Positions 1 through 62,634 are shown, counted from the first letter of the stretch. The stretch: DNA of 62,634 nt from Clostridia bacterium (GCA_030527115.1 JAUNBM010000005.1:1-62634), one strand, 5' to 3'. Program-made: numbers and translations. Notes: generated by a model from the sequence alone, not told the origin.

Positions 1-327
1 ATTTAGGGATTCTTCATCTCATTGTCAGGGTTTTGCTTGCAAAAGTCGGGTTATAACAGAAAAAAGTGGCACATAAATTGTTTTTTCTTCCAAATCCTTA
101 TGATTTTTTTCGAGAAAACCCCGCCTTACGGAACTAACGCCAGAAAGTTTTGGAGCAGGATAGGAGAATAATGGACGAGAAAGGCTATGAAACAGAGGTC
201 GATTGCAACCACTGCACAGGAAATAAGCCGTTCAAAAGAGCCGGCTCCTGTATAATAGCGGCGTACTGATTAAGGCTCGCGCCGTCCTCAGCTAATGCTT
301 TGGGCAGGTTCCTTCGAACTCTGAGCG

Positions 328-510
328 TCAGTTTCTGCTATGCTCTCTTTGAGCTTTGTACTCAGACAGCGTAATGGCTTCGGCTGGGTCTTCCTTTTCC
401 GCTTCTGCAAATGCGGCAAGGTCTTTCTCTGTCGGTTCTTCCGCCTCTATTGCGTTGATTTTTTCAATACGTCTTTCAATTTCTTCTTGTGTCAGCTCTT
501 TGCGTTTCAT
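328..510 (-). CDS. hypothetical small acidic protein (60 aa), last gene of the small-ORF operon
   Basis: ATG is preceded by AGGAGGTG with a 6-nt spacer. The sequence is highly acidic and helical (EEIERRIEKINAIEAEEPTEKDLAAFAEAEKED). No family recognised. Confidence 0.5.
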   Translation of the reverse strand: MKRKELTQEEIERRIEKINAIEAEEPTEKDLAAFAEAEKEDPAEAITLSEYKAQREHSRN

Positions 511-562
511 TTAATTCACCTCCTGTCCTTTCATAATCGAATTGGTTTGTCGGTTTTGATCC

Positions 563-745
563 CTATTCCTTCTTGGTGTTTTCCGTTTTTCTTGTGAGTT
601 TCACAGGTATAATTGCCGAGAACTGACCCGCTTTCTCGTAGCTCACTCCGCATTTCAAGCCACGACTTGCAAATACTTTTTCTATCGCTTGGGATAAGGC
701 TCTTAGCTGCGGTGAAAGACCATCCGGGTACTCTTGTGTTGTCAT
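563..745 (-). CDS. small protein, paralogue A of a triplicated family (60 aa)
   Basis: The track ORF 563..760 was trimmed to the ATG at 745, which has AAGGAG 7 nt upstream. The protein is MTTQEYPDGL...GVSYEKAGQFSAIIPVKLTRKTENTKKE. It is clearly paralogous to 1034..1204 and 1257..1445. Confidence 0.55.
   Translation of the reverse strand: MTTQEYPDGLSPQLRALSQAIEKVFASRGLKCGVSYEKAGQFSAIIPVKLTRKTENTKKE
600..647. repeat. 48-nt stretch identical to 1294..1341, inside paralogues A and C
   Basis: Read directly: ttcacaggtataattgccgagaactgacccgctttctcgtagctcact occurs at both positions. Confidence 0.9.
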
Positions 746-765
746 AGTAATCTCCTTCATTGTTT

Positions 766-930
766 CTAATAAGTCAAAATGAGTTCCGCTATTTCCCTGT
801 CGGGGAGTCCGTTCGCCCTCTCCACTTCTATCGCCCTTTTGGGCAACAGCGATAGTATTTCCTTCACATCCTCGTCCGTGAGGTTGTCTATGTCATATTC
901 CTTCTTCATTACTTTCTGTGGTGTCAACAT
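766..930 (-). CDS. hypothetical small protein (54 aa)
   Basis: The track ORF 766..1050 was trimmed to the ATG at 930, which has AGGAGG 7 nt upstream. The longer version would overlap paralogue B. The protein is MLTPQKVMKKEYDIDNLTDEDVKEILSLLPKRAIEVERANGLPDREIAELILTY. No family recognised. Confidence 0.5.
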   Translation of the reverse strand: MLTPQKVMKKEYDIDNLTDEDVKEILSLLPKRAIEVERANGLPDREIAELILTY

Positions 931-1033
931 TGTTTTTCCTCCTTTACTAGTCCAAGGTGGGGCGGGCGTTTCGTGCGTCGAAATAACCCGTCCCTTTCCG
1001 CAATCAAATTGGTTTGTTTTTCGTGTTCCACGC

Positions 1034-1204
1034 TTAGTCCTTCTTGGCATTTTCCGTTTGCTTCGGAAGTTTCACGCGTATTGTTACCAAGTGCTGACCC
1101 GCTTTCTCGTAGCTCACTCCGCCCTTCCAGCCATAACTTGCAAAGGTTTTCTCTATCGCTTGAACCAAGGAATCGAGATGTTGTTCTTTCTCTTGTGTTG
1201 TCAT
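1034..1204 (-). CDS. small protein, paralogue B of the triplicated family (56 aa, below the ORF-track cutoff)
   Basis: Hand translation gives MTTQEKEQHLDSLVQAIEKTFASYGWKGGVSYEKAGQHLVTIRVKLPKQTENAKKD. It has the same length class and the conserved core VSYEKAGQ...V/I..VK.P.KTEN.KK. Its RBS is weaker than for A and C. Confidence 0.5.
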   Translation of the reverse strand: MTTQEKEQHLDSLVQAIEKTFASYGWKGGVSYEKAGQHLVTIRVKLPKQTENAKKD

Positions 1205-1256
1205 AGTAATCTCATATCCTTTCCTAATAATTGAATTGATTTGTCAGTTTCGATGC

Positions 1257-1445
1257 TTATTCTTTCTTGGTGTGTTCAGTTTTTCTTGGGAACTTCACAG
1301 GTATAATTGCCGAGAACTGACCCGCTTTCTCGTAGCTCACTTTGTATTTCAAGCCACGGCTTGTAAATACTTCCTCTATCGCTTGCATTAAGCGGGCGTG
1401 ATGCTGTATGGCGTCCTGTTGCGTCGGCATTGTTTTTTGTTCCAT
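1257..1445 (-). CDS. small protein, paralogue C of the triplicated family (62 aa)
   Basis: The track ORF 1257..1517 was trimmed to the ATG at 1445, which has AAGGAG 9 nt upstream. The protein is MEQKTMPTQQDAIQHHARLMQAIEEVFTSRGLKYKVSYEKAGQFSAIIPVKFPRKTEHTKKE. Confidence 0.55.
   Translation of the reverse strand: MEQKTMPTQQDAIQHHARLMQAIEEVFTSRGLKYKVSYEKAGQFSAIIPVKFPRKTEHTKKE
1294..1341. repeat. 48-nt stretch identical to 600..647
   Basis: Direct comparison of the two copies. Confidence 0.9.
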
Positions 1446-1479
1446 TTGCTCTTTCTCCTTTTTGAAATTCCACAAAGAG

Positions 1480-1509
1480 CAACAAAACTCCCATCGACTA
1501 CGACGGGAG
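1480..1509 (-). terminator. leader stem-loop with U-tract (attenuator or short-RNA terminator candidate)
   Basis: The minus strand reads CTCCCGTCG-tagt-CGATGGGAG: a 9-bp stem with one G:U pair, followed by TTTTGTTG. It lies between the promoter at 1617-1645 and the first small ORF. Confidence 0.35.
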
Positions 1510-1616
1510 CTAATCAATTTCTGTTACACCCATCGTTCAAGCTTTGGCACCTTGCAAAAAGCAGGTTGTCGTGCGGTCATCGAGCTTGTCTCTCGCGCAC
1601 TCTTTATGGTGATTTC

Positions 1617-1645
1617 ATTATACGGGATTTTATTGACGTTGTCAA
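1617..1645 (-). promoter_or_regulatory. sigma-A type promoter for the small-ORF operon
   Basis: The minus strand reads TTGACA (1645..1640), a 17-nt spacer, then TATAAT (1622..1617). This matches the consensus exactly. Confidence 0.6.
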
Positions 1646-1656
1646 CGGTTTTTTAG

Positions 1657-2871
1657 CTATTGTTGTAGCCTCAGGCTCTTTTCGGTCTGCCTGTCAAAGA
1701 GATGCACCTTGCTTAGATCCACGACGAAGCTCACCGAGCTATTGCGGGCGAGGCTAAGGTTGCCCTTTATGCTCGCGGTTATCGCCGTTGGCGACTGCTC
1801 GAGCGATTCGCTCGCGTTTTGATTCAGGTCGGCATAGATAATGGTTTCGCTTCCCAAAGCTTCGACAACCTCGACGCGGCAAGCTATGCTCGAACCGTAA
1901 GCCGGACTATCGCTAAGCTGTAAATCGCTGGGTCGTATGCCCATGATTATATCGAGTCCGCTTCCGATTGCATCCGTATCGAAGCGGGCGAGAACGCTTT
2001 TAGGCAGGTTTATAACCTGATCGTTGGCGAAGCTTATCGTGCCGTCGGGCATTATTCGCCCTTCAAAGAAGTTCATCTGCGGAGTGCCGATAAAGCTTGC
2101 GACAAAGACGTTTTCAGGCTCGTCAAACAGGCGCTGTGGCGCGCCGATTTGCTGGATAAACCCGTCCTTCATCACGACTATGCGGGTGCCCATCGTCATC
2201 GCTTCAACCTGGTCGTGGGTAACATAGATGAAGGTCGCGCCCAACCGCTCATGGAGCTTGATTATCTCCGCGCGCATTGCCGCCCGAAGTTTGGCGTCGA
2301 GGTTGGACAGCGGCTCGTCGAGCAAAAACACCTTGGGCTTGCGAACTATGGTTCTCCCCAGAGCTACGCGCTGGCGTTGACCGCCGGATAACGCCTTGGG
2401 CTTTCTGTCGAGATATTCCTCTATCGCAAGTATCCTCGCCGCCTCCCTCACCTTCTCGTCTATCTCCTTTTTGGTGAGCTTGCGCTTTATCTTAACTTCC
2501 TTGCCGTTTCTGTCCTTTTTGACATCGTCCACCCGTCGCAGTTTCAGCCCGAACGCCATGTTGTCATAGACGGTCATATGCGGATAGAGGGCGTAGTTTT
2601 GAAACACCATGGCTATATCCCTGTCCTTTGGCTCGACGTCGTTGACGAGCTTGTCGTCTATATAGATTTCCCCGTCGGTTATCTGTTCAAGTCCGGCTAT
2701 CATGCGCAGGGTCGTGCTCTTGCCACAGCCCGACGGCCCTACGAACACGATGAACTCCCTATCCTCTATCTCCATGCAAAAGTCCGACACGGCGGGCTTG
2801 ACTTCGGCTTTTTTTCTACCTTCCGCATTGTCGTAGACCTTATATACATTCTTTAGCGTAACTGTTGCCAT
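1657..2871 (-). CDS. sugar ABC transporter ATP-binding protein (MalK/MsmK/MsmX type)
   Basis: Walker A GPSGCGKST, signature LSGGQRQR, Walker B FLLDEPLSNLD, H-loop THD, and a C-terminal regulatory/TOBE-like domain. It is the last gene of the sugar operon. Confidence 0.92.
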   Translation of the reverse strand: MATVTLKNVYKVYDNAEGRKKAEVKPAVSDFCMEIEDREFIVFVGPSGCGKSTTLRMIAGLEQITDGEIYIDDKLVNDVEPKDRDIAMVFQNYALYPHMTVYDNMAFGLKLRRVDDVKKDRNGKEVKIKRKLTKKEIDEKVREAARILAIEEYLDRKPKALSGGQRQRVALGRTIVRKPKVFLLDEPLSNLDAKLRAAMRAEIIKLHERLGATFIYVTHDQVEAMTMGTRIVVMKDGFIQQIGAPQRLFDEPENVFVASFIGTPQMNFFEGRIMPDGTISFANDQVINLPKSVLARFDTDAIGSGLDIIMGIRPSDLQLSDSPAYGSSIACRVEVVEALGSETIIYADLNQNASESLEQSPTAITASIKGNLSLARNSSVSFVVDLSKVHLFDRQTEKSLRLQQ

Positions 2872-2883
2872 CTGTTTTCTCCT

Positions 2884-3726
2884 TTACTGTTTTACTGCTC
2901 CCGCCGACATTCCGCTGACTAAAAATTTGGACAGCAAGAAATACAGCACTATTATCGGGACGGCGATAAATATCGAGCCTGCGGCAAAGCGCGAGAACTC
3001 GGTTTCACCGAGCGACATCAGCCCGACCGCCACGGTGTACAAGTCCTTATCCTTTAGCAAAAGACTTGGCAGGATAAAGTCGCTCCACGGCCACACAAAC
3101 TGGGACAGAAGCGTATAGACTATCATAGGTTTTGCCATCGGCAGGGTTATCTTTACAAATACCTGCGCGTTGCTCGCCCCGTCTATTCGCGCCGCCTCGT
3201 CTATCGAGTTTGGAATCGTGTCGAAAAAGCCCTTTTGCGTCATATAACCCATAGGCGCGCCCGCGGCATAGATCAAAATCAAGCCCCAATGCTGGTTGAC
3301 AAGATTGAACTGCGTCATAAGCAGGTAGACCGCGGTCATCGTCATAAACGAGGGGAACATTCCCAGCACAAGCGTGGTTTTCATCAGCGTCTTGCGGCTC
3401 TTGAACCTGAACCTCGACATACAATAGGCGGTGAGTATCGTTAAAAAGGTTCCTAAGAGCGCGCTCATCGTTGCGATGAACAGGGTGTTTAAAAACCATT
3501 GCGGGTAGTTGTACATAACCGTGTCGTTGAACAGCTTGTTGAAGCTGTCGAACGAAAATGCCGTGGGGAAGAAGCCATCGAAGCTGTATATGCTTCCCGA
3601 ACGGCTGAAGCTCGCGAGCGTCAGCCATAGAATCGGAAAAAGAAATACGAAGCTCACCGCAAGTATGATGAGGTAGGTAATTCCTGTGTCGAACAGCTTT
3701 TTGGGCTGGAGTTTTAGCTTTTTCAT
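2884..3726 (-). CDS. carbohydrate ABC transporter permease (MalG-like)
   Basis: Multi-TM protein with the EAA-type loop IDEAARIDGAS. It overlaps the upstream permease gene by 4 nt. Confidence 0.9.
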   Translation of the reverse strand: MKKLKLQPKKLFDTGITYLIILAVSFVFLFPILWLTLASFSRSGSIYSFDGFFPTAFSFDSFNKLFNDTVMYNYPQWFLNTLFIATMSALLGTFLTILTAYCMSRFRFKSRKTLMKTTLVLGMFPSFMTMTAVYLLMTQFNLVNQHWGLILIYAAGAPMGYMTQKGFFDTIPNSIDEAARIDGASNAQVFVKITLPMAKPMIVYTLLSQFVWPWSDFILPSLLLKDKDLYTVAVGLMSLGETEFSRFAAGSIFIAVPIIVLYFLLSKFLVSGMSAGAVKQ

Positions 3727-5063
3727 TTGTAGGTATCCTCCTGCTTATAGCTTGCCGACGATTTATACACCGCTATCGAGATCACCGAGGTTATGATGAA
3801 GATGATTATGCTTATCGTCGCTCCAATGCTGTAATAGTTGTTGTCTATGGACAGGTTGAACAGCCAGTTTATCAGCAAATCGGTGTCGCTCGCCAAGAAG
3901 TAGCCGTCCATGTACAGCCCTCCGCGCAAAAAGTAGAATATGCCGAAGTTGTTGAAGTTGGCGATAAACTGCCCTATAAGCACGGGCGTGGTTGCAAACA
4001 CCACAAACGGCAGGGTAATCTTGGTAAACTGCTTGAACGGGCTTGCCCCGTCTATGCGCGCCGCCTCGTAAAGGTCGTTGTTCATGTTCGACAGTATGCC
4101 GGTTGCAAGCAGCATCGACGAGGGAATTGTCAGCCAGGCGTTGACAAACAGCCCGATAATACGGCTCGACCACTTTGCGTCTATGCCCAAAAACCCTATC
4201 GCCGTGCCGCCGCCATCCACTATCATCTGATTTATCGGGCCGCCGTAGGAGAACATGAACCTAAACGCCAAGAGCGTGATAAAGCCCGGCACAGCATAGG
4301 CAAGTATCGGAAAGAGCCGCCAAAACGCCTTGCCCTTGACGCATTTTTTGTTGTACAAGAGGGCGAGCCCCAAGCCCGCGAAGTAGTTCAGCGCGGTGGA
4401 GGCAATAGCCCAGGTGAAGTTCCAGCCGAGAATCTTGAAAAAGGTCGGCGCAAACTGCGACAGGGTTACTATCCTCCCGAAGTTGGACAAGCCCACCCAG
4501 TCCACCAATTCCGGCGGAATGATGTTGCCGCCGTAGTTCGTGAACGCAATCAGCATCATGAAGATTATCGGGATTACGCAAAAGACGGATACGCCCAAGA
4601 TAGGCAGGGTCAGCGCCGTCATATGGAAGTTGGAATCCAACAGCCCCTTTAACTCGCTTTTGAAGGGTCTTATCGCCCGTCCGCTTTCGAGCCTCTTTTG
4701 CGTCTTGTAGGCGTCCTTGATGTTGAGCCAATATATGGCGAGATACACCGCAAGCACTATGAAGGCGAATATGCCCATAATCAGCATCATCACGGAGTTG
4801 TCGCCCTCCGTCCCGTACCACGGGTTAGCCTCCACCGAGCCTAAGGTGAAAAAGCCCGCTATCGCCCCCGCCCCGTACAGCACGAAGAAGGCAACAAGCC
4901 CTATTTGTGCAAGCAGGAACAATAAGCCCTTCGCCCACTGACGGTACATGAGCTGGCCCGCGCCCATGCACAGCGCCGAAGCAAAGACGTTTTTGTTGCC
5001 CTCTTTGAGAATCTTGACAAGAACGGGGGTCTGCTTTTTCGGCTTTGTCTTAATCTTTTTCAT
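3723..5063 (-). CDS. carbohydrate ABC transporter permease (MalF-like, long N-terminus)
   Basis: Multi-TM protein with the EAA loop LYEAARIDGASPFKQF. Operon context supports the call. Confidence 0.9.
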   Translation of the reverse strand: MKKIKTKPKKQTPVLVKILKEGNKNVFASALCMGAGQLMYRQWAKGLLFLLAQIGLVAFFVLYGAGAIAGFFTLGSVEANPWYGTEGDNSVMMLIMGIFAFIVLAVYLAIYWLNIKDAYKTQKRLESGRAIRPFKSELKGLLDSNFHMTALTLPILGVSVFCVIPIIFMMLIAFTNYGGNIIPPELVDWVGLSNFGRIVTLSQFAPTFFKILGWNFTWAIASTALNYFAGLGLALLYNKKCVKGKAFWRLFPILAYAVPGFITLLAFRFMFSYGGPINQMIVDGGGTAIGFLGIDAKWSSRIIGLFVNAWLTIPSSMLLATGILSNMNNDLYEAARIDGASPFKQFTKITLPFVVFATTPVLIGQFIANFNNFGIFYFLRGGLYMDGYFLASDTDLLINWLFNLSIDNNYYSIGATISIIIFIITSVISIAVYKSSASYKQEDTYK

Positions 5064-5071
5064 CTATCCTC

Positions 5072-6496
5072 CTATTCCTGCAACGTAAAGATTGCATCGT
5101 AAATCTGTTGGTCGACGTTTTGCAAAGCGGTCTTTATGGCTTCGAGGCTTGCATACTTTACCTCGTTCTCCGCCCTGTATGCGTCCTGCGCAACGTCGGT
5201 AAAGAAAGTCTGCAAGGGCGTCCACATCTGCGCATTCTCCTTTATCGAGGGCATGACTATTATGTTCCCCTCCTCCAAACTCCTGTTTATAACGAGCGCT
5301 AAACCGCCAACCTCCAAGACCGTATCATTCCGCGCCGGAACGACGCCTAACATCTCGCTTCGCAATTTCATCATCTCATAGGAGGTGGCAAAGTTGACAA
5401 AGGCAAGGCAGGCGTTGGGGGCTTTGGTATAACTGCTTATCGCATAGCCGTTCACGCCGCCCATCATCTTGCTGTCGATAAGTTCGGGATTTCCCTCGGA
5501 GAGATCGCCGGAGGCGGGCAATTTGGGAATCGAGGTCACAACGAGGTTTTCGACCGCCTCCTCCCGCGTCATACCCTCGGCTACCATCTCGTCGATGAAA
5601 AGGGTGTACACGTCGGGGGTAGTCATCGTTGCAAAGTAGTCGCCCCGCGCCAAGCGGTTGTAGGCGTTGACCGTAATGGTGTCGTCAATGCACCACTCGT
5701 TCATTATGCTCGCGAGCTGTCTTATCACCCAGCCGCCGAGTTCGGAGTCGCCCGCGCTGTAACCTATGTCGGAGGGGTCGGTATTGTTGTTTCCAAAGGA
5801 ATACGCCCCGTAGCTGTAAAGGTAGCCCACCGCGAAGTACGGGTCGAAGAGCGATTTCATATAACCGAAGGTTTCGTTGCCCTGGCTTTTGCGCCACAAT
5901 GAAAAGGCGTACATATCGTTCCAGTTCTCGACCATGTCCGGCACGCCGTTTTTGTCGTCGTCCCAGTCCTCCTCCCAGTTGTCGGGCAATAAATCCTTGC
6001 GGTAGTAGAGCAGCGGCCCCTGAACATTGACCGGCACGCCGAAAATGTACTCCTGTCCGCTGACCTCGGTGGTGTAAGCCTCCCATGCGCTCTCGCTAAT
6101 CTCGGAGTAGCAGTCCAGCTGCTCTACCGGAATCGGCTGAATGTGCCGCCCTGCTACATAGCGCATGATCCTGTCGTTTGCCTGATACAGCACGTCAGGC
6201 CCATAGCCGTAAGGGCCGTCGTTTTCGAGGTCGGAATATTGATCCATGTTGGCGTCCACAGCCACTATGCCGTACTCGGCATACTCGGCGTTGAAGGCGT
6301 CCAACAGCTCCTGCAGATAGCCCTGCTCCTTTGCCGTGTCGTTCTCCAAAATACGGATAACCACGTTGCGTTCCAGCTCGCCGGTAAACTGCGCCTGCCC
6401 CTCCTGCTCCACCGTGCCGCTTGCTGAGCCAAGCACGGCTATAATCGCAATCAGGATTGCCATGTGCAATGAAACGGCGATAATCGTCTTTTTCAT
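5072..6496 (-). CDS. extracellular sugar-binding protein of the ABC transporter (maltodextrin-type family 1 SBP)
   Basis: N-terminal hydrophobic signal or anchor, with the size and composition of a family-1 SBP. Its start overlaps the GH13 stop (ATGA). Confidence 0.8.
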   Translation of the reverse strand: MKKTIIAVSLHMAILIAIIAVLGSASGTVEQEGQAQFTGELERNVVIRILENDTAKEQGYLQELLDAFNAEYAEYGIVAVDANMDQYSDLENDGPYGYGPDVLYQANDRIMRYVAGRHIQPIPVEQLDCYSEISESAWEAYTTEVSGQEYIFGVPVNVQGPLLYYRKDLLPDNWEEDWDDDKNGVPDMVENWNDMYAFSLWRKSQGNETFGYMKSLFDPYFAVGYLYSYGAYSFGNNNTDPSDIGYSAGDSELGGWVIRQLASIMNEWCIDDTITVNAYNRLARGDYFATMTTPDVYTLFIDEMVAEGMTREEAVENLVVTSIPKLPASGDLSEGNPELIDSKMMGGVNGYAISSYTKAPNACLAFVNFATSYEMMKLRSEMLGVVPARNDTVLEVGGLALVINRSLEEGNIIVMPSIKENAQMWTPLQTFFTDVAQDAYRAENEVKYASLEAIKTALQNVDQQIYDAIFTLQE

Positions 6497-8187
6497 CTGC
6501 TCGCCTCCTCTATCACAAAGCCTGTTCCAAAGAATGCTCCGTCGCGGTAATTATGCGATAAAAGAACATTTCTCGCTTTATACGCGGCCTTATCGCCGTT
6601 GTTTATCGTTAGCCTTATCGTCTGCCCCTCCGTCTGCCGCTCCATCACAAACAGGGTATCACAGCTTCGATAGGCAATCGCTCCGGCCTTCACCGCGTCA
6701 AGCTGTTTCAGCGGCGAAAGCCTTCTTATCAGCTCGCTCACCGCGGTAGGGGCTTTTTTCGCCTCCCAGTCCATCGTGCGCCTGCAATCGGGGTCGTAGC
6801 CGCCTTCAAGCGGAACCTCGGTGCCGTAATAGACGCAAACCGAACCCGTATGGCAGAAAAGGAGCGCAAGCGCACATAGCAGTTTGTCGAGGTTTTTGTT
6901 CACTACGGTAAAGAACCTGTCGGTGTCATGGCTGTCTAAGAGATTCAGCATCATCGCATTCGCGGTCGAATTGTTCCTCATATACAGCGCCGAAAGCCGC
7001 TCCGCAAGTCCCTTTGAGCTTAGACTGCCGTTTGCAAAGTAGTCCATTAGCGCCTTCGTCACGGCATAGTTCATTATACCGTCGTATTGGTCGCCCTGCA
7101 AATACACGCTGGCATCGTGCCAGTTCTCACCGATGATCACGGCGTCGGGCTTTAGCGCCTTGACCTTTCTTCTGAACCTGCGCCAAAAATCGTGCGAAAC
7201 CTCGTCCGAAACGTCCAGTCGCCAGCCGTCTATGTCATACTTCTCTATCCAATGCGTTGCAATGTCTATCAAAAAATCCTGTGCATCGGAGCAGGAGGTA
7301 TTGAACTTCGGCATATACTTGCAAACTCCGAAGTGCTGATAATTCGGCTTTCTCCTGTCGACCGTTTTGCCGTCTATGATGAACCAGTCGTAGTAGGGCG
7401 ATTCCTTCCCATGTTGCCTCACATCCAAAAACTGCGGAAGCTTTTCGCTGCAATGATTGAACACCGCGTCCAAAACCACCCTTATCCCCCTTTTATGGCA
7501 TTCGCTCATAAGGAGGGCAAAGTCCTCGTTTGTACCAAAGTGGGGGTCGATGTTGTAATAGTCGTAGATGTCGTATTTGTGGTTGGAGTCGGAGCAGAAC
7601 ACGGGGGTTAGGTAGAGGGCGTTTATGCCGAGGTTTTTAAGATAGTCGAGCTTTGAAATAATGCCCTGCAAGTCGCCGCCCGCATAGCTTTTGGCGTTGG
7701 GTATCTCGCCCCAGTTCAGATTGACGTAAGCTTTGTTTCCCCTGCCCGAATTGCAGAACCTGTCCACGAATATCTCATAGAACACCGCGTTGGTAAGCCA
7801 GTCGACCCGCCGCATTATATCCGCCCTGTTGATAAACGGAAGCTGGAACGAGTTGAAGTAGGCAAACTTGAAGTCGTAATCATTAGTTACTCCGTCCTCG
7901 CAGTAATAGAGGACTTCTTCGCCGCATACGAGCCGGAATATATAGACAAGGCGTACATCGTTGAGCGTCAGGCGGGCGCAATAGTAGCCGAAAGTGCCGT
8001 CGCAGAATTTCAGCGTAAGCGGGTGGCTTTGCTGTTTTTCATAGTAATCATATTTGTTGCCGTAGATTATTTCCACCGCGTCGAATCTGTCCTCCGATGA
8101 AACGCGCAAAACGATTTCCACCGTCTTGTCGTCCACGGCGTAGCAGTATTTGCTGTCGGGTATATGTAAAATCGCCCGTTTATCCAT
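6493..8187 (-). CDS. intracellular GH13 alpha-glucosidase/neopullulanase/cyclomaltodextrinase-type enzyme
   Basis: GH13 conserved regions are present: DAVFNHCS, GWRLDVSDEV, IIGENWHD, LLDSHDTDR. It has the N-terminal domain typical of the neopullulanase subgroup and no signal peptide. Confidence 0.9.
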   Translation of the reverse strand: MDKRAILHIPDSKYCYAVDDKTVEIVLRVSSEDRFDAVEIIYGNKYDYYEKQQSHPLTLKFCDGTFGYYCARLTLNDVRLVYIFRLVCGEEVLYYCEDGVTNDYDFKFAYFNSFQLPFINRADIMRRVDWLTNAVFYEIFVDRFCNSGRGNKAYVNLNWGEIPNAKSYAGGDLQGIISKLDYLKNLGINALYLTPVFCSDSNHKYDIYDYYNIDPHFGTNEDFALLMSECHKRGIRVVLDAVFNHCSEKLPQFLDVRQHGKESPYYDWFIIDGKTVDRRKPNYQHFGVCKYMPKFNTSCSDAQDFLIDIATHWIEKYDIDGWRLDVSDEVSHDFWRRFRRKVKALKPDAVIIGENWHDASVYLQGDQYDGIMNYAVTKALMDYFANGSLSSKGLAERLSALYMRNNSTANAMMLNLLDSHDTDRFFTVVNKNLDKLLCALALLFCHTGSVCVYYGTEVPLEGGYDPDCRRTMDWEAKKAPTAVSELIRRLSPLKQLDAVKAGAIAYRSCDTLFVMERQTEGQTIRLTINNGDKAAYKARNVLLSHNYRDGAFFGTGFVIEEASR

Positions 8188-8244
8188 TCATTTCTCCTCC
8201 AAACTTGACACGCCGACATGATATATAGTAGAATCAAAAATACT

Positions 8245-9048
8245 ATGTCGGATGTTAAGAAAAAAACAACCATAAAGGATGTTGCCAATATGGCGGGGGT
8301 GTCCATCGCCACCGTTTCCTATGTCATAAACGGAAAGACCGAGCAGAAAATCCCCGAAGAAACCCGAAAAAAGGTGTTTCACGCCATAAACTTTTTGGGC
8401 TACTCTCCCAACCCCCATGCCGTAGCCATCAAAACCGAACACACGAAGGATATCATTCTTCGTTCTCAGGTCAGCTCCTCCCTGCTTCAGGATCTCGAGA
8501 ACATCAGCTTTTTACAGCGGTTCACGCCTTACTGCATCAAGGAGGGCTATTCCGTCGCACTCTCCGCCGATAAGCGACCGATGCGCGTTCCCGCTTCCGC
8601 CTGCGTCTGCCTCGCTATGGATGCAAAGGAGTTTCACACGCTCGCGCAGGAGAACTTCGTACCCTTGGTTGCCGTCGATACCCTTGTATACGACCCGGTC
8701 TTTTATCAGGTGACCTACGATTACGCCGCCATCCGCCTCATAGCGCAGGAGCGCTTCGGCTCAGACTTTACCTATGTCGCCGTCTACCCCGAGGATGCGG
8801 CGCTTCGGGAGGAAATCCTGTCCTGCATTCCGAACACCCTGTTTGTAAGGCAGTTCTCGGACTTTAAGGAGCTTCATGTTAAAAACGCCGTCGTGACCGA
8901 TCATTGCCCCGAAATGTTCCTTCATGCCGACAGCCTCTTGGTGCTTTCCGACCTGCAGGAGCGCAAGCTCGCCGCCGTCTTGGACTGCGTAAAGAGGGCC
9001 GTCACCCGCATAACGGTTGCAGATTCCGAACACTACATAAAGGTCTGA
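8245..9048 (+). CDS. LacI-family transcriptional regulator (short, 267 aa)
   Basis: N-terminal HTH TIKDVANMAGVSIATVSYVING. The start was trimmed to MSDVKKK. The effector domain is noticeably shorter than the usual roughly 330-aa family members. Confidence 0.8.
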   Translation: MSDVKKKTTIKDVANMAGVSIATVSYVINGKTEQKIPEETRKKVFHAINFLGYSPNPHAVAIKTEHTKDIILRSQVSSSLLQDLENISFLQRFTPYCIKEGYSVALSADKRPMRVPASACVCLAMDAKEFHTLAQENFVPLVAVDTLVYDPVFYQVTYDYAAIRLIAQERFGSDFTYVAVYPEDAALREEILSCIPNTLFVRQFSDFKELHVKNAVVTDHCPEMFLHADSLLVLSDLQERKLAAVLDCVKRAVTRITVADSEHYIKV

Positions 9049-9098
9049 GCAATCCCCACCGCAAGCGGTTTTGCGATGGAGATTGCCCCATCCTTTTG

Positions 9099-11225
9099 CT
9101 ATCCGGCAATCGTAATCGTAATAGTCCCCGCGGCAGGGTCAAAAACGATTAGATAAGTTCCCGCAGTAAGGCACTTGATGTTGTTGCCCGTAAGGTCGAA
9201 ATTCGCGTTTGCGCCTCCGTCGGCTACATTGCCTGCAAGGAACGCCGCGCCCCACTCGTCGCCGCTGTAACCCGGCTCAAAGTATTGTATCATAATTTCA
9301 TCGTTTACAGCCATGGTGAGGGTCAATTCAAACTTGCCGCCCACCGTTGCCATCATGCCGCTTGCGGGCTGATTGCCCCAGGACTCGATTGCGCTGCCTT
9401 TGACATAGGCGGTTCCTATATCCTCATTCTCATACACATAGAAATCCACCTTTTCGGTTGCAACGGTATAGACGATTCTGTATGTGCCTGCGGTAGAGCA
9501 GTTGTAATTGCTTCCGCTTTCGGGCAAAAACAGGGCGTTTGCATCGCCGTCGGTGCCCACGGAATCCGTGCCGAGCCATGTTCCATAGCCGCTTGTCGAG
9601 CCTTGGTCGTGCCTCTCCATGCCGAAATCAATCGTATCGGTAACTGTGATGATGTACTCGTAAGCAGTCCCATCCGCATTCATCGTGAAGGCGTATTCCG
9701 CCGCAAAGCCATGCTCCCAGTCGTTGATGCCGGCGCCCTTGATATAGATATCGTAAATATCGTTGGAATCGCCGTGTTCGATTATCGTTACAATCTTGGA
9801 GTAGTTGTTGATCGTAATATCGTAGCTACCCGCAGTCAACACCTTGATGTTGTTACCGTTGGCTTCAAAGGCGGAGTTTGCCGCAAGATAGGCGTAGGTG
9901 AGGTCAACGTAGTCGCTCCAACCGGGGTTCTCCGTGCCCGCGGCATAGCTTCTGATGATTATTTCATCGCCCGCCGCAAGCTCTACGTTTTCGAGCTTAT
10001 AGGTGGTCTCAGCGTCTGCCGCAAAGATATGCCCTTCAAGGTCGCTCTGATAGTCGCCCCAGGTGCCGCCGCCATAGGTGCCGTCAAGGTAGTAGTCCCT
10101 ATTTTCCAAAACAGCCGTGGCATCGACCGTGGCAGAGAGCACGGTGGTTTCGGCATCGTAGGCAAAGCTGTACAGACCGGAGGCGTTGGCTACCATGTTG
10201 GTTCCGGTTTCGCTGACCCGGCTTATAATCTCCTGGCTTGCGGCGTCCAGATTGGTGTAGTTGATGAACACCGAGCCCGCCGCAACCTCGGTTCCAGCGG
10301 TGACTTGGGAGGCGAACATGAATTCCTCGCCCTCGTTAAGGAAAATCGACAGGGTATGCGTACTGCCGCTTATCGCCATCTTGGTCGTGTCGTTTATCAT
10401 ATCCTGCCAGTTGGTGATTGCCGCACCCTTGATATAGAACTCGGTAAGCGATACTGTTTCGACAATGGGATCGCCGTTGCGCACCCAGCTTATCGTGTCA
10501 TAGGTGCTGAGGTTGTAAATCTCCTTGGTCGCCTCGGTATAGGTGGACGCGCTCGTGTTGTAATAGTCGTCCGCCGGGTGGGTCGTCAGCGTAAAGGTGT
10601 AGTTGCCCGACAGCTCCACCTTGATGTTTGCGCCCTTGGAAGAGTCGTCGTAGGGGCTGCCCTGCCCGCTGAACACCTCGGTGCCGTCCTCAAGCGTGAG
10701 GGCGGTCAGATAGCCGTAGCCGCGCTTGGCCTCCCAGCTGCTGTTGATTGCAAACTGGAACTCGTCGCCCGCAAGCAAGTCCATCGTAATCGTGTACTCG
10801 TTGAGGGTTTCGTCCTTTGTAAGCTTGTGGTCGTCGGTTATGTTGTTGCCCCAGTTACTGCTGATGAGCAGGGTGCTTGTGCCTGAGCCCACGACATAGT
10901 AATCGCGGGTGTCCACCTCAAACAGCGTAAAGCCCGCAAATATGCTCGTGTCGGCGGTTATCGCCTGGCTGAAATCGAACTTGTGATTCTTCGTGGGCGT
11001 GGAATACCAGTCCACAAACTCGTAGCCACCGTCCTTCGTGGGAACGTAGTCATCCGCCGTCGCTCCCGCCTCAACTTCGGCGGTTCTAAGAATGGTCTCG
11101 CCGTCATAGTAGGTTACCGTATAGGTATCCGCTTCCGGCTCCGTGTCCCCGCCGCCGCACGCCGCAAAGGCGAGCATCGACAGAGCAAGACATGCTACCA
11201 ACAGAAAAGCAGTAGTCTTTTTCAT
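9099..11225 (-). CDS. surface lipoprotein with one Listeria-Bacteroides (Flg_new-like) repeat and five CBM-like repeats; putative glucan-binding protein
   Basis: The start was trimmed to MKKTT, which has AGGAGG upstream. The lipobox is LAFAACGG. A YTVTYYDGE...GYEFVDWY repeat is followed by five roughly 115-125 aa modules sharing [FY]Y[IV]KG..I..W ... GDE[FI].[FI] ... GNNIK[VC]LTAG[ST]Y. Confidence 0.8.
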   Translation of the reverse strand: MKKTTAFLLVACLALSMLAFAACGGGDTEPEADTYTVTYYDGETILRTAEVEAGATADDYVPTKDGGYEFVDWYSTPTKNHKFDFSQAITADTSIFAGFTLFEVDTRDYYVVGSGTSTLLISSNWGNNITDDHKLTKDETLNEYTITMDLLAGDEFQFAINSSWEAKRGYGYLTALTLEDGTEVFSGQGSPYDDSSKGANIKVELSGNYTFTLTTHPADDYYNTSASTYTEATKEIYNLSTYDTISWVRNGDPIVETVSLTEFYIKGAAITNWQDMINDTTKMAISGSTHTLSIFLNEGEEFMFASQVTAGTEVAAGSVFINYTNLDAASQEIISRVSETGTNMVANASGLYSFAYDAETTVLSATVDATAVLENRDYYLDGTYGGGTWGDYQSDLEGHIFAADAETTYKLENVELAAGDEIIIRSYAAGTENPGWSDYVDLTYAYLAANSAFEANGNNIKVLTAGSYDITINNYSKIVTIIEHGDSNDIYDIYIKGAGINDWEHGFAAEYAFTMNADGTAYEYIITVTDTIDFGMERHDQGSTSGYGTWLGTDSVGTDGDANALFLPESGSNYNCSTAGTYRIVYTVATEKVDFYVYENEDIGTAYVKGSAIESWGNQPASGMMATVGGKFELTLTMAVNDEIMIQYFEPGYSGDEWGAAFLAGNVADGGANANFDLTGNNIKCLTAGTYLIVFDPAAGTITITIAG

Positions 11226-11324
11226 TTTGATTCCTCCTAATTTCATAATTTATTCTCTACAATGGTTGCTTTCCGCCCAAATCCGGACGGACGATTCTTC
11301 TTGCCAACACGGCTAAAATAGCCT

Positions 11325-11340
11325 ACTTAAATGTTTAAGT
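11325..11340. promoter_or_regulatory. 16-bp perfect palindrome ACTTAAATGTTTAAGT, candidate repressor operator
   Basis: Read directly. It lies 7-22 nt downstream of the -10 box of the lipoprotein promoter, overlapping the expected transcription start. Confidence 0.45.
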
Positions 11341-11346
11341 AACTTA

Positions 11347-11375
11347 ATTATAGAGGCTTAAAAAATGTTTGTCAA
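11347..11375 (-). promoter_or_regulatory. sigma-A type promoter of the lipoprotein gene
   Basis: The minus strand reads TTGACA (11375..11370), a 17-nt spacer, then TATAAT (11352..11347). Confidence 0.6.
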
Positions 11376-11489
11376 TACAAAACTTGAAAAAATTGAGAAA
11401 AATATTATAAATATGCACCGGCTCTTTTGCGGTTGGAGTTTTCCGAAAACCGAAGGCTGATAACGCGGCGTTTCACCCGCATCGTTCGA

Positions 11490-11523
11490 TTAAAAAAGAA
11501 CCGCCGAGGGCTTCGGACGGTTC
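11490..11523 (-). terminator. intrinsic terminator after the 4Fe-4S/TIGR04076 operon
   Basis: The minus strand reads GAACCG-t-CCGA-agccc-TCGG-CGGTTC followed by TTTTTT. It starts 22 nt after the stop at 11545. Confidence 0.7.
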
Positions 11524-11544
11524 TCCATAGGACGGTAATACCGG

Positions 11545-12249
11545 TTATGTTTTTAGGATGCGTCCGTCCGTTGAGATAGTCGCAACCTGCCACGGAATGA
11601 ACTTTCCGCTTCTTTGCAGGGCTGTTTTTGCGGCGTTTTCCAGCCCGCCGCAACATGGAACCTCCATGCGAACGATAGTCAGGCTCTTAATGTCGTTCTC
11701 GCGGATGATCTCCGTCAGTTTGTTTGAATAATCCACGCCGTCAAGCTTCGGACAGCCGATTAGCGTGATGTGATTCCTGATGAACTTCTCGTGAAATCCC
11801 GCGTAGGCATAGGCGGTGCAGTCCGCCGCAACCAGCAGGTTTGCGCCGCGAAAATAGGGCGCGTTTGCAGGTACGAGCTTGATTTGCACGGGCCATTGGG
11901 TAAGGCGGCTGTGCGGCTGAAAGATACTCTCGCGTCCGTTGCAACCGCTCTCCTTGCGCTCGATGACCTTGGACTGCGTGCCCGGGCAACCGCAGGGCAA
12001 GGCTTCATCCCGCTTGTCCATGTTAGCCTTGACCGCTGTCTCGTCATACGCCGCGGCCTCCCGCTCCACAAAGGATATTGCGCCTACCGGACAAGCCGGC
12101 AGACAGTCGCCCAGCCCGTCGCAATAATCATCCCGCAAGAGCTTCGCTTTTCCGCCGACCATTTTAATTGCGCCCTCGTGACAAGCCGCCGCGCAAGCTC
12201 CACAGCCGTTGCACCGCTCCTCGTCAATTTGAATAATCCTTCTTATCAT
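11545..12249 (-). CDS. 4Fe-4S dicluster domain protein with a Cys-containing C-terminal domain
   Basis: The N-terminus has CNGCGACAAACHEG and CDGLGDCLPACPVG ferredoxin motifs. The C-terminal domain carries GCPKLD and EVPCCGGL. Confidence 0.8.
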   Translation of the reverse strand: MIRRIIQIDEERCNGCGACAAACHEGAIKMVGGKAKLLRDDYCDGLGDCLPACPVGAISFVEREAAAYDETAVKANMDKRDEALPCGCPGTQSKVIERKESGCNGRESIFQPHSRLTQWPVQIKLVPANAPYFRGANLLVAADCTAYAYAGFHEKFIRNHITLIGCPKLDGVDYSNKLTEIIRENDIKSLTIVRMEVPCCGGLENAAKTALQRSGKFIPWQVATISTDGRILKT

Positions 12250-12518
12250 TTATTCTCTCCTTTCACAGCCTCTATTTTGAAAACATTGATAACGTCGCTG
12301 TCGGGACAGCAGAACCGGATATCGCCGCATTTCGCAACCGGTGGCTTGCCTCCGTACCTCAGAATATCTATATAGGGAAAGGCAACGTGCATTGCCATCG
12401 GGCACAGCTTCCCCCTCTCCGAATCGAAATCGAACGTGTCTCCGACCTTATGTCCCCGATGGCAGGGATGCTCCCCTTTTCGCTCCATAAGGGTAAGTAC
12501 GATTTTTGCTCTATCCAT
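12246..12518 (-). CDS. small Cys/His-rich protein resembling the TIGR04076 family
   Basis: 90 aa with HPCHRGHKVGD, KLCPMAMH and IRFCCPDSDVINVFKIE, resembling the TIGR04076 pattern from memory. It overlaps the downstream gene by 4 nt. Confidence 0.6.
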   Translation of the reverse strand: MDRAKIVLTLMERKGEHPCHRGHKVGDTFDFDSERGKLCPMAMHVAFPYIDILRYGGKPPVAKCGDIRFCCPDSDVINVFKIEAVKGENK

Positions 12519-12533
12519 CTCCCGTCCTCCTTC

Positions 12534-12562
12534 TTGACTTTATGCGCTCATAATAGTATAAT
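12534..12562 (+). promoter_or_regulatory. sigma-A type promoter of the Crp/Fnr gene
   Basis: TTGACT (12534..12539), a 17-nt spacer, then TATAAT (12557..12562). Confidence 0.55.
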
Positions 12563-12576
12563 GAATCCATCAAGTA

Positions 12577-12592
12577 TGTTGTTTTAACAACA
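12577..12592. promoter_or_regulatory. 7-2-7 inverted repeat TGTTGTTttAACAACA in the divergent control region
   Basis: Read directly. It lies between the Crp/Fnr promoter and its RBS and also faces the divergent Fe-S operon. It does not match the classical FNR or CRP box spacing. Confidence 0.3.
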
Positions 12593-12606
12593 AACGAGGA
12601 GAAAAA

Positions 12607-13278
12607 ATGAATTATTCCTTTCTGTCAAATACAATGCTGTTTCGCGGCGCAAGCGCGGATGAGATCGTGTCAATGCTACACTGCCTCGGAGCATATGAAA
12701 GACCGTTTCAAAAGGGCGAACAGGTTTTGCGCGCGGGCGACTGCGTGGAGAGCATGGGGCTGGTTTTAACGGGAAGCGTGAATATTGAGATCGACGATCT
12801 TTGGGGGAATAAGACGATACTGGGTCGCGCCGAAAGCGGCCAGCTCTTTGCGGAAACCTATGCCTGCATTCCCGGTGAGCCGCTGATGGTGAGCGTCGTT
12901 GCCGCCGAAAAAAGCCTGATCCTCTTTATGAAGGTTTCAAAGCTGATTACCACCTGCCAAAGCTCCTGTGCGCACCATAATCGCCTGATACAAAACCTGC
13001 TTCAGATATCGGCGCAAAAGAATCTCTCGCTCTCGCGACGCAGTCTGCACACGTCGCAAAAAACCATTCGAGGCAGACTGCTGTCCTATCTCTCCGAACA
13101 GGCTAAGCAAGCCGGAAGTTACAGCTTCACAGTCCCCTTCAACCGTCAACAGCTTGCGGATTACCTGGGCGTAGACCGAAGCGCTCTGTCGAACGAATTG
13201 AGCAAGATGCAACGCGACGGTATCTTAACCTGCAATAAAAGCAACTTTACGCTGAAAAACTCGGCTGACAATCCGTAG
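12607..13278 (+). CDS. Crp/Fnr-family transcriptional regulator
   Basis: N-terminal cNMP-binding-like domain (LFRGAS...GDCVESMGLVLTGSV) and C-terminal HTH (RQQLADYLGVDRSALSNELSKMQRDGIL). Confidence 0.88.
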   Translation: MNYSFLSNTMLFRGASADEIVSMLHCLGAYERPFQKGEQVLRAGDCVESMGLVLTGSVNIEIDDLWGNKTILGRAESGQLFAETYACIPGEPLMVSVVAAEKSLILFMKVSKLITTCQSSCAHHNRLIQNLLQISAQKNLSLSRRSLHTSQKTIRGRLLSYLSEQAKQAGSYSFTVPFNRQQLADYLGVDRSALSNELSKMQRDGILTCNKSNFTLKNSADNP

Positions 13279-13342
13279 TTTTAAGTAAAATCACCCGCTA
13301 AATTTTAGGACAAGCTACGCCACGATTTTTCCTTGGGAGCAA

Positions 13343-13366
13343 AAAACGGGGCATTTTGCCGTTTTT
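13343..13366 (+). terminator. possible weak terminator after the Crp/Fnr gene
   Basis: AAAACGGGGCA-ttt-TGCCGTTTTT forms a bulged A/T-rich stem that ends in T residues. Confidence 0.3.
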
Positions 13367-13530
13367 GAGATGAAACTGCTTGCTATGCGGCGATTCCACC
13401 GAGGGTTTGTTTAATTCTGCTCTAAATATGAGCTTAATACTTGAAAAACTAAATAAGATGCACTAAAATAAGAGCGAACGAATCTATAATTATGTCAGAA
13501 TGAATTTTCGACGTGTTTGGAGGATGCGCT

Positions 13531-13986
13531 ATGGATGAAATCGACGTCAAGCTGTTGCACTTGCTTTCCGAAGATGCCGGCCGTACTTCTACGGAGCTTG
13601 TTCCCGACCTCAATCTTTCAATCCCCGCCATCAACAAGCGGATTGCAAGGATGAAAGCTTCGGGGCAGATAAGCAGAGTTACTATCCTGACCGAGCCCAA
13701 TCTTGTCGGCAAGCCCCTGATCGCCTATGTCATGCTCGTTTTAAGGCGCTTTTCGCAAAAGAAGGAGCTTCTTGATTATGTCGAAAGCGATATCGACGTA
13801 CTGGAGTGCTATGCGATAACGGGCGAATACGACTTTATTCTCAAAATCTGCGCAAGGGATATAGACGCTTTGGAATCGAAGCTCTTATACTTGAAGAACT
13901 CCTGCGGAGTTTCCAAGAGCAACACCCTTTTAACGCTGATGCGTCACAAATTTACCCCTTCCCCGTTGCCCGACAAAAAAGCTTGA
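13531..13986 (+). CDS. Lrp/AsnC-family transcriptional regulator
   Basis: The start was trimmed to MDEIDVKLLHLLSEDAGRTSTEL, with GGAGG 7 nt upstream. It has an HTH plus an RAM/AsnC_trans-type C-terminal domain. Confidence 0.88.
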   Translation: MDEIDVKLLHLLSEDAGRTSTELVPDLNLSIPAINKRIARMKASGQISRVTILTEPNLVGKPLIAYVMLVLRRFSQKKELLDYVESDIDVLECYAITGEYDFILKICARDIDALESKLLYLKNSCGVSKSNTLLTLMRHKFTPSPLPDKKA

Positions 13987-14004
13987 TACCAAAAAGGAGC
14001 AATC

Positions 14005-15165
14005 ATGAAAGAACTGTCCCGTACCGCAAAAAACGTTAGTCCCTCGCCCATCCGCGAAATGTTCAACCGCGCCCTCGCAATGGAGGACGTTATAAGCTTT
14101 ACGGTGGGCGAACCGGACTTCTTTACGCCGAGCCATATCGTTGAAGCCGCCTCCGCCGCGCTCGCCCGCGGCGAACACCACTATACGCCCAACGCGGGAA
14201 TCCTTGAGCTTCGGAAAGCGATTTCACGGGTTACAGAGGCGAGCCACGGGCTTTACTATGACCCGGCAAGCCAGATTATCGTTACCGCCGGCGGGATGGA
14301 AGCGCTTTTGCTGGCGATGCTCACGATCCTCGACCCGGGCGACGAGCTGATTTTGAGCGATCCCTGCTGGACGAATTATTCGCGGCAGGCGATAATTTGC
14401 GGCGCGATTCCACGCTTCGTTCCGGTGAGCGCCAATAACGGCTTTCAGTTTGACCCGGTTTCGCTCGAAGCCGCCATCACCGAAAAAACCAAGGCGTTAA
14501 TCGTCAACTCACCCTCCAACCCAACGGGAGGCATAGCCTCCGCCCCCGTCCTTTTGGCCATCGCGGACATTGCTAAGCGGCATGATCTTTATGTAATAAG
14601 CGATGAGGTCTATTCCTCCCTGCTCTATGATGACAACCGCGCCTTAAGCATAGCCGCCCTGCCGGATATGGCTGAACGCACCATCGTTATCAACAGCTTT
14701 TCCAAGACCTACGCCATGACGGGCTGGCGCGTGGGTTACGCCTTAGGCAATCCCGCCATCATCGGCAACATGGTGAAGCTCCAGGAGAATGTTGCCGCCT
14801 GCGTGAACTCCGCCGCCCAATACGGCGCGCTTGCCGCCCTCGAAGGGCCACAGGAGCCCCTGCACGAGATGCAAAAAGCCTACGCAAGCCGCCGCGCCCT
14901 CATCGTCGACGGATTTTCAAAGATTCCCGGCCTGACCTGTTTTGCACCTCAAGGCGCGTTCTATGCCTTCGTCGATATATCGGAGACCAAGATGTCGGCG
15001 CGGGAGTTTGCGCTCGACCTGCTTGAAAAGGCAAGGGTGATAGTCGTGCCCGGCGACGCTTTCGGAGAGGTGAGCAACCGCTATGTGCGCCTGTCCTTCG
15101 CAACCTCGGAGGAAACGATAAAAGAGGGGCTTGCGCGCATTCGCAATTATATGGAAAACCGTTAG
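14005..15165 (+). CDS. class I/II PLP-dependent aminotransferase (aspartate aminotransferase-like)
   Basis: Motifs SPSNPTG and SFSKTYAMTGWRVGY (PLP lysine), with RLSFATS near the C-terminus. Confidence 0.9.
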   Translation: MKELSRTAKNVSPSPIREMFNRALAMEDVISFTVGEPDFFTPSHIVEAASAALARGEHHYTPNAGILELRKAISRVTEASHGLYYDPASQIIVTAGGMEALLLAMLTILDPGDELILSDPCWTNYSRQAIICGAIPRFVPVSANNGFQFDPVSLEAAITEKTKALIVNSPSNPTGGIASAPVLLAIADIAKRHDLYVISDEVYSSLLYDDNRALSIAALPDMAERTIVINSFSKTYAMTGWRVGYALGNPAIIGNMVKLQENVAACVNSAAQYGALAALEGPQEPLHEMQKAYASRRALIVDGFSKIPGLTCFAPQGAFYAFVDISETKMSAREFALDLLEKARVIVVPGDAFGEVSNRYVRLSFATSEETIKEGLARIRNYMENR

Positions 15166-15186
15166 AACGCGGTTATTGGAGGAAGT

Positions 15187-15846
15187 ATGGATATTCTCAA
15201 AAAACTTGGCGACTGCGGCGTCATTCCCGTTGTCGTAATTGAAAACCCGGATATGGCGGTCGAAACCGCGCGCGCCCTCTATGCGGGAGGCATTGATGTT
15301 ATCGAGATTACGCTCCGCACCCCTACAGCCCTCGATTCGATAAGAGCGATATCCCGCGCCATGCCCTGTATGCTTACCGGAGCGGGAACGGCGCTGAACT
15401 GCGAACAGACGCAGGCGGCGCTCGATGCGGGCGCAAAGTTTATCGTATCGCCCGGCTTGGATAGAGAACAGGCGCTGTTTTGCGCCAAAAACGGCGTTCC
15501 TCTCGTTCCGGGTTGCGTTACACCCGGCGAGATTATGGCGGCAAGGAGTTTGGGGCTTGATATCTTGAAGTTCTTTCCCGCCTCCGTCTACGGGGGGCTG
15601 TCCGCCATCAAAGCGCTTTCTGCCCCGTTTTCGGGGATAAAGTTTATTCCCACCGGCGGCGTTTCTATTTCAAACCTCATCGACTACGCTCGTTCCCCCG
15701 CAGTTTTTGCTGTCGGCGGAAGCTGGCTCTGCACCGCAGACGATATCAAAAACGCCTGCTTCGACAAAATCACCGAGCTTTCAAAGGACGCTGTTAAAGT
15801 TTGGCACAGCGTTGATATAAGAAACAACGGAGGTATGCAGTCATGA
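15187..15846 (+). CDS. eda: KDPG / 4-hydroxy-2-oxoglutarate aldolase
   Basis: Motifs [21 protein letters not shown] (Schiff-base Lys context) and IPTGGV. Confidence 0.9.
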
Positions 15847-16868
15847 CAGTTTTAACCCTCGGAGAAATTATGCTTAGGCTCAAGCCGCCCGCGACGAACC
15901 GCTTCTTTCAAACTCCTTATTTTGAAGCCACCTTCGGAGGCGGCGAAGCCAATGTTGCCGTCTCGCTTGCCAACTACGGCATGAGAGCTGAGTTTTGCAC
16001 GGTGTTGCCCGACAATGCGATAGGCGACGAATGCCTCCGCGAACTCAAGCGGTTTAACGTTTGCACGGACAAGATTATGCGCGGCGAGGGACGCATGGGA
16101 GTTTACTACTTGGAGCAGGGCGCAAATCAGCTTCCGAGCAAGGTCATCTACGACCGCGAATACTCAGCTATCTCGCTTGCCAAGCCCGAAGCCTTCGACT
16201 GGGATTCAATCTTCAAGGGCGTGGACTGGTTTCACATAACGGGCATCACCCCCGCAATATCGCCGTCCGCCATGATGGTTTCGCTCGCTTCGGTTGCCGA
16301 GGCGAAAAAGCGCGATATCACCGTGTCCTGCGACCTGAACTATCGCAAGAACCTGTGGCGCTATGGCGTGGACGCTCCGAAGGTGATGCGGGATCTCGCC
16401 CTGTTTATCGACGTTGCTATTGCAAACGAGGAGGACTGTCAGAAATCCCTCGGCATTCATGCCGATGTGAATGTAAAAAGCGGTAAGCTGGATGCCGAGA
16501 AGTATCGCGAACTCTCGCAAAGCGTCCTCGCGGAGTTCCCAAACATGAAAAGCGTTGCAATCACCCTTCGCGGGAGCCGGTCTGCCGATATCAACTCATG
16601 GCAGGCGTGTTTGAATGACGGCAAGAACTTTTATCTCAGCCGCAGCTATGAGATAAACGATATAGTCGATCGCGTCGGGGGCGGCGACAGCTTTGCGGGC
16701 GGGCTGATCTATGGGTTGAACGCATATGACGATGCGCAGTCAGCCTTGGAATTTGCGGTCGCGGCGTCCTGCTTAAAGCATTCCATAGGCGGCGATTTTA
16801 ACCGCGTATCAGTAGCCGACGTTGAAAAGCTCATGCGGGGCGACGGAAGCGGCAGGGTTCAGCGTTAA
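15843..16868 (+). CDS. kdgK: 2-dehydro-3-deoxygluconokinase (PfkB family)
   Basis: N-terminus [10 protein letters not shown]..., [13 protein letters not shown], and the C-terminal motif [13 protein letters not shown]. It overlaps eda by 4 nt. Confidence 0.85.
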
Positions 16869-16871
16869 GCC

Positions 16872-18023
16872 CTATCTTCCGAACTGCAACGCGAACAGCA
16901 CTATGGCGGTCGTAGCCGCCCTTATTCCCGATTCGTCGATTAAAAAGTCGTTATTGTGTGGCCTTGTAATGATATCGCTTTTCGGATTTTTTGTTCCGAA
17001 GCGGAAGAATACTCCCGGTCTCTTTGTAAGATACCAGCAAAAGTCCTCCGAACTCATACGCTTAAAGTCCTCCGTCACGGGGACTTCTTTTTCGATAGCG
17101 GAAATCAGTTCGTTCGCCGTTTCAACATCGTTTATAACGGCATGGGCGCTGATATGCCAATCCGGCTCCACTTCCCCGCCGTAAGCCAAGGCGATGGAAC
17201 GGCATATCTCCTCCGCCCTTTTCATCACGCGCATGGCAAAGGCTTCATCATAGAACCGAAACGAAATCTTGCTTTCACAAAAGTCCGCAATCGCGTTGTG
17301 TACGTGTCCGCCGTTAAAGCTACCGACCGACCAAATGTAAGGCGTTTTCTCCCCCGCCTCCTCCGCTACCATGCTTTTGAGCATTGAATAGGCTTCAACG
17401 GACATGGCGATGGCGTCGACGCCCGTGCTTGCAAGCGTGGCGTGCGCGCTCTTGCCAAAGAATCTGAGGTTTATCGGAATGCACGCCGCCATGTATTCGC
17501 CCGGTCGGATTGCAACTGTGCCGGAATCGAGCGTATTTTCAGAGTGAATGCCTATCACCCTGTCCACGCCGTCCATAACCCCGTTGTCGACCATCATCTT
17601 TGCGCCGCTTATCTCGCCCTCCTCGCTCGGTTGGAAGATAAGGCGGATATTGCAGGCAAGCTCGCTTTGCCGCTCCTTGAGAATCCTGGCTACGGCAAGC
17701 AAATTTGCGGTATGCGCATCGTGGCCGCAGGCGTGCATCCGTCCATCATAGACGGAGGCAAAGGGTAGATTCGTCCTCTCCTGAATCGGGAGCGCGTCCA
17801 TATCCGCACGGATAGCCAGCGTTTTCCGCTTGGGATCGTCGCCTATCCAGCCTACGACGCTGCACTTTCCAAACCGCTCGGTAAACGGGATGTCCAGCCC
17901 TTTCAGCTCCCTTTTAACAAGCTTGACAGTCCTTAAAAGCTCAAAGCCCACTTCGGGATACATATGAAGCTCGCGCCTGAGCCCTATCGCATAGTCGAAG
18001 ATTTCGTAGCTTACAACGCCCAT
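16872..18023 (-). CDS. M20-family amidohydrolase (N-acyl-amino-acid / hippurate hydrolase type)
   Basis: Motifs IRADMDALPIQE, MHACGHDAHTA and PSEEG. It is the last gene of the AraC-linked minus-strand operon. Confidence 0.88.
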   Translation of the reverse strand: MGVVSYEIFDYAIGLRRELHMYPEVGFELLRTVKLVKRELKGLDIPFTERFGKCSVVGWIGDDPKRKTLAIRADMDALPIQERTNLPFASVYDGRMHACGHDAHTANLLAVARILKERQSELACNIRLIFQPSEEGEISGAKMMVDNGVMDGVDRVIGIHSENTLDSGTVAIRPGEYMAACIPINLRFFGKSAHATLASTGVDAIAMSVEAYSMLKSMVAEEAGEKTPYIWSVGSFNGGHVHNAIADFCESKISFRFYDEAFAMRVMKRAEEICRSIALAYGGEVEPDWHISAHAVINDVETANELISAIEKEVPVTEDFKRMSSEDFCWYLTKRPGVFFRFGTKNPKSDIITRPHNNDFLIDESGIRAATTAIVLFALQFGR

Positions 18024-18032
18024 GCTTGCCCC

Positions 18033-18830
18033 CTAATCGAACAGCGGCTCTCTCTTGAGCGGAAGCCAGTCAAGCATGGCCTCGGTAGCCGGATCCCAGA
18101 ACTTGAAGGTGTGCCCGCCGGGACTTGTGCGCGCTTCAAGCGGGATATCGTGCTTTTTGCAGAAGTCAATCATGCGCGTGTGGCAGGCATAGGTTAAGTG
18201 ATCCTCGCTACCGCACGCAGTATACAAAAGCGGAATCTCCTTATTCTGCTCCTTTAGGTTTTTCAGCATCACATAGAGATCCGAAGCGTTCGGATCTATC
18301 TTGGGAGGTTCGCCGAATATTGCCATGCGCGACTTGTTCGGCACGGAGGAAAGCCCGTCGGCAAGCAGGCGTTCAAGGTCGAAACCGCCCGACAGGGCGG
18401 CGGCCGCTGAGAACATCTCCGGGTGCATCAGCGCGCACTTGAAAGCGCCGTAGCCGCCCATGGAAAAGCCGGCGACAAAGCGATCCTCGCGCCGCTCCGA
18501 AATGGGTAGCATAGCCGACATCATTTCGGGCAACTCCTCGGAGATATAAGTCCAATAATCCTTGCCGTAGGCGCAGTCTGTATAGTAGCTGAAGCCTCCC
18601 GCATCCGGAAAGATGAGCGCAACGTTGCGTTCGCGGGCATATCGCTCGGCTGAGGTTTCCCTGAGCCACATCGAAGCGTCGCCCCCGCCGCCATGAAGCA
18701 TATATACCACTTGATACTTGGGGTTACGAGCCCATTGGTTGAAGCCCTTATTGTCAATCGGAAGCACAACCATGACCTCCGTCCGCGTTGACAGCACGCC
18801 CGATCTAAGTCTAATCTGCATCAGCGCCAT
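18033..18830 (-). CDS. alpha/beta hydrolase, esterase-D / putative esterase family
   Basis: Motifs YMLHGGGGD and the nucleophile elbow GFSMGGYGA, plus a late GGHTF. AAGGAG lies 9 nt upstream of the start. Confidence 0.82.
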   Translation of the reverse strand: MALMQIRLRSGVLSTRTEVMVVLPIDNKGFNQWARNPKYQVVYMLHGGGGDASMWLRETSAERYARERNVALIFPDAGGFSYYTDCAYGKDYWTYISEELPEMMSAMLPISERREDRFVAGFSMGGYGAFKCALMHPEMFSAAAALSGGFDLERLLADGLSSVPNKSRMAIFGEPPKIDPNASDLYVMLKNLKEQNKEIPLLYTACGSEDHLTYACHTRMIDFCKKHDIPLEARTSPGGHTFKFWDPATEAMLDWLPLKREPLFD

Positions 18831-19752
18831 AGTCCCTGTCTCCTTTTGCTAAATTCATATTTTTGCGAAGGAAGCTCAATATAATCTCCTTAGTCTCCTC
18901 CTGGAAGAACTGCGCTCCGCCGTGCCGACCGCCCAAAATACGGATGTATTCAACGGGAACGTTTGCATCGGAAAGCGCCTTATAGAACACGTCGCCATTA
19001 TGGATGGGAACCCGTATATCATCGGTTCCATACAGGAGCATGAACGGAGGCGCGTCGCTCCTTATATAATAACGCGGATCGGCCTCGTCCGCAAGATGCG
19101 GTTCTTCCCAGATATCCTTATGCCACAGCAAAAGCTCTTGTGTGGGAATATTTCCGCGCCTTATGAACTGAGGCCGATCCTTATAGGAGGTTATGTCGCC
19201 TCTGCCTTCCCTGTCCAAAATATCTACAACTGCATAGAAGATCACCGCGCAGTTCACTCCGTTTGAGTAGTCGGAATACTCCTTGGTGTCAAAATCCATG
19301 CGCTCTTTTGCAAGCGCGGTAATCGCCGCCAGATGGCCGCCGCCCGACTCCCCCATGATGGCAATAAAATCGGCGTCGAGCCTAAGCTCGTCCGCATGGG
19401 CGCGCAAAAAGCGAATCGCCTGGCGGATCTCCGCTATCTGGGCGGGGAACCTTCTTTGCCCGCTAACGCTGTAACGGACGCTCGCCACCGCAAAGCCCCG
19501 CTTGGCATACCAGGTAAGCTCCGGCATCCAAACGTTTTCATCGACCGCAGACCAGCCTCCGCCGCAGAGGAAAAGGATGAGCGGCTGTTTTTTGGCAGGC
19601 GGGTCAAAATCGTAATACGCCCGGTTTCTGAGCAAAGACAGGGTCAGGCTTCTGAACGATGACCCGCACCAATAGGGAAGCTGTTGGTAAACGAGTCCTG
19701 AGCCCAACATTACCACGGGCTCCTTTATTTCTATCTTAATATCCCTTTGCAC
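18811..19752 (-). CDS. alpha/beta hydrolase fold-3 type esterase (lipase / feruloyl-acetyl esterase-like)
   Basis: Oxyanion-type motif LFLCGGGW, nucleophile elbow GESGGGHLA, and a C-terminal GGRHG. Confidence 0.82.
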   Translation of the reverse strand: MQRDIKIEIKEPVVMLGSGLVYQQLPYWCGSSFRSLTLSLLRNRAYYDFDPPAKKQPLILFLCGGGWSAVDENVWMPELTWYAKRGFAVASVRYSVSGQRRFPAQIAEIRQAIRFLRAHADELRLDADFIAIMGESGGGHLAAITALAKERMDFDTKEYSDYSNGVNCAVIFYAVVDILDREGRGDITSYKDRPQFIRRGNIPTQELLLWHKDIWEEPHLADEADPRYYIRSDAPPFMLLYGTDDIRVPIHNGDVFYKALSDANVPVEYIRILGGRHGGAQFFQEETKEIILSFLRKNMNLAKGDRDYGADAD

Positions 19753-19757
19753 TGTGC

Positions 19758-20741
19758 TTATTCAACCTCGCCTTGTATATCAAAATGGCAGGCTATACAA
19801 TGTCCGCAACCCACTTCGCGAAGCCGCGGCTCCTCCGTTTTGCATATCTCCGCCGCATACTTGCATCTCTCGTGGAATCTGCAACCCTTGGGCGGATTTA
19901 AGGGGCTTGGAACATCGCCCTCGAGCGGAACGTGCTTGCGCTTATGCTCGCGCACCGGGAGCGGGATGGAGGCGAGCAAGGCCTGCGTATATGGATGCAG
20001 GGGCTTTTGATACAGCTCGTCCTTTTCGGCGGTCTCCACGAGCTTGCCCATGTACATGACTGCAATCCTGTCGCACAGATGATGGGTTACGCTCAAATCG
20101 TGCGATATGAAAAGATAAGCCGCCTGTTTCTGCTGTTGGAGCGTTTTCATCAGGTTCAAAACCTGCGCTCTGACCGAAACGTCGAGGGCGGATACGGGTT
20201 CGTCGCAGACAACGAGCTTCGGGCGCAGTATCATCGCCCGCGCTATCGCCGCACGCTGTCTTTGGCCGCCCGACATCTCGTGAGGGTACTTTTTCAGGTA
20301 CTCGGCGGTCAGCCCAACCTCGCTCAAAGCCTCGGCTGTACGCTCGTCCCTCTCCGCGCGCGTTCCCATTTGGAAGGCATCGAGCGGAGCGCGAACCGCC
20401 TGCAGGACGGTCATTCGCGGGTTCAACGAGGCGTAGGGGTCTTGGAAAATAATCTGAATCTGCCTCCGATAGTCGCGCATCTCCTTCTGTTTGAGATAGG
20501 TTATATCCGCCCCCTCAAAGAGGATCTGCCCGCCGGTAGGCTCGCAGAGCTTGACTATCATCCTGCCGAGCGTGGATTTGCCGCAACCGCTTTCACCGAC
20601 CAATCCCAAAATCTCGCCCTCGTGAATCGTAAGCGAAACCCCGTCCACGGCCAACAGCACGGACTTCGCCTTTCCGAGCAGGTTTTTGTCCTTTACAAAC
20701 TCCTTGCGTATATCGTTAATTTCCAATAAAACTTTATTCAT
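19758..20741 (-). CDS. peptide/opine-type ABC transporter ATP-binding protein (OppF/DppF-like)
   Basis: Walker [10 protein letters not shown], signature MSGGQRQR, Walker [12 protein letters not shown], and a C-terminal oligopeptide-type extension with a Cys cluster. The start was trimmed to MNKVLL, with AGGAG 7 nt upstream. Confidence 0.9.
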
Positions 20742-21720
20742 TGTCAGCTCCTGCATCGCTGTCGTATAAGAAACAGCGAACCTCTCCCCCGCCGTGCTTT
20801 ATCATCGGAGGGTCTTGCTCTTTGCAACGCGCCATGCAGTAAGGACAGCGGTCGGCAAACCTGCATCCTTTGGGCATATTGCCGAGCATCGGGACGTTCC
20901 CCTCGATGGTAGGCAGCATCTCCACCTTTTTATTAATGTGCGGAATCGACTGCAACAGCCCCTGCGTATAGGGATGCAACGGCTTTGCAAAGATAGAATC
21001 CGCATCGTTGTATTCAACCACCTTGCCGGCATACATAACCAGCGTATCGTCGGCAACCTCGGCTATAACGCCCATATCGTGCGTTATCATTATAATCGAA
21101 GCGCCCATGCTCTCCTTGAGCTCGTTGATTAAATCGAGTATCTGCGCCTGAACCGTCACGTCCAATGCGGTAGTGGGTTCATCGGCAATCAAAATCTTCG
21201 GGCGGCAGGACAGCGCCATGGCTATCATAACGCGCTGGCGCATACCTCCGCTAAACTGATGGGGAAATTCGTTCATCCTGCGCCGGGGTTCGGGAATTCT
21301 TACCTTGTCGAGCATCTCGACGCAGTATTCGTAAGCCTCTTTGCGGGACATATTGCTGTGAGCGAGCACCATCTCCATCATCTGATAGCCGATTCTGTAC
21401 ACCGGATTTAAGCTCGTCATCGGCTCTTGGAATATCATGGATATGTCCTTGCCACAAACATCGCGCATCTGTCTGCCCGAATATTTTGCTATATCCCTGC
21501 CATCCAAAATGACTTCGCCCTTGGTTATCCTTGCGGTTTGCCTGTTGTACAGGCGCATAATTGACATTGCCGTAACGCTTTTTCCGCAACCGGACTCACC
21601 GACAATTCCGAGGGTTTTTCCCTTTTGAAGCTTAAAGGAAATATCCTCAACCGCGGCTATGGAGCGCTTCCTCAGCATAAATTCAACTCGCAGGTTCTTT
21701 ACTTCCAGAATCGTACTCAC
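20734..21720 (-). CDS. peptide/opine-type ABC transporter ATP-binding protein (OppD/DppD-like)
   Basis: Walker [10 protein letters not shown], signature FSGGMRQR, Walker [12 protein letters not shown], and a C-terminal Cys-containing extension. Confidence 0.9.
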
Positions 21721-21797
21721 TTTAATTCCCGCCTTTAACTTTGGTACTTCTGCGCGGCTCCCAAATAACTCAGGAGCCGCGCCTGTTATCTTGTGAA

Positions 21798-23498
21798 TCA
21801 GTCAACGATCAACTCATGCCAGTTGTTGTTAAAGCCTACCGCCTGCCTGTCGGGATCCCAACCCGAGATGCGCGAGCTTGTAAGCATGTACTGTCTCGTT
21901 CTGTAAACCGCCGCAAACGGGCAAAGCTCGATGCAACGAACCAGCCACTGACGCGCCAGTTCTGCGCGGTTGTCCAAATCCAGTTCCATCGCCATCTGAT
22001 CCAACAGTCCATTGAGCTCTGCGCCGATCTCGCCGGTGGAGAATCCATGGATATAGGTGTTCATCGACGCCCTTGTAGTCAAAGGATCGTTCGTCCATGC
22101 GGAGGTACTCTGCAAAGAAACGTGATACGCGCCCTCCCTCGCATTTGCAAAGGTCGTCGTAGCGTCGTTAACCTGAATCTCAACTTTGATGCCTATGGAT
22201 TCCAGCGACTGTCCGATTATCGTCGCCGCATCTTCACGGGTTCCGGAAGGCGCACCGATGATGAAGGTGTCGTTATAGTCCCAGCCCGCCTCGTCGAACA
22301 GCGCCTTTGCCTTTTCGGGGTTGTATTCCGAAGCATACTCTATCGAATCGGTATAATAGTCGCTGACCTGAAGGATCGGAGAAGCCGATATGACGCACTG
22401 ACCCCCGAAAAGAACCTGGCTTATCGCTTCCTGATTGATGCAGTAGCGAACCGCTTGTCTGAGGCGCACATCGGAAAGCTTTTCAACATTGATGTTCATC
22501 CAGCAAAGCGCATACGCAAGCTCGGTATAGCCCTCGCTGACATTGGGCTGCTGTGCCGCAGCCGCCGCATCCTCATAATTGAGTCCGCTGAAGCACAGAT
22601 CCAACTCGCCAGCCATAAACGCCGCCGCCATCGAATCCTGAGCTACTACACGAAGCACGAGCGTGCCGAACTTAGGCGCTCCGCGATAGTAGTCCTGATT
22701 GGTCTTAAAGGTAATGGTCGAGCCCTCGACCTGCGAGTCGAAGATGCCGACGCCACAACCCACAGGGTTTGCCCAATAGGAATCCTCAAGCAAGGTTGCC
22801 GTGTCAATGTCCTCCAGCAGGTGCTTAGGAAGCGGATACAGCCCGTTGTTGTTCGCGATAAGGAACGAGGTTATTTCCGCCGTCGCCTTCAACGTGATTT
22901 GAAGCGTATAGTCGTCCAGAGCTACCCATGCCACGCTGTTTTCGGCGGTTTCGTTGCCGTCGGAGTCGGTGCCTTCAAAGTTGGAATAGATAGTCTTTCT
23001 GCCCGAAACGAAGCCGGGGTCGGTGATCGTCTGCGCCGCAAACACCCAGTCGTGCGCGGTAAGCGAAACGCCGTCATGCCACTTTGCATTCGGGTTCAGA
23101 TGGAGCGTCCAAACCGTGGAATCCTCGTTGACCTCCCAAGACTCCGCCGCGCGCGGCTCTATCGTATAGTCGCCGTTGACAAGCACCAGCTTCTCATAGA
23201 GGATATCATAGACGAACTGGCTGTAGCTGTCGGTAACCGCAAACGGGCAGAGCAGACCCCAGGTCGAAAGCTGGCCTACGGTTACAACCTTGTCCAAATA
23301 ATCCGGCTCAGCAACAGGTTCCTCCGTCGGCTCGGTTTCCGACGTTGGATCGGATGGCTCCTCGCTTTGGGTCACCGGAGCTTCGGTTGCCGTCGCACCC
23401 TGTTCCTGTTCCTCGCTCGTATCCGCACAGCCGAACAGACTGCACATGAGGAGCAGAATAACAAGGAATAACGAGATGATTTTTGAAGTGTTTTTCAT
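21798..23498 (-). CDS. family-5 ABC substrate-binding lipoprotein (peptide/nickel/opine type)
   Basis: Lipobox SLFGCAD, a Glu/Pro/Thr-rich linker, and family-5 SBP size and composition. Confidence 0.88.
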   Translation of the reverse strand: MKNTSKIISLFLVILLLMCSLFGCADTSEEQEQGATATEAPVTQSEEPSDPTSETEPTEEPVAEPDYLDKVVTVGQLSTWGLLCPFAVTDSYSQFVYDILYEKLVLVNGDYTIEPRAAESWEVNEDSTVWTLHLNPNAKWHDGVSLTAHDWVFAAQTITDPGFVSGRKTIYSNFEGTDSDGNETAENSVAWVALDDYTLQITLKATAEITSFLIANNNGLYPLPKHLLEDIDTATLLEDSYWANPVGCGVGIFDSQVEGSTITFKTNQDYYRGAPKFGTLVLRVVAQDSMAAAFMAGELDLCFSGLNYEDAAAAAQQPNVSEGYTELAYALCWMNINVEKLSDVRLRQAVRYCINQEAISQVLFGGQCVISASPILQVSDYYTDSIEYASEYNPEKAKALFDEAGWDYNDTFIIGAPSGTREDAATIIGQSLESIGIKVEIQVNDATTTFANAREGAYHVSLQSTSAWTNDPLTTRASMNTYIHGFSTGEIGAELNGLLDQMAMELDLDNRAELARQWLVRCIELCPFAAVYRTRQYMLTSSRISGWDPDRQAVGFNNNWHELIVD

Positions 23499-23540
23499 TG
23501 TGATTCTCCTTTTTTTATTTTATGACGGGTTTCCACCCCA

Positions 23541-24401
23541 TCAAAGCTTTGTTTGCGGGTCAAGCGCATCACGCACGCCGTCCCCGATAAAATTGACGCA
23601 GATCGTCACGAGGATGATGGCTATTCCCGCAGGTATCCAAACCCACGGCCGGAGACTGAGCGTTGCATAGCTCAAAGCCTCGCGGATAAGGTTGCCCCAG
23701 CTCGCCGCCGGCGGCTGGATGCCCACGCCCAGAAAGCTCAGCGTGGTTTCGGTCAAAATTGCGGAGCCCACGCCGAAGGTCATCGTAACCCAAACCGGCG
23801 AAATGGAGTTTGGCAGGATATAGCGCGCCAGAATCGTTGTCGTCTTGCATCCGCTCGTTCGCGCCGCCTCGACATATTCCTTTTGGCGGATGGAAAGCGT
23901 ATTGCTGTACATCAGTCGCGTATACCTGGGCCAGCCTATTATGCCTATTACTAATATCAGCACGACTATCGAGGGGTTGAACATCGCAACGACCACCAGC
24001 ATCAGAACCATCGTCGGAAACGACATGAATATATCGGCTATACGCATCACGACCCTGCCCACGGTATGCTCATAATAGCCCGAAAGCAAACCCAGCGGGA
24101 TTCCTATCAATGCGCTGACGCAAACCGCCGCAAGTCCAACGAGGATGGAAACCCTGCCGCCGTACAGGGTGCGGGCAAGGATATCGCGTCCCATCGAATC
24201 CGTCCCGAGAAGATGAGCGGAACTCGGCGCTTGATTCAGCGCGCTGTAGTCCATGTAATAGGGGTCGAGCTTAAAAATCATCGGCACGAACACGACGCTC
24301 AGAGTCAAAAGAACCATTACTATCGTTCCCGCCATTGCGAGCTTGTGCTTGCGAAACCTCGCCAGCTTTGGATGCTCCTTTTTTCCGACCTTCTTAGTCA
24401 T
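23541..24401 (-). CDS. ABC transporter permease (DppC/OppC-like)
   Basis: Multi-TM protein with the N-terminal OppC-type segment LGTDSMGRDILARTLYGGR and an EAA-like loop EYVEAARTSG. Confidence 0.9.
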   Translation of the reverse strand: MTKKVGKKEHPKLARFRKHKLAMAGTIVMVLLTLSVVFVPMIFKLDPYYMDYSALNQAPSSAHLLGTDSMGRDILARTLYGGRVSILVGLAAVCVSALIGIPLGLLSGYYEHTVGRVVMRIADIFMSFPTMVLMLVVVAMFNPSIVVLILVIGIIGWPRYTRLMYSNTLSIRQKEYVEAARTSGCKTTTILARYILPNSISPVWVTMTFGVGSAILTETTLSFLGVGIQPPAASWGNLIREALSYATLSLRPWVWIPAGIAIILVTICVNFIGDGVRDALDPQTKL

Positions 24402-24415
24402 ATCGTCCTCCGGGT

Positions 24416-25366
24416 TTATTTATAAGAGATGCGCGGATCCAGCTTTGCATAGATGATATCCAGCACAAGATTCGTGCCTAAAACGGCAACGGCGATCAGG
24501 CAGGTTATGCCCATTATCACGGTGTAATCGCGGTACAGAATCGAATTGATAAGCAGGCTTCCGATTCCGGGCCAGGAGAAGATCTGCTCGACTACGACCG
24601 CGCCGCCAATAAGAAGCGGCACCTGAAGTCCTATCTGGGTTACTATCGGAATCAGGGCGTTGCGGAATATGTGCTTTATCTGCACCCTTGACGGCGAAAG
24701 CCCCTTCGATCTCGCGGTCTTAACGTGTTCGGCATTGCGCGATTCGAGCATACTTGCGCGGGTATACCGAATGAACGACGCCATCTGGTGCCACGACAGA
24801 ACCATGACCGGCATTATCATATGCTTTATCGTGTCCCATGCGTCCGTGTGTCCCGTCGTGTTCATGCCGAGCATCGGCAGCCATCCCAACCTTACGGAGA
24901 ATAAGTATATCAACACAAGACTGTAGAAGAAAGTTGGCACCGCCTGTCCCAAGAAGGCGAAAGCGTTGCTCAGATAATCCAAAGCTCCGTAAGGCTTTAT
25001 CGAAACCAAAATTCCAAGCGGGATGGCAAGAAGCAACGCTAAACCAAGCGAAGTTCCCATTAAAAGAAGGGTTGGGCCGATGCGCGGGATGATCAGATCG
25101 GATACCGCCGAATTGAACCTATAGGAAATTCCCCAGTCTCCCTGAATGAAATCGCTGAGCCAGTTTGCATATTGAACGATGATGGGCCGGTCAAGCCCCA
25201 GCGCTTTTTCCAGCGCTTCATACGCCTCAGGCGACAGGTTTGCGTCCGCCGTAAGAAGATCCAGCGGCCCGCCGGGCGCAAAATGCGCCATAACGAACAC
25301 CAAGAAGGTGATCCCCACGAATACCAGTATGCTTATCAATACGCGCTTTATGATGTATTTTAGCAT
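24416..25366 (-). CDS. ABC transporter permease (DppB/OppB-like)
   Basis: N-terminus MLKYIIKRVLISILV..., LGLDRPIIVQY, and the loop HVKTARSKGL. Confidence 0.9.
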   Translation of the reverse strand: MLKYIIKRVLISILVFVGITFLVFVMAHFAPGGPLDLLTADANLSPEAYEALEKALGLDRPIIVQYANWLSDFIQGDWGISYRFNSAVSDLIIPRIGPTLLLMGTSLGLALLLAIPLGILVSIKPYGALDYLSNAFAFLGQAVPTFFYSLVLIYLFSVRLGWLPMLGMNTTGHTDAWDTIKHMIMPVMVLSWHQMASFIRYTRASMLESRNAEHVKTARSKGLSPSRVQIKHIFRNALIPIVTQIGLQVPLLIGGAVVVEQIFSWPGIGSLLINSILYRDYTVIMGITCLIAVAVLGTNLVLDIIYAKLDPRISYK

Positions 25367-25397
25367 TGCCTCTCCCTTTCAACAGTTTTCGTTAGGA

Positions 25398-26282
25398 CTA
25401 TTCATCCTGCGGCGCTCTGCGGTCAATTCTGAGCTTTCGATAATCGGTCGGGGAGACTCCGAGGGTATTCACAAAGCTCCGGTAAAACGACGAATACTCC
25501 TTGAAGCCGCATTCCTGCGCTATGTATTCGAGCGTATAACGATTTTCGTTGAGCAGTTTTGCCGCATAGTCCATTCTGAGGCTGTTGCGATACTTTCCGT
25601 AACTCGTTCCGGTGACCTCCTGAAACGCCTTACAAAACTGCGCCCTGCTCATGGCGCACTCCCTTGCGGCCTCCTCGGAACTCATCGTTTTTTTGAGCTG
25701 TTCGCGCATCTGCGCGGTAAAGCTCAGTATCCGCTTCCGCTTCTCCTCAAAGCCCTCGTTAAAGGAAAACTCGTCCGCCTTCCATTCTGCTCTCATAACG
25801 TCGACGAGAAGGCTTACGAGCATCCCCTGAAGCGTTGCGGTATAGAAGATCTGGCGCTCCCTAAGCTCCCTCAGCATAACCTTGAGCATGGCGGTAATGC
25901 GCTTAGCGTCCTCCTCGCTGAAGGTTATCTTGTGAATCTGCTCCGCCGTCTGGTTTCGCTTGGACTGGAGATACTCGCCCGTGATACCGCTGAGCACCTC
26001 CAGCGGCAAAAACGGCAGTTTAAACGAAACGGCATAATAGGGCGCCCAGCCCTGCTCTCCGTCGATGTGGTGTTCCATCAGCGGAGGAAGGAGTATTGCG
26101 TCGTTGGCGTTCAGCTCCTCGATGATTCCGCACCTCGAATGGCGCAGGGTTCCCTTGGAGACAAACATAATTTGATAGAAATCGTGAAAATGCGAGGTGT
26201 ACACGCGCGGGGTATTTTTTCCCTCCAACACGTGAAACTCCTTGAGTGCAAATTCATGATCTCCTATTAAATATTTTTTCAT
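25398..26282 (-). CDS. AraC-family transcriptional regulator (cupin plus double HTH)
   Basis: N-terminal cupin-like sensor and a C-terminal AraC HTH (YIAQECGFKEYSSFYRSFVNTLGVSPTDYR). Confidence 0.88.
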   Translation of the reverse strand: MKKYLIGDHEFALKEFHVLEGKNTPRVYTSHFHDFYQIMFVSKGTLRHSRCGIIEELNANDAILLPPLMEHHIDGEQGWAPYYAVSFKLPFLPLEVLSGITGEYLQSKRNQTAEQIHKITFSEEDAKRITAMLKVMLRELRERQIFYTATLQGMLVSLLVDVMRAEWKADEFSFNEGFEEKRKRILSFTAQMREQLKKTMSSEEAARECAMSRAQFCKAFQEVTGTSYGKYRNSLRMDYAAKLLNENRYTLEYIAQECGFKEYSSFYRSFVNTLGVSPTDYRKLRIDRRAPQDE

Positions 26283-26333
26283 GCTCCTCCTAAAATGCGC
26301 CTTTTGGCTTAGGCTAAGGATAGCACCTCGAGG

Positions 26334-26347
26334 ATTGATAAATCAAT
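26334..26347. promoter_or_regulatory. 14-bp perfect palindrome ATTGATAAATCAAT in the AraC/AtuA divergent region
   Basis: Read directly. It lies about 50 nt upstream of the AraC start. Function unknown. Confidence 0.3.
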
Positions 26348-26513
26348 ACTTTTACGGGCAATAGAGACAAAATGCAACAAGAAAAAAACAAATTACAATG
26401 GCTGTATAAAAATCCAAAGCCTATAATGAATCTGCGGGCTTTCAGCCTCATTTGGGTTGCCCGCTACAACCAATACAAGGGCCGTCTTTGATATTCGGTT
26501 CGGAAAGGATCTT

Positions 26514-27878
26514 ATGAAGCTGCTCTCACTTAGCGGAATCCTCGGCTATGGCTTTTCCGAGGAAGCGCTGAAGAATGCTTTTATCGAACCGCCCGACTAT
26601 GTGGGCGTTGACGGAGGCTCCGTCGATCCAGGGCCGTATTATCTCGGCAAGGGCGTTTCGTTTACCACCCGCGATTGCGTGAAAAGGGATGTATCGCTCT
26701 CGCTTGAGCCCTCCCTGAAAGCCCACGCGCCCTACATCGTCGGCACGGCGGGCGGAAGCGGCAGTTCCTCGCATCTGGAGTGGCTTCGCGATATATTCTT
26801 TGAGGTTGCCCGCGAACAGGGGCTGTCGTTTAAGATGGCTCTTATCTACACCGACGTGGACAAACCCTACGTCCTTCAAAAGCTTCAAAATGGCAAGGTG
26901 ATATCCCTCGGCGACCTTCCCCTCACCGAAAAAGCCATAGCGGATTCCTGCAGGATAGTCAGCCAGATAGGAGTTTCTCCGATTATTGAGGCGCTGAAAG
27001 CCGGGGCGGACGTCGTTCTCGCCGGCCGTTCCTGCGATACGGCGATATTCGCCGCCCCCTGCATTATGCACGGCTACGATCCCGCCCTCGCCTTCCATAT
27101 GGCAAAGATTATGGAGTGCGGTTCGATGTGCGCCGAACCGATTTCCGCCGCCGACGTCATGCAGGGCGTTATCGAAAAGGACTACTTTGAGTTGACTCCG
27201 GCGCACCCGAAGCGCCGGTGTACCGTCCGAAACGTCGCCGCGCATACGATGTACGAGCAGAGCAATCCCTACATGATATATGAGCCCGACGGCGTTATTA
27301 ACCTGCTAAACGCACGGTATGAGCAGGTGAACGAACGAACCGTTCGCGTCTCCGGAAGCAGATTCATTCCCACCGACAAGCCGACGCTAAAGCTCGAAGG
27401 CGTTCGTCCGCTCGGTTTTCGCTCCGTGGCTTTCGCCGGGATAAAAGACCCCGAAACGGTCAAGCGGATCGACGAAATCTTCGACGGAGTCTGCGCCTTT
27501 GTCCGCGAAAACACGAAAGGACTTCTAAACGGCGATGATTACACGCTGTCGCTCCATAAATACGGCGTGCCGCTCTCTAAGGATGCGGAGGCGGCTGAAC
27601 CCGCTCACGATCTCGGGCTGATAATTGACGTTGTTGCCAAAACCGAACACAGCTCCGAATTTGTTCTTTCCCTCGCCCGCTCCCGTATGTTACACTATGA
27701 CTACAAGGGCAGGAAGGGAACGGCCGGCAATCTCGCCTTCCCCTTCTCGCCCTCGGATATTCATTTGGGAGAGGTGTTTGAATACAGCATCTATCACCTT
27801 GCCGAGGTGGATTCCCTGCTTGAAACGTCCGAAATTCGATATATAAACGTTGGAGGTTCAGATGACACGCTTGGTTGA
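26514..27878 (+). CDS. AtuA-like (DUF1446) family protein
   Basis: The start was trimmed to MKLLSLSGILGYGF. It has the size (454 aa) and N-terminal pattern of the AtuA/DUF1446 family, and it pairs with a DUF4387-like gene, which is the usual partner. Confidence 0.65.
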   Translation: MKLLSLSGILGYGFSEEALKNAFIEPPDYVGVDGGSVDPGPYYLGKGVSFTTRDCVKRDVSLSLEPSLKAHAPYIVGTAGGSGSSSHLEWLRDIFFEVAREQGLSFKMALIYTDVDKPYVLQKLQNGKVISLGDLPLTEKAIADSCRIVSQIGVSPIIEALKAGADVVLAGRSCDTAIFAAPCIMHGYDPALAFHMAKIMECGSMCAEPISAADVMQGVIEKDYFELTPAHPKRRCTVRNVAAHTMYEQSNPYMIYEPDGVINLLNARYEQVNERTVRVSGSRFIPTDKPTLKLEGVRPLGFRSVAFAGIKDPETVKRIDEIFDGVCAFVRENTKGLLNGDDYTLSLHKYGVPLSKDAEAAEPAHDLGLIIDVVAKTEHSSEFVLSLARSRMLHYDYKGRKGTAGNLAFPFSPSDIHLGEVFEYSIYHLAEVDSLLETSEIRYINVGGSDDTLG

Positions 27879-28167
27879 TCTTGCCACCGTGGTACGCAGT
27901 AAAAACGCAGGCCCTCTTTGGCTCACTTTGGACGTTATGTTCGATGGCGAGGAGAACTTCACCCGCGCAATCCAATCCGAAGCCATAACCCCAAAGTCCA
28001 TTTCCGACCTGTTCGGCGTGCCTGCCGAGAAGGTCAGCATCATACCCTACCCGATAGTAAACTCGATTAAGATAACGATTCCGCGGAATCCCGTCAGCGG
28101 CTCCATAGGCGAGACCGACGTTTATGGCTGTCAGCAGTATCTGCCGCTGTACTCGTTGATGGTTTAA
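27862..28167 (+). CDS. DUF4387-like small protein (AtuA partner)
   Basis: The ATG at 27862 has GGAGG 6 nt upstream and overlaps the AtuA 3' end by 17 nt. Motifs VVRSKNAGPLWLTLDV and DVYGCQQYLPL match my recollection of DUF4387. Confidence 0.65.
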   Translation: MTRLVDLATVVRSKNAGPLWLTLDVMFDGEENFTRAIQSEAITPKSISDLFGVPAEKVSIIPYPIVNSIKITIPRNPVSGSIGETDVYGCQQYLPLYSLMV

Positions 28168-28185
28168 TGGAGGAAACGAAGGCGA

Positions 28186-29097
28186 ATGATTACTAAGGAC
28201 TGTCTAAAAAAAGCCGCCCTGCTTGCGATAAAGCGGGGCGCAACCTATATCGCGGATGATGTTTTTGACGCATTTGAGCGCGCGATAGCCATAGAGGACG
28301 GCGCCGCCGCGAACGGACTTTCGCGAACGCTTGAGAGCCTCAAAATCTCCCGCGAAAAGGAGCTTCCCGCCTGCCCGGATACCGGCTGGCCGCTGTTCTT
28401 CCTGAAGGTAGGAAACGAAGCTATGCTTGAGGGCGGTCTGCTCGCTCTGGAGGAGCTTATAAAGGACGCCGTTCGCGAATGCACCACGGCGGGCATTCTT
28501 CGCAAAACTATGAAGCATCCGCTGACCGGCTACGATCCGGGCGATAATGTCGGTGAGAACGTCCCCGGCTTTACCTATCGCTTTGTGCCCGGCAACGCCG
28601 TTGAGATAACCTATGCCGCTAAGGGCGGCGGCTCGGAGGTCTTTGGCGGAACCCGCCACCGCATGATAGCCTTTTCGGACGGGGTCAACGGAATAAAGCA
28701 GTTCATCATCGACGCCTTTGCCGCTTCCGCCCGCGCGGGAGCCGTTTGCCCTCCCGGAATTTTGGGCGTTGGCATAGGCGGCACAGCCAATATCGCCGCC
28801 AACCTGGCTAAGGAAGCGGCTTGCCTCCGGAAGATAGGTTCCCATCACCCCGACCCGATGTTTGCCGAGCTTGAAAGTCAGCTTTGCGAGGGCATCAACT
28901 CCCTCGGTATCGGACACATGGGCGCGGGCGGCAGGACGAGCGTCTTTGCCGTGCATATCGAATACGCCTACACTCATATCGCGGGCGTTGCGGTCGCTAC
29001 AAGCACCAACTGCTGCGTTGCGCGCCGAGCCACCGTTCGTGCCGGCGAGAACGGCATACAGCTCATGGACGGCGCTTATTGGTTTGACGGGAGGTAG
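28186..29097 (+). CDS. class-I Fe-S hydro-lyase alpha subunit (fumarate hydratase / L-tartrate dehydratase N-terminal domain type)
   Basis: CPDTGWPLFFLKVG (the usual family motif is CQDTG), GGGSE and GVGIGG, with the size typical of TtdA / FumA-N. Confidence 0.82.
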   Translation: MITKDCLKKAALLAIKRGATYIADDVFDAFERAIAIEDGAAANGLSRTLESLKISREKELPACPDTGWPLFFLKVGNEAMLEGGLLALEELIKDAVRECTTAGILRKTMKHPLTGYDPGDNVGENVPGFTYRFVPGNAVEITYAAKGGGSEVFGGTRHRMIAFSDGVNGIKQFIIDAFAASARAGAVCPPGILGVGIGGTANIAANLAKEAACLRKIGSHHPDPMFAELESQLCEGINSLGIGHMGAGGRTSVFAVHIEYAYTHIAGVAVATSTNCCVARRATVRAGENGIQLMDGAYWFDGR

Positions 29098-29101
29098 AAA
29101 T

Positions 29102-29725
29102 ATGGCTGTTTATCATTTAAAAACGCCCCTTGCCGAGCAGGATGTTCGTCAGTTGAAAATTGGGGATACCGTTTATCTCAGCGGAAGGGTGTTTACGGGC
29201 AGATCGCGCATCCACCGCTATATCTTCGACGAGGGCAACTCGCTTCCCTTCAGCGTGGAAAGCGCCAACGCCATGATCCATGTCGGCCCCATTGTGACGC
29301 GCCGGGGCGGCAAATGGAATCTCGTCTCCTTCATGCCCACCTCCTCGCTCCGGTTTGAAAAATGGGGCGCGGCTTCGGTTGAAGCGTGGAAACTGCGCAT
29401 GATAGTCGGCAAAACCACGATGGGCAAAAAAACCATGGAGATGATGCGCTCCTTCGGCTGTGTTCACGTTTCGCCGCAAAGCGTCAGCCCGAATCTGTGG
29501 CTGAACTCAATCGAGATACTCGGAGTGGAGCTATTTGAGGAACTTGGCAGTATCGAGGCTTCGTGGCAACTCAAGCTTGACGAGCTTGGCCCCTTCATTG
29601 TCGATATCGACGCTATGGGGAACAATCTGTTTGAAACTATGGATGAGAGTATTGGTAAAGCCCGCGATGCGGCGCTTGAAAAAATGGGCCTGCCGGAGGA
29701 TTTCAGCCCGACGCGCCTTTACTGA
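29102..29725 (+). CDS. class-I Fe-S hydro-lyase beta subunit (fumarate hydratase C-terminal / TtdB type)
   Basis: The ATG at 29102 is 4 nt after the alpha stop. Motifs LKIGDTVYLSGRVFTGRS, GPIV, IVGKTTMG and FIVDIDAMGNNLF. Confidence 0.82.
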   Translation: MAVYHLKTPLAEQDVRQLKIGDTVYLSGRVFTGRSRIHRYIFDEGNSLPFSVESANAMIHVGPIVTRRGGKWNLVSFMPTSSLRFEKWGAASVEAWKLRMIVGKTTMGKKTMEMMRSFGCVHVSPQSVSPNLWLNSIEILGVELFEELGSIEASWQLKLDELGPFIVDIDAMGNNLFETMDESIGKARDAALEKMGLPEDFSPTRLY

Positions 29726-30032
29726 TACCGTTGCAATTCTCCCTATGCGACTGCTTTTCCATTTGGCAGTCGCCCTTTTTTTCGATGTGGCGGTTGCGAA
29801 ACCAGAGCAGAACATCCGCCGAGATCATGAGCAGGTTGATTATATAGAGGATGAGGACTATATCGGGATGATAAAAGATCTTGTGCAGAATCCCAAAACA
29901 ATAGCCTATGACTACGACCATCGAAAAAAGCAGGCTCTTGCCGACCGTACTGCGGCTCTTGTAGGACTTGACTAAGGAAACCGGCCAGGCAAGGCCGAAA
30001 CAGAACAGCATTGCGGCTTCAAAAAAGCTCAT
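29703..30032 (-). CDS. small three-TM membrane protein (PQ-loop/SemiSWEET-like, tentative)
   Basis: The internal ATG at 30032 has AGGGAG upstream. The 109-aa protein MSFFEAAMLFCFGLAWPVSLVKSYKSRSTVGKSL... has three hydrophobic helices. The rest of the 242-aa track ORF runs through the tRNA and was discarded. Confidence 0.5.
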   Translation of the reverse strand: MSFFEAAMLFCFGLAWPVSLVKSYKSRSTVGKSLLFSMVVVIGYCFGILHKIFYHPDIVLILYIINLLMISADVLLWFRNRHIEKKGDCQMEKQSHRENCNGISKGASG

Positions 30033-30284
30033 AATTTTCTCCCTGCAAACATTATCGCTGACGCCAGTATAAGCGCAAAACCCGCGAAAATAAAGTGATT
30101 CGAAGTTAAATTGGAAAAAAAGCAATAATAAAGAGATAAAATGACAGCCGACGCGCCCTATGTGCCCCTCCCTCCCGCCTAAGCTCGCGAAGCTAAAACG
30201 CTCCTTTGGCAGGCAAAAAGCGCCGGAAGTTTCCCGACCGAAAGCAAGGCAAGCGCCCGAATTGTAAAATTTAAGGAATAGGTC

Positions 30285-30313
30285 TTGACAAGGGGGCATA
30301 TAATGAGTATAAT
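30285..30313 (+). promoter_or_regulatory. sigma-A type promoter of tRNA-fMet
   Basis: TTGACA (30285..30290), a 17-nt spacer, then TATAAT (30308..30313). The tRNA 5' end is 25 nt downstream. Confidence 0.65.
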
Positions 30314-30337
30314 TAACGAGCTTAAAGAGCAAGTCGC

Positions 30338-30413
<76 letters not shown>

Positions 30414-30416
30414 TCG

Positions 30417-30448
30417 AAAACGCCGCATCATCGGCGTTTTCTTTTTTT
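30417..30448 (+). terminator. intrinsic terminator of the tRNA gene
   Basis: AAAACGCCG-catcat-CGGCGTTTT (9-bp stem) followed by CTTTTTTT. Confidence 0.8.
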
Positions 30449-30504
30449 ATACTCCTTTTTTATCTCTCCTTTTGCAGAAAAATGCGAATTTGTTCCTTAA
30501 ATGC

Positions 30505-30517
30505 ATAAACGTTTGTA
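30505..30517. promoter_or_regulatory. ATAAACGTTTGTA motif (site 1), candidate operator upstream of the SBP gene
   Basis: Its reverse complement TACAAACGTTTAT matches site 2 (TACAAACGTTCAT) at 12 of 13 positions. A third CATAAACG half-site occurs at 30547..30554. Confidence 0.3.
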
Positions 30518-30585
30518 CATTTATTCTGATAGATTACAGTAATATTCATAAACGCCATTTATCAAAAGATAAAAAAACATGATTT

Positions 30586-30598
30586 TACAAACGTTCAT
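30586..30598. promoter_or_regulatory. TACAAACGTTCAT motif (site 2), in inverted orientation to site 1
   Basis: Read directly. It lies 75 nt upstream of the SBP start codon. Confidence 0.3.
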
Positions 30599-30672
30599 GG
30601 AGCTGTTATCATGTAAGAGGTGGTCGCAGATATGCGAATAAAAATACAAAAAAACCATGGGAGGATAAGTGA

Positions 30673-32277
30673 ATGAAAAGGCTGGTAGCTCTCCTGATTG
30701 CTGCAATCATGATGATTTCATTGTGCGCATGCTCTAAGGACACTAATGATGATCCATCGGACTCCGGCGATGCGACGACAAACGGTTTTGTCGGCACAAG
30801 TGGCGGAGGCTCGGCGGCTGTTTACTCCGCAAAGGATTCGGTCGTTTTCCGGCTGAATGCGGATATTGCAACGCTTGACCCGCACAAGACTTCCGGAACT
30901 GCGAATGAAAGAATAGTTCAGATTCAGTTCTATGAAAGCTTGTTCGGACAAGACCGTTTTAACGACACTACCGAAATCAATCCGCGGCTCGCTGAAAGCT
31001 GGCAGTATCTGGACGATGAAAAGCTCCAGATGGAGATTACGCTCCGCAAGGGCGTGAAGTTCCATAACGGTGACGAGATGACTGCGGACGACGTTGTGTT
31101 TTCCCTGAACAGAGCTAAGGACAGCGGCTACAGCTCCACCTTGGCGGCTTTCTGGGAGAGCGTTGAGAAGATTGACGATTATACCGTTGTGGTTCACCTG
31201 ACCCAGGCATACGGCGCAATCGAGAAGGTTCTTGCGACCCCGAACTGCTCCATCGTGTGCAAGAAATTTACCGAGGAAAGCGGCGACAACCTCGAACGCA
31301 CCCCCTGCGGCACCGGCCCCTATGTGCTTTCGGAGTGGATTACCGGCGACAGCGTTACCGTTACGGCTTTTGCTGATTACTGGAGAGGCGAAGCCGCCAT
31401 CAAGACCGGAAAATTCGTTATCATCACCGACAACAGCACCTATCTTATTGCTCTGGAGAACGGCGAGGTCGATATCTCCAACATGATGGGAACGGCGGAT
31501 GTTCAGACGGTAATCGACAATCCGGATTTGAGCTACACCTCCAGCGGCAGCGGCAACTCCGGACATTGCATCCTGTTTAACTGTGGCGAGGGTAGCATCT
31601 TTGCGGATGAAAGAATGCGCCTTGCAGTCGCCGCTGCAATCGACCGCGAATCCATCTACATCAGCGCCTTCGATGGAAACGGAACTATATCCACAAACAT
31701 TATGAGCATGACCGTAGACGAGTATCCCGAGAACTTTGAGGCGATTCCCTTTGATTTGGAATATGCTAAACAGCTGGTTATCGACGCTGGCTATCCGGAC
31801 GGCGTGACTATTTCGGTGCCTACCATCGAAGCCGCCAACTACAACAAGCCCGCAATCGTCATTCAAGAACAGCTTGGAAAGATTGGAATCCATCTTGAGC
31901 TGGACGTTATGACCAGGGCGGCATGGAATGAAAAGGTTATCGGAAATTCCGACTTTCAGATAACCAACTGGGCGGTCGTTCCCGATTTTGAGGACGCCGA
32001 CGCTATCCTCTATAAACTGCACAGCAACAGCGGCGTGAACTTCTATAACATTAACGACCCTGAGCTGGACGCGCTTCTCGACGCCGGGCGCGCCTTAGAA
32101 CCCGGAGAGGAGAGGAATCAGATTTATCTGGAGGCCTTGGAGCTTATCCGTGATAAAGCCTATGCGATTTCCTTCCTCAAAGATTTACGAAACGTCTCTT
32201 ATAACTCCAAGCTTCAGGGCGTAGTTGCCTTCCCCGAGCAGAGATATCAGCTGTTCAACTTCTGGTGGGCTGAGTAA
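30673..32277 (+). CDS. family-5 ABC substrate-binding lipoprotein (peptide/opine type)
   Basis: Lipobox ISLCACSKD with GGAGG upstream, and family-5 SBP size. Confidence 0.88.
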   Translation: MKRLVALLIAAIMMISLCACSKDTNDDPSDSGDATTNGFVGTSGGGSAAVYSAKDSVVFRLNADIATLDPHKTSGTANERIVQIQFYESLFGQDRFNDTTEINPRLAESWQYLDDEKLQMEITLRKGVKFHNGDEMTADDVVFSLNRAKDSGYSSTLAAFWESVEKIDDYTVVVHLTQAYGAIEKVLATPNCSIVCKKFTEESGDNLERTPCGTGPYVLSEWITGDSVTVTAFADYWRGEAAIKTGKFVIITDNSTYLIALENGEVDISNMMGTADVQTVIDNPDLSYTSSGSGNSGHCILFNCGEGSIFADERMRLAVAAAIDRESIYISAFDGNGTISTNIMSMTVDEYPENFEAIPFDLEYAKQLVIDAGYPDGVTISVPTIEAANYNKPAIVIQEQLGKIGIHLELDVMTRAAWNEKVIGNSDFQITNWAVVPDFEDADAILYKLHSNSGVNFYNINDPELDALLDAGRALEPGEERNQIYLEALELIRDKAYAISFLKDLRNVSYNSKLQGVVAFPEQRYQLFNFWWAE

Positions 32278-32380
32278 ATACGTATTAAGCAAGTCAGGGC
32301 AATGGGGCTGTCCGCTACCATATAGCAACAGGGTGGACAGCCCCTGAAAAATCAAGTCGTATCAAAAAAAGGAGCAACGA

Positions 32381-33376
32381 ATGATAAAATATATCATAAA
32401 ACGAGTGCTAATGCTGATTCCGGTGCTTCTGGGGATATCGCTACTCATATTCACGGTTATGAATATCTCGTCGGGCGACCCTGCGCGCGCGCTGTTGAGC
32501 GATTACGCCTCTCAGGAGGACGTTGACAAGTTGCGCGAGGAGATGGGGCTGAACGATCCGTTCCTGGAGCAGTACGGGCGCTATATATGGAATGCGCTCC
32601 ATGGCGATTTGGGAACGTCTTACCAATCCGGCCAGCCCGTCGTCCAACTCATAGCGCAAAGATACCCCACAACTATCAAACTTGCGCTGGGCTCCATCCT
32701 GCTGTCAATCATTTTTGGCATCCCAATCGGAATACTCTCGGCGGTTAAGCAGTATTCGCTGATTGACAACGCCTCCATGCTCTTGTCGATGCTTTTAACC
32801 TCCACTCCGAGCTTTTGGCTGGGCTTGATGCTACTGATTGTATTTTCGTTGACCCTGCATTGGCTTCCGGCAACGCAGGCGTTGGGAACGCCCACAATCA
32901 AGCACTTTATTCTGCCGTGGATCACCCTGAACTGCATGACTTTTGCGCTCCTAATTCGAATGTCGCGCTCAACGATGCTCGAAGTTATACGGCAGGATTA
33001 TATCCGAACGGCAAAGGCAAAGGGCGCTACGGACAGGCGAGTAACCTTTAAGCACGCATTGAGAAACGCTCTATTGCCTATCGTTACGGTAATCGGCACC
33101 CAGCTGAGCGTACAGCTCGGCGGCTCCGTGGTTGTTGAGAGCGTTTTTGCGCTGAATGGTATTGGGACTATGGCCATCAACGGAATTAAAGCGAAGGACA
33201 CTCCGGTTGTCATGGCGGCGATTATGTTTATCGCAATTGTAGGCGGCATTATTAACCTGCTTGTAGATATCGGCTATGTCTTTATTGATCCGCGGCTGAA
33301 ATCGCAGTTCTTTAAGGGCAAGAAGAAGGAAAAAGCTAAAAATGCCGAACAAAAGCAGTTGCCTTCATCAACCTGA
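32381..33376 (+). CDS. ABC transporter permease (DppB-like)
   Basis: N-terminus MIKYIIKRVLMLIPVLLG, MGLNDPFLEQY, and the loop YIRTAKAKGA. Confidence 0.9.
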   Translation: MIKYIIKRVLMLIPVLLGISLLIFTVMNISSGDPARALLSDYASQEDVDKLREEMGLNDPFLEQYGRYIWNALHGDLGTSYQSGQPVVQLIAQRYPTTIKLALGSILLSIIFGIPIGILSAVKQYSLIDNASMLLSMLLTSTPSFWLGLMLLIVFSLTLHWLPATQALGTPTIKHFILPWITLNCMTFALLIRMSRSTMLEVIRQDYIRTAKAKGATDRRVTFKHALRNALLPIVTVIGTQLSVQLGGSVVVESVFALNGIGTMAINGIKAKDTPVVMAAIMFIAIVGGIINLLVDIGYVFIDPRLKSQFFKGKKKEKAKNAEQKQLPSST

Positions 33377-33440
33377 TGGGTCTTGTATTCGTGACGGCGG
33401 TTTATGCCTTCCATTTAGATGATTTAAGGAGTGATTCACT

Positions 33441-34316
33441 GTGAATAGAAAGCAAAAGAACAAACGCCCTCGCAGTCGTGCCGGAGCAATCTGGTTTCGC
33501 TTTAAGAAGAACAAACTGGCGCTTGTTGGCGTAGTCATTATATTTATTATGTCGGTGCTTGCAATCTTTGCCGGAGTTATCGTCGATTACCAGGCGGATG
33601 TGGTTGAGCAAAACGCCGCAATCCGTATGCAACCTGCCTCGGGTGATCACATCCTTGGCACGGACAGTTACGGCAGGGATATATTCGGGAGAATCGTATA
33701 CGGGGCAAGGACTTCCCTGGCGGTCGGGTTATCCGTCGTCGGTCTCGCCCTGATAATGGGCGGCGTTGTCGGTTCTATTGCAGGCTACTTTGGCGGAACT
33801 ATAGATATAATTATCATGCGGTTCATGGACATCCTGCTTGCAATTCCTAGTTTGATTTTAGCGATGGCCGTGGTCAGCGCGCTGGGGACGGATATCAAGA
33901 ATTTAACGCTTGCGCTGGCTATCGCTCACACCCCGCAGTTCGCACGAGTGGTTCGCGCCGCAGTTATGCCGCTCAGAGGGCAGGAATACGTGGAGTCCGC
34001 CCGCGCATTCGGAACAAAGAATTTCCGTATCATAACAAGGCATATCTTGCCTAACGCCTTTGGGCCGATAATCGTTCAGGCAACGATGCAAATAGGAACG
34101 GCAATACTTAATATTTCGTCCCTGAGCTTCATCGGGCTCGGAATACAGTCCCCCGCCCCCGAATGGGGCAGTATGCTTGCGGAAGCGAGGGAGTATCTGC
34201 GATATGAGCCAACCTTGGTGCTTGCGCCCGGTATCTGCATTATGCTTGCCGTTTTCTCCTTTAACCGCATCGGAGACGGCTTGAGGGACGCCTTGGATCC
34301 TCGCCTTAAAAACTGA
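33441..34316 (+). CDS. ABC transporter permease (DppC-like)
   Basis: GTG start with AAGGAG upstream. Motifs LGTDSYGRDIFGRIVYGAR and EYVESARAFG. Confidence 0.88.
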   Translation: MNRKQKNKRPRSRAGAIWFRFKKNKLALVGVVIIFIMSVLAIFAGVIVDYQADVVEQNAAIRMQPASGDHILGTDSYGRDIFGRIVYGARTSLAVGLSVVGLALIMGGVVGSIAGYFGGTIDIIIMRFMDILLAIPSLILAMAVVSALGTDIKNLTLALAIAHTPQFARVVRAAVMPLRGQEYVESARAFGTKNFRIITRHILPNAFGPIIVQATMQIGTAILNISSLSFIGLGIQSPAPEWGSMLAEAREYLRYEPTLVLAPGICIMLAVFSFNRIGDGLRDALDPRLKN

Positions 34317-34336
34317 ACCTGAGAGGAATATCGTTC

Positions 34337-35335
34337 ATGGATAATATACTTGAGATTAAGGATTTGAATGTTGTATATGAGACGGACGAGGCCACGTTCT
34401 ACGCGATCAACGGGCTGAATCTGACGATGCAACGCGGCGAGATGATTGGACTGGTTGGCGAGACCGGCGCCGGAAAGACTACCACGGCGCTGAGCGTCAT
34501 GCGGCTTTTGCCGGATCGCATAGGCAAGATTGTCTCCGGCTCAATCCGCCTGAACGGGGTGGAGATTACAAAGGCGACAAAGCACGATATGCAGATTATG
34601 CGCGGTGAAATCGTCTCCATGATATTTCAAGACCCAATGACCAGCCTCAATCCGCTCATCCCTATCGGAAAGCAGATTGAGGAAGCCCTGATCCTGCATA
34701 AAAAGGATATGCCGTCTCAGGAGAGGAAACAACAGGTCGACCGCCTGCTGACGATGATTGGGCTTTCGCCTGACCGCAAGATGGAATATCCGCACCAGTT
34801 TTCCGGCGGCATGAAGCAGAGAATAGTTATTGCGATGGCTCTTGCTTGCGAACCCCTGCTCCTCCTTGCCGATGAACCGACGACGGCTTTGGACGTTACG
34901 ATTCAAGCTCAGGTGCTGGATATGATGAAGCGGCTGAAGGAGGAGTTCAATACCGCCGTTATCCTGATAACGCACGACCTGGGCATCGTTGCACAGACGT
35001 GCAGCAGAGTCGCCATAATGTACGCGGGCGAGATAATTGAAATCGGCTCGGTCGAAGCGATATTTACCCCCGGCGTGCATCATCCTTACACCACGGGTTT
35101 GTTTGGTTCCATACCGGATATCAAGTCTACGACCCGACGGTTGAACCCAATAAACGGCCTAATGCCCGACCCTTCGATTCTATTCACGGGATGCAGATTT
35201 GCAGAACGCTGTCCGCATGCTATGCCAAAATGCAACAACCAGCGACCAACGGTATATGAAAAGGACGGGCATAGCGTTCTTTGCCATCTGTACGGACAAA
35301 AGAAGGCAACCACTATGCAGGAGGACGAAAAATGA
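34337..35335 (+). CDS. ABC transporter ATP-binding protein (DppD/OppD-like)
   Basis: Walker A GETGAGKTT, signature FSGGMKQR and Walker [12 protein letters not shown]. Confidence 0.9.
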   Translation: MDNILEIKDLNVVYETDEATFYAINGLNLTMQRGEMIGLVGETGAGKTTTALSVMRLLPDRIGKIVSGSIRLNGVEITKATKHDMQIMRGEIVSMIFQDPMTSLNPLIPIGKQIEEALILHKKDMPSQERKQQVDRLLTMIGLSPDRKMEYPHQFSGGMKQRIVIAMALACEPLLLLADEPTTALDVTIQAQVLDMMKRLKEEFNTAVILITHDLGIVAQTCSRVAIMYAGEIIEIGSVEAIFTPGVHHPYTTGLFGSIPDIKSTTRRLNPINGLMPDPSILFTGCRFAERCPHAMPKCNNQRPTVYEKDGHSVLCHLYGQKKATTMQEDEK

Positions 35336-36288
35336 CTGTGCCATTGATTGAAACAAGGAACTTAAAAAAATACTTTAATACGCCGCGAGGCCTTTTGCAC
35401 GCCGTTGATAACATCAACATCAAAATTATGCGCGGCGAGACGCTCGGCCTTGTCGGAGAGTCCGGTTGCGGAAAGTCCACCTTGGGCAGAGTTTTGCTCC
35501 GGTTGATTTCAGCGACCGACGGCGAAGTTTTATATAATGGCGAGAACATCTTGGAATACAAGAAACAGCGCATGAACGAAATGCGCAAGAAGATGCAGAT
35601 AATATTTCAAGACCCGTATTCCTCCCTTAACCCCCGTATGTCGGTTGCAAGCTTGATTGAGGAGCCTTTGAAGGTATGCGGCATCTGCGCCAACGCAAAG
35701 GAGCGTAACGAGCGCGTCGACTATCTGATGCGCACGGTAGGACTGGCGCAACGCTTTAAAAACTCCTATCCGCACGAGCTGGACGGCGGCAGGCGACAGC
35801 GCATCGGCGTCGCGCGCGCCCTCTCGGTTGAGCCGGAGCTGATAGTTTGCGACGAGCCCGTCTCCGCCCTCGATGTGTCCATTCAAGCTCAGATTCTGAA
35901 CCTGCTTATGGATTTACAGGAGGATAAGGGCCTGACCTATATCTTCATCACTCATGATTTGAGCGTTGTGAAGCATATCAGCACGCACATCATGGTTATG
36001 TATTTGGGGCAGGGCATCGAATATGCCGAAAAGAACGAGCTTTTCGCCAACTATAAGCATCCCTACACGGAGGCCTTGCTGAGCGCAATCCCGCTTCCGA
36101 GCATCCGCCCCGAAGACCGGCTCAGAAACATCATCGCAGGCGAGGTTACCAGCCCCATCAACCCCAAACCCGGATGCCGCTTCGCCCCGCGATGCCCCTA
36201 TGCGAAACCCGAATGCCAGGCGGAGGATATCCCCTATGTGGAAGTATCGCCCAATCATTTTGTTGCGTGTCTGCGTTACCGCAAGTAA
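35332..36288 (+). CDS. ABC transporter ATP-binding protein (DppF/OppF-like)
   Basis: The start was trimmed to MTVPLIETRNLKKYF, with AGGAGG upstream and an ATGA overlap with the previous stop. Walker [10 protein letters not shown], signature LDGGRRQR, and [10 protein letters not shown]. Confidence 0.9.
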   Translation: MTVPLIETRNLKKYFNTPRGLLHAVDNINIKIMRGETLGLVGESGCGKSTLGRVLLRLISATDGEVLYNGENILEYKKQRMNEMRKKMQIIFQDPYSSLNPRMSVASLIEEPLKVCGICANAKERNERVDYLMRTVGLAQRFKNSYPHELDGGRRQRIGVARALSVEPELIVCDEPVSALDVSIQAQILNLLMDLQEDKGLTYIFITHDLSVVKHISTHIMVMYLGQGIEYAEKNELFANYKHPYTEALLSAIPLPSIRPEDRLRNIIAGEVTSPINPKPGCRFAPRCPYAKPECQAEDIPYVEVSPNHFVACLRYRK

Positions 36289-36297
36289 GGAGTAGCC

Positions 36298-37293
36298 ATG
36301 TATCTGCGAGATTTAGAGTATTTCATAGAGATTTGCACGGTTCGCAGTCTGACGAAGGCCGCGAAGAACGTGTATGCCACACAGCCCGCGATGTCCGCCG
36401 CCGTGAAGCGGCTCGAAACCGAATTGCAAGGCGAATTGCTGGTTCGCCAGCGAAAAAAGTTTGAGCTGACCGAGCTGGGCGAAATGCTGTATGAGGCGGC
36501 AAAGCGGATGGTTGCCGAAAGGGAGGAGATCTTCCTTCGCGCCGCCGATATAACCGATAACGCGAACCGAACCATCACCATCGGCATCACCGCCTCCTAT
36601 GGGCGCACCTTTCTGCCCTATGTTTACTCGGAGTTTCACCGGAAAAACCCACGGATTAAAACTCGTTTTGTCGTGTGCCATTGCGGCGATTTGAAGGACA
36701 AGCTGAACCAGGGCGAAATCGACGCGGCAATAATGTGGACTGCCTTGGACGACGATTCGTTTTCGCAAAAAGTTCTGTTCCATGAGCGGATGATTCTGGT
36801 GATGCGCATGGACGATCCGAATAACAAGCGTGGCTTCATACACGAGAAGTATAATAAGCCCTTCATCAACCTGTCCGATTTGAAAGACGCTCCCTTTTTG
36901 AGCTATTCCGGTGAGCGAACGGACTTGTGCGAGATAGTGAACGCCGTTTGCAAGGAGGCTAAATACGCACCAAATGTGCAGGGACGCTTTAACCAGTCGT
37001 CCATCATCCTCTCGATGGTTCTCTCCGGGCTGGGCGTTGGCTTGGTTCCGTGGAACAGCGCCGTCAACGGGGATATGCGCCTGATAAGCGACTCGCTTCG
37101 CGCCTACAATGTGTTTGGCGTAAAAGCTCAGCGCTGTTACATTTTCGCCTATAAGGAGGGCAAATACCTCTCCAAAAGCGTTTTGTCGTTGCAGGACGCC
37201 TGTTTGGCGTCGCATGAGCAGATAAACCTGCAAAGCGATGAGTTGCAGTTTTTCGCTAAGTGTGCGGAAGAAAATCCGGGCACGACGGATTAG
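36298..37293 (+). CDS. LysR-family transcriptional regulator
   Basis: N-terminal HTH LRDLEYFIEICTVRSLTKAAKNVYATQPAMSAAVKRLE with a LysR substrate-binding domain. It sits mid-operon on the same strand. Confidence 0.88.
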   Translation: MYLRDLEYFIEICTVRSLTKAAKNVYATQPAMSAAVKRLETELQGELLVRQRKKFELTELGEMLYEAAKRMVAEREEIFLRAADITDNANRTITIGITASYGRTFLPYVYSEFHRKNPRIKTRFVVCHCGDLKDKLNQGEIDAAIMWTALDDDSFSQKVLFHERMILVMRMDDPNNKRGFIHEKYNKPFINLSDLKDAPFLSYSGERTDLCEIVNAVCKEAKYAPNVQGRFNQSSIILSMVLSGLGVGLVPWNSAVNGDMRLISDSLRAYNVFGVKAQRCYIFAYKEGKYLSKSVLSLQDACLASHEQINLQSDELQFFAKCAEENPGTTD

Positions 37294-37317
37294 CCCGATG
37301 CGTCCGAAGGAGGTTTT

Positions 37318-38016
37318 ATGACAGGCGAACCCTTGAAAAGCGAAAAACTCCGACCTTCAAAAGCCCTGTTGGAGCGGTTTGCGGCGCACGATGTGGCAAA
37401 ATTGTCCGACTCGATGGGCAAATATGGCGCTTTGCGAAGCAACATTAAGCCCCTGTCCGACGCTATGCGCGTCTGCGGCCCCGCTTTGACCGTAAAAAGC
37501 ATGCCCGGCGACCCGTCGTGGGTCGATTTGATAGCTGAAGTTGCGCAGGCGGGCGATGTTGTAGTAGTTGCCGCCGATGAAATAGAGGACTTGATGATTG
37601 CTGATAAGGCGGTATGCGACAGGCTGAAAGCGCTCGGAATCGCCGGGCTCGTTGCCGACGGCGCGCTCGCGGACAAGCAGACCTTCATCGAAAAGGGGTT
37701 GCCGGCATTTGTAATATGTACGACGCAGAGACGCCTTTACAAGCAGGACGGCGCAACGGTAAACGAACCCATTTGCTGTTCCGGCATGATAGTCTGCCCA
37801 GGGGATTTGATTGTCGGGGATTCGGACGGGGTGGTCGTAGTTCCGGGCTATGATTTGGAGCGCGTGATAGAGCTGGCGGACAGGCAACTGCAAAAGGAAT
37901 TGCGCAACAGAAGCGTTCTGATGACGGGCGTTTCCCCGAGGGAGTACTACGGCTTTGAAGCCAAGATGGATAAATGGCGGGAAGCTTTACAGAATCAGGA
38001 GCGAAAGGGCTTATGA
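37318..38016 (+). CDS. RraA/HMG-aldolase-fold protein, paralogue 1 (catalytic motif degenerate)
   Basis: RraA-like layout (CGPALTVK ... GDVVVVAA ... GIAGLVADGALADKQ ... PGDLIVGDSDGVVVVP). The family DGxxRD motif reads DGALAD. 232 aa with a C-terminal helical extension. Confidence 0.8.
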   Translation: MTGEPLKSEKLRPSKALLERFAAHDVAKLSDSMGKYGALRSNIKPLSDAMRVCGPALTVKSMPGDPSWVDLIAEVAQAGDVVVVAADEIEDLMIADKAVCDRLKALGIAGLVADGALADKQTFIEKGLPAFVICTTQRRLYKQDGATVNEPICCSGMIVCPGDLIVGDSDGVVVVPGYDLERVIELADRQLQKELRNRSVLMTGVSPREYYGFEAKMDKWREALQNQERKGL

Positions 38017-38618
38017 ACAGGCACGCATTGCACGGGATAGTCCATGATGCGATTGAACGCCCGCCAACCGAAATAGTGGAGCGGTTCAAAGCATTTTCGG
38101 TTGCAACAATAGCAAGAGCCTGCCGTGGAAACGGTTTGATGCACCATGAAATAAAGCCGCTTAACCCAGGGATTAGGATCTGCGGCCCTGCCGTAACGCT
38201 GTTCGGGCGGCAAGGGGACGCAAATATGTATCAAGGCGTTCCTGACAGCCTGCGACCGGGGGACATTGTGATTGGTGACGCCGCAGGCGCAAAATCGCTG
38301 GCAGTTTGCGGAGAGCGGGTCGCCTATAATATCTGCCGCCTTTTCAAGGCCGGCGGCATGGTGATCGACGGAGCTATCAGGGATAAGGCCGGTATGGAGG
38401 AGGAAGGCGTGCCCATCTTCTATCGCGGGGTCGACCCAAAGCTATTCGGAGCGAGCGGCCCCGGCGCGATAAACGTTCCGGTTCAATGCGGGGGAGTGAT
38501 TGTTTATCCCGGCGACTTAATTATCGGGGACAGGGACGGGGTTATCGTCATAAAACGCGGCGAAATCCTAAAGGTTTTGGAAAAGGTGGACTGTGGAAGT
38601 GAACGATCGGGGGATTGA
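38013..38618 (+). CDS. RraA/HMG-aldolase-fold protein, paralogue 2 (motif intact)
   Basis: The start MNRHALHG overlaps the previous stop (ATGA). Motifs CGPAVTL, GDIVIGDAAG, GGMVIDGAIRDKAG and PGDLIIGDRDGVIVI. Confidence 0.85.
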   Translation: MNRHALHGIVHDAIERPPTEIVERFKAFSVATIARACRGNGLMHHEIKPLNPGIRICGPAVTLFGRQGDANMYQGVPDSLRPGDIVIGDAAGAKSLAVCGERVAYNICRLFKAGGMVIDGAIRDKAGMEEEGVPIFYRGVDPKLFGASGPGAINVPVQCGGVIVYPGDLIIGDRDGVIVIKRGEILKVLEKVDCGSERSGD

Positions 38619-38619
38619 C

Positions 38620-39120
38620 ATGGATTTTTGCAAACTTCGTCCATCCGAGATAGCGGAAGCGCTTGGCTATTACGGCGCTTTGGAAACGGATATAAGAGCG
38701 ATGACGGATGCAACTTTTATCTTCGGCGCGGCAAAGACGGCCTGGGGCTTGCCCGGGGATTTGTCCTATATCGAGCCCTTGCTTCCGACGGTAAGGAGGG
38801 GCGATATCGTTGTGATTGACGCGGGAGGTAAGCTGAATCTGTCGAGCCTGACAAACGAGATGATTGAAGCCTTCATTGCCGCCGGCGCGGGGGGAATTGT
38901 TTTAAACGGGAGTTTGTTTCAGCACGCGGCTTTTGAAATCCCGGTTTTTGCAAAGGGGGTGCATCCACGAACTGTTGGCAACGCGGGCCGCTGTCGAATC
39001 AACATTCCGGTAGTTTGCGGAGGCGTTGCCATCTGTCCCGGCGACTATATCATTGGTAACGGCGAGGGGTTGATATGCGTCAAGCCGGAGGAGATGAATT
39101 TGTTGGAGCGACTGCTCTAA
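38620..39120 (+). CDS. RraA-fold-like protein, paralogue 3 (short, motif lost)
   Basis: The start MDFCKL is 1 nt after the previous stop. It has the same fold landmarks (GDIVVIDAGG, PGDYIIG), but DGxxRD reads NGSLFQ and GDxDG reads GNGEG. Confidence 0.7.
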   Translation: MDFCKLRPSEIAEALGYYGALETDIRAMTDATFIFGAAKTAWGLPGDLSYIEPLLPTVRRGDIVVIDAGGKLNLSSLTNEMIEAFIAAGAGGIVLNGSLFQHAAFEIPVFAKGVHPRTVGNAGRCRINIPVVCGGVAICPGDYIIGNGEGLICVKPEEMNLLERLL

Positions 39121-39169
39121 AAAAGCTAAAGCGGTTTTAGTAACTCACAAAAGACAAGGAGAAATGGAA

Positions 39170-39964
39170 ATGAAGAAGACAAAACTGGCAGACATGACAT
39201 GGGTTGAGGTCAAGGAATTAGTCCAAGAACGGCACCCCGCCGTCATTGTACCGATTGGCACAAACGAAGCTCAGGGACTGCATATGCCCATGGGTTACGA
39301 TCATTTTGTTGCCGAAGCAATCTCGATTAAAGCGGCTGAGCGATGCAACGCGGTTGTCGCGCCTACGATTTGCTACGGATATTCCGAGCTGTTCAAGGAG
39401 TTTCCCGGCACATTGACGCTTCAACCGGAGACCTTACAAAACCTGATATACGACGTTACCGTGTCCTTGCTTCGCGCTGGATTTACGCATATCGTATTTA
39501 TGAACAATCATGACCCCAACACGCCGATACTCGGCTTCGCCATGCAACGCATCCGAAACGAGTTTGGCTATATCATGCCCGCTATCTGGCCGACCAGCCT
39601 TGCGCGCTATTTCGCCAAGCCCCTGTTTTCAAACGCCGACCGCATTCTGGTACACGGAAACGAGCCGGGAACCTCGCTGTGTATGGCGCTGTTCCCCGAA
39701 AAAGTGCGGCTCGATTTGGCTACGGAGACGCCGTCTTTAAAGACCTTTGGCGATATTCCGTTCGATCAGTTTTTAACCCTCGAACATGAGGGGCAGAAGG
39801 TTCAGAGCTTTACCCGGGCAAGCGATGTTTCGGAAACCGGAGCGCTCGGTTATCCCGACTCCTACGATCCCGAAATCGGTGCGCAGATTGTGGAGTCGAT
39901 GGTGAACTACACAGCTTCCTTTGTTGAAAGGTATCTGAAAACCGACAATAATCTTGGGGTATGA
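39170..39964 (+). CDS. creatininase-family (cyclic amidohydrolase / MftE-like) protein
   Basis: VPIGTNEAQGLHMPMGYD resembles the family E-x-H-G-x-H-L-P...D region with the first His replaced by Gln, and HGNEPGTS occurs later. The start is taken at the second ATG (AAGGAG 8 nt upstream); 39164 is an alternative. Confidence 0.78.
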   Translation: MKKTKLADMTWVEVKELVQERHPAVIVPIGTNEAQGLHMPMGYDHFVAEAISIKAAERCNAVVAPTICYGYSELFKEFPGTLTLQPETLQNLIYDVTVSLLRAGFTHIVFMNNHDPNTPILGFAMQRIRNEFGYIMPAIWPTSLARYFAKPLFSNADRILVHGNEPGTSLCMALFPEKVRLDLATETPSLKTFGDIPFDQFLTLEHEGQKVQSFTRASDVSETGALGYPDSYDPEIGAQIVESMVNYTASFVERYLKTDNNLGV

Positions 39965-39967
39965 ACC

Positions 39968-41170
39968 ATGCCAAACGAAGTTGAGCAAGCAATTCAAAAT
40001 GAAATCTCGCAGATTTTAAGCGAGATAATTTCCTTCCGCAGAAAGGTGCATTCCGCGCCCGAACTCTCTTTGCAGGAATGGGAAACTTCCCGTCTTATCC
40101 ATGAGACGCTTCAAAGCTTCGGGCTGATGGGGGAATACATTACGCCGGACAAGCGCGGAATCCGCTTGATAGTGGATGGGAATCTCCCCGGCGACACGAT
40201 TGTACTTCGCGCCGACATGGACGCTCTGCCGATGCAGGAGATAACGCAACTGCCGTTTTGCTCTAAGAACGCGGGTGTTATGCACGCTTGCGGGCATGAT
40301 ATGAATTCCGCATTCCTCATGGGCGCCGCAGTCGTTTTGTCCAGGATGCGCGAGAAGCTCCGGGGCCGCTTAGTCTTCCTTTTCCAATGCGCGGAGGAAA
40401 ACTTTTTGGGCGCAAAGGAGGCTATTGCCGCGGGCGTACTCGACGGGCTGAACCCCAGATATCTGTTTGCTTTTCACGGTAATCCGGGCTTTAAGGTTGG
40501 AACTATAGCTCTGCGTTGCGGTCAGGCGATGTCCGCCGGAGTAAAACTGCGCATCGTTGTTAAGGGTCAGGGTGGTCACGGCGGCTTCCCAAACTCGACC
40601 ACCGACCCGATTACCATTGCGGCGCAAATCGTGATGGGCTTGCAAACTCTCGCGGCGCGAAAGCACCATCCTTCCGACCCACTGGTTATCAGCATCTGCT
40701 CGATTCAAAGCGGAACCGTATTCAACGTTACCCCCGCCGACGCGGTTATGGAGGGCACGGTGCGCTATTTTAACGAGCGTCTCGGTGAACAACTGCCCGT
40801 GTGGATAAAAAGGCTTTGCGAGGGAACGGCTCAGGCCTACGGCGCTAATTGCGAGGTGGAATACGAGCTGATGTGCCCCGCGATGATTACCGGCGATGAG
40901 ATATTCAATTATGCCGACCGCGCCTTTAAAAAGGAATTCGGAAGCGAATGCGTATTCCATGCGCCCCAACCGGTTATGGGCTCGGAGGACTTTGCATGGT
41001 TTTCGCCGTTCGGGCAGGTTATGCAGGTGAGAATCGGAACTCAATTTGACGACCCCAGGAGCAAACTGCCTCTGCACAACAACGGGGTTGTGTTCAGCGA
41101 GGATGCAATTCCGATTGGAATCCGCGCCATATGCGCTTTAGCTTTTGAAAATGGCGAAGCATCACAATAA
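39968..41170 (+). CDS. M20-family amidohydrolase (N-acyl-amino-acid amidohydrolase type)
   Basis: Motifs LRADMDALPMQE, MHACGHDMNSA and CAEEN. Confidence 0.88.
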   Translation: MPNEVEQAIQNEISQILSEIISFRRKVHSAPELSLQEWETSRLIHETLQSFGLMGEYITPDKRGIRLIVDGNLPGDTIVLRADMDALPMQEITQLPFCSKNAGVMHACGHDMNSAFLMGAAVVLSRMREKLRGRLVFLFQCAEENFLGAKEAIAAGVLDGLNPRYLFAFHGNPGFKVGTIALRCGQAMSAGVKLRIVVKGQGGHGGFPNSTTDPITIAAQIVMGLQTLAARKHHPSDPLVISICSIQSGTVFNVTPADAVMEGTVRYFNERLGEQLPVWIKRLCEGTAQAYGANCEVEYELMCPAMITGDEIFNYADRAFKKEFGSECVFHAPQPVMGSEDFAWFSPFGQVMQVRIGTQFDDPRSKLPLHNNGVVFSEDAIPIGIRAICALAFENGEASQ

Positions 41171-41186
41171 AACTTTGGAGGGAAAG

Positions 41187-41885
41187 ATGAAATTAGGAAA
41201 TCGGTCTTTTGAACAATTTGAACGTGCGCCGAGGGCGCTGGTGGAACTGTTCCGTGGGATTCCAATTGCGAATATCGCGGACAACATGGGCAGAATCTCC
41301 TGCGTGGATCAGGGAATAAAGCCCATGAACAAGGAATGCCACATTTTGGGCGTTGCTTTTACGGTTAAGGAATGTGCGGGCGACAATCTTATGTTCCATA
41401 AGGCTCTTGATATGTTTCAACCCGGCGATGTGCTTGTGATTGACGGCAACGGCTGTATGGAGCGGTCGCAATGCGGGGAAATCATGAGTACCTATGCTTA
41501 CAAGCGCGGCTGTGCTGGCATAGTAATCGACGGCGTAATAAGGGATCTCGCCGGAATTCGTAAGCTCCCCCTCCCCATCTATGCCAGGGGCGTTCAGGCG
41601 AACGGCCCGTTTAAAAACGGCCCGGGCGAGATAGGCGTGCCCGTTCCCATCGGAGGAATCGTAATCTATCCCGGCGATATTATCGTGAGCGACGAGGACG
41701 GCCTTTTGGCAATTAGGCCACATGAGGCGGAGGAACTCGCAAAATTGGCGAGAGCCACCTTTGAATCGGAGACAAGGCTGTTGGAGCATATGCGCGAGAC
41801 CGGCGAATGGGACAGGAAAGTTTTTCGAGACGCGGTAACCAATTCCGGCGTTGAGATTATCGACGAAGCCTACCGTTATTGCTGA
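41187..41885 (+). CDS. RraA/HMG-aldolase-fold protein, paralogue 4 (motif intact)
   Basis: The start was trimmed to MKLGNRSF, with GGAGGG upstream. Motifs GVAFTVK, GDVLVIDGNG, GEIM, GIVIDGVIRDLAG and PGDIIVSDEDGLLAI. 232 aa with the same C-terminal extension as paralogue 1. Confidence 0.85.
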   Translation: MKLGNRSFEQFERAPRALVELFRGIPIANIADNMGRISCVDQGIKPMNKECHILGVAFTVKECAGDNLMFHKALDMFQPGDVLVIDGNGCMERSQCGEIMSTYAYKRGCAGIVIDGVIRDLAGIRKLPLPIYARGVQANGPFKNGPGEIGVPVPIGGIVIYPGDIIVSDEDGLLAIRPHEAEELAKLARATFESETRLLEHMRETGEWDRKVFRDAVTNSGVEIIDEAYRYC

Positions 41886-41894
41886 AAAGTCCAA

Positions 41895-41922
41895 CGGGGG
41901 GCGGCTTTCCCCCCGCTTTATC
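41895..41922 (+). terminator. possible terminator after the RraA block
   Basis: CGGGGGG-cggcttt-CCCCCCG (7 G:C pairs) followed by only a weak T-tract (CTTTAT). Confidence 0.4.
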
Positions 41923-41952
41923 CAAATAATCTACTGAATGGAGAGGGCATTG

Positions 41953-42381
41953 ATGTTAAAGGAAAGAGCGCGATACTATTATCTGGAGCAGGATTATAAT
42001 TGTGCGGAAGCGATAGCCCACGCCGCAAACGAAGTTTATGGGCTTGGGCTCTCAAAGGATAGCCTGAAGCTGATGAGCGGCTTCGGCGGCGGTATGTGCT
42101 GTGGAAAAACCTGCGGGGCTGTCTGCGCCGCGCTGGCCGTTATCAGCAGATGTGCGGTCTCTGAACGGGCGCACGCAACCTGCGGCTTTAAGGAGCTTTG
42201 TGCGGACTTCATTTTAAAATGCGAAAAGGGATTTGAATCCCTGGACTGCGCCATAATAAAGGACAGGAATGCTACGGAAGCGGAGCGGTGCTATAAGACG
42301 GTCGAATGCGTTATAGATTTGCTGGAAGCATATCGCGCCGAAACCTATTTCATCGCTGAAATTCCAAAAGGAGCGAAATAG
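41953..42381 (+). CDS. C_GCAxxG_C_C-family putative redox protein
   Basis: NCAEAIAHA near the N-terminus and GGGMCCGKTCGAVCAALAVI. The start was trimmed to the ATG with a GGAGAGGG RBS. Confidence 0.75.
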   Translation: MLKERARYYYLEQDYNCAEAIAHAANEVYGLGLSKDSLKLMSGFGGGMCCGKTCGAVCAALAVISRCAVSERAHATCGFKELCADFILKCEKGFESLDCAIIKDRNATEAERCYKTVECVIDLLEAYRAETYFIAEIPKGAK

Positions 42382-44081
42382 TGAAAGTCGTTATAATCGG
42401 CGGCGGTTCGGGCGGTGCATCCGCCGCCGCGCGCATTCGCCGTCTCGACGCTCAAGCCGAGATTGTCATGCTCGATAAGGGCGAGCATGTGTCCTATTCG
42501 AGCTGTGCCTTGCCCTACTATATCGGCGGGGATATTGAAGCCTCCGAGGATTTAATCCTTGTAACGCCCGAGCTTTTTTTAAAACGCTACCGCATTGACG
42601 CGCGCGTAAACAGCGAGGCGGTGGGCATTGACAGGCAGGGCAAGCGGGTAACCGTTCGCGAAACCAAAACGGGACGAACCTATGAGGAGTCCTACGACAA
42701 GCTTCTGCTCGCCACCGGCGCGAAGCCCGTGATTCCCAAAAGTATCAAGGGAATCGACTCGCCAAAGGTATTCACGGTTAGAAACGTAACCGATATCCGG
42801 AAATTGAAAGCCTTTGCGGATTCTAAGGAGGTTAAAAGCATCGCCGTTATCGGCGGAGGCTTCATTGGAATCGAAATTGCCGAGAATTTTAAAAAAGCGG
42901 GCAAGGAGGTGAGCCTGATCGAGGCTACCGGACAGATCCTCGCCCCTTATGATTATGATATGGTACAGCAACTCCAAAAGGAGCTGATGGATAACAACGT
43001 AAGACTGTATGTATCTTCCAAAGCGATGGAGATAACCGATAGCGGAGTTATCGTCGAAAGAAAAAACTCCGCCTTCCATGTTGCCGCCGACCTTGTAGTT
43101 CTGGCGGCAGGCGTTGCTCCGGATACAGCTTTGGCCGCCCAATGCGGACTGGAGCTAACCGAAAACCGTTCGATACGGATAGATTCGACCTGCCGAAGTA
43201 GCGACCCCGACATATATGCGGTGGGCGACGCCACGGCTACATACTTGCTTTTGGAACGCGGCTTCGGCAATATCGCGCTTGCCGGGCCCTCGCAAAAGCA
43301 GGCGCGGGTTGCCGCCGACAACATCGCCGGTCTGAACAGCGTCGACAGGGGGCATATCGTTAGTTCCTGCATCAGAGTTTTCGGTCTTAACGCCGCCTGC
43401 ACGGGCATGAACGAAAAAACCCTTGAACGCTTAAAGATTCCCTATGACTTCGCCTTTGTATTGCCGCCCGATAAGGTTGGGATTATGCCTGAGAGTCACT
43501 ATATGGCCTTTAAACTGCTGTTTGAAGTGCCGAGCGGAAGAATACTTGGGGCGCAGGCCATCGGTAAGGGCGAGGTTGTAAGACGCATCGACGTTATCGC
43601 GGCGATGCTGAGGCTCAATGGAACGCTCGACGATTTAAAGGAGCTGGATCTTAGCTATTCTCCGGTGTTCGGGACGGCAAAGGACGTTGTAAACATAGCC
43701 GCGCTGGTTGGGCTAAATCTGCTCCACGGCAGAATCGCGCAAGTTCATGTTTCCGCGGTGCGAAAGCTCGCGGAAAGCGGTGCGTTTATTTTGGACGTTC
43801 GCGAGCCGGGGGAGTATCGGCGCGGCCACATTAAAAACGCCGTCAATATTCCGCTCTCACAGCTTAAAGAACGGATGGACGAGATTCCAAAGGAGCGTCC
43901 GGTCTATCTCCATTGCCGAACCTCACAGCGGAGCTACTATGCTATCTGCGAACTGCAAGGGCGCGGCTATCGAAACGTTTGGAATATCAGCGGCTCTTTT
44001 TTAGGGCTTTCCCTGTTTGAATACTTTAACGACATTGACGGGGAGCGCGAGCCGATAGTGACCGCCTATAACTTTGATTAG
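42381..44081 (+). CDS. CoA-disulfide reductase / NADH-oxidase-family flavoprotein fused to a rhodanese domain
   Basis: GTG start with AAAGGAG upstream. FAD motif VVIIGGGSGGASAA, redox Cys in SYSSCALPYY, NAD motif AVIGGGFIGIE, GD motif YAVGDA, and a C-terminal rhodanese domain with active-site loop YLHCRTSQRS. Confidence 0.88.
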   Translation: MKVVIIGGGSGGASAAARIRRLDAQAEIVMLDKGEHVSYSSCALPYYIGGDIEASEDLILVTPELFLKRYRIDARVNSEAVGIDRQGKRVTVRETKTGRTYEESYDKLLLATGAKPVIPKSIKGIDSPKVFTVRNVTDIRKLKAFADSKEVKSIAVIGGGFIGIEIAENFKKAGKEVSLIEATGQILAPYDYDMVQQLQKELMDNNVRLYVSSKAMEITDSGVIVERKNSAFHVAADLVVLAAGVAPDTALAAQCGLELTENRSIRIDSTCRSSDPDIYAVGDATATYLLLERGFGNIALAGPSQKQARVAADNIAGLNSVDRGHIVSSCIRVFGLNAACTGMNEKTLERLKIPYDFAFVLPPDKVGIMPESHYMAFKLLFEVPSGRILGAQAIGKGEVVRRIDVIAAMLRLNGTLDDLKELDLSYSPVFGTAKDVVNIAALVGLNLLHGRIAQVHVSAVRKLAESGAFILDVREPGEYRRGHIKNAVNIPLSQLKERMDEIPKERPVYLHCRTSQRSYYAICELQGRGYRNVWNISGSFLGLSLFEYFNDIDGEREPIVTAYNFD

Positions 44082-44120
44082 CGAGGGCAGGTTAGGCGCT
44101 TTTCGGGCGCATTCGGGCTG

Positions 44121-44933
44121 TCATTTGGAGTTCTTTCTTTGGATTGCGTCGAAAAACATATACTGTTGCAACAACCCCGAATATTCCTTGTGCCCCTCAA
44201 AGGGATTCTGCCCGCCGAGGTCGTTTTCGATGGCGCGGGCTATCCAAACGTCGATGGGTGCAAGGCCCATCCTGCCGTAAGCGAACAGCGCGGTGCAGGA
44301 GGCGACCTTGTCCCCCACCCCCTCGAACTTCTTTAGCTCGTTTACAAGCTCCTCGTCCGAAAGCGCGTTGAGCGCATTTAAATCGAGACCCGCGCAAACC
44401 CTTATGGCAGCGTTTTTTACATATGACAGCCGGTAGCCGAGCCCGCACGCCGCTAAAACGCCGTCCGGGGCTTCAGCTATTCTTTCGGGCTTCGGAAAGA
44501 GATGCGTTTTTTCGCTATAAGTGCAAACCTCGCCCAAAGCGCGGCACAGCAGTTCCACCGCTTTTTTGATTGCCGGAATGCTCTTGCGCTGGGAGATGAT
44601 GAAGGTTATCAGCGTTTCAAAAGGTTCTTGGCGAAGAATCCTTATCCCCGTTCCTCCGCTTAGCACACGGGAAAAATAGTCGGTTTCGGAGGGAAAGCTC
44701 ATCCGCAATGAAGCGTAATTTCGACCGAGGTCGAAGTAAGCGCTCCAAAAACCTGCCCAATCGGAGTCCGAACAATCCACTTCAAAGCTGTCGTCACCAT
44801 TGCTCCGCATACAAAGCAGTTTGTCGCCGCTGATAAAGCGGTAGACCCCAGAATCGTCGCAAGTTGCGCGAAAACATTGTCCGCTGTTGATGATCTTCCA
44901 CAGATCTATTTCGTCCGATATTGTTACCCTCAT
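44121..44933 (-). CDS. ogg: 8-oxoguanine DNA glycosylase / AP lyase (OGG1-type HhH-GPD)
   Basis: Motifs SGQCFR, LRQEPFETLITFIISQRKSI, and HhH-GPD FEGVGDKVASC (catalytic Lys) with PIDVWI (Asp). The start is MRVTISDE; an upstream ATG at 44993 is possible. Confidence 0.8.
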   Translation of the reverse strand: MRVTISDEIDLWKIINSGQCFRATCDDSGVYRFISGDKLLCMRSNGDDSFEVDCSDSDWAGFWSAYFDLGRNYASLRMSFPSETDYFSRVLSGGTGIRILRQEPFETLITFIISQRKSIPAIKKAVELLCRALGEVCTYSEKTHLFPKPERIAEAPDGVLAACGLGYRLSYVKNAAIRVCAGLDLNALNALSDEELVNELKKFEGVGDKVASCTALFAYGRMGLAPIDVWIARAIENDLGGQNPFEGHKEYSGLLQQYMFFDAIQRKNSK

Positions 44934-45049
44934 AAGCCCCCGCTGTCCTTTTTTCTCAATTTTACCATGATTTTTGGAAAAAAGCCCGCTCATCCGTCAT
45001 TTTTTTTCAAAAGCTCCAAAATTTGCTTTCCAACGATAAATGAAACCGA

Positions 45050-45080
45050 TTAAAATCAGCGCCCCAAAAAGCGGGGCGCC
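45050..45080 (-). terminator. intrinsic terminator after the ABC exporter operon
   Basis: The minus strand reads GCGCCCC-gcttttt-GGGGCGC followed by TGATTTTA. It lies 16 nt after the stop at 45096. Confidence 0.6.
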
Positions 45081-45095
45081 GTATTCCATAGTCTA

Positions 45096-46934
45096 TCAGC
45101 TCAATTCAAACATTCCCATGTAGAGCTGGTAATATTTGCCCTTTTGCGCAAGCAAATCCTCATGGTCGCCGCGCTCGATTATCTTTCCGTGTTCCAAAAC
45201 CATGATGGCGTTGGAATTTCTAACGGTGGACAATCTGTGCGCGATAACAAAGACGGTTCTGCCCCGCATCAGCCTATCCATGCCCTTCTCTATCAAGGCT
45301 TCGGTTCGGGTGTCGATCGAGCTGGTCGCTTCGTCGAGTATCAATACCGGAGGATCGGCAACGGCCGCCCTCGCTATGGCGAGGAGCTGGCGCTGGCCCT
45401 GGGAGAGATTGGCTCCGTCGGCGGTTAGAACCGTATCGTAGCCCTGCGGCAGATGCCGGATGAAGAAGTCGGCGTTTGCCAGCTTGCAGGCGGCGACTAT
45501 CTCCTCGTCGGTCGCATCGAGCTTGCCGTAACGGATGTTGTCCTTGACCGTTCCGGTGAACAGGTGGGTGTCCTGCAAAACCATCGAAAGCGAGCGCCGC
45601 AGATCGTCCTTCCTTATCTCCTTAACATCTATCCCGTCATAGGTTATCTTGCCCTTTTGAACATCGTAGAAACGGTTTATCAGGTTGGTTATCGTGGTCT
45701 TGCCCGCTCCCGTACTGCCCACAAAAGCAATCTTTTCGCCGGGCCGTGCATAGAGGGAGACGTTTTGAAGCACATCGGTAACCCCGTCGTAGCTGAAGGT
45801 AACGTCGAAGAACCTCACGTCACCGCGCAGAGGAATCTCCTGCCCGTCCTTGAGCCACACCCATTCGTTGGCGCTCTTCTTTTGGAGCGTTACCGTTCCG
45901 TTGTCCACCTCCTCGGGCTCGTCGAGCAGGGCGAATATCCGCTCCGCTCCCGCCAGCGCATTCAATATGACGTTCACCTGTTGCGAAACCTGGGTTATCG
46001 GCTGGGCAAACTGGCGCGAATACTGCAAAAATGCGCCCAAGGTTCCAACGTCCATTATGCCCATCTCGCCGCCGTGAATCATCATGGCGGTTCCAAGCAC
46101 GGCTACGAGCGCATAGAGGATATAGTTCATATTGCCCATTATCGGCATCAGAATCATCGAATAGGTCGTGGCGTTCGTGGAGGAGGTCCTAAGCTCCTCT
46201 GCGAGCTTTTCGTAATCGGAGACCGCCCGCTTCTCGCGGTTGAAAAGCTTGACCTCGCGCTGTCCCTCGATATATTCCTCGGCAAAGCCGTTCGTTCCCG
46301 CCAGCGCCATCTGCCGCTTGCGGAAAAACCTTACGCTCCGCTTGCCAAGCTTAGTTACGACGAGCAACATTATCCCGAACGCGCCGAGGACTACGAGCGT
46401 GAGCTGCCAGCTCATTGCTATCATGAACGCAAGCACTCCGATTATCGTCAGACTGCTGGTCATAATGTTCGGAAGCGCCTGCGACATCATCTCGCGCAGG
46501 GTGTCGGTATCGTTAGTGAACCGGCTCATAATCGCACCGTGCGTTCGCTTGTCGAAGTATTGAAGCGGAAGCCGCTGAAGATGCCCGAACATCTCCTTGC
46601 GAATCCTTAAAAGCGTACTCGTGGATACGTTGAGCAACAGCCTTTGCCCCAAATAATTGCAACCGGCGCCGGTAACATAGATAGCCGCCAGCGTTGCTAT
46701 AAGCCGGAAAAACGCTGAAAAGTCGCTCGATCCCTCGTTGAACATTCGAACCGCCTCGTTCAGTATCGGCTTTAGCATATATGAGCCAAGAACGCTCGCC
46801 ACCGCCGCCACCACCAGGGCGACTGCTATTATCAGCAGGATCCAGCGGTGCGGCTTTAAATACGAGGCGAGGCGCAGGAACGTCTTTTTCATGTTCTCAG
46901 GCTTGTTAAATTGCTTCATTCTCGGTCCCGGCAT
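45096..46934 (-). CDS. ABC exporter, fused permease-ATPase (multidrug/lipid type), subunit B
   Basis: Six-TM exporter domain, Walker A GSTGAGKTT, signature LSQGQRQL and Walker B LILDEATSSID. Confidence 0.9.
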   Translation of the reverse strand: MPGPRMKQFNKPENMKKTFLRLASYLKPHRWILLIIAVALVVAAVASVLGSYMLKPILNEAVRMFNEGSSDFSAFFRLIATLAAIYVTGAGCNYLGQRLLLNVSTSTLLRIRKEMFGHLQRLPLQYFDKRTHGAIMSRFTNDTDTLREMMSQALPNIMTSSLTIIGVLAFMIAMSWQLTLVVLGAFGIMLLVVTKLGKRSVRFFRKRQMALAGTNGFAEEYIEGQREVKLFNREKRAVSDYEKLAEELRTSSTNATTYSMILMPIMGNMNYILYALVAVLGTAMMIHGGEMGIMDVGTLGAFLQYSRQFAQPITQVSQQVNVILNALAGAERIFALLDEPEEVDNGTVTLQKKSANEWVWLKDGQEIPLRGDVRFFDVTFSYDGVTDVLQNVSLYARPGEKIAFVGSTGAGKTTITNLINRFYDVQKGKITYDGIDVKEIRKDDLRRSLSMVLQDTHLFTGTVKDNIRYGKLDATDEEIVAACKLANADFFIRHLPQGYDTVLTADGANLSQGQRQLLAIARAAVADPPVLILDEATSSIDTRTEALIEKGMDRLMRGRTVFVIAHRLSTVRNSNAIMVLEHGKIIERGDHEDLLAQKGKYYQLYMGMFELS

Positions 46935-46935
46935 A

Positions 46936-48669
46936 TTAAGCCACCCCCTTCTGCTGTGAATGATAAACCTCTTGATAGATCAGATTGCTTTTTAGCAATT
47001 CCTCATGCGTGCCTATCGCGTCGATCCCGCCTTCGTTCATAACAATTATCCTGTCCGCGTCCATAACCGAATGGATTCGCTGGGCAATGATGAACTTCGT
47101 TACTCCCGCAAACTTCGTTCTAAACGCCTCCAATATCGAAGCGTCGGTGGCGGTATCGACCGCTGAGGTCGAATCGTCCAGAATCAGTATCTTCGGCTTT
47201 TTGAGCAGGGCGCGCGCTATGCAAAGCCTCTGCTTCTGCCCACCGGAGACGTTGACCCCTCCCTGCCCGAGATCCGTTTCATAGCCCTTTTCAAAGCTCA
47301 TGATGAAGTCGTGGGCGCACGCCGCCGCGGTCGCCTCCTCGATCTCCTCCTGCGAAGCGTTGGGATTGCCCCAGAGCAGATTCTCCCTGATCGTTCCCGA
47401 AAACAGCACGTTCTTTTGCATGACCATGCCGATGCACTCGCGCAGGGTTTCGGTCGAATACTCCCTTACGTCGTGTCCTCCGACTAAAACCGCGCCGGAA
47501 TACACATCGTAGAGCCTCGGAATCAGCTGTACAAGCGAGGTCTTGCCGCTGCCGCTGCCTCCGATTATGCCTATCGTTTCCCCGCTTTTTACTTGCAGGT
47601 CTATATTGGTGAGCGTGAGGTTGTTCGGATCGTCGGTATAGGAGAAGGACACGTTGGAGAAAACCACCGAGCCGTCCTGCACCTCAAACTTTGAGTCAAG
47701 GTTCTCGTCTATCGCCGGAACCTCGTCCAAAACCTCGACCACGCGCTTTGCGCTCGCCGCTGACAGCACCATGTTGATGAACACCATAGACAGCATCATG
47801 AGCGACATCAGCACGCTTGTGATATAGCTGAAAAAGCTCATCAGCGCTCCCGATTCCATGCCTCCGACGGCAATTTTTCCGCCGCCGATTAAAGCGACCG
47901 CAACTATACAGCCGTACATCACCAACTGCATTATCGGGGAGTTCAGTATCAGTATCTTCTCCGCGCGAAGCTGAGCCTTTCTCACTCCCTCCGCGCTCTC
48001 GTTGAATTTTTTGCGCTCGTAATCCCGACGCACAAACGCTTTGACGACCCGGATTGCAATAAGATTTTCCTGGGCTGAGGCGTTTAAAGCATCATAGCGT
48101 TTGAGCATCTCAATGAACCTGGGATAGGTTTTCGTTGCGATTATCGCAAGCGAACCCGCCAGCAACGGGATAGCGAGCAACAGGATGAGCGAAAGCTCGC
48201 CCGAAATGCCTATCGCCATTATCGTCGCAGTGACGAGCATCGTCGGGCTTCGCATCATCATGCGCAACGACATCATATAAGCCTGCTGTAAATAGGTTAT
48301 ATCCTGAGTCAGCCGCGTTACGAGCGACGGCGTTGTAAATTTATCGGTGTTCTTGAACGAAAAGTTTTCAATCTTCTCAAACAGCGACATCCGAAGATTC
48401 TTGGCAAACCCCATCGCCGCCTTCGAGCCGAAGCCTGCCGAAAGCGAGCCGAAGATCAGCGCTCCAAAAGCCATCAGCACCATTAAAGCTCCGGTTCGGA
48501 TAACATAGTCCATGTCGCCCGTGGCGATGCCGACGTCCACCATTTGTCCCATCAGCATCGGGATGGAAACCTCTAAAAGCACCTCCAGGATTATGAACAC
48601 CGGGGTTAATATCGAAACCAGCTTATACTCCTTTACATGGGAGAGCAGTCTCTTTATATAGTAAATCAT
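46936..48669 (-). CDS. ABC exporter, fused permease-ATPase, subunit A
   Basis: Walker A GGSGSGKTS, signature VSGGQKQR and Walker B LILDDSTSAVD. A 1-nt gap separates it from subunit B. Confidence 0.9.
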   Translation of the reverse strand: MIYYIKRLLSHVKEYKLVSILTPVFIILEVLLEVSIPMLMGQMVDVGIATGDMDYVIRTGALMVLMAFGALIFGSLSAGFGSKAAMGFAKNLRMSLFEKIENFSFKNTDKFTTPSLVTRLTQDITYLQQAYMMSLRMMMRSPTMLVTATIMAIGISGELSLILLLAIPLLAGSLAIIATKTYPRFIEMLKRYDALNASAQENLIAIRVVKAFVRRDYERKKFNESAEGVRKAQLRAEKILILNSPIMQLVMYGCIVAVALIGGGKIAVGGMESGALMSFFSYITSVLMSLMMLSMVFINMVLSAASAKRVVEVLDEVPAIDENLDSKFEVQDGSVVFSNVSFSYTDDPNNLTLTNIDLQVKSGETIGIIGGSGSGKTSLVQLIPRLYDVYSGAVLVGGHDVREYSTETLRECIGMVMQKNVLFSGTIRENLLWGNPNASQEEIEEATAAACAHDFIMSFEKGYETDLGQGGVNVSGGQKQRLCIARALLKKPKILILDDSTSAVDTATDASILEAFRTKFAGVTKFIIAQRIHSVMDADRIIVMNEGGIDAIGTHEELLKSNLIYQEVYHSQQKGVA

Positions 48670-49091
48670 CTATCCACCTCGATTCCGCATATTATCTTAT
48701 CCAGCAGTTCGGCAAGCATATTCATCTCCTCCTCGGTGAGCGGGGAGAAACAGCGAAAATCCGTCTCGTCGAAGGCTTCACGGCATTTTTGCGAGAGCAG
48801 TCTCCCACGTTCGGTCGCATAAAGCCGGTTGATCCTCCTGTCGTTCTCGTCCGCACAGCGGCTTATAAGTCCCGCCTGCTCCAAACGCTTACAGCTTGCG
48901 GCGATAGTCGGCGGCGTAACCCCCCGCCCTATCGCAATCTCGCTCTGAATGCACCCGTCATGCTCCTTGATGTACTCAAGGATCGGAAGCTGTCCAAAGT
49001 GTATGCTGTCGTCCCCGGTCAGTTTCCACAGCATATCCCGCCTGAGCTTCATAAGGCGCATTAGTCGCTTTCCGATTTCTTTGAATTCCAT
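48666..49091 (-). CDS. MarR-family transcriptional regulator
   Basis: Winged HTH (FGQLPILEYIKEHDGCIQSEIAIGRGVTPPTIAASCKRLEQAGLISR ... DRRINRLYATERG). It overlaps the exporter gene by 4 nt. Confidence 0.88.
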   Translation of the reverse strand: MEFKEIGKRLMRLMKLRRDMLWKLTGDDSIHFGQLPILEYIKEHDGCIQSEIAIGRGVTPPTIAASCKRLEQAGLISRCADENDRRINRLYATERGRLLSQKCREAFDETDFRCFSPLTEEEMNMLAELLDKIICGIEVDR

Positions 49092-49107
49092 TGCTCCTCC
49101 TGATTAG

Positions 49108-49134
49108 TTAATCGCCTAACTGTTAGTCGATTAA
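49108..49134. promoter_or_regulatory. 27-bp near-perfect palindrome, candidate MarR operator
   Basis: TTAATCGcCTAAC-t-GTTAGtCGATTAA has one mismatch between arms. It lies immediately downstream of the -10 box of the marR promoter. Confidence 0.55.
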
Positions 49135-49136
49135 CG

Positions 49137-49165
49137 ATTATATGCGAACTTAATTCTTCTGTCAA
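49137..49165 (-). promoter_or_regulatory. sigma-A type promoter of the marR-ABC exporter operon
   Basis: The minus strand reads TTGACA (49165..49160), a 17-nt spacer, then TATAAT (49142..49137). Confidence 0.6.
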
Positions 49166-49201
49166 GTCCTTTTTATCATCGGGCAATATTTTTTATTCCG
49201 A

Positions 49202-49230
49202 TTGACACCCTAGTTTCGGAATGGTATAAT
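49202..49230 (+). promoter_or_regulatory. sigma-A type promoter (with extended -10 TG) of the gcv operon
   Basis: TTGACA (49202..49207), a 17-nt spacer ending in TGg, then TATAAT (49225..49230). Confidence 0.65.
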
Positions 49231-49249
49231 CAGGCAGTAATAAAATATG

Positions 49250-49403
49250 TCGGACGACGGATTCGGGAGAGCATACCGAAGCGGTATCGCCGAAGGGGCA
49301 ATGAAGAAAACTCTCAGGCAAAAGGACCAGATCCCGACGACGCTCTGGAAAGCACGCTTGTGCACCGAAGGGGGAAATCTCTCAGGTAAAGTAAACAGAG
49401 GCG
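49250..49403 (+). promoter_or_regulatory. tandem glycine riboswitch (two aptamers)
   Basis: Aptamer 1 is CGGGAGAG...CGCCGAAGGGGCAA...CTCTCAGGCAAAAGGAC. Aptamer 2 is CTCTGGAAAG...GCACCGAAGGGGGAAA...CTCTCAGGTAAAGTAAACAGAG. It matches the B. subtilis gcvT leader pattern and lies upstream of gcvT. Confidence 0.9.
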
Positions 49404-49437
49404 CTACAGATTATTCTGTGCGCCATTCTATTATTTT
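49400..49437 (+). terminator. riboswitch expression-platform terminator
   Basis: GGCGC(t)ACAG-attatt-CTGTGCGCC followed by ATTCTATTATTTT. Its 5' arm abuts the 3' end of aptamer 2. Confidence 0.55.
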
Positions 49438-49447
49438 GGAGGTGTCT

Positions 49448-50545
49448 ATGGAAGAATTAACTACCCCGCTCTACTCGCGCCACGTCGCCCTCGGCGGCAA
49501 GATGGTTTCCTTTGCCGGCTATATGCTGCCCGTTCAGTATCCGGCAGGACTTGTTAAAGAACACATGGCGGTCAGGCAGCAGGCCGGCATTTTTGACGTT
49601 TCGCATATGGGCGAAATCCTGATTAAGGGCACCGACGCTTTTTCAAACGTGCAGGCTCTCGTGACCGTAGATGTTGCGGAGATGTATGACGGAAGCGTTA
49701 AATACACTCCCATGTGCAACTTTGACGGCGGCGTTGTGGACGATATACTCGTCTATCGCATCAATGCCGAATGCTACTTCCTTGTCGTCAACGCATCCAA
49801 CCGCAAAAAGGACGCCGCCTGGATTGAGCAGAACCTCAAGGGCGACGTTAAGATGGAGGATATCTCCGACACGGTTGGGCAGATTGCCCTGCAAGGCCCG
49901 GCCTCCATCGAGATTATGAAGCGTTCGATCGACGATGACGCCAATCGTCCAAAGAAGTATTATACCTTTACGACCGAAGGCCATATCGCAGGTCACCGCT
50001 GTCTCATTTCGCGCACCGGCTACACCGGTGAGCTGGGCTATGAAGTCTATGCCGCCGCCGATGCCATAGGTGATATCTGGGACGCTCTGATGAAGAACGG
50101 CGAGGAACTTGGGCTTCTCCCCTGCGGCCTCGGCTCCAGGGACACCCTGCGCCTCGAAGCCGCCATGCCGCTCTACGGGCACGAGCTTCGCGATGATATT
50201 ACCCCGCTCGAAGCCTCCCTGGACTTCTTTGTTAAGACCGATCGCGACGATTTTATCGGGCGCGAAGCCATGCTGAACAAGGGCGTCGCTCGCAAGCGGG
50301 TCGGCTTGAAGGTAACCGGACGCGGCATAATCAGGGAGCATTGCGACGTTTACAGCAAGGACAGGCTCGTGGGTCAGGTAAGTTCCGGAACCCTCTGTCC
50401 TTTCGTGAATCAGGCCGTCGGTATGGCGCTCATCGACCTCGAATATACTGCGGACGGAACGGAACTGGAAGCGGACGTGCGCGGCAGACGCATTCCCGTC
50501 GTCGTGATTCCACTTCCCTTTTATAAAAGACAAACTACAAAATAG
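49448..50545 (+). CDS. gcvT: glycine cleavage system aminomethyltransferase (T protein)
   Basis: The start was trimmed to [31 protein letters not shown], with GGAGG upstream. FDVSHMGE is present. The upstream part of the track ORF covers the riboswitch. Confidence 0.93.
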
Positions 50546-50555
50546 GAGGCAAATT

Positions 50556-50918
50556 ATGTTGTATTATGCAAAGTCCCACGAATGGGTAAAGCTGAACGAG
50601 GACGAAACCGCTTCCATCGGTCTGTCCGATTATGCTCAAAAAGAGCTGGGCGATCTGGTCTTTGTTAACCTGCCGATGGTAGGCGACGAGCTTGTTGCCG
50701 GCGCGGTATTTGGCGATGTGGAATCGGTTAAGGCGGTTTCCGATGTTTACTCCCCTGTCTCCGGTGAAGTTACGGAGATCAACGAGGAGCTTTTGGACAA
50801 CCCCGCCCTCATAAACGAAGCCGCGCTTGACGCTTGGTTCGTCCGCCTGAATAACGTTGAATCCGCCGAGGGTCTTTTGACCCAGGAGGAATACGACGCT
50901 TATATCGCCTCTCTGTAA
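50556..50918 (+). CDS. gcvH: glycine cleavage system H protein
   Basis: YAKSHEWV and the lipoyl-lysine context [18 protein letters not shown]. Confidence 0.93.
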
Positions 50919-50930
50919 TAAGGAGCTTTT

Positions 50931-52244
50931 ATGGGCAGCTATGTTCCTAATACCCCGTCCGAGCGTAAAAGTATGCTTAACGCGCTCGGACTTGAGAGCT
51001 ACGCCGAGCTGTATGCGGATGTTCCCGCTTCGGTTCTGCTGAACCGGCCGCTGAATCTTGAGCCGGGGAAGTCGGAGCTGGAGGTTAGGCGCGAGATGCG
51101 AAAAATCGCTGATAAGAACCGCGTCTTTACCGATATCCTGCGCGGAGCCGGCGCATATGATCACTATATACCCGCAGTAGCCAAAAGCATCCCCCAGAAG
51201 GAGGAGTTTTTGACCGCTTACACTCCCTATCAGGCGGAAATGAGCCAGGGCGTTCTTCAATCCATATTCGAGTATCAAACGATGATATGCGAGCTGACCG
51301 GAATGGCGGTTTCCAACGCCTCCGTCTATGACGGCGCAAGCGCCGCCGCCGAAGCGCTCGCCATGTGCCGCGACCGCAAGCGCACGGTTTCGCTGATATC
51401 CGAAGGCGTGAATCCGGACGTGCTGGCTGTGGTTAAGAGCTATTGCTTCGCCTCCAATCATGATCTGAGGATCATCCCGCTCAAGGACGGCAAAACCGAT
51501 TTGGACGCTTTGAAGGAGCTGTTGTCGGACGACGTGTCAGGCGTTTTTGTCCAACAGCCCAACTTCTACGGCATATTCGAGGACTGCGAGGCGGTTTCCG
51601 CCCTCGTTCACGAGCGCGGCGCCATGTTTGTTATGGGATGCAACCCGATAGCGCTGGCTATTATCAAGACACCGGCCGAATGCGGAGCGGATATTGCAAC
51701 CGGCGAGGGCCAGCCGCTCGGTCTGCCTTTGGCATACGGCGGCCCCTATCTCGGTTTTATGGCCGCAACCGCAAAGCATATGCGCAAACTGCCCGGAAGG
51801 ATCGTCGGGCAGACCGTTGACCGCGACGGCAACACCGCCTATGTGCTGACCTTGCAGGCGCGCGAACAGCATATCCGGCGCGAGAAAGCGTCCAGCAACA
51901 TATGCTCCAACCAGGCGCTCTGCGCGCTTACCGCCGCGGTATATATGTCCGCGATGGGCGAAAGGGGTATACGGGACGCCGCGATGCAATCCATGGCAAA
52001 GGCACATTATCTTCAGGAGCGGCTTTGCTCCATCGACGGGGTTGAGCTGAAATATCAGGCTCCGTTCTTCCACGAGTTTTTGCTAAAGATGCCGCGAGCC
52101 GGTGAAATTTTAGCCGAACTCGAAAAGGCGGGCATCCTCGGCGGCCTGCCCGTGGACGACGGCGTTTTGTGGTGCGTTACCGAGAAGGTTAGCCGCGAAA
52201 CTCTCGACAGGGTCGAAGCAATTTGCAGGGAGGTGCTGGCATGA
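50931..52244 (+). CDS. gcvPA: glycine dehydrogenase (decarboxylating) subunit 1
   Basis: YIPNT-type N-terminus, FLTAYTPYQAEMSQGVLQSIFEYQTMICELTGM, and operon position. Confidence 0.92.
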   Translation: MGSYVPNTPSERKSMLNALGLESYAELYADVPASVLLNRPLNLEPGKSELEVRREMRKIADKNRVFTDILRGAGAYDHYIPAVAKSIPQKEEFLTAYTPYQAEMSQGVLQSIFEYQTMICELTGMAVSNASVYDGASAAAEALAMCRDRKRTVSLISEGVNPDVLAVVKSYCFASNHDLRIIPLKDGKTDLDALKELLSDDVSGVFVQQPNFYGIFEDCEAVSALVHERGAMFVMGCNPIALAIIKTPAECGADIATGEGQPLGLPLAYGGPYLGFMAATAKHMRKLPGRIVGQTVDRDGNTAYVLTLQAREQHIRREKASSNICSNQALCALTAAVYMSAMGERGIRDAAMQSMAKAHYLQERLCSIDGVELKYQAPFFHEFLLKMPRAGEILAELEKAGILGGLPVDDGVLWCVTEKVSRETLDRVEAICREVLA

Positions 52245-53650
52245 AGCTGATATTTGAAAACAGTATCGAAGGACGCGGTTGCGAGCTTCTGCCCGCTTGC
52301 GATGTTCCCGCAGTTGAGCTTCCAATCGAGCTTAGAAGGGCTGTGAAGCCGAAGCTTCCGCAGCTTAGCGAAATCGACATCACCCGCCATTACACCGCCC
52401 TCTCAAAGCGGGCGCACGGCGTAAACTGCGGCTTTTATCCGCTCGGCTCCTGCACGATGAAATACAATCCCCGCATAGACGAGGAGATTGCCGCGCTCGA
52501 AGGCTTTACCAACATTCATCCCCTTGCCCCCGCGCATACAGTTGCCGGCTGTGAGGAGGTTTTGACCCGGTGCGGCGAAGCTCTTGCGGAGATCACCGGC
52601 ATGGATGCGATGAGCTTGCAACCCGCCGCCGGAGCGCACGGTGAATTCACTGGACTGCTCTTGATTAAGTCCTATCACCATTCCCGCGGCGATAAAAAGA
52701 GAACCAAGATCATAGTCCCCGATTCCGCGCACGGAACGAATCCCGCCAGCGCGGCGATGTGCGGATTTACCACGGTTTCGATCCCTTCCGCTTCCGACGG
52801 CTGTGTTGATCTTAACGCCCTTCAGGCCGCTTTGGACGACGAGGTCGCCGGACTGATGCTGACCAATCCAAACACCGTTGGACTGTTCGACAAGCAGATT
52901 TTGAAGATAACCGAGCTGGTTCACGAGGCGGGCGGTCTTGTTTACTATGACGGCGCGAATTTGAACGCTATTATGGGCGTTGTCCGCCCGGGCGATATGG
53001 GGTTCGACGTTGTGCATCTGAATCTGCACAAGACCTTTGCCACCCCTCACGGCGGCGGCGGCCCCGGTAGCGGGCCGGTTGGTTGCAAGAGCTTTTTGGC
53101 TCCGTTTCTTCCCGCTTCGAGCATAAAAACCGGTAAGGACGCCTTGCAGGTTCGCTCCTTTTACGGCAACTTCCTCGTAATCGTCAAGGCGCTGACCTAC
53201 ATTATGACGCTTGGCGCCGAGGGCGTTCGGGAGGCGGCGCAAAACGCGGTTTTGAACGCCAACTACCTTATGAAACAGCTGGAGGGGAGCTTTGAGCCCG
53301 CTTTTGACAATATCTGTATGCACGAGTTTGTTCTCTGTTTGGAGCGGTTCAAGCACGATACGGGCGTAAGCGCGCTCGATGTTGCAAAGGCTATGATAGA
53401 CGAGGGAATTCACCCGCCGACGATGTATTTCCCGCTCATAGTCCACGAGGCGCTCATGCTTGAGCCTACCGAAACCGAATCCAAATCGACGCTCGACGAC
53501 GCCGCCCTGGTTCTCAAGCGGCTGTATCAGCGCGCCTTCGACGAGCCCGAAAGTATGCATTCCGCGCCGCACAAAGCGCCGATATCCAGGCCGGACGAGG
53601 TGTTGGCGGCACGGCAACCCGTGCTTAGGTACGAGTTTTCGCATGAATAA
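52241..53650 (+). CDS. gcvPB: glycine dehydrogenase (decarboxylating) subunit 2
   Basis: The start MKLIFENS overlaps the gcvPA stop (ATGA). PLP-lysine context HLNLHKTFATPHGGGGPG. Confidence 0.92.
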   Translation: MKLIFENSIEGRGCELLPACDVPAVELPIELRRAVKPKLPQLSEIDITRHYTALSKRAHGVNCGFYPLGSCTMKYNPRIDEEIAALEGFTNIHPLAPAHTVAGCEEVLTRCGEALAEITGMDAMSLQPAAGAHGEFTGLLLIKSYHHSRGDKKRTKIIVPDSAHGTNPASAAMCGFTTVSIPSASDGCVDLNALQAALDDEVAGLMLTNPNTVGLFDKQILKITELVHEAGGLVYYDGANLNAIMGVVRPGDMGFDVVHLNLHKTFATPHGGGGPGSGPVGCKSFLAPFLPASSIKTGKDALQVRSFYGNFLVIVKALTYIMTLGAEGVREAAQNAVLNANYLMKQLEGSFEPAFDNICMHEFVLCLERFKHDTGVSALDVAKAMIDEGIHPPTMYFPLIVHEALMLEPTETESKSTLDDAALVLKRLYQRAFDEPESMHSAPHKAPISRPDEVLAARQPVLRYEFSHE

Positions 53651-54593
53651 GCTCCTCGTCTGCGTTTCCGACAGCTTCGATCCCTATTTCAATCAGGGGC
53701 TTGAAAAGCATCTTCTGGAGCAGGTCGGAACGGACAGCCTTATCCTCTATCTTTGGCAGAACGATCGAACCGTGGTTATCGGACGGAATCAGGATGCTTA
53801 TGCGGAATGCAGGATAACGGAGCTTACGAACGATGGAGGGCATCTTGCCAGGCGGCTCTCCGGCGGAGGAGCGGTTTTTCACGATAAGGGCAACCTGAAC
53901 TATACCTTTATTGCCCCCAAAAACCGCTTCGATATCCCGCTAAACTCCGAAATTGTTTTGGATGCGGTCGCCTCGTTCGGCTTATATGCCGACCTGAGCG
54001 GCAGAAACGACATGGTGATCGACGGGCGCAAGTTTTCGGGCACGGCTTATTACCGCACCGAAGCGGGCTGTTTGCATCACGGCACGCTTTTAATCTCCGG
54101 AGACTTTGAGCTGATGCGCAAGTACCTCGCCGTTTCCGAGAGCAAGCTCAAAAAGAATGCGGTTCAGTCCGTGCGTTCCAGGGTCGTAAACCTCCGCGAG
54201 CTGAACCCTGCCGTCAGCGTTGATTTGATGAAGGAGCGCCTTATCGCCTCTTTTGGCAGGCGCTATGGCGCAAAGGTGGAGTTGATTTCCGCCCCTCCGG
54301 CTGTTTTGGAACGCGAGTTTTTTGAAAACACGGAATGGATACTCGGCCGCAAGCCGCATTTTAACCGCGTATTTGAATGCCAGTTCCCCTTCGGCAACTT
54401 CAAGCTGGCGCTCATGGTGAAGGAGGGCGTGATTTGCGACGCTGAGCTGTATACCGACGCTATGGACGCGGAGGGCTATCACGAGCTTTGCGAACGGCTG
54501 AAAGGTCTGCCGCTGAGCAAAAGCTCCATCGAAACCGTATTTAAGGACGAGAGCCGGGAGCTTATTGAATGGCTTATCAGGGAGGTTGTATGA
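53643..54593 (+). CDS. lplA: lipoate-protein ligase A
   Basis: The ATG at 53643 overlaps the gcvPB 3' end. Motifs RRLSGGGAVFHDKGNLNYTF, GRKFSGTAY and HHGTLL. Confidence 0.88.
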   Translation: MNKLLVCVSDSFDPYFNQGLEKHLLEQVGTDSLILYLWQNDRTVVIGRNQDAYAECRITELTNDGGHLARRLSGGGAVFHDKGNLNYTFIAPKNRFDIPLNSEIVLDAVASFGLYADLSGRNDMVIDGRKFSGTAYYRTEAGCLHHGTLLISGDFELMRKYLAVSESKLKKNAVQSVRSRVVNLRELNPAVSVDLMKERLIASFGRRYGAKVELISAPPAVLEREFFENTEWILGRKPHFNRVFECQFPFGNFKLALMVKEGVICDAELYTDAMDAEGYHELCERLKGLPLSKSSIETVFKDESRELIEWLIREVV

Positions 54594-55975
54594 CGTATGA
54601 TTTAATCGTTATCGGCGGAGGCCCCGCCGGATACTGCGGAGCGATTCGCGCTTCGCAATGTGGGCTGAAAGTAGCCCTTTTTGAGAAGGACAAGGTGGGC
54701 GGAACCTGCCTCAATCGCGGTTGCGTTCCAACCAAGGCGCTTCTAAACTACGCTTCCAAATATGAGGAGCTGTTCCGACTCGGTGATATCGGCATAAGTT
54801 TGAGCGAACCGAGCTTCGACTTCTCTGCTATGCACAGGAAGAAAGCCGGCGTTGTTTCAACCCTGCGCGACGGAGTTGAGCGGCTTTTAAAAGCGAACGG
54901 AGTTGAGCTTATCTTCGGCGAGGCAAGGATAGCAAGCGCAAATTCCGTGCTGTGCGGCGGCGAAGAATACTCTGCCAAACACATACTGATAGCGTCCGGC
55001 TCCGTTCCGGCTTCCCCCCCGATTAGCGGACGGGAGCTTGCCCTTTCGAGCGACGATATCCTTGAGGGCTCGGACAGGTTTTACAACAGCCTTGCCATAA
55101 TCGGAGGCGGGGTTATCGGCGTTGAAGTCGCTTCGGTTTTCCGTTCACTCGGAAGCGAGGTGCATATCTTTGAGGCGATGGACAGAATCATTCCCATGAT
55201 GGATCGTGAGCTGTCGCAAAGCCTCGCAATGGCGCTGAAAAAGAAAGGCGTCGCCGTTCATGTTGGCGCCTCCGCGGCCTCGATCGAGAAGGGCGAGCGC
55301 TATGTTGTTAACTATACCGAAAAGGGAGTTCAGCATTCGCTCTGCACGGACGGGGTATTGATATGCACCGGCCGCCGCCCCTATATTGACGGGCTGTTCG
55401 ACTCCAACTTCGCCCTTGAGATGAATGGGAGAGCCATCGCCGTCGATGAAAAATACCGGACTTCTGTTAAGAACATCTACGCCGTGGGTGATGTGAACGG
55501 CTTGCATCAGCTGGCTCATGCCGCCGAAGCTCAGGCGCTTGCCGCCGTTGCGGATATCATCGGGGAAGCTCCCGCGATAGATCCGCGGCTCGTTCCTTCC
55601 TGCATCTATACCGACCCTGAGATAGCGTCCGCAGGGCTGACCGCCGATGAAGCGAAGCAACGCGGAATTGCCGTAAGAACGGGCAAGTATGTGATGAGTT
55701 CAAACTCGAAAACCATTATCGAGGGCAAGGATAGAAGCTTCATCAAGCTCCTGTTTGACGAGAATACCGACCGTATTTTGGGCGCACAGCTCTTTTGCGC
55801 GCACGCAACCGACATGATTTCGGAGCTGACCCAGGCCATTGCAAACGGGCTTACGAGCAGGGAGCTTTTAAAGGGGTTGCGCCCCCACCCAACCTTTGTG
55901 GAGGGTATCACCGAGGCGATCGAAGCGTCGCACGGACAAAGTATACACAGTATGCCTTCAAGGCGAAATATTTAG
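54590..55975 (+). CDS. lpdA: dihydrolipoyl dehydrogenase (L protein / E3)
   Basis: The start MTYDLIVIGGGPAGY overlaps the lplA stop (ATGA). Redox disulfide GGTCLNRGCVPTK, a second dinucleotide fold IIGGGVIGVE, and C-terminal HPT. Confidence 0.92.
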   Translation: MTYDLIVIGGGPAGYCGAIRASQCGLKVALFEKDKVGGTCLNRGCVPTKALLNYASKYEELFRLGDIGISLSEPSFDFSAMHRKKAGVVSTLRDGVERLLKANGVELIFGEARIASANSVLCGGEEYSAKHILIASGSVPASPPISGRELALSSDDILEGSDRFYNSLAIIGGGVIGVEVASVFRSLGSEVHIFEAMDRIIPMMDRELSQSLAMALKKKGVAVHVGASAASIEKGERYVVNYTEKGVQHSLCTDGVLICTGRRPYIDGLFDSNFALEMNGRAIAVDEKYRTSVKNIYAVGDVNGLHQLAHAAEAQALAAVADIIGEAPAIDPRLVPSCIYTDPEIASAGLTADEAKQRGIAVRTGKYVMSSNSKTIIEGKDRSFIKLLFDENTDRILGAQLFCAHATDMISELTQAIANGLTSRELLKGLRPHPTFVEGITEAIEASHGQSIHSMPSRRNI

Positions 55976-55984
55976 GAGGATTTT

Positions 55985-57181
55985 ATGGCGATTTTAGACT
56001 TGATCGAAAGAGAAAGAGAACGGCAAAACGATGGGCTGGAGCTGATTGCTTCCGAAAACTTTGTTTCTAACAACGTGTTAAAAGCGGTTGGAAGCGTCCT
56101 TACCAACAAGTATGCTGAGGGCTATCCCGCGGCGCGCTATTACGGCGGCTGCGAGGTGGTCGACGAAGTGGAAGGCGAAGCCATCCGGCTCGCAAAGGAG
56201 CTGTTTGGCGCGGAACACGCCAATGTTCAGCCGCATAGCGGCTCGACGGCGAATATGGCGGCATACTTCGCCCTGCTTCAGCCGGGCGATACCGTCTTGG
56301 CGATGGACTTGAACAACGGCGGCCATCTGACGCATGGCGCTAAGGTTTCCTTCTCCGGCAAGATGTACAATTTCGTACACTATGGCGTCGATGAAAACGG
56401 CTATATAGACTATGACGATGTTTTGAGCAAGGCGAAGGAACATTCCCCGAAGGCCATTGTCGCCGGCGCGTCCGCCTATTCGAGAATCATCGACTTCAAG
56501 CGGTTCCGCGAGATTGCCAACGAAGTAAACGCTTACTTCATCGTCGATATGGCGCACATAGCTGGGCTTGTCGCCGCCGGCGAGCATCCCTCCCCCGTTC
56601 CCTATGCCGATGTGGTTACCTCAACGACCCACAAGACCCTGCGCGGCCCCAGGGGCGGGCTCATCCTTTGCAAGGAAGCTCATAAAAAAGCGATAGACCG
56701 CGCCGTGTTCCCGCAGATACAAGGCGGCCCGCTTGAGCACGTTATCGCAGGAAAGGGCGTTTGCTTTGAGGAGGCTTTGCAACCGGAATTTAAGGCCTAT
56801 GCCGCGCAGATTAAGCGCAACGCAAAGGCCATGGTTGAAGCGCTGATCGCCCGCGGTTGCACCATAGTCAGCGGCGGCACCGATAACCATGTATTCCTGC
56901 TCGATGTTATGACTTCCTTCGGCGTTACCGGACTTGACGCTCAGCAGAAGCTCGTGGAGCGCAAGATTACCACGAATAAGAACATGATCCCGAACGATAC
57001 TCAAAAGCCGAAGTATGCGAGCGGCATCCGCCTCGGAACCGCCGCCATCACGACGAGGGGGCTTAAGGAGAACGATTGCGTCGAGATCGCCAATATCCTC
57101 TGCGATATCCTTGGCGGTACCGCCGGCGAGGACGTTGACGAGCGCATAGCCGCAGTTGTTGCGAAACAAACTCGAATCTAA
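55985..57181 (+). CDS. glyA: serine hydroxymethyltransferase
   Basis: [25 protein letters not shown], and the PLP lysine in [12 protein letters not shown]. Confidence 0.93.
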
Positions 57182-57198
57182 CGGCGAATTGGACTTGA

Positions 57199-57252
57199 CC
57201 TCACACCCGGAATATGCGAAAATGAAGCATATCGGGTGTGAGGTATTTTTTT
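57199..57252 (+). terminator. strong intrinsic terminator ending the gcv-glyA operon
   Basis: CCTCACACCCG...(inner ATATGC/GCATAT stem)...CGGGTGTGAGG followed by TATTTTTTT. Confidence 0.75.
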
Positions 57253-57672
57253 ATGAATCGAATCAGCAAACAGGAGTACTACCTGTCCATAGCCGCCGAA
57301 GTTGCAAAGCGTTCCACCTGTCTTAGACGGCAATACGGGGCGGTCATCGTGAAAAACGATGAAATAGTCGCAACCGGATACAACGGCGCGCCGCGCGGCG
57401 ATATCAACTGTTGCGATAAGGGGCAATGCTGGAGGGAAGAAAAGGGTATCCCGCATGGCGAGCAATATGAAAAATGCGTTGCCGTTCATGCGGAATGCAA
57501 CGCAATTATCAGCGCAAGCCGCAACGAGATGCTCGGAAGCTCCATCTATCTCTTTGGCTGGGAAAACGGTGCGCCGATTGAAGATCCGCGCCCCTGTGAA
57601 ATCTGCTCGCGCATGATTAAAAACGCCGGAATTTCGCTCGTTTTTAACAATTTCGGAGGTCGGACGGTATGA
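57253..57672 (+). CDS. comEB: dCMP deaminase (ComEB-type cytidine/deoxycytidylate deaminase)
   Basis: Zinc motifs HAECNAI and PCEICSRMI. The start was trimmed to MNRISKQEYYL. Confidence 0.88.
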   Translation: MNRISKQEYYLSIAAEVAKRSTCLRRQYGAVIVKNDEIVATGYNGAPRGDINCCDKGQCWREEKGIPHGEQYEKCVAVHAECNAIISASRNEMLGSSIYLFGWENGAPIEDPRPCEICSRMIKNAGISLVFNNFGGRTV

Positions 57673-58433
57673 ATATCACAAAAGTTGGCGAAGGCAAAGT
57701 GGTGCTTATAGCCGGAGGCGGGCGGATATATACCGATCTCGCCGCAAGATTTACTCGTTCGGAAAAGAGCCTCGTGGAATTGCTGGCAAGCCCGCAGGAT
57801 GCGAGGCTGATTCAATCCATAATCAATAAGGGGCATTTGGCGGCGACCGAATTCGACTATTTCCTCTTTGGCGTGGAGGGCTATTCCCGCGTTACCGAGG
57901 CTCAGCTCGTCAGAAAACGCCTTGCCAGCTATTTGATTAAGAGCGGCAGGATTGAAAAGAAGGGCAGGCGTTCATTCGACGTTGCCGTGCCCGAGGGGAT
58001 ATTGGAGCATAGTTGCAGATGCACGCTTCGCAACGGAACCGAGCTTGAGCTTTCAGGGGAGGATCTGCTCATGCTGTGCGAACAATGGTACAACAGCGGC
58101 GTTGAGAAAGGAATCCCCGAGGAAAACCTGCGCTATTTAAAGCCGGAAGCCACCGAGTTCAAGGCGTTGATAGGCATGAACGCGCACGCGCTCCTCGACT
58201 GGTTTAAAATTCGCTGTTGCATGAATGCGCAAGCCGAAATTCGCGATATGGCATGGAAAATGCTGAAGCTTTGCAAAGAGGCCGCTCCCGACCTATTTGC
58301 CCAAGCGGGCCCGTCCTGCGTTTCGCTGGGCTATTGCCCCGAAAATGAGTTTCAGAATAAGAGTTGCCGGATTATCCGCAAGGACAGGGCTTTGGAGCTG
58401 CTCAAAAACGAAGCTTCCAATCTCCCACGGTAA
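57669..58433 (+). CDS. thyX: FAD-dependent thymidylate synthase ThyX-like protein (variant RKR motif)
   Basis: GHLAATEFDYFLFGVEGYSRVTEAQLVRKRLASYLIKSGR fits the ThyX signature RHRxxSxxxxSxR except for His to Lys. It overlaps the comEB stop (ATGA). Confidence 0.75.
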   Translation: MNITKVGEGKVVLIAGGGRIYTDLAARFTRSEKSLVELLASPQDARLIQSIINKGHLAATEFDYFLFGVEGYSRVTEAQLVRKRLASYLIKSGRIEKKGRRSFDVAVPEGILEHSCRCTLRNGTELELSGEDLLMLCEQWYNSGVEKGIPEENLRYLKPEATEFKALIGMNAHALLDWFKIRCCMNAQAEIRDMAWKMLKLCKEAAPDLFAQAGPSCVSLGYCPENEFQNKSCRIIRKDRALELLKNEASNLPR

Positions 58434-58555
58434 GGTAGCTTAAATAAGCCGTAATATTCGATTACCCTATCGCAAAAAACGGCGCAAACGTTTTTTAGGT
58501 AACGCGAAAGGACGCTAAATGCGTTTTTTTGTTGGTTAGTGTTTTCGTTAGCTTT

Positions 58556-58741
58556 TCAGCTTTGAGATGGATGCGGTGAGATCTTTGCGCTCATTGGCTT
58601 TAGTTCGCTTACATATCCCGCTGTCGTTTTCCATATCCTCCGGCATCTCAGGCATACTATCGTATCGCCTCCCGCTTGCCGGTAAAGCAGCGCCCATTCC
58701 TCGATATTCGGGCATTTGCAACAACACTTGTAGTTCTTCAT
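58556..58741 (-). CDS. hypothetical 61-aa four-Cys zinc-ribbon protein
   Basis: The ATG has GGAG 7 nt upstream. The protein MKNYKCCCKCPNIEEW...IVCLRCRRIW carries CxxC...CxxC. An overlapping alternative frame (58548..58754) starts with TTG and lacks an RBS. Confidence 0.4.
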   Translation of the reverse strand: MKNYKCCCKCPNIEEWALLYRQAGGDTIVCLRCRRIWKTTAGYVSELKPMSAKISPHPSQS

Positions 58742-58857
58742 CTGTTTTCTCCAACTTGATTATTTTTGTTGCTTATGTGCTTTTTTATTATAGCATCCTG
58801 CCCTTTATTCTTCAAGAGCCCTAAAGCCCGCCTCTGTAAATATTCTGTAAACCCCGC

Positions 58858-59622
58858 TTATTCTCCGATTATTCGCTCCTCAGCCATTATCCGGCCGCTG
58901 TAATACTCGTCTATCGTCAATGCCTGGCTCACGCTTAGATTCGGAATCACATATACCCGCTCCCGTTCCGCGCTGTATACCGCGCCCTCGCATACTATCA
59001 GCTGGTCGAATACCCTTATCCCGATGTTCTCGCATAGCTCGCGCACCTTGCTAAAGACGCGCATATCCTCCTCCGACGGCAAAGGGATTCCCGACGGGTG
59101 ATTATGCGTTAGGATTATCGAATGCGCTTTGTTGTTCAGGGCTTTCTCTATGATGTGCCTTAGCTCCACAGGCGCGGTCTCCAGCGTTCCGGTCGATAAT
59201 ACGTTTGTGTTGACTACAAATCCGTTCACATCCAGCGAAATCAGCCTTATGGTCTCATATTTGTCACCCATCGACGTTGCCATCGCGTATCTGCAGGCGT
59301 CCACAGCGCCCACTATCCGTGTGCGGTTTTTTAGGCTGGAAAAAGTATTCAAAACTATTCGTTGTGTGAGTTCAAACGTCAATCGAATGAGTATCGCCGC
59401 CTGTTCCCCTATCCCCTCAACCTGCATCAGCTCTTCGCGCTCCGCTTTCAAAACCCGTTCCAGCGTGCCGAACCGCTCGATCAATCTATGTGCCAGGGTG
59501 TTGGTTTCGCGCCTTGGGATCGCATAGGTGAGCAACAGCTCCAGAATGTTGTGATCCGCCATCCCCTTAACTCCGTTTGCCGAAAACTGCGCCCGTAACC
59601 TTTCCCGATGTCCCTCCGCCAT
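58858..59622 (-). CDS. radC: RadC-family JAB/MPN domain protein
   Basis: N-terminal HhH region (HRERLRAQF...ELLLTYAIPRRETNTLAHRLIERFG) and the JAMM motif ILTHNHPSGIPLPSEEDM. Confidence 0.88.
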   Translation of the reverse strand: MAEGHRERLRAQFSANGVKGMADHNILELLLTYAIPRRETNTLAHRLIERFGTLERVLKAEREELMQVEGIGEQAAILIRLTFELTQRIVLNTFSSLKNRTRIVGAVDACRYAMATSMGDKYETIRLISLDVNGFVVNTNVLSTGTLETAPVELRHIIEKALNNKAHSIILTHNHPSGIPLPSEEDMRVFSKVRELCENIGIRVFDQLIVCEGAVYSAERERVYVIPNLSVSQALTIDEYYSGRIMAEERIIGE

Positions 59623-59649
59623 TTGGACTCTCCTTCTTCTGCTTATCAG

Positions 59650-59679
59650 ATTCTATTACGCCCCGCTCCATCCTGTCAA
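59650..59679 (-). promoter_or_regulatory. probable sigma-A promoter of radC
   Basis: The minus strand reads TTGACA (59679..59674), an 18-nt spacer, then TAGAAT (59655..59650). Confidence 0.5.
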
Positions 59680-59710
59680 GGGTTTCGGGGGCGGGTGAAA
59701 ACGCCTTTTA

Positions 59711-61189
59711 TCAATCGGCGGTTATAAAGAAGATTATGGAGTCGGTGAAGGAATAGTTGCCGGCAGGCAGATTGAGTTTTAGTATGTCCGATGTTTGCAG
59801 TTTCAGACTTCCGTTCTGTTCGCCCGGTGCGCTAAATACGAAGCTCCCCTCGATTGTATACGGAATCTCGTAGCCGTTGCCGCCGCTGTCCCGGAGCGTG
59901 CCGTTCGTCTTGTTTACCGTTATGTAGACGTTGCGACTTCCGCCCATCGAGGTGACGCGCACCGTGTAGCTCACGGCTACCTCCGCAGAGTTGAGATCTA
60001 TCTTTCCAAACATCAGCTCACCCGGGATCTCATACTCGTAGCTTGAGCCCGTGATCTTCATAACCACTATCTCTATCTCCGTGTTCCCCGTAACCTCGTA
60101 TCGGTAGCCCTGCCCTGCGTCCTCAATATCCTTCTCCCCAACTCTCAGCCGCATCAGCTCATAGCCGCTTTCAAGTTTTATCTCTATCTCAATTGTCGTT
60201 CCGCTCGGTACAGTTCCCCCGTTCATCACCTGTACGCTCCCGTACTTCACTATCGCCTCATATCCCGTCCCCTCGTTCCAACGGATTACGCAGTTGACGC
60301 TCCCCTTCGGGCTGAACTTTGCCTCAAGCTCAGTTTCCTCGCTTATAACCAGGCTGTTCCCCTCAAGCACCTCCCCATTCGCCTTTATCCACTCCAGATG
60401 ATAGCCCGCTTCCGCTTCGCTAACTATATAGACCAGCGTTCCTGTCCTTACCTTTTCGCCGCTCGCTATTAGTTCGCCGCTCTCGCTTCCCCGCCTGACC
60501 TCTATCCTTCCATGCTCCGTTGCTCCATACCTTATCTCCCATTCCTCCTCTATCTCCACCTCAGCTCCAACTATTGCTTCCCACTCATCCGGACTCGGAG
60601 TTGGAGTCCCTTCCACCGGCGGTTCGGGCGTTTCGTCCACAGGCGGTTTGGGAGTTTCCGATACAGCTCCACCTTTTCCGCTTATCTCCATCCCTGCGAT
60701 TCGGTTTGATCCCTCCACTGTTATTACTTCTCGATTTATGCCTTCACTTCCGGCTACCGTCAGACGGATATAGGCCTTCTCGCTGTCGTTCAATTCCGCG
60801 CCAAACTCTATGACTTGCAACTCAAAGTCCGTGCCGACTTCATATCTGCACTTTTCCTCATAGCTCTCCCCGTCCGTGCTGTATTCCACCTTCCAATACT
60901 TCGCTCCTCCAAGCGAACCACGCGTTTCAAACCTTAGCTCTATATCCTCATATCCCTTACTGCTGAACTCAAACTCCCAGTAGTCCCCCTCTCGCATTCC
61001 TCTCACGCTCCACGAGCCGTTTTGATTATCCCATGCTGCATGGCTGTTCCTTAGCGTTCCGCTTCCCTCGCTCGCCTCCGCACTTACCTCCCGCCATGCA
61101 GCGATTATCGTGCGCGTTTCGCCCTGCGCAAAGCCCGCCATCAGCCCTATCAGCATTATCCCAATAAGTATCCATCCGACTCGTTTCAT
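59711..61189 (-). CDS. secreted multi-domain surface protein (N-terminal beta-sandwich-like domain, Pro-rich linker, two InlB-B-repeat-like modules, C-terminal domain)
   Basis: The start was trimmed to MKRVGWILIGIMLIGLMAGFAQG (signal peptide), and its ATG shares one nucleotide with the upstream stop (TGATG). Linker ETPKPPVDETPEPPVEGTPTPSPDE, and repeats containing GYHLEW / GYELMR. Confidence 0.75.
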   Translation of the reverse strand: MKRVGWILIGIMLIGLMAGFAQGETRTIIAAWREVSAEASEGSGTLRNSHAAWDNQNGSWSVRGMREGDYWEFEFSSKGYEDIELRFETRGSLGGAKYWKVEYSTDGESYEEKCRYEVGTDFELQVIEFGAELNDSEKAYIRLTVAGSEGINREVITVEGSNRIAGMEISGKGGAVSETPKPPVDETPEPPVEGTPTPSPDEWEAIVGAEVEIEEEWEIRYGATEHGRIEVRRGSESGELIASGEKVRTGTLVYIVSEAEAGYHLEWIKANGEVLEGNSLVISEETELEAKFSPKGSVNCVIRWNEGTGYEAIVKYGSVQVMNGGTVPSGTTIEIEIKLESGYELMRLRVGEKDIEDAGQGYRYEVTGNTEIEIVVMKITGSSYEYEIPGELMFGKIDLNSAEVAVSYTVRVTSMGGSRNVYITVNKTNGTLRDSGGNGYEIPYTIEGSFVFSAPGEQNGSLKLQTSDILKLNLPAGNYSFTDSIIFFITAD

Positions 61190-61677
61190 CAGCCCTGTTC
61201 CTCCCCCACGACCTGCCCGTCCTTCATGTAATAGCTGTGATCTGTGTAATACCATGTGTTCTCTAACCGCACCGCATATCGCAATATCTTCGCCGCATCT
61301 GCCGCGTTGACCGCCTTTCTCCTGTCCTCATCGCGCTCGCTTGCCACCCACTTTTCACCCTCGTATCTGCCTATCACCCAATTCCCGTTCTCGTCCTCCT
61401 TCGTCCACGAAAAGTTGCAATCGCCCCGCTCATATGCCTTTCCCGCTTCGTCCCACTCCGCTATCCGTACCGTGTATCTCAATATCGCCGCCGCATCGTC
61501 CGCCGCTATTCGCCCGTCCTGCGTCACATCCCCCGACAGCGCCTTCCCTATCTCTATCTCCGCGCTGACCACCGTCCTGTGTTCATCGCCTTGGGAGATT
61601 GTAATTTGCGTCAGCATAATGGCTAAAACGACCATCTGCACCACTATTATCTTCCATCTTCGTCTCTTTACATTCAT
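61189..61677 (-). CDS. small secreted or anchored protein with an atypical split dockerin-like domain
   Basis: N-terminal hydrophobic segment WKIIVVQMVVLAIMLTQI. GDVTQDGRIAADDAAAILRYTV is a canonical dockerin Ca-loop plus helix. A second half, AVNAADAAKILRYAV, follows a roughly 50-aa insert. Confidence 0.7.
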   Translation of the reverse strand: MNVKRRRWKIIVVQMVVLAIMLTQITISQGDEHRTVVSAEIEIGKALSGDVTQDGRIAADDAAAILRYTVRIAEWDEAGKAYERGDCNFSWTKEDENGNWVIGRYEGEKWVASERDEDRRKAVNAADAAKILRYAVRLENTWYYTDHSYYMKDGQVVGEEQG

Positions 61678-61687
61678 TGGCTTTTCC

Positions 61688-62281
61688 CTATCCTATCGCG
61701 TTCAATTTGAATTGCATACTGCTTATGTTCTGATACTCGTTCTTGCTGTCCGCATCGTAAAAATATGTTATCAACCTGCCCTCGTATTCGCCCGCTTCCA
61801 GCTCCATATTCAGCTCTATCCGCTCCACACGCTCGCCCGGCTTCACATATTCGCCTTCCGCCGTCCTGTATAGCTCAACTATCCGCTCTATCTCGCCTCC
61901 CTCATTCAGCTCCACTATCTCCAGCACAAACCGCATATAGCATTCGTTCCCCGCCGGATTCTCCAGCTCTACCCGCACTTCCTTGCTCCCTGCTCGCACG
62001 TTCAGCTCCTTAAACGCCGCCACCTTAACGCCGTTCAAGCTCTCCTCCCGCTCCTCGTCGCTTCCTAAGCTCATTTTCTCGCCCCCGCTCTCGTCCTGTT
62101 CATCCTCAATCTCCACTCTCAGCCACCCGTCCTCCGGCGCGGCTGTCCGCTCATATTGCGCTTCCCCCGATCCCGCGCACCCCAAAAGCAAAAGCAGCGC
62201 CAGAATTGTCCCTGCGCACCGCTTCCTATTCGTTTTATTCTTATGCTTGTTTCCCTTGTCCCCAGGCTCCCCGCTACCCAT
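61688..62281 (-). CDS. Glu-rich lipoprotein of unknown function
   Basis: Lipobox LLLLGCAGSG with a very acidic mature part. The start is taken at the ATG (MGSGEPG...); the GTG at 62305 is an alternative. Confidence 0.7.
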   Translation of the reverse strand: MGSGEPGDKGNKHKNKTNRKRCAGTILALLLLLGCAGSGEAQYERTAAPEDGWLRVEIEDEQDESGGEKMSLGSDEEREESLNGVKVAAFKELNVRAGSKEVRVELENPAGNECYMRFVLEIVELNEGGEIERIVELYRTAEGEYVKPGERVERIELNMELEAGEYEGRLITYFYDADSKNEYQNISSMQFKLNAIG

Positions 62282-62634
62282 ATGTTCCTGCTCCCCCGTC
62301 TCCACGTTCTATCTCGTTTTCTTTTATGTTATCATACACCTTTTCTTCCCGCAAGTGCTTTTTTGGCTTTTTTTGAAATATTAAGTGATTTACGGGGGGA
62401 TTTTCAAACCTAAATCGGCAAAATGAGCGTTTTGAGGGCAAAATACTGCACGCGCAAAGAAATAATCCCCGCTTTTAAAAGGTTTCTGCGGCGGGCTTTG
62501 AGGTATAAACCTCCACCGCCGCATCTTTGGGAGGGTGTCCGAACCGTCTGCCAAAATTTCTTGCAAACTATCTGCGCCTCATATGTTGGCTTTTACGATG
62601 GCACAGGTTCATTGCTCTTGGCTTTCTGAACCGC

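Follow-up and report, generated by a model that had tools for sequence, protein, structure and literature searches.

The window analysed here, a 62,634-nucleotide stretch of DNA from a Clostridia bacterium (GCA_030527115.1 JAUNBM010000005.1:1-62634), carries a rare and so far uncharacterised operon for nutrient breakdown, which belongs to uncultured bacteria of the gut and rumen. With a probability of roughly 55%, we interpret it as a catabolic operon that is controlled by LysR, induced by its substrate and directed at an imported compound of peptide-like or N-acyl-amino-acid type. In this interpretation, two amidohydrolases would feed a 2-oxo acid to a hetero-oligomeric Mg-dependent lyase, made up of the RraA-like proteins A, B and C, and to a fourth RraA-like protein, the aldolase/decarboxylase D; the assembly of the hetero-oligomer, the direction of the pathway and its chemistry are those that we infer. 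All of the families are known, and their combination is without an assigned pathway. Our literature searches found no publication combining them, in line with the initial annotation, which knew of no described pathway of this kind.

ORF calls combined with Pfam and NCBIfam profile scans placed 12 co-oriented, closely packed genes at positions 30673–41885, rather than the 13 counted initially. All of the initial family assignments were upheld, as was the gene order (solute-binding protein (SBP), two permeases, two ATPases, LysR, three RraA-like genes, creatininase, M20, RraA-like). The features are:

30584..30612, + strand: candidate sigma-70-like promoter, TTTACA-17-TATCAT plus a TG extension, a consensus match only, ~60 nt upstream of the SBP start
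30673..32277, + strand: family-5 solute-binding lipoprotein (PF00496, 262 bits; lipobox ...SLCAC)
32381..33376, + strand: ABC permease, DppB-like (BPD_transp_1_N and BPD_transp_1)
33441..34316, + strand: ABC permease, DppC-like (OppC_N and BPD_transp_1)
34337..35335, + strand: ABC ATPase, DppD-like (ABC_tran and oligo_HPY)
35332..36288, + strand: ABC ATPase, DppF-like (ABC_tran and oligo_HPY), ATGA-coupled to the preceding gene
36298..37293, + strand: in-line LysR regulator (HTH_1 and LysR_substrate)
37318..38016, + strand: RraA-like A, 232 aa (PF03737, 101 bits)
38013..38618, + strand: RraA-like B, 201 aa (PF03737, 106 bits)
38620..39120, + strand: RraA-like C, 166 aa (PF03737, 76 bits)
39164..39964, + strand: Creat2, creatininase-fold amidohydrolase (PF02633, 183 bits)
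39968..41170, + strand: M20D-type aminoacylase/carboxypeptidase (Peptidase_M20 and M20_dimer; TIGR01891, 297 bits; MHACGHD)
41187..41885, + strand: RraA-like D, full-length (PF03737, 154 bits; PRK06201, 244 bits)
41938..42381, + strand: C_GCAxxG_C_C redox-type protein, possible accessory (PF09719)
42381..44081, + strand: CoA-disulfide/persulfide-reductase-like flavoprotein with a C-terminal rhodanese domain, possible accessory (Pyr_redox_2 and Rhodanese)

Direct reading of the sequence bore out every junction claimed initially: ATGA overlaps at 35332-35335 (between the two ATPase genes) and 38013-38016 (A/B), a 1-nt gap at 38618/38620 (B/C) and a 3-nt gap at 39964/39968 (Creat2/M20). Translation of D most likely starts at ATG 41187, based on a GGAGGG ribosome-binding site and agreement with the N-termini of orthologues; the alternative TTG at 41145 would run into the M20 gene. 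Upstream, a tRNA-Met terminator (30416-30441) forms the boundary between the cluster and preceding transcription, and the block is presumably co-transcribed as an operon.

The same gene order was seen in at least nine divergent, sequence-distinct lineages, comprising rumen and gut Clostridia MAGs and one labelled Spirochaetales. The conserved order is SBP5, two permeases, two ATPases, (Creat1), (LysR), A, B, C, Creat2, M20, where Creat1 is a second creatininase. It was found again in every locus recovered with a creatininase or truncated-B probe, indicating that the arrangement is not due to chance. The conserved order supports the view of the initial annotation that the block is a functional unit. 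The B/C junction is an overlap or a 1-nt gap in all loci (9/9). Synonymous sites are saturated between lineages and all ORFs are still intact, with those of A, B and C constant in length and order across phyla, which points to selection. Rates of nonsynonymous change rank as Creat2 ~ SBP < B < M20 ~ A < C. Databases contain very few examples of the gene cluster, and C-type sequences form only ~10 clusters among 1.84 billion representatives.

The importer is of the Dpp/Opp type, with an SBP_bac_5 protein, two BPD_transp_1 permeases and two ABC_tran plus oligo_HPY ATPases in one unit. Its SBP scored below every NCBIfam equivalog cutoff (best matches GsiB, NikA and Opp4A; 150 bits versus a cutoff of 594 for the glutathione-importer GsiB), and the best PDB matches were 5u4o, HbpA, AgaA and GsiB/YliB. 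No NCBIfam equivalog cutoff was passed by the LysR protein, the gene for which lies at the same position in loci L031, L034, L038, L001, L036 and L006.

Among the enzymes encoded in the cluster, Creat2 is conserved best. It passes PF02633 (183 bits versus a cutoff of 31), and its AF2 model superimposes on the creatininase structures 3A6E and 1Q3K with TM ~0.74–0.75. In the alignment, Glu34, Asp45, His120 and His178 are kept, His36 is invariantly replaced by Gln, giving an altered metal-2 site, and Glu183 is not aligned; the numbering of the binuclear site (Glu34/His36/Asp45/His120/Glu183) follows the P. putida enzyme. Creat2 missed the creatininase cutoff of TIGR04448 (100.8 bits versus 235) and also the NCBIfam cutoffs for MftE and IolN. 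The M20 protein passes TIGR01891 'amidohydrolase' (296.9 bits versus 153.75), and the MHACGHD motif is seen in its translation. Its best PDB match is B. subtilis YxeP (4.8e-70), followed by ILR1-like proteins and N-acyl-glutamine aminoacylase. Judged by sequence, it belongs to the N-acyl-amino-acid hydrolase subfamily.

All four RraA-like proteins exceed the PF03737 gathering cutoff of 24.5 bits (A 101, B 106, C 76, D 154). When catalytic residues were numbered and aligned against 3NOJ, D alone had the full HMG/CHA-aldolase set (Arg40, Asn71, His75, Gly101, Glu102, Arg123, Asp124, Lys147 and Glu199), which is complete in none of A, B and C. D matches 3NOJ with 9.6e-30 and passes PRK06201, an uncharacterised RraA-like subfamily of NCBIfam (244.1 bits versus 231), a cutoff missed by A, B and C (139, 144 and 89 bits). 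On the LigK equivalogs, D fell below both cutoffs (NF006731, 144 versus 179; TIGR02798, 125 versus 304.5), and A, B and C scored lower than D. In L001/L036, a divergent upstream slot holds an HpcH/HpaI class II pyruvate aldolase, and D-like genes fill that slot in L033 and L002-type loci; a D-type RraA or HpcH/HpaI gene is directly beside the cluster in 4/4 lineages with visible flanks. The complete catalytic residues of D, together with HpcH/HpaI in the D-like slot, lend support to an aldolase end-step. In L007, Creat2, M20 and a D-type RraA co-occur beside a TRAP transporter.

For HMG/CHA-aldolase-type catalysis, Arg123 is essential, and Asp124 and Glu199 are acidic metal ligands; the source lists Glu199 without stating which subunit supplies it (PMC5065237). 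A carries a C-terminal tail with a Glu199 equivalent in all loci and Gly101/Asp102 in none; Asp124 is kept, and Asn71 and His75 are missing. Arg123 of A is lost in the clade of the window, with Ala in its place in the window itself, and is kept in lineages that also carry Creat1, a pattern unexplained by a simple one-site model. In B, Gly101, Glu102, Arg123 and Asp124 are invariant, as they are across its full-length relatives, and the C-terminal tail bearing His195/Glu199 is absent. Its pocket differs from that of HMG/CHA aldolase (Asn71 to Ala/Thr, His75 to Gln, Lys147 to Ala, with F145), suggesting that the reaction may not be aldol cleavage. The AF2 model of B (pLDDT 86) has 3NOJ as its best PDB match (TM 0.86, rmsd 1.6 Å). 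C has no catalytic residues and no tail; it is the fastest-evolving of the trio (dN 0.58–0.66 versus the window's nearest relatives), and is intact and present at every locus.

A, B and C each match best one full-length type, P0100/P0125 (39%, 52% and 33% identity, respectively). This type combines the core signature of B with a tail resembling that of A (H195, E199 and a ...K[IL]xxW ending), and its neighbours are M20 genes both in an alphaproteobacterium and in a further Dpp cluster. As far as protein similarity goes, A, B and C are shown to descend from one full-length, M20-associated ancestor type, and the residue losses in A and B are complementary rather than random. The initial annotation had spoken of four copies. 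Four RraA-like genes are indeed present, but they do not encode four equivalent enzymes, as Arg123 is missing from the window's A and C and the tail ligand from B. A, B and C are more plausibly the subunits of a single enzyme. Indirect evidence for their co-assembly comes from the complementary loss of residues, the strict co-occurrence of the three genes and their coupled junctions. Glu199 in 3NOJ reportedly acts in trans from the neighbouring subunit, a finding ascribed to Wang et al. in 2010.

Our model for the trio, which we hold tentatively and at a little under even odds, is an RraA-fold lyase that works only as a hetero-oligomer, possibly a 1:1:1 heterotrimer, in an undescribed amide-conjugate pathway of gut and rumen anaerobes. 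It would have arisen by ancient triplication of the gene for a homomeric, full-length, M20-associated RraA-like ancestor followed by complementary degeneration. B would provide the core, with the Arg that stabilises the enolate and the Asp/Glu that bind the metal; the second metal ligand would come in trans from the C-terminal tail of A; and C, catalytically dead, would serve as a structural scaffold subunit. The window's clade would since have lost an ancestral branch, consisting of Creat1 and the Arg123 of A. One caveat here is that some short RraA proteins are active without the tail, and hence B alone could conceivably work.

It is also conceivable, though unlikely, that A, B and C do not form one enzyme but function separately, in part as pseudoenzymes, and bind and regulate or inhibit other proteins (e.g. 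the neighbouring hydrolases or an RNase), as E. coli RraA does. The missing Arg123 in the window's A and C fits this idea, and the fold has a precedent for non-catalytic protein inhibitors (PDB matches 1q5x and 2yjv). However, Gly101, Glu102, Arg123 and Asp124, invariant in B and all full-length relatives, are the signature of the catalytic subclass and not of E. coli-type RraA, and the losses in A and B are complementary, not random. On the NCBIfam RraA models (NF006875, TIGR02998; cutoff 136), A, B and C scored 32–45 bits and D 85; the short regulator-type length of ~160 aa is found only in C, which scored 38 bits. Also in favour of the regulator view, RraA-like and M20 genes are paired 1:1 in L040 and L042, which could reflect a physical partnership.

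Beyond D lies a co-oriented redox pair, the C_GCAxxG_C_C gene, preceded by a G-rich hairpin (~41893–41913), and the CoADR-rhodanese gene (TIGR03385, 401 bits, below the cutoff of 579). The pair is syntenic with the cluster in L031, L038/39 and L002-type loci, and follows it in two non-sister lineages; based on this synteny, the unit may reach to 44081. A GNAT gene follows the pair in the L002 type.

These genes bear on a further alternative, which we consider equally improbable, namely that the operon handles a sulfur-containing conjugate (glutathione, Cys-Gly, a mercapturate-type compound or succinated cysteine). M20 would then hydrolyse N-acetyl-cysteine or Cys-Gly, removal of an oxaloacetate-like moiety would fall to the RraA-fold enzymes, and the redox pair would handle the released thiol or persulfide. 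Consistent with this, the SBP has GsiB as its best NCBIfam match and the glutathione binders HbpA and YliB among its PDB matches, and the best PDB match of M20 is YxeP, which is part of the B. subtilis S-(2-succino)cysteine route yielding oxaloacetate. All of these similarities, though, are at the family level and below equivalog cutoffs, and a C-S lyase and a gamma-glutamyl enzyme are both absent. The redox pair, with GNAT next in the L002 type, does follow the cluster in the two non-sister lineages, but is not adjacent to it in L001/L036 and L033, and in the window the hairpin separates it from D. Least probable of all is that the block is a mere peptide/dipeptide uptake and hydrolysis operon with the RraA-like genes as unrelated passengers or decaying duplicates: pairing of Dpp-type transporters with M20 peptidases is common, the L002 type has an M55 D-aminopeptidase in addition, C evolves fast and L032 is a decayed example of the module, but A, B and C remain intact and constant in length and order across phyla despite synonymous saturation, B is more conserved than M20, and a class II pyruvate-aldolase-type gene flanks the cluster in 4/4 lineages with visible flanks.

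In the catabolic route that we favour, the in-line LysR protein would regulate the operon, and the family-5 SBP and Dpp-type ABC system would take up the compound. Creat2 and the M20D aminoacylase would then cleave its amide bonds, one of which may be a ring or otherwise unusual amide and the other an N-acyl-L-amino-acid bond. The released 2-oxo acid would pass to the RraA-fold Mg2+-dependent lyases for C3–C4 cleavage or beta-decarboxylation; two such lyases would be encoded, A/B/C and D, with D a conventional homo-oligomeric enzyme of the HMG/CHA-aldolase or oxaloacetate-decarboxylase type. The logic proposed initially, from import through amide hydrolysis to C–C cleavage of a 2-oxo acid, fits the families present; the lactam-type or N-acylated substrate named there is conjectural. 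The cluster contains no aminotransferase or dehydrogenase for making a 2-oxo acid from a released amino acid.

Outside aromatic catabolism and the regulation of RNase E, the RraA-like family is poorly understood. An A/B/C complex, if it proves real, would be, as far as we could find, the first heteromeric member of the RraA/HMG-aldolase fold, and a clean natural case of a homo-oligomer turning into a hetero-oligomer with pseudo-subunits via complementary loss. Such a complex would further offer a way into the wider, recurrent and unexplained pairing of RraA-like and M20 genes next to importers, observed in Clostridia, a Spirochaetales-labelled lineage and an alphaproteobacterium. Once its substrate is identified, the operon would represent a new route in gut and rumen metabolism for degrading a nutrient or conjugate, although its ecological weight is probably small, given the rarity of the cluster.

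Among known systems, the HMG/CHA aldolase/oxaloacetate decarboxylase (LigK/GalC/ProA type; P. putida F1, 3NOJ) shares fold and length class with the proteins described here. D keeps all of its R40, N71, H75, G101, D/E102, R123, D124, K147 and E199, whereas B shares G101, E102, R123 and D124 but differs in its pocket (A/T71, Q75, F145, A147) and lacks the tail. LigK-type enzymes belong to aromatic meta-cleavage, a context absent from this cluster, and are homo-oligomeric, in contrast to the three unequal paralogues among which the work seems to be divided here. E. coli-type RraA, the RNase E regulator, has the fold and a trimer-forming family in common, but the catalytic Arg-Asp present in B and D is not needed there, and its role is RNA-related, unlike the metabolic gene context here. 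That catabolic clusters can employ the RraA fold for other 2-oxo acids is exemplified by FlDet, a 2-keto-3-deoxy-glucarate dehydratase/decarboxylase of this family from Flavobacterium (PMC8563752); FlDet is a single subunit in a sugar-acid pathway, with no amidohydrolases or peptide importer. Creatinine amidohydrolase (P. putida; 1J2T/3A6x) and the PF02633 members MftE and IolN share the creatininase fold with Creat2 (TM 0.74), which differs from the former in its ~25% identity, the His36 to Gln change and the unaligned Glu183. M20D hydrolases (YxeP, plant ILR1-like, Corynebacterium N-acyl-glutamine aminoacylase, CpsA) have TIGR01891, MHACGHD and the dimerisation domain in common with the M20 protein, which scores below the CpsA and DoeB2 cutoffs. 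Finally, the Dpp/Gsi/opine-type importers (GsiB, HbpA, AgaA, AccA) share the five-component architecture and the SBP_bac_5 fold, with the SBP of this cluster under every equivalog cutoff.

ORF calls and profile scans place 12 genes, rather than the 13 counted in the initial annotation, at 30673-41885 on the + strand. They encode, in order, a family-5 solute-binding lipoprotein (SBP5), two permeases, a pair of ATPases that carry the oligo_HPY tail, a LysR regulator, three RraA-like proteins named A, B and C (232, 201 and 166 aa, respectively), a protein of the creatininase fold (Creat2), an M20 amidohydrolase and a fourth RraA-like protein, D. The families assigned in that annotation (four RraA-like, creatininase-fold, M20, SBP5 importer and LysR) were recovered by profile search, and the gene junctions that it quoted are exact when re-read from the sequence. 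The start of D is most likely the ATG at 41187, because of its GGAGGG ribosome-binding site and its match to orthologue N-termini. Two more genes follow D in the same direction, up to 44081, and encode a C_GCAxxG_C_C protein and then a CoA-disulfide-reductase/rhodanese fusion (CoADR-RHD); the OGG glycosylase gene after them is convergent.

Features at the cluster boundaries.
30285-30313: promoter of the tRNA-Met gene, a perfect 12/12 sigma-70 consensus
30338-30413: tRNA-Met (CAT) gene, directly upstream of the cluster
30416-30441: strong terminator of the tRNA-Met gene
30584-30612: promoter-like site between this terminator and the cluster
41893-41913: G6/C6 hairpin GGGGGGCGGCTTTCCCCCCGC with a short T-tract, between D and the C_GCAxxG_C_C gene

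No convincing terminator was seen inside the 12-gene block, and an Rfam scan found no riboswitch or leader preceding it. The hairpin at 41893-41913 may be a partial terminator that sets the two downstream redox genes apart from the cluster. A long antisense ORF (29703-30431) was dismissed as an artefact of the tRNA-Met region.

Elsewhere in the window, a SAM (S-box) riboswitch (1527-1612, -) and a glycine riboswitch aptamer (49254-49339, +) score above the Rfam gathering threshold and are unrelated to the cluster. Just upstream of tRNA-Met, genes for an AtuA-family protein and then for both subunits, alpha and beta, of a class I fumarate-hydratase-type hydro-lyase (26457-29725, +) may represent another small organic-acid unit. 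The region 60000-62300 shows very strong compositional skew on the + strand (GC skew -0.41, AT skew -0.28), and this C/T richness points to purine-rich coding on the minus strand.

The initial annotation had raised the question of whether the combination of multiple RraA genes with creatininase, M20 and SBP5 genes recurs across Clostridia. Based on orthologue contigs and a scan of 185,579 species-representative genomes and 241 million metagenome records, the combination is found in nine sequence-distinct lineages. The order is the same in every case: SBP5, two permeases, two ATPases, Creat1 (a second creatininase gene, present in some lineages), LysR (likewise variable), A, B, C, Creat2 and M20. 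The nine lineages fall into three layouts.

Layouts of the cluster (L numbers denote loci from other genomes or metagenomes).
Window type (window, L031, L038/39, L034/35): no Creat1; LysR in line
Second layout (L001/L036, L006): Creat1 and LysR
Third layout (L033/L044, L002 family, L045): Creat1, no LysR; upstream, in divergent orientation, one or two D-like RraA genes

Window-type loci carry D, C_GCAxxG_C_C and CoADR-RHD downstream in each contig extending that far. The L002 family and L045 have an extra M55 peptidase and C_GCAxxG_C_C, with CoADR-RHD present in the former and absent in the latter. Hosts that carry a name are Clostridia MAGs from rumen or gut, and one B orthologue bears a Spirochaetales label. 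Only 3 of the 185,579 species representatives have a close Creat2 orthologue, only 5 loci with the cluster were found among the 241 million metagenome records, and the C-type subunit is confined to about 10 clusters among 1.84 billion representative proteins, beyond which scores fall to generic RraA-like. With C as query, a word-indexed homologue search gave a closest match of 31% identity, and the C-type relatives emerged from exhaustive search. Alphaproteobacterial creatininase-like matches from the genome scan (L010-L030), without RraA, M20 or Dpp neighbours, were set aside as unrelated family members.

Identities among orthologues are 46-74% for Creat2 and 46-69% for the truncated B. Synonymous sites are saturated between lineages, yet all ORFs are intact, and the B/C junction is an overlap or a 1-nt gap in 9/9 loci. 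Non-synonymous divergence is smallest for Creat2 and SBP (about equal), larger for B, larger again for M20 and A (about equal), and largest for C; dN/dS was mostly unusable, as dS is saturated and the single close pair (L002/L003) differs too little. Given the recurrent order and the intact ORFs despite synonymous saturation, these comparisons of sequence indicate that the cluster is a functional unit under selection, not a set of chance neighbours.

Four RraA paralogues are present, as the initial annotation claimed, but they are not equivalent by catalytic residues. We aligned all copies of A, B, C and D to the P. putida HMG/CHA aldolase (3NOJ, whose numbering is used here). Enolate stabilisation requires Arg123, and the acidic metal ligands are Asp124 and Glu199 (PMC5065237). 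In nearly all loci, D retains Arg/Lys40, Asn71, His75, Gly101, Asp/Glu102, Arg123, Asp124, Lys147 and Glu199; it scores above the NCBIfam PRK06201 subfamily cutoff. In B, Gly101, Glu102, Arg123 and Asp124 are invariant, with Ala/Thr71, Gln75, Phe/Tyr145 and Ala147 at pocket positions; the protein is about 30 residues shorter at its end and hence lacks the His/Arg195-Glu199 tail. The best superposition of the AF2 model of B (pLDDT 86) is with 3NOJ (TM 0.86, rmsd 1.6 Å). Short active RraAs are said, in work by Mazurkewich et al. from 2014, to use an alternative R-D-x-x-E/D motif. The motif in B is R-D-x-x-G, and B therefore lacks this substitute as well. A retains the tail, with an invariant Glu199 position, plus Asp124, and never has Gly101/Asp102, Asn71 or His75. 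Arg123 of A occurs only in lineages that also encode Creat1; the window, L031, L034 and L038, all without Creat1, have Ala or Cys there instead. C has none of the 3NOJ catalytic residues and no tail, and evolves fastest (mean pairwise identity of 35%, compared to 55% for B). It is intact (166-186 aa) and found in every lineage.

The best outside relative of A, B and C alike is one full-length (222-236 aa) RraA-like type, represented by P0100 (identity of 39% to A, 52% to B and 33% to C) and P0125 (38%, 42% and 34%). This type has the core signature of B (Ala71, Gln75, Gly101, Glu102, Arg123, Asp124, Phe145) and a tail similar to that of A (His195 and Glu199, ending in K[I/L]xxW), and directly adjoins M20 genes in two places.

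Loci in which the full-length type adjoins M20 genes.
L042:8910-17748 (Agaricicola taiwanensis): LysR, RraA-M20, SBP1-type ABC importer, RraA-M20; no creatininase
L040:2981-13948 (another Dpp cluster; three RraA-like genes, two M20 genes): SBP5, two permeases, GntR, RraA, RraA, M20, RraA, M20, fused ATPase; no creatininase

In the second RraA of L042 and in one RraA of L040, Thr replaces Arg123. The simplest history for A/B/C would be triplication of a full-length RraA-like gene followed by complementary loss, of the tail from B, the core from A, and both from C. Wang et al. reportedly found in 2010 that the active site lies between neighbouring subunits and that Glu199 acts on the metal site of the adjacent subunit. 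In that case, complementary loss would be expected for an A/B/C hetero-oligomer in which the core of B and the tail of A form the site, and on balance we favour such a heteromer.

Turning to the hydrolases, the AF2 model of Creat2 shows a creatininase fold (TM 0.74 against 3A6E/1Q3K). Glu34, Asp45, His120 and His178 are kept, His36 is invariably replaced by Gln, and scores fall under the creatininase, MftE and IolN cutoffs; Creat1, not encoded in the window, has the canonical His36. The M20 protein scores above the TIGR01891 cutoff (N-acyl-amino-acid amidohydrolase subfamily), and among solved structures it is nearest to YxeP, ILR1-like hydrolases and an N-acyl-glutamine aminoacylase. The SBP, a generic family-5 protein of cluster C, scores far under every equivalog cutoff; it is closest to the uncharacterised SBP 5u4o, to HbpA and GsiB, which bind glutathione, and to AgaA, which binds agropinic acid.

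Every lineage with visible flanks has a class II pyruvate-aldolase-type gene at the cluster edge: D downstream in the window type, and D-like genes upstream in the L033 and L002 types.

Other aldolase-type contexts.
L001:1-508 and L036:871-1605 (-): HpcH/HpaI class II pyruvate aldolase, in the divergent upstream slot held by D-like RraA elsewhere
L007:501-11348 (Bacillota MAG, Soudan mine): Creat2 orthologue (48% identity) directly upstream of an M20 gene

HpcH/HpaI and D-type RraA are unrelated families, convergent in function, and their exchange in L001/L036 looks like non-orthologous displacement. In L007, genes for a TRAP transporter and a GntR regulator adjoin the Creat2-M20 pair, and the gene run continues with an unknown 457-aa protein, an OYE reductase, a D-type RraA and a PLP (PALP) enzyme; here the same enzyme set stands beside another kind of transporter. 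The edge genes and the L007 context support a predicted pathway that leads finally to a 4-hydroxy-2-oxo acid or oxaloacetate-like acid. L032, considered as an independent Creat2-M20-D module, is instead a decaying copy and weak evidence: at 10001-12589, Creat2 is N-terminally truncated with His120 changed to Arg, M20 is broken into two ORFs, and D has stayed intact, in a setting unlike that of the cluster, amid a NicX-like gene, a class V aminotransferase, a branched-chain-type ABC system, Amidohydro_1, LysR and a flavodoxin-like reductase.

We propose that the cluster, as a LysR-controlled operon, would take up a peptide-like or N-acylated amino-acid-type compound, that Creat2 and the M20D enzyme would cut its amide bonds, and that the 2-oxo acid so formed would be cleaved by an A/B/C lyase and the aldolase/decarboxylase D. 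A catabolic unit of this kind, combining import, amide cleavage and 2-oxo-acid cleavage, is likely; for the whole statement, a catabolic operon with a heteromeric A/B/C lyase, we put the probability at roughly 0.55. The joint absence of Creat1 and Arg123 of A from the window clade, a single phylogenetic event, suggests as a lead that this clade may have lost a second branch of the ancestral pathway, one that depended on A. The repeated synteny with C_GCAxxG_C_C and CoADR-RHD, together with the GsiB-like affinity of the SBP and the YxeP-like affinity of M20, hints weakly at a sulfur conjugate as substrate. No discriminating support was found for any of the specific substrates considered (orotate or carboxymethylhydantoin, opine lactams, N-malonyl amino acids, pyroglutamyl peptides and pantothenate), and we put forward none of them.

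A literature search on RraA with creatininase, M20 or a gene cluster, and on creatininase-family functions, found no paper on such a cluster, which agrees with the initial annotation, whose author knew of no described pathway with this combination. All of the families are already known, and the transporter-hydrolases-lyase logic is ordinary. What appears to be undescribed is the conserved combination itself, the wider pairing of RraA-like and M20 genes and, above all, a putative three-paralogue RraA-fold enzyme with pseudo-subunits.
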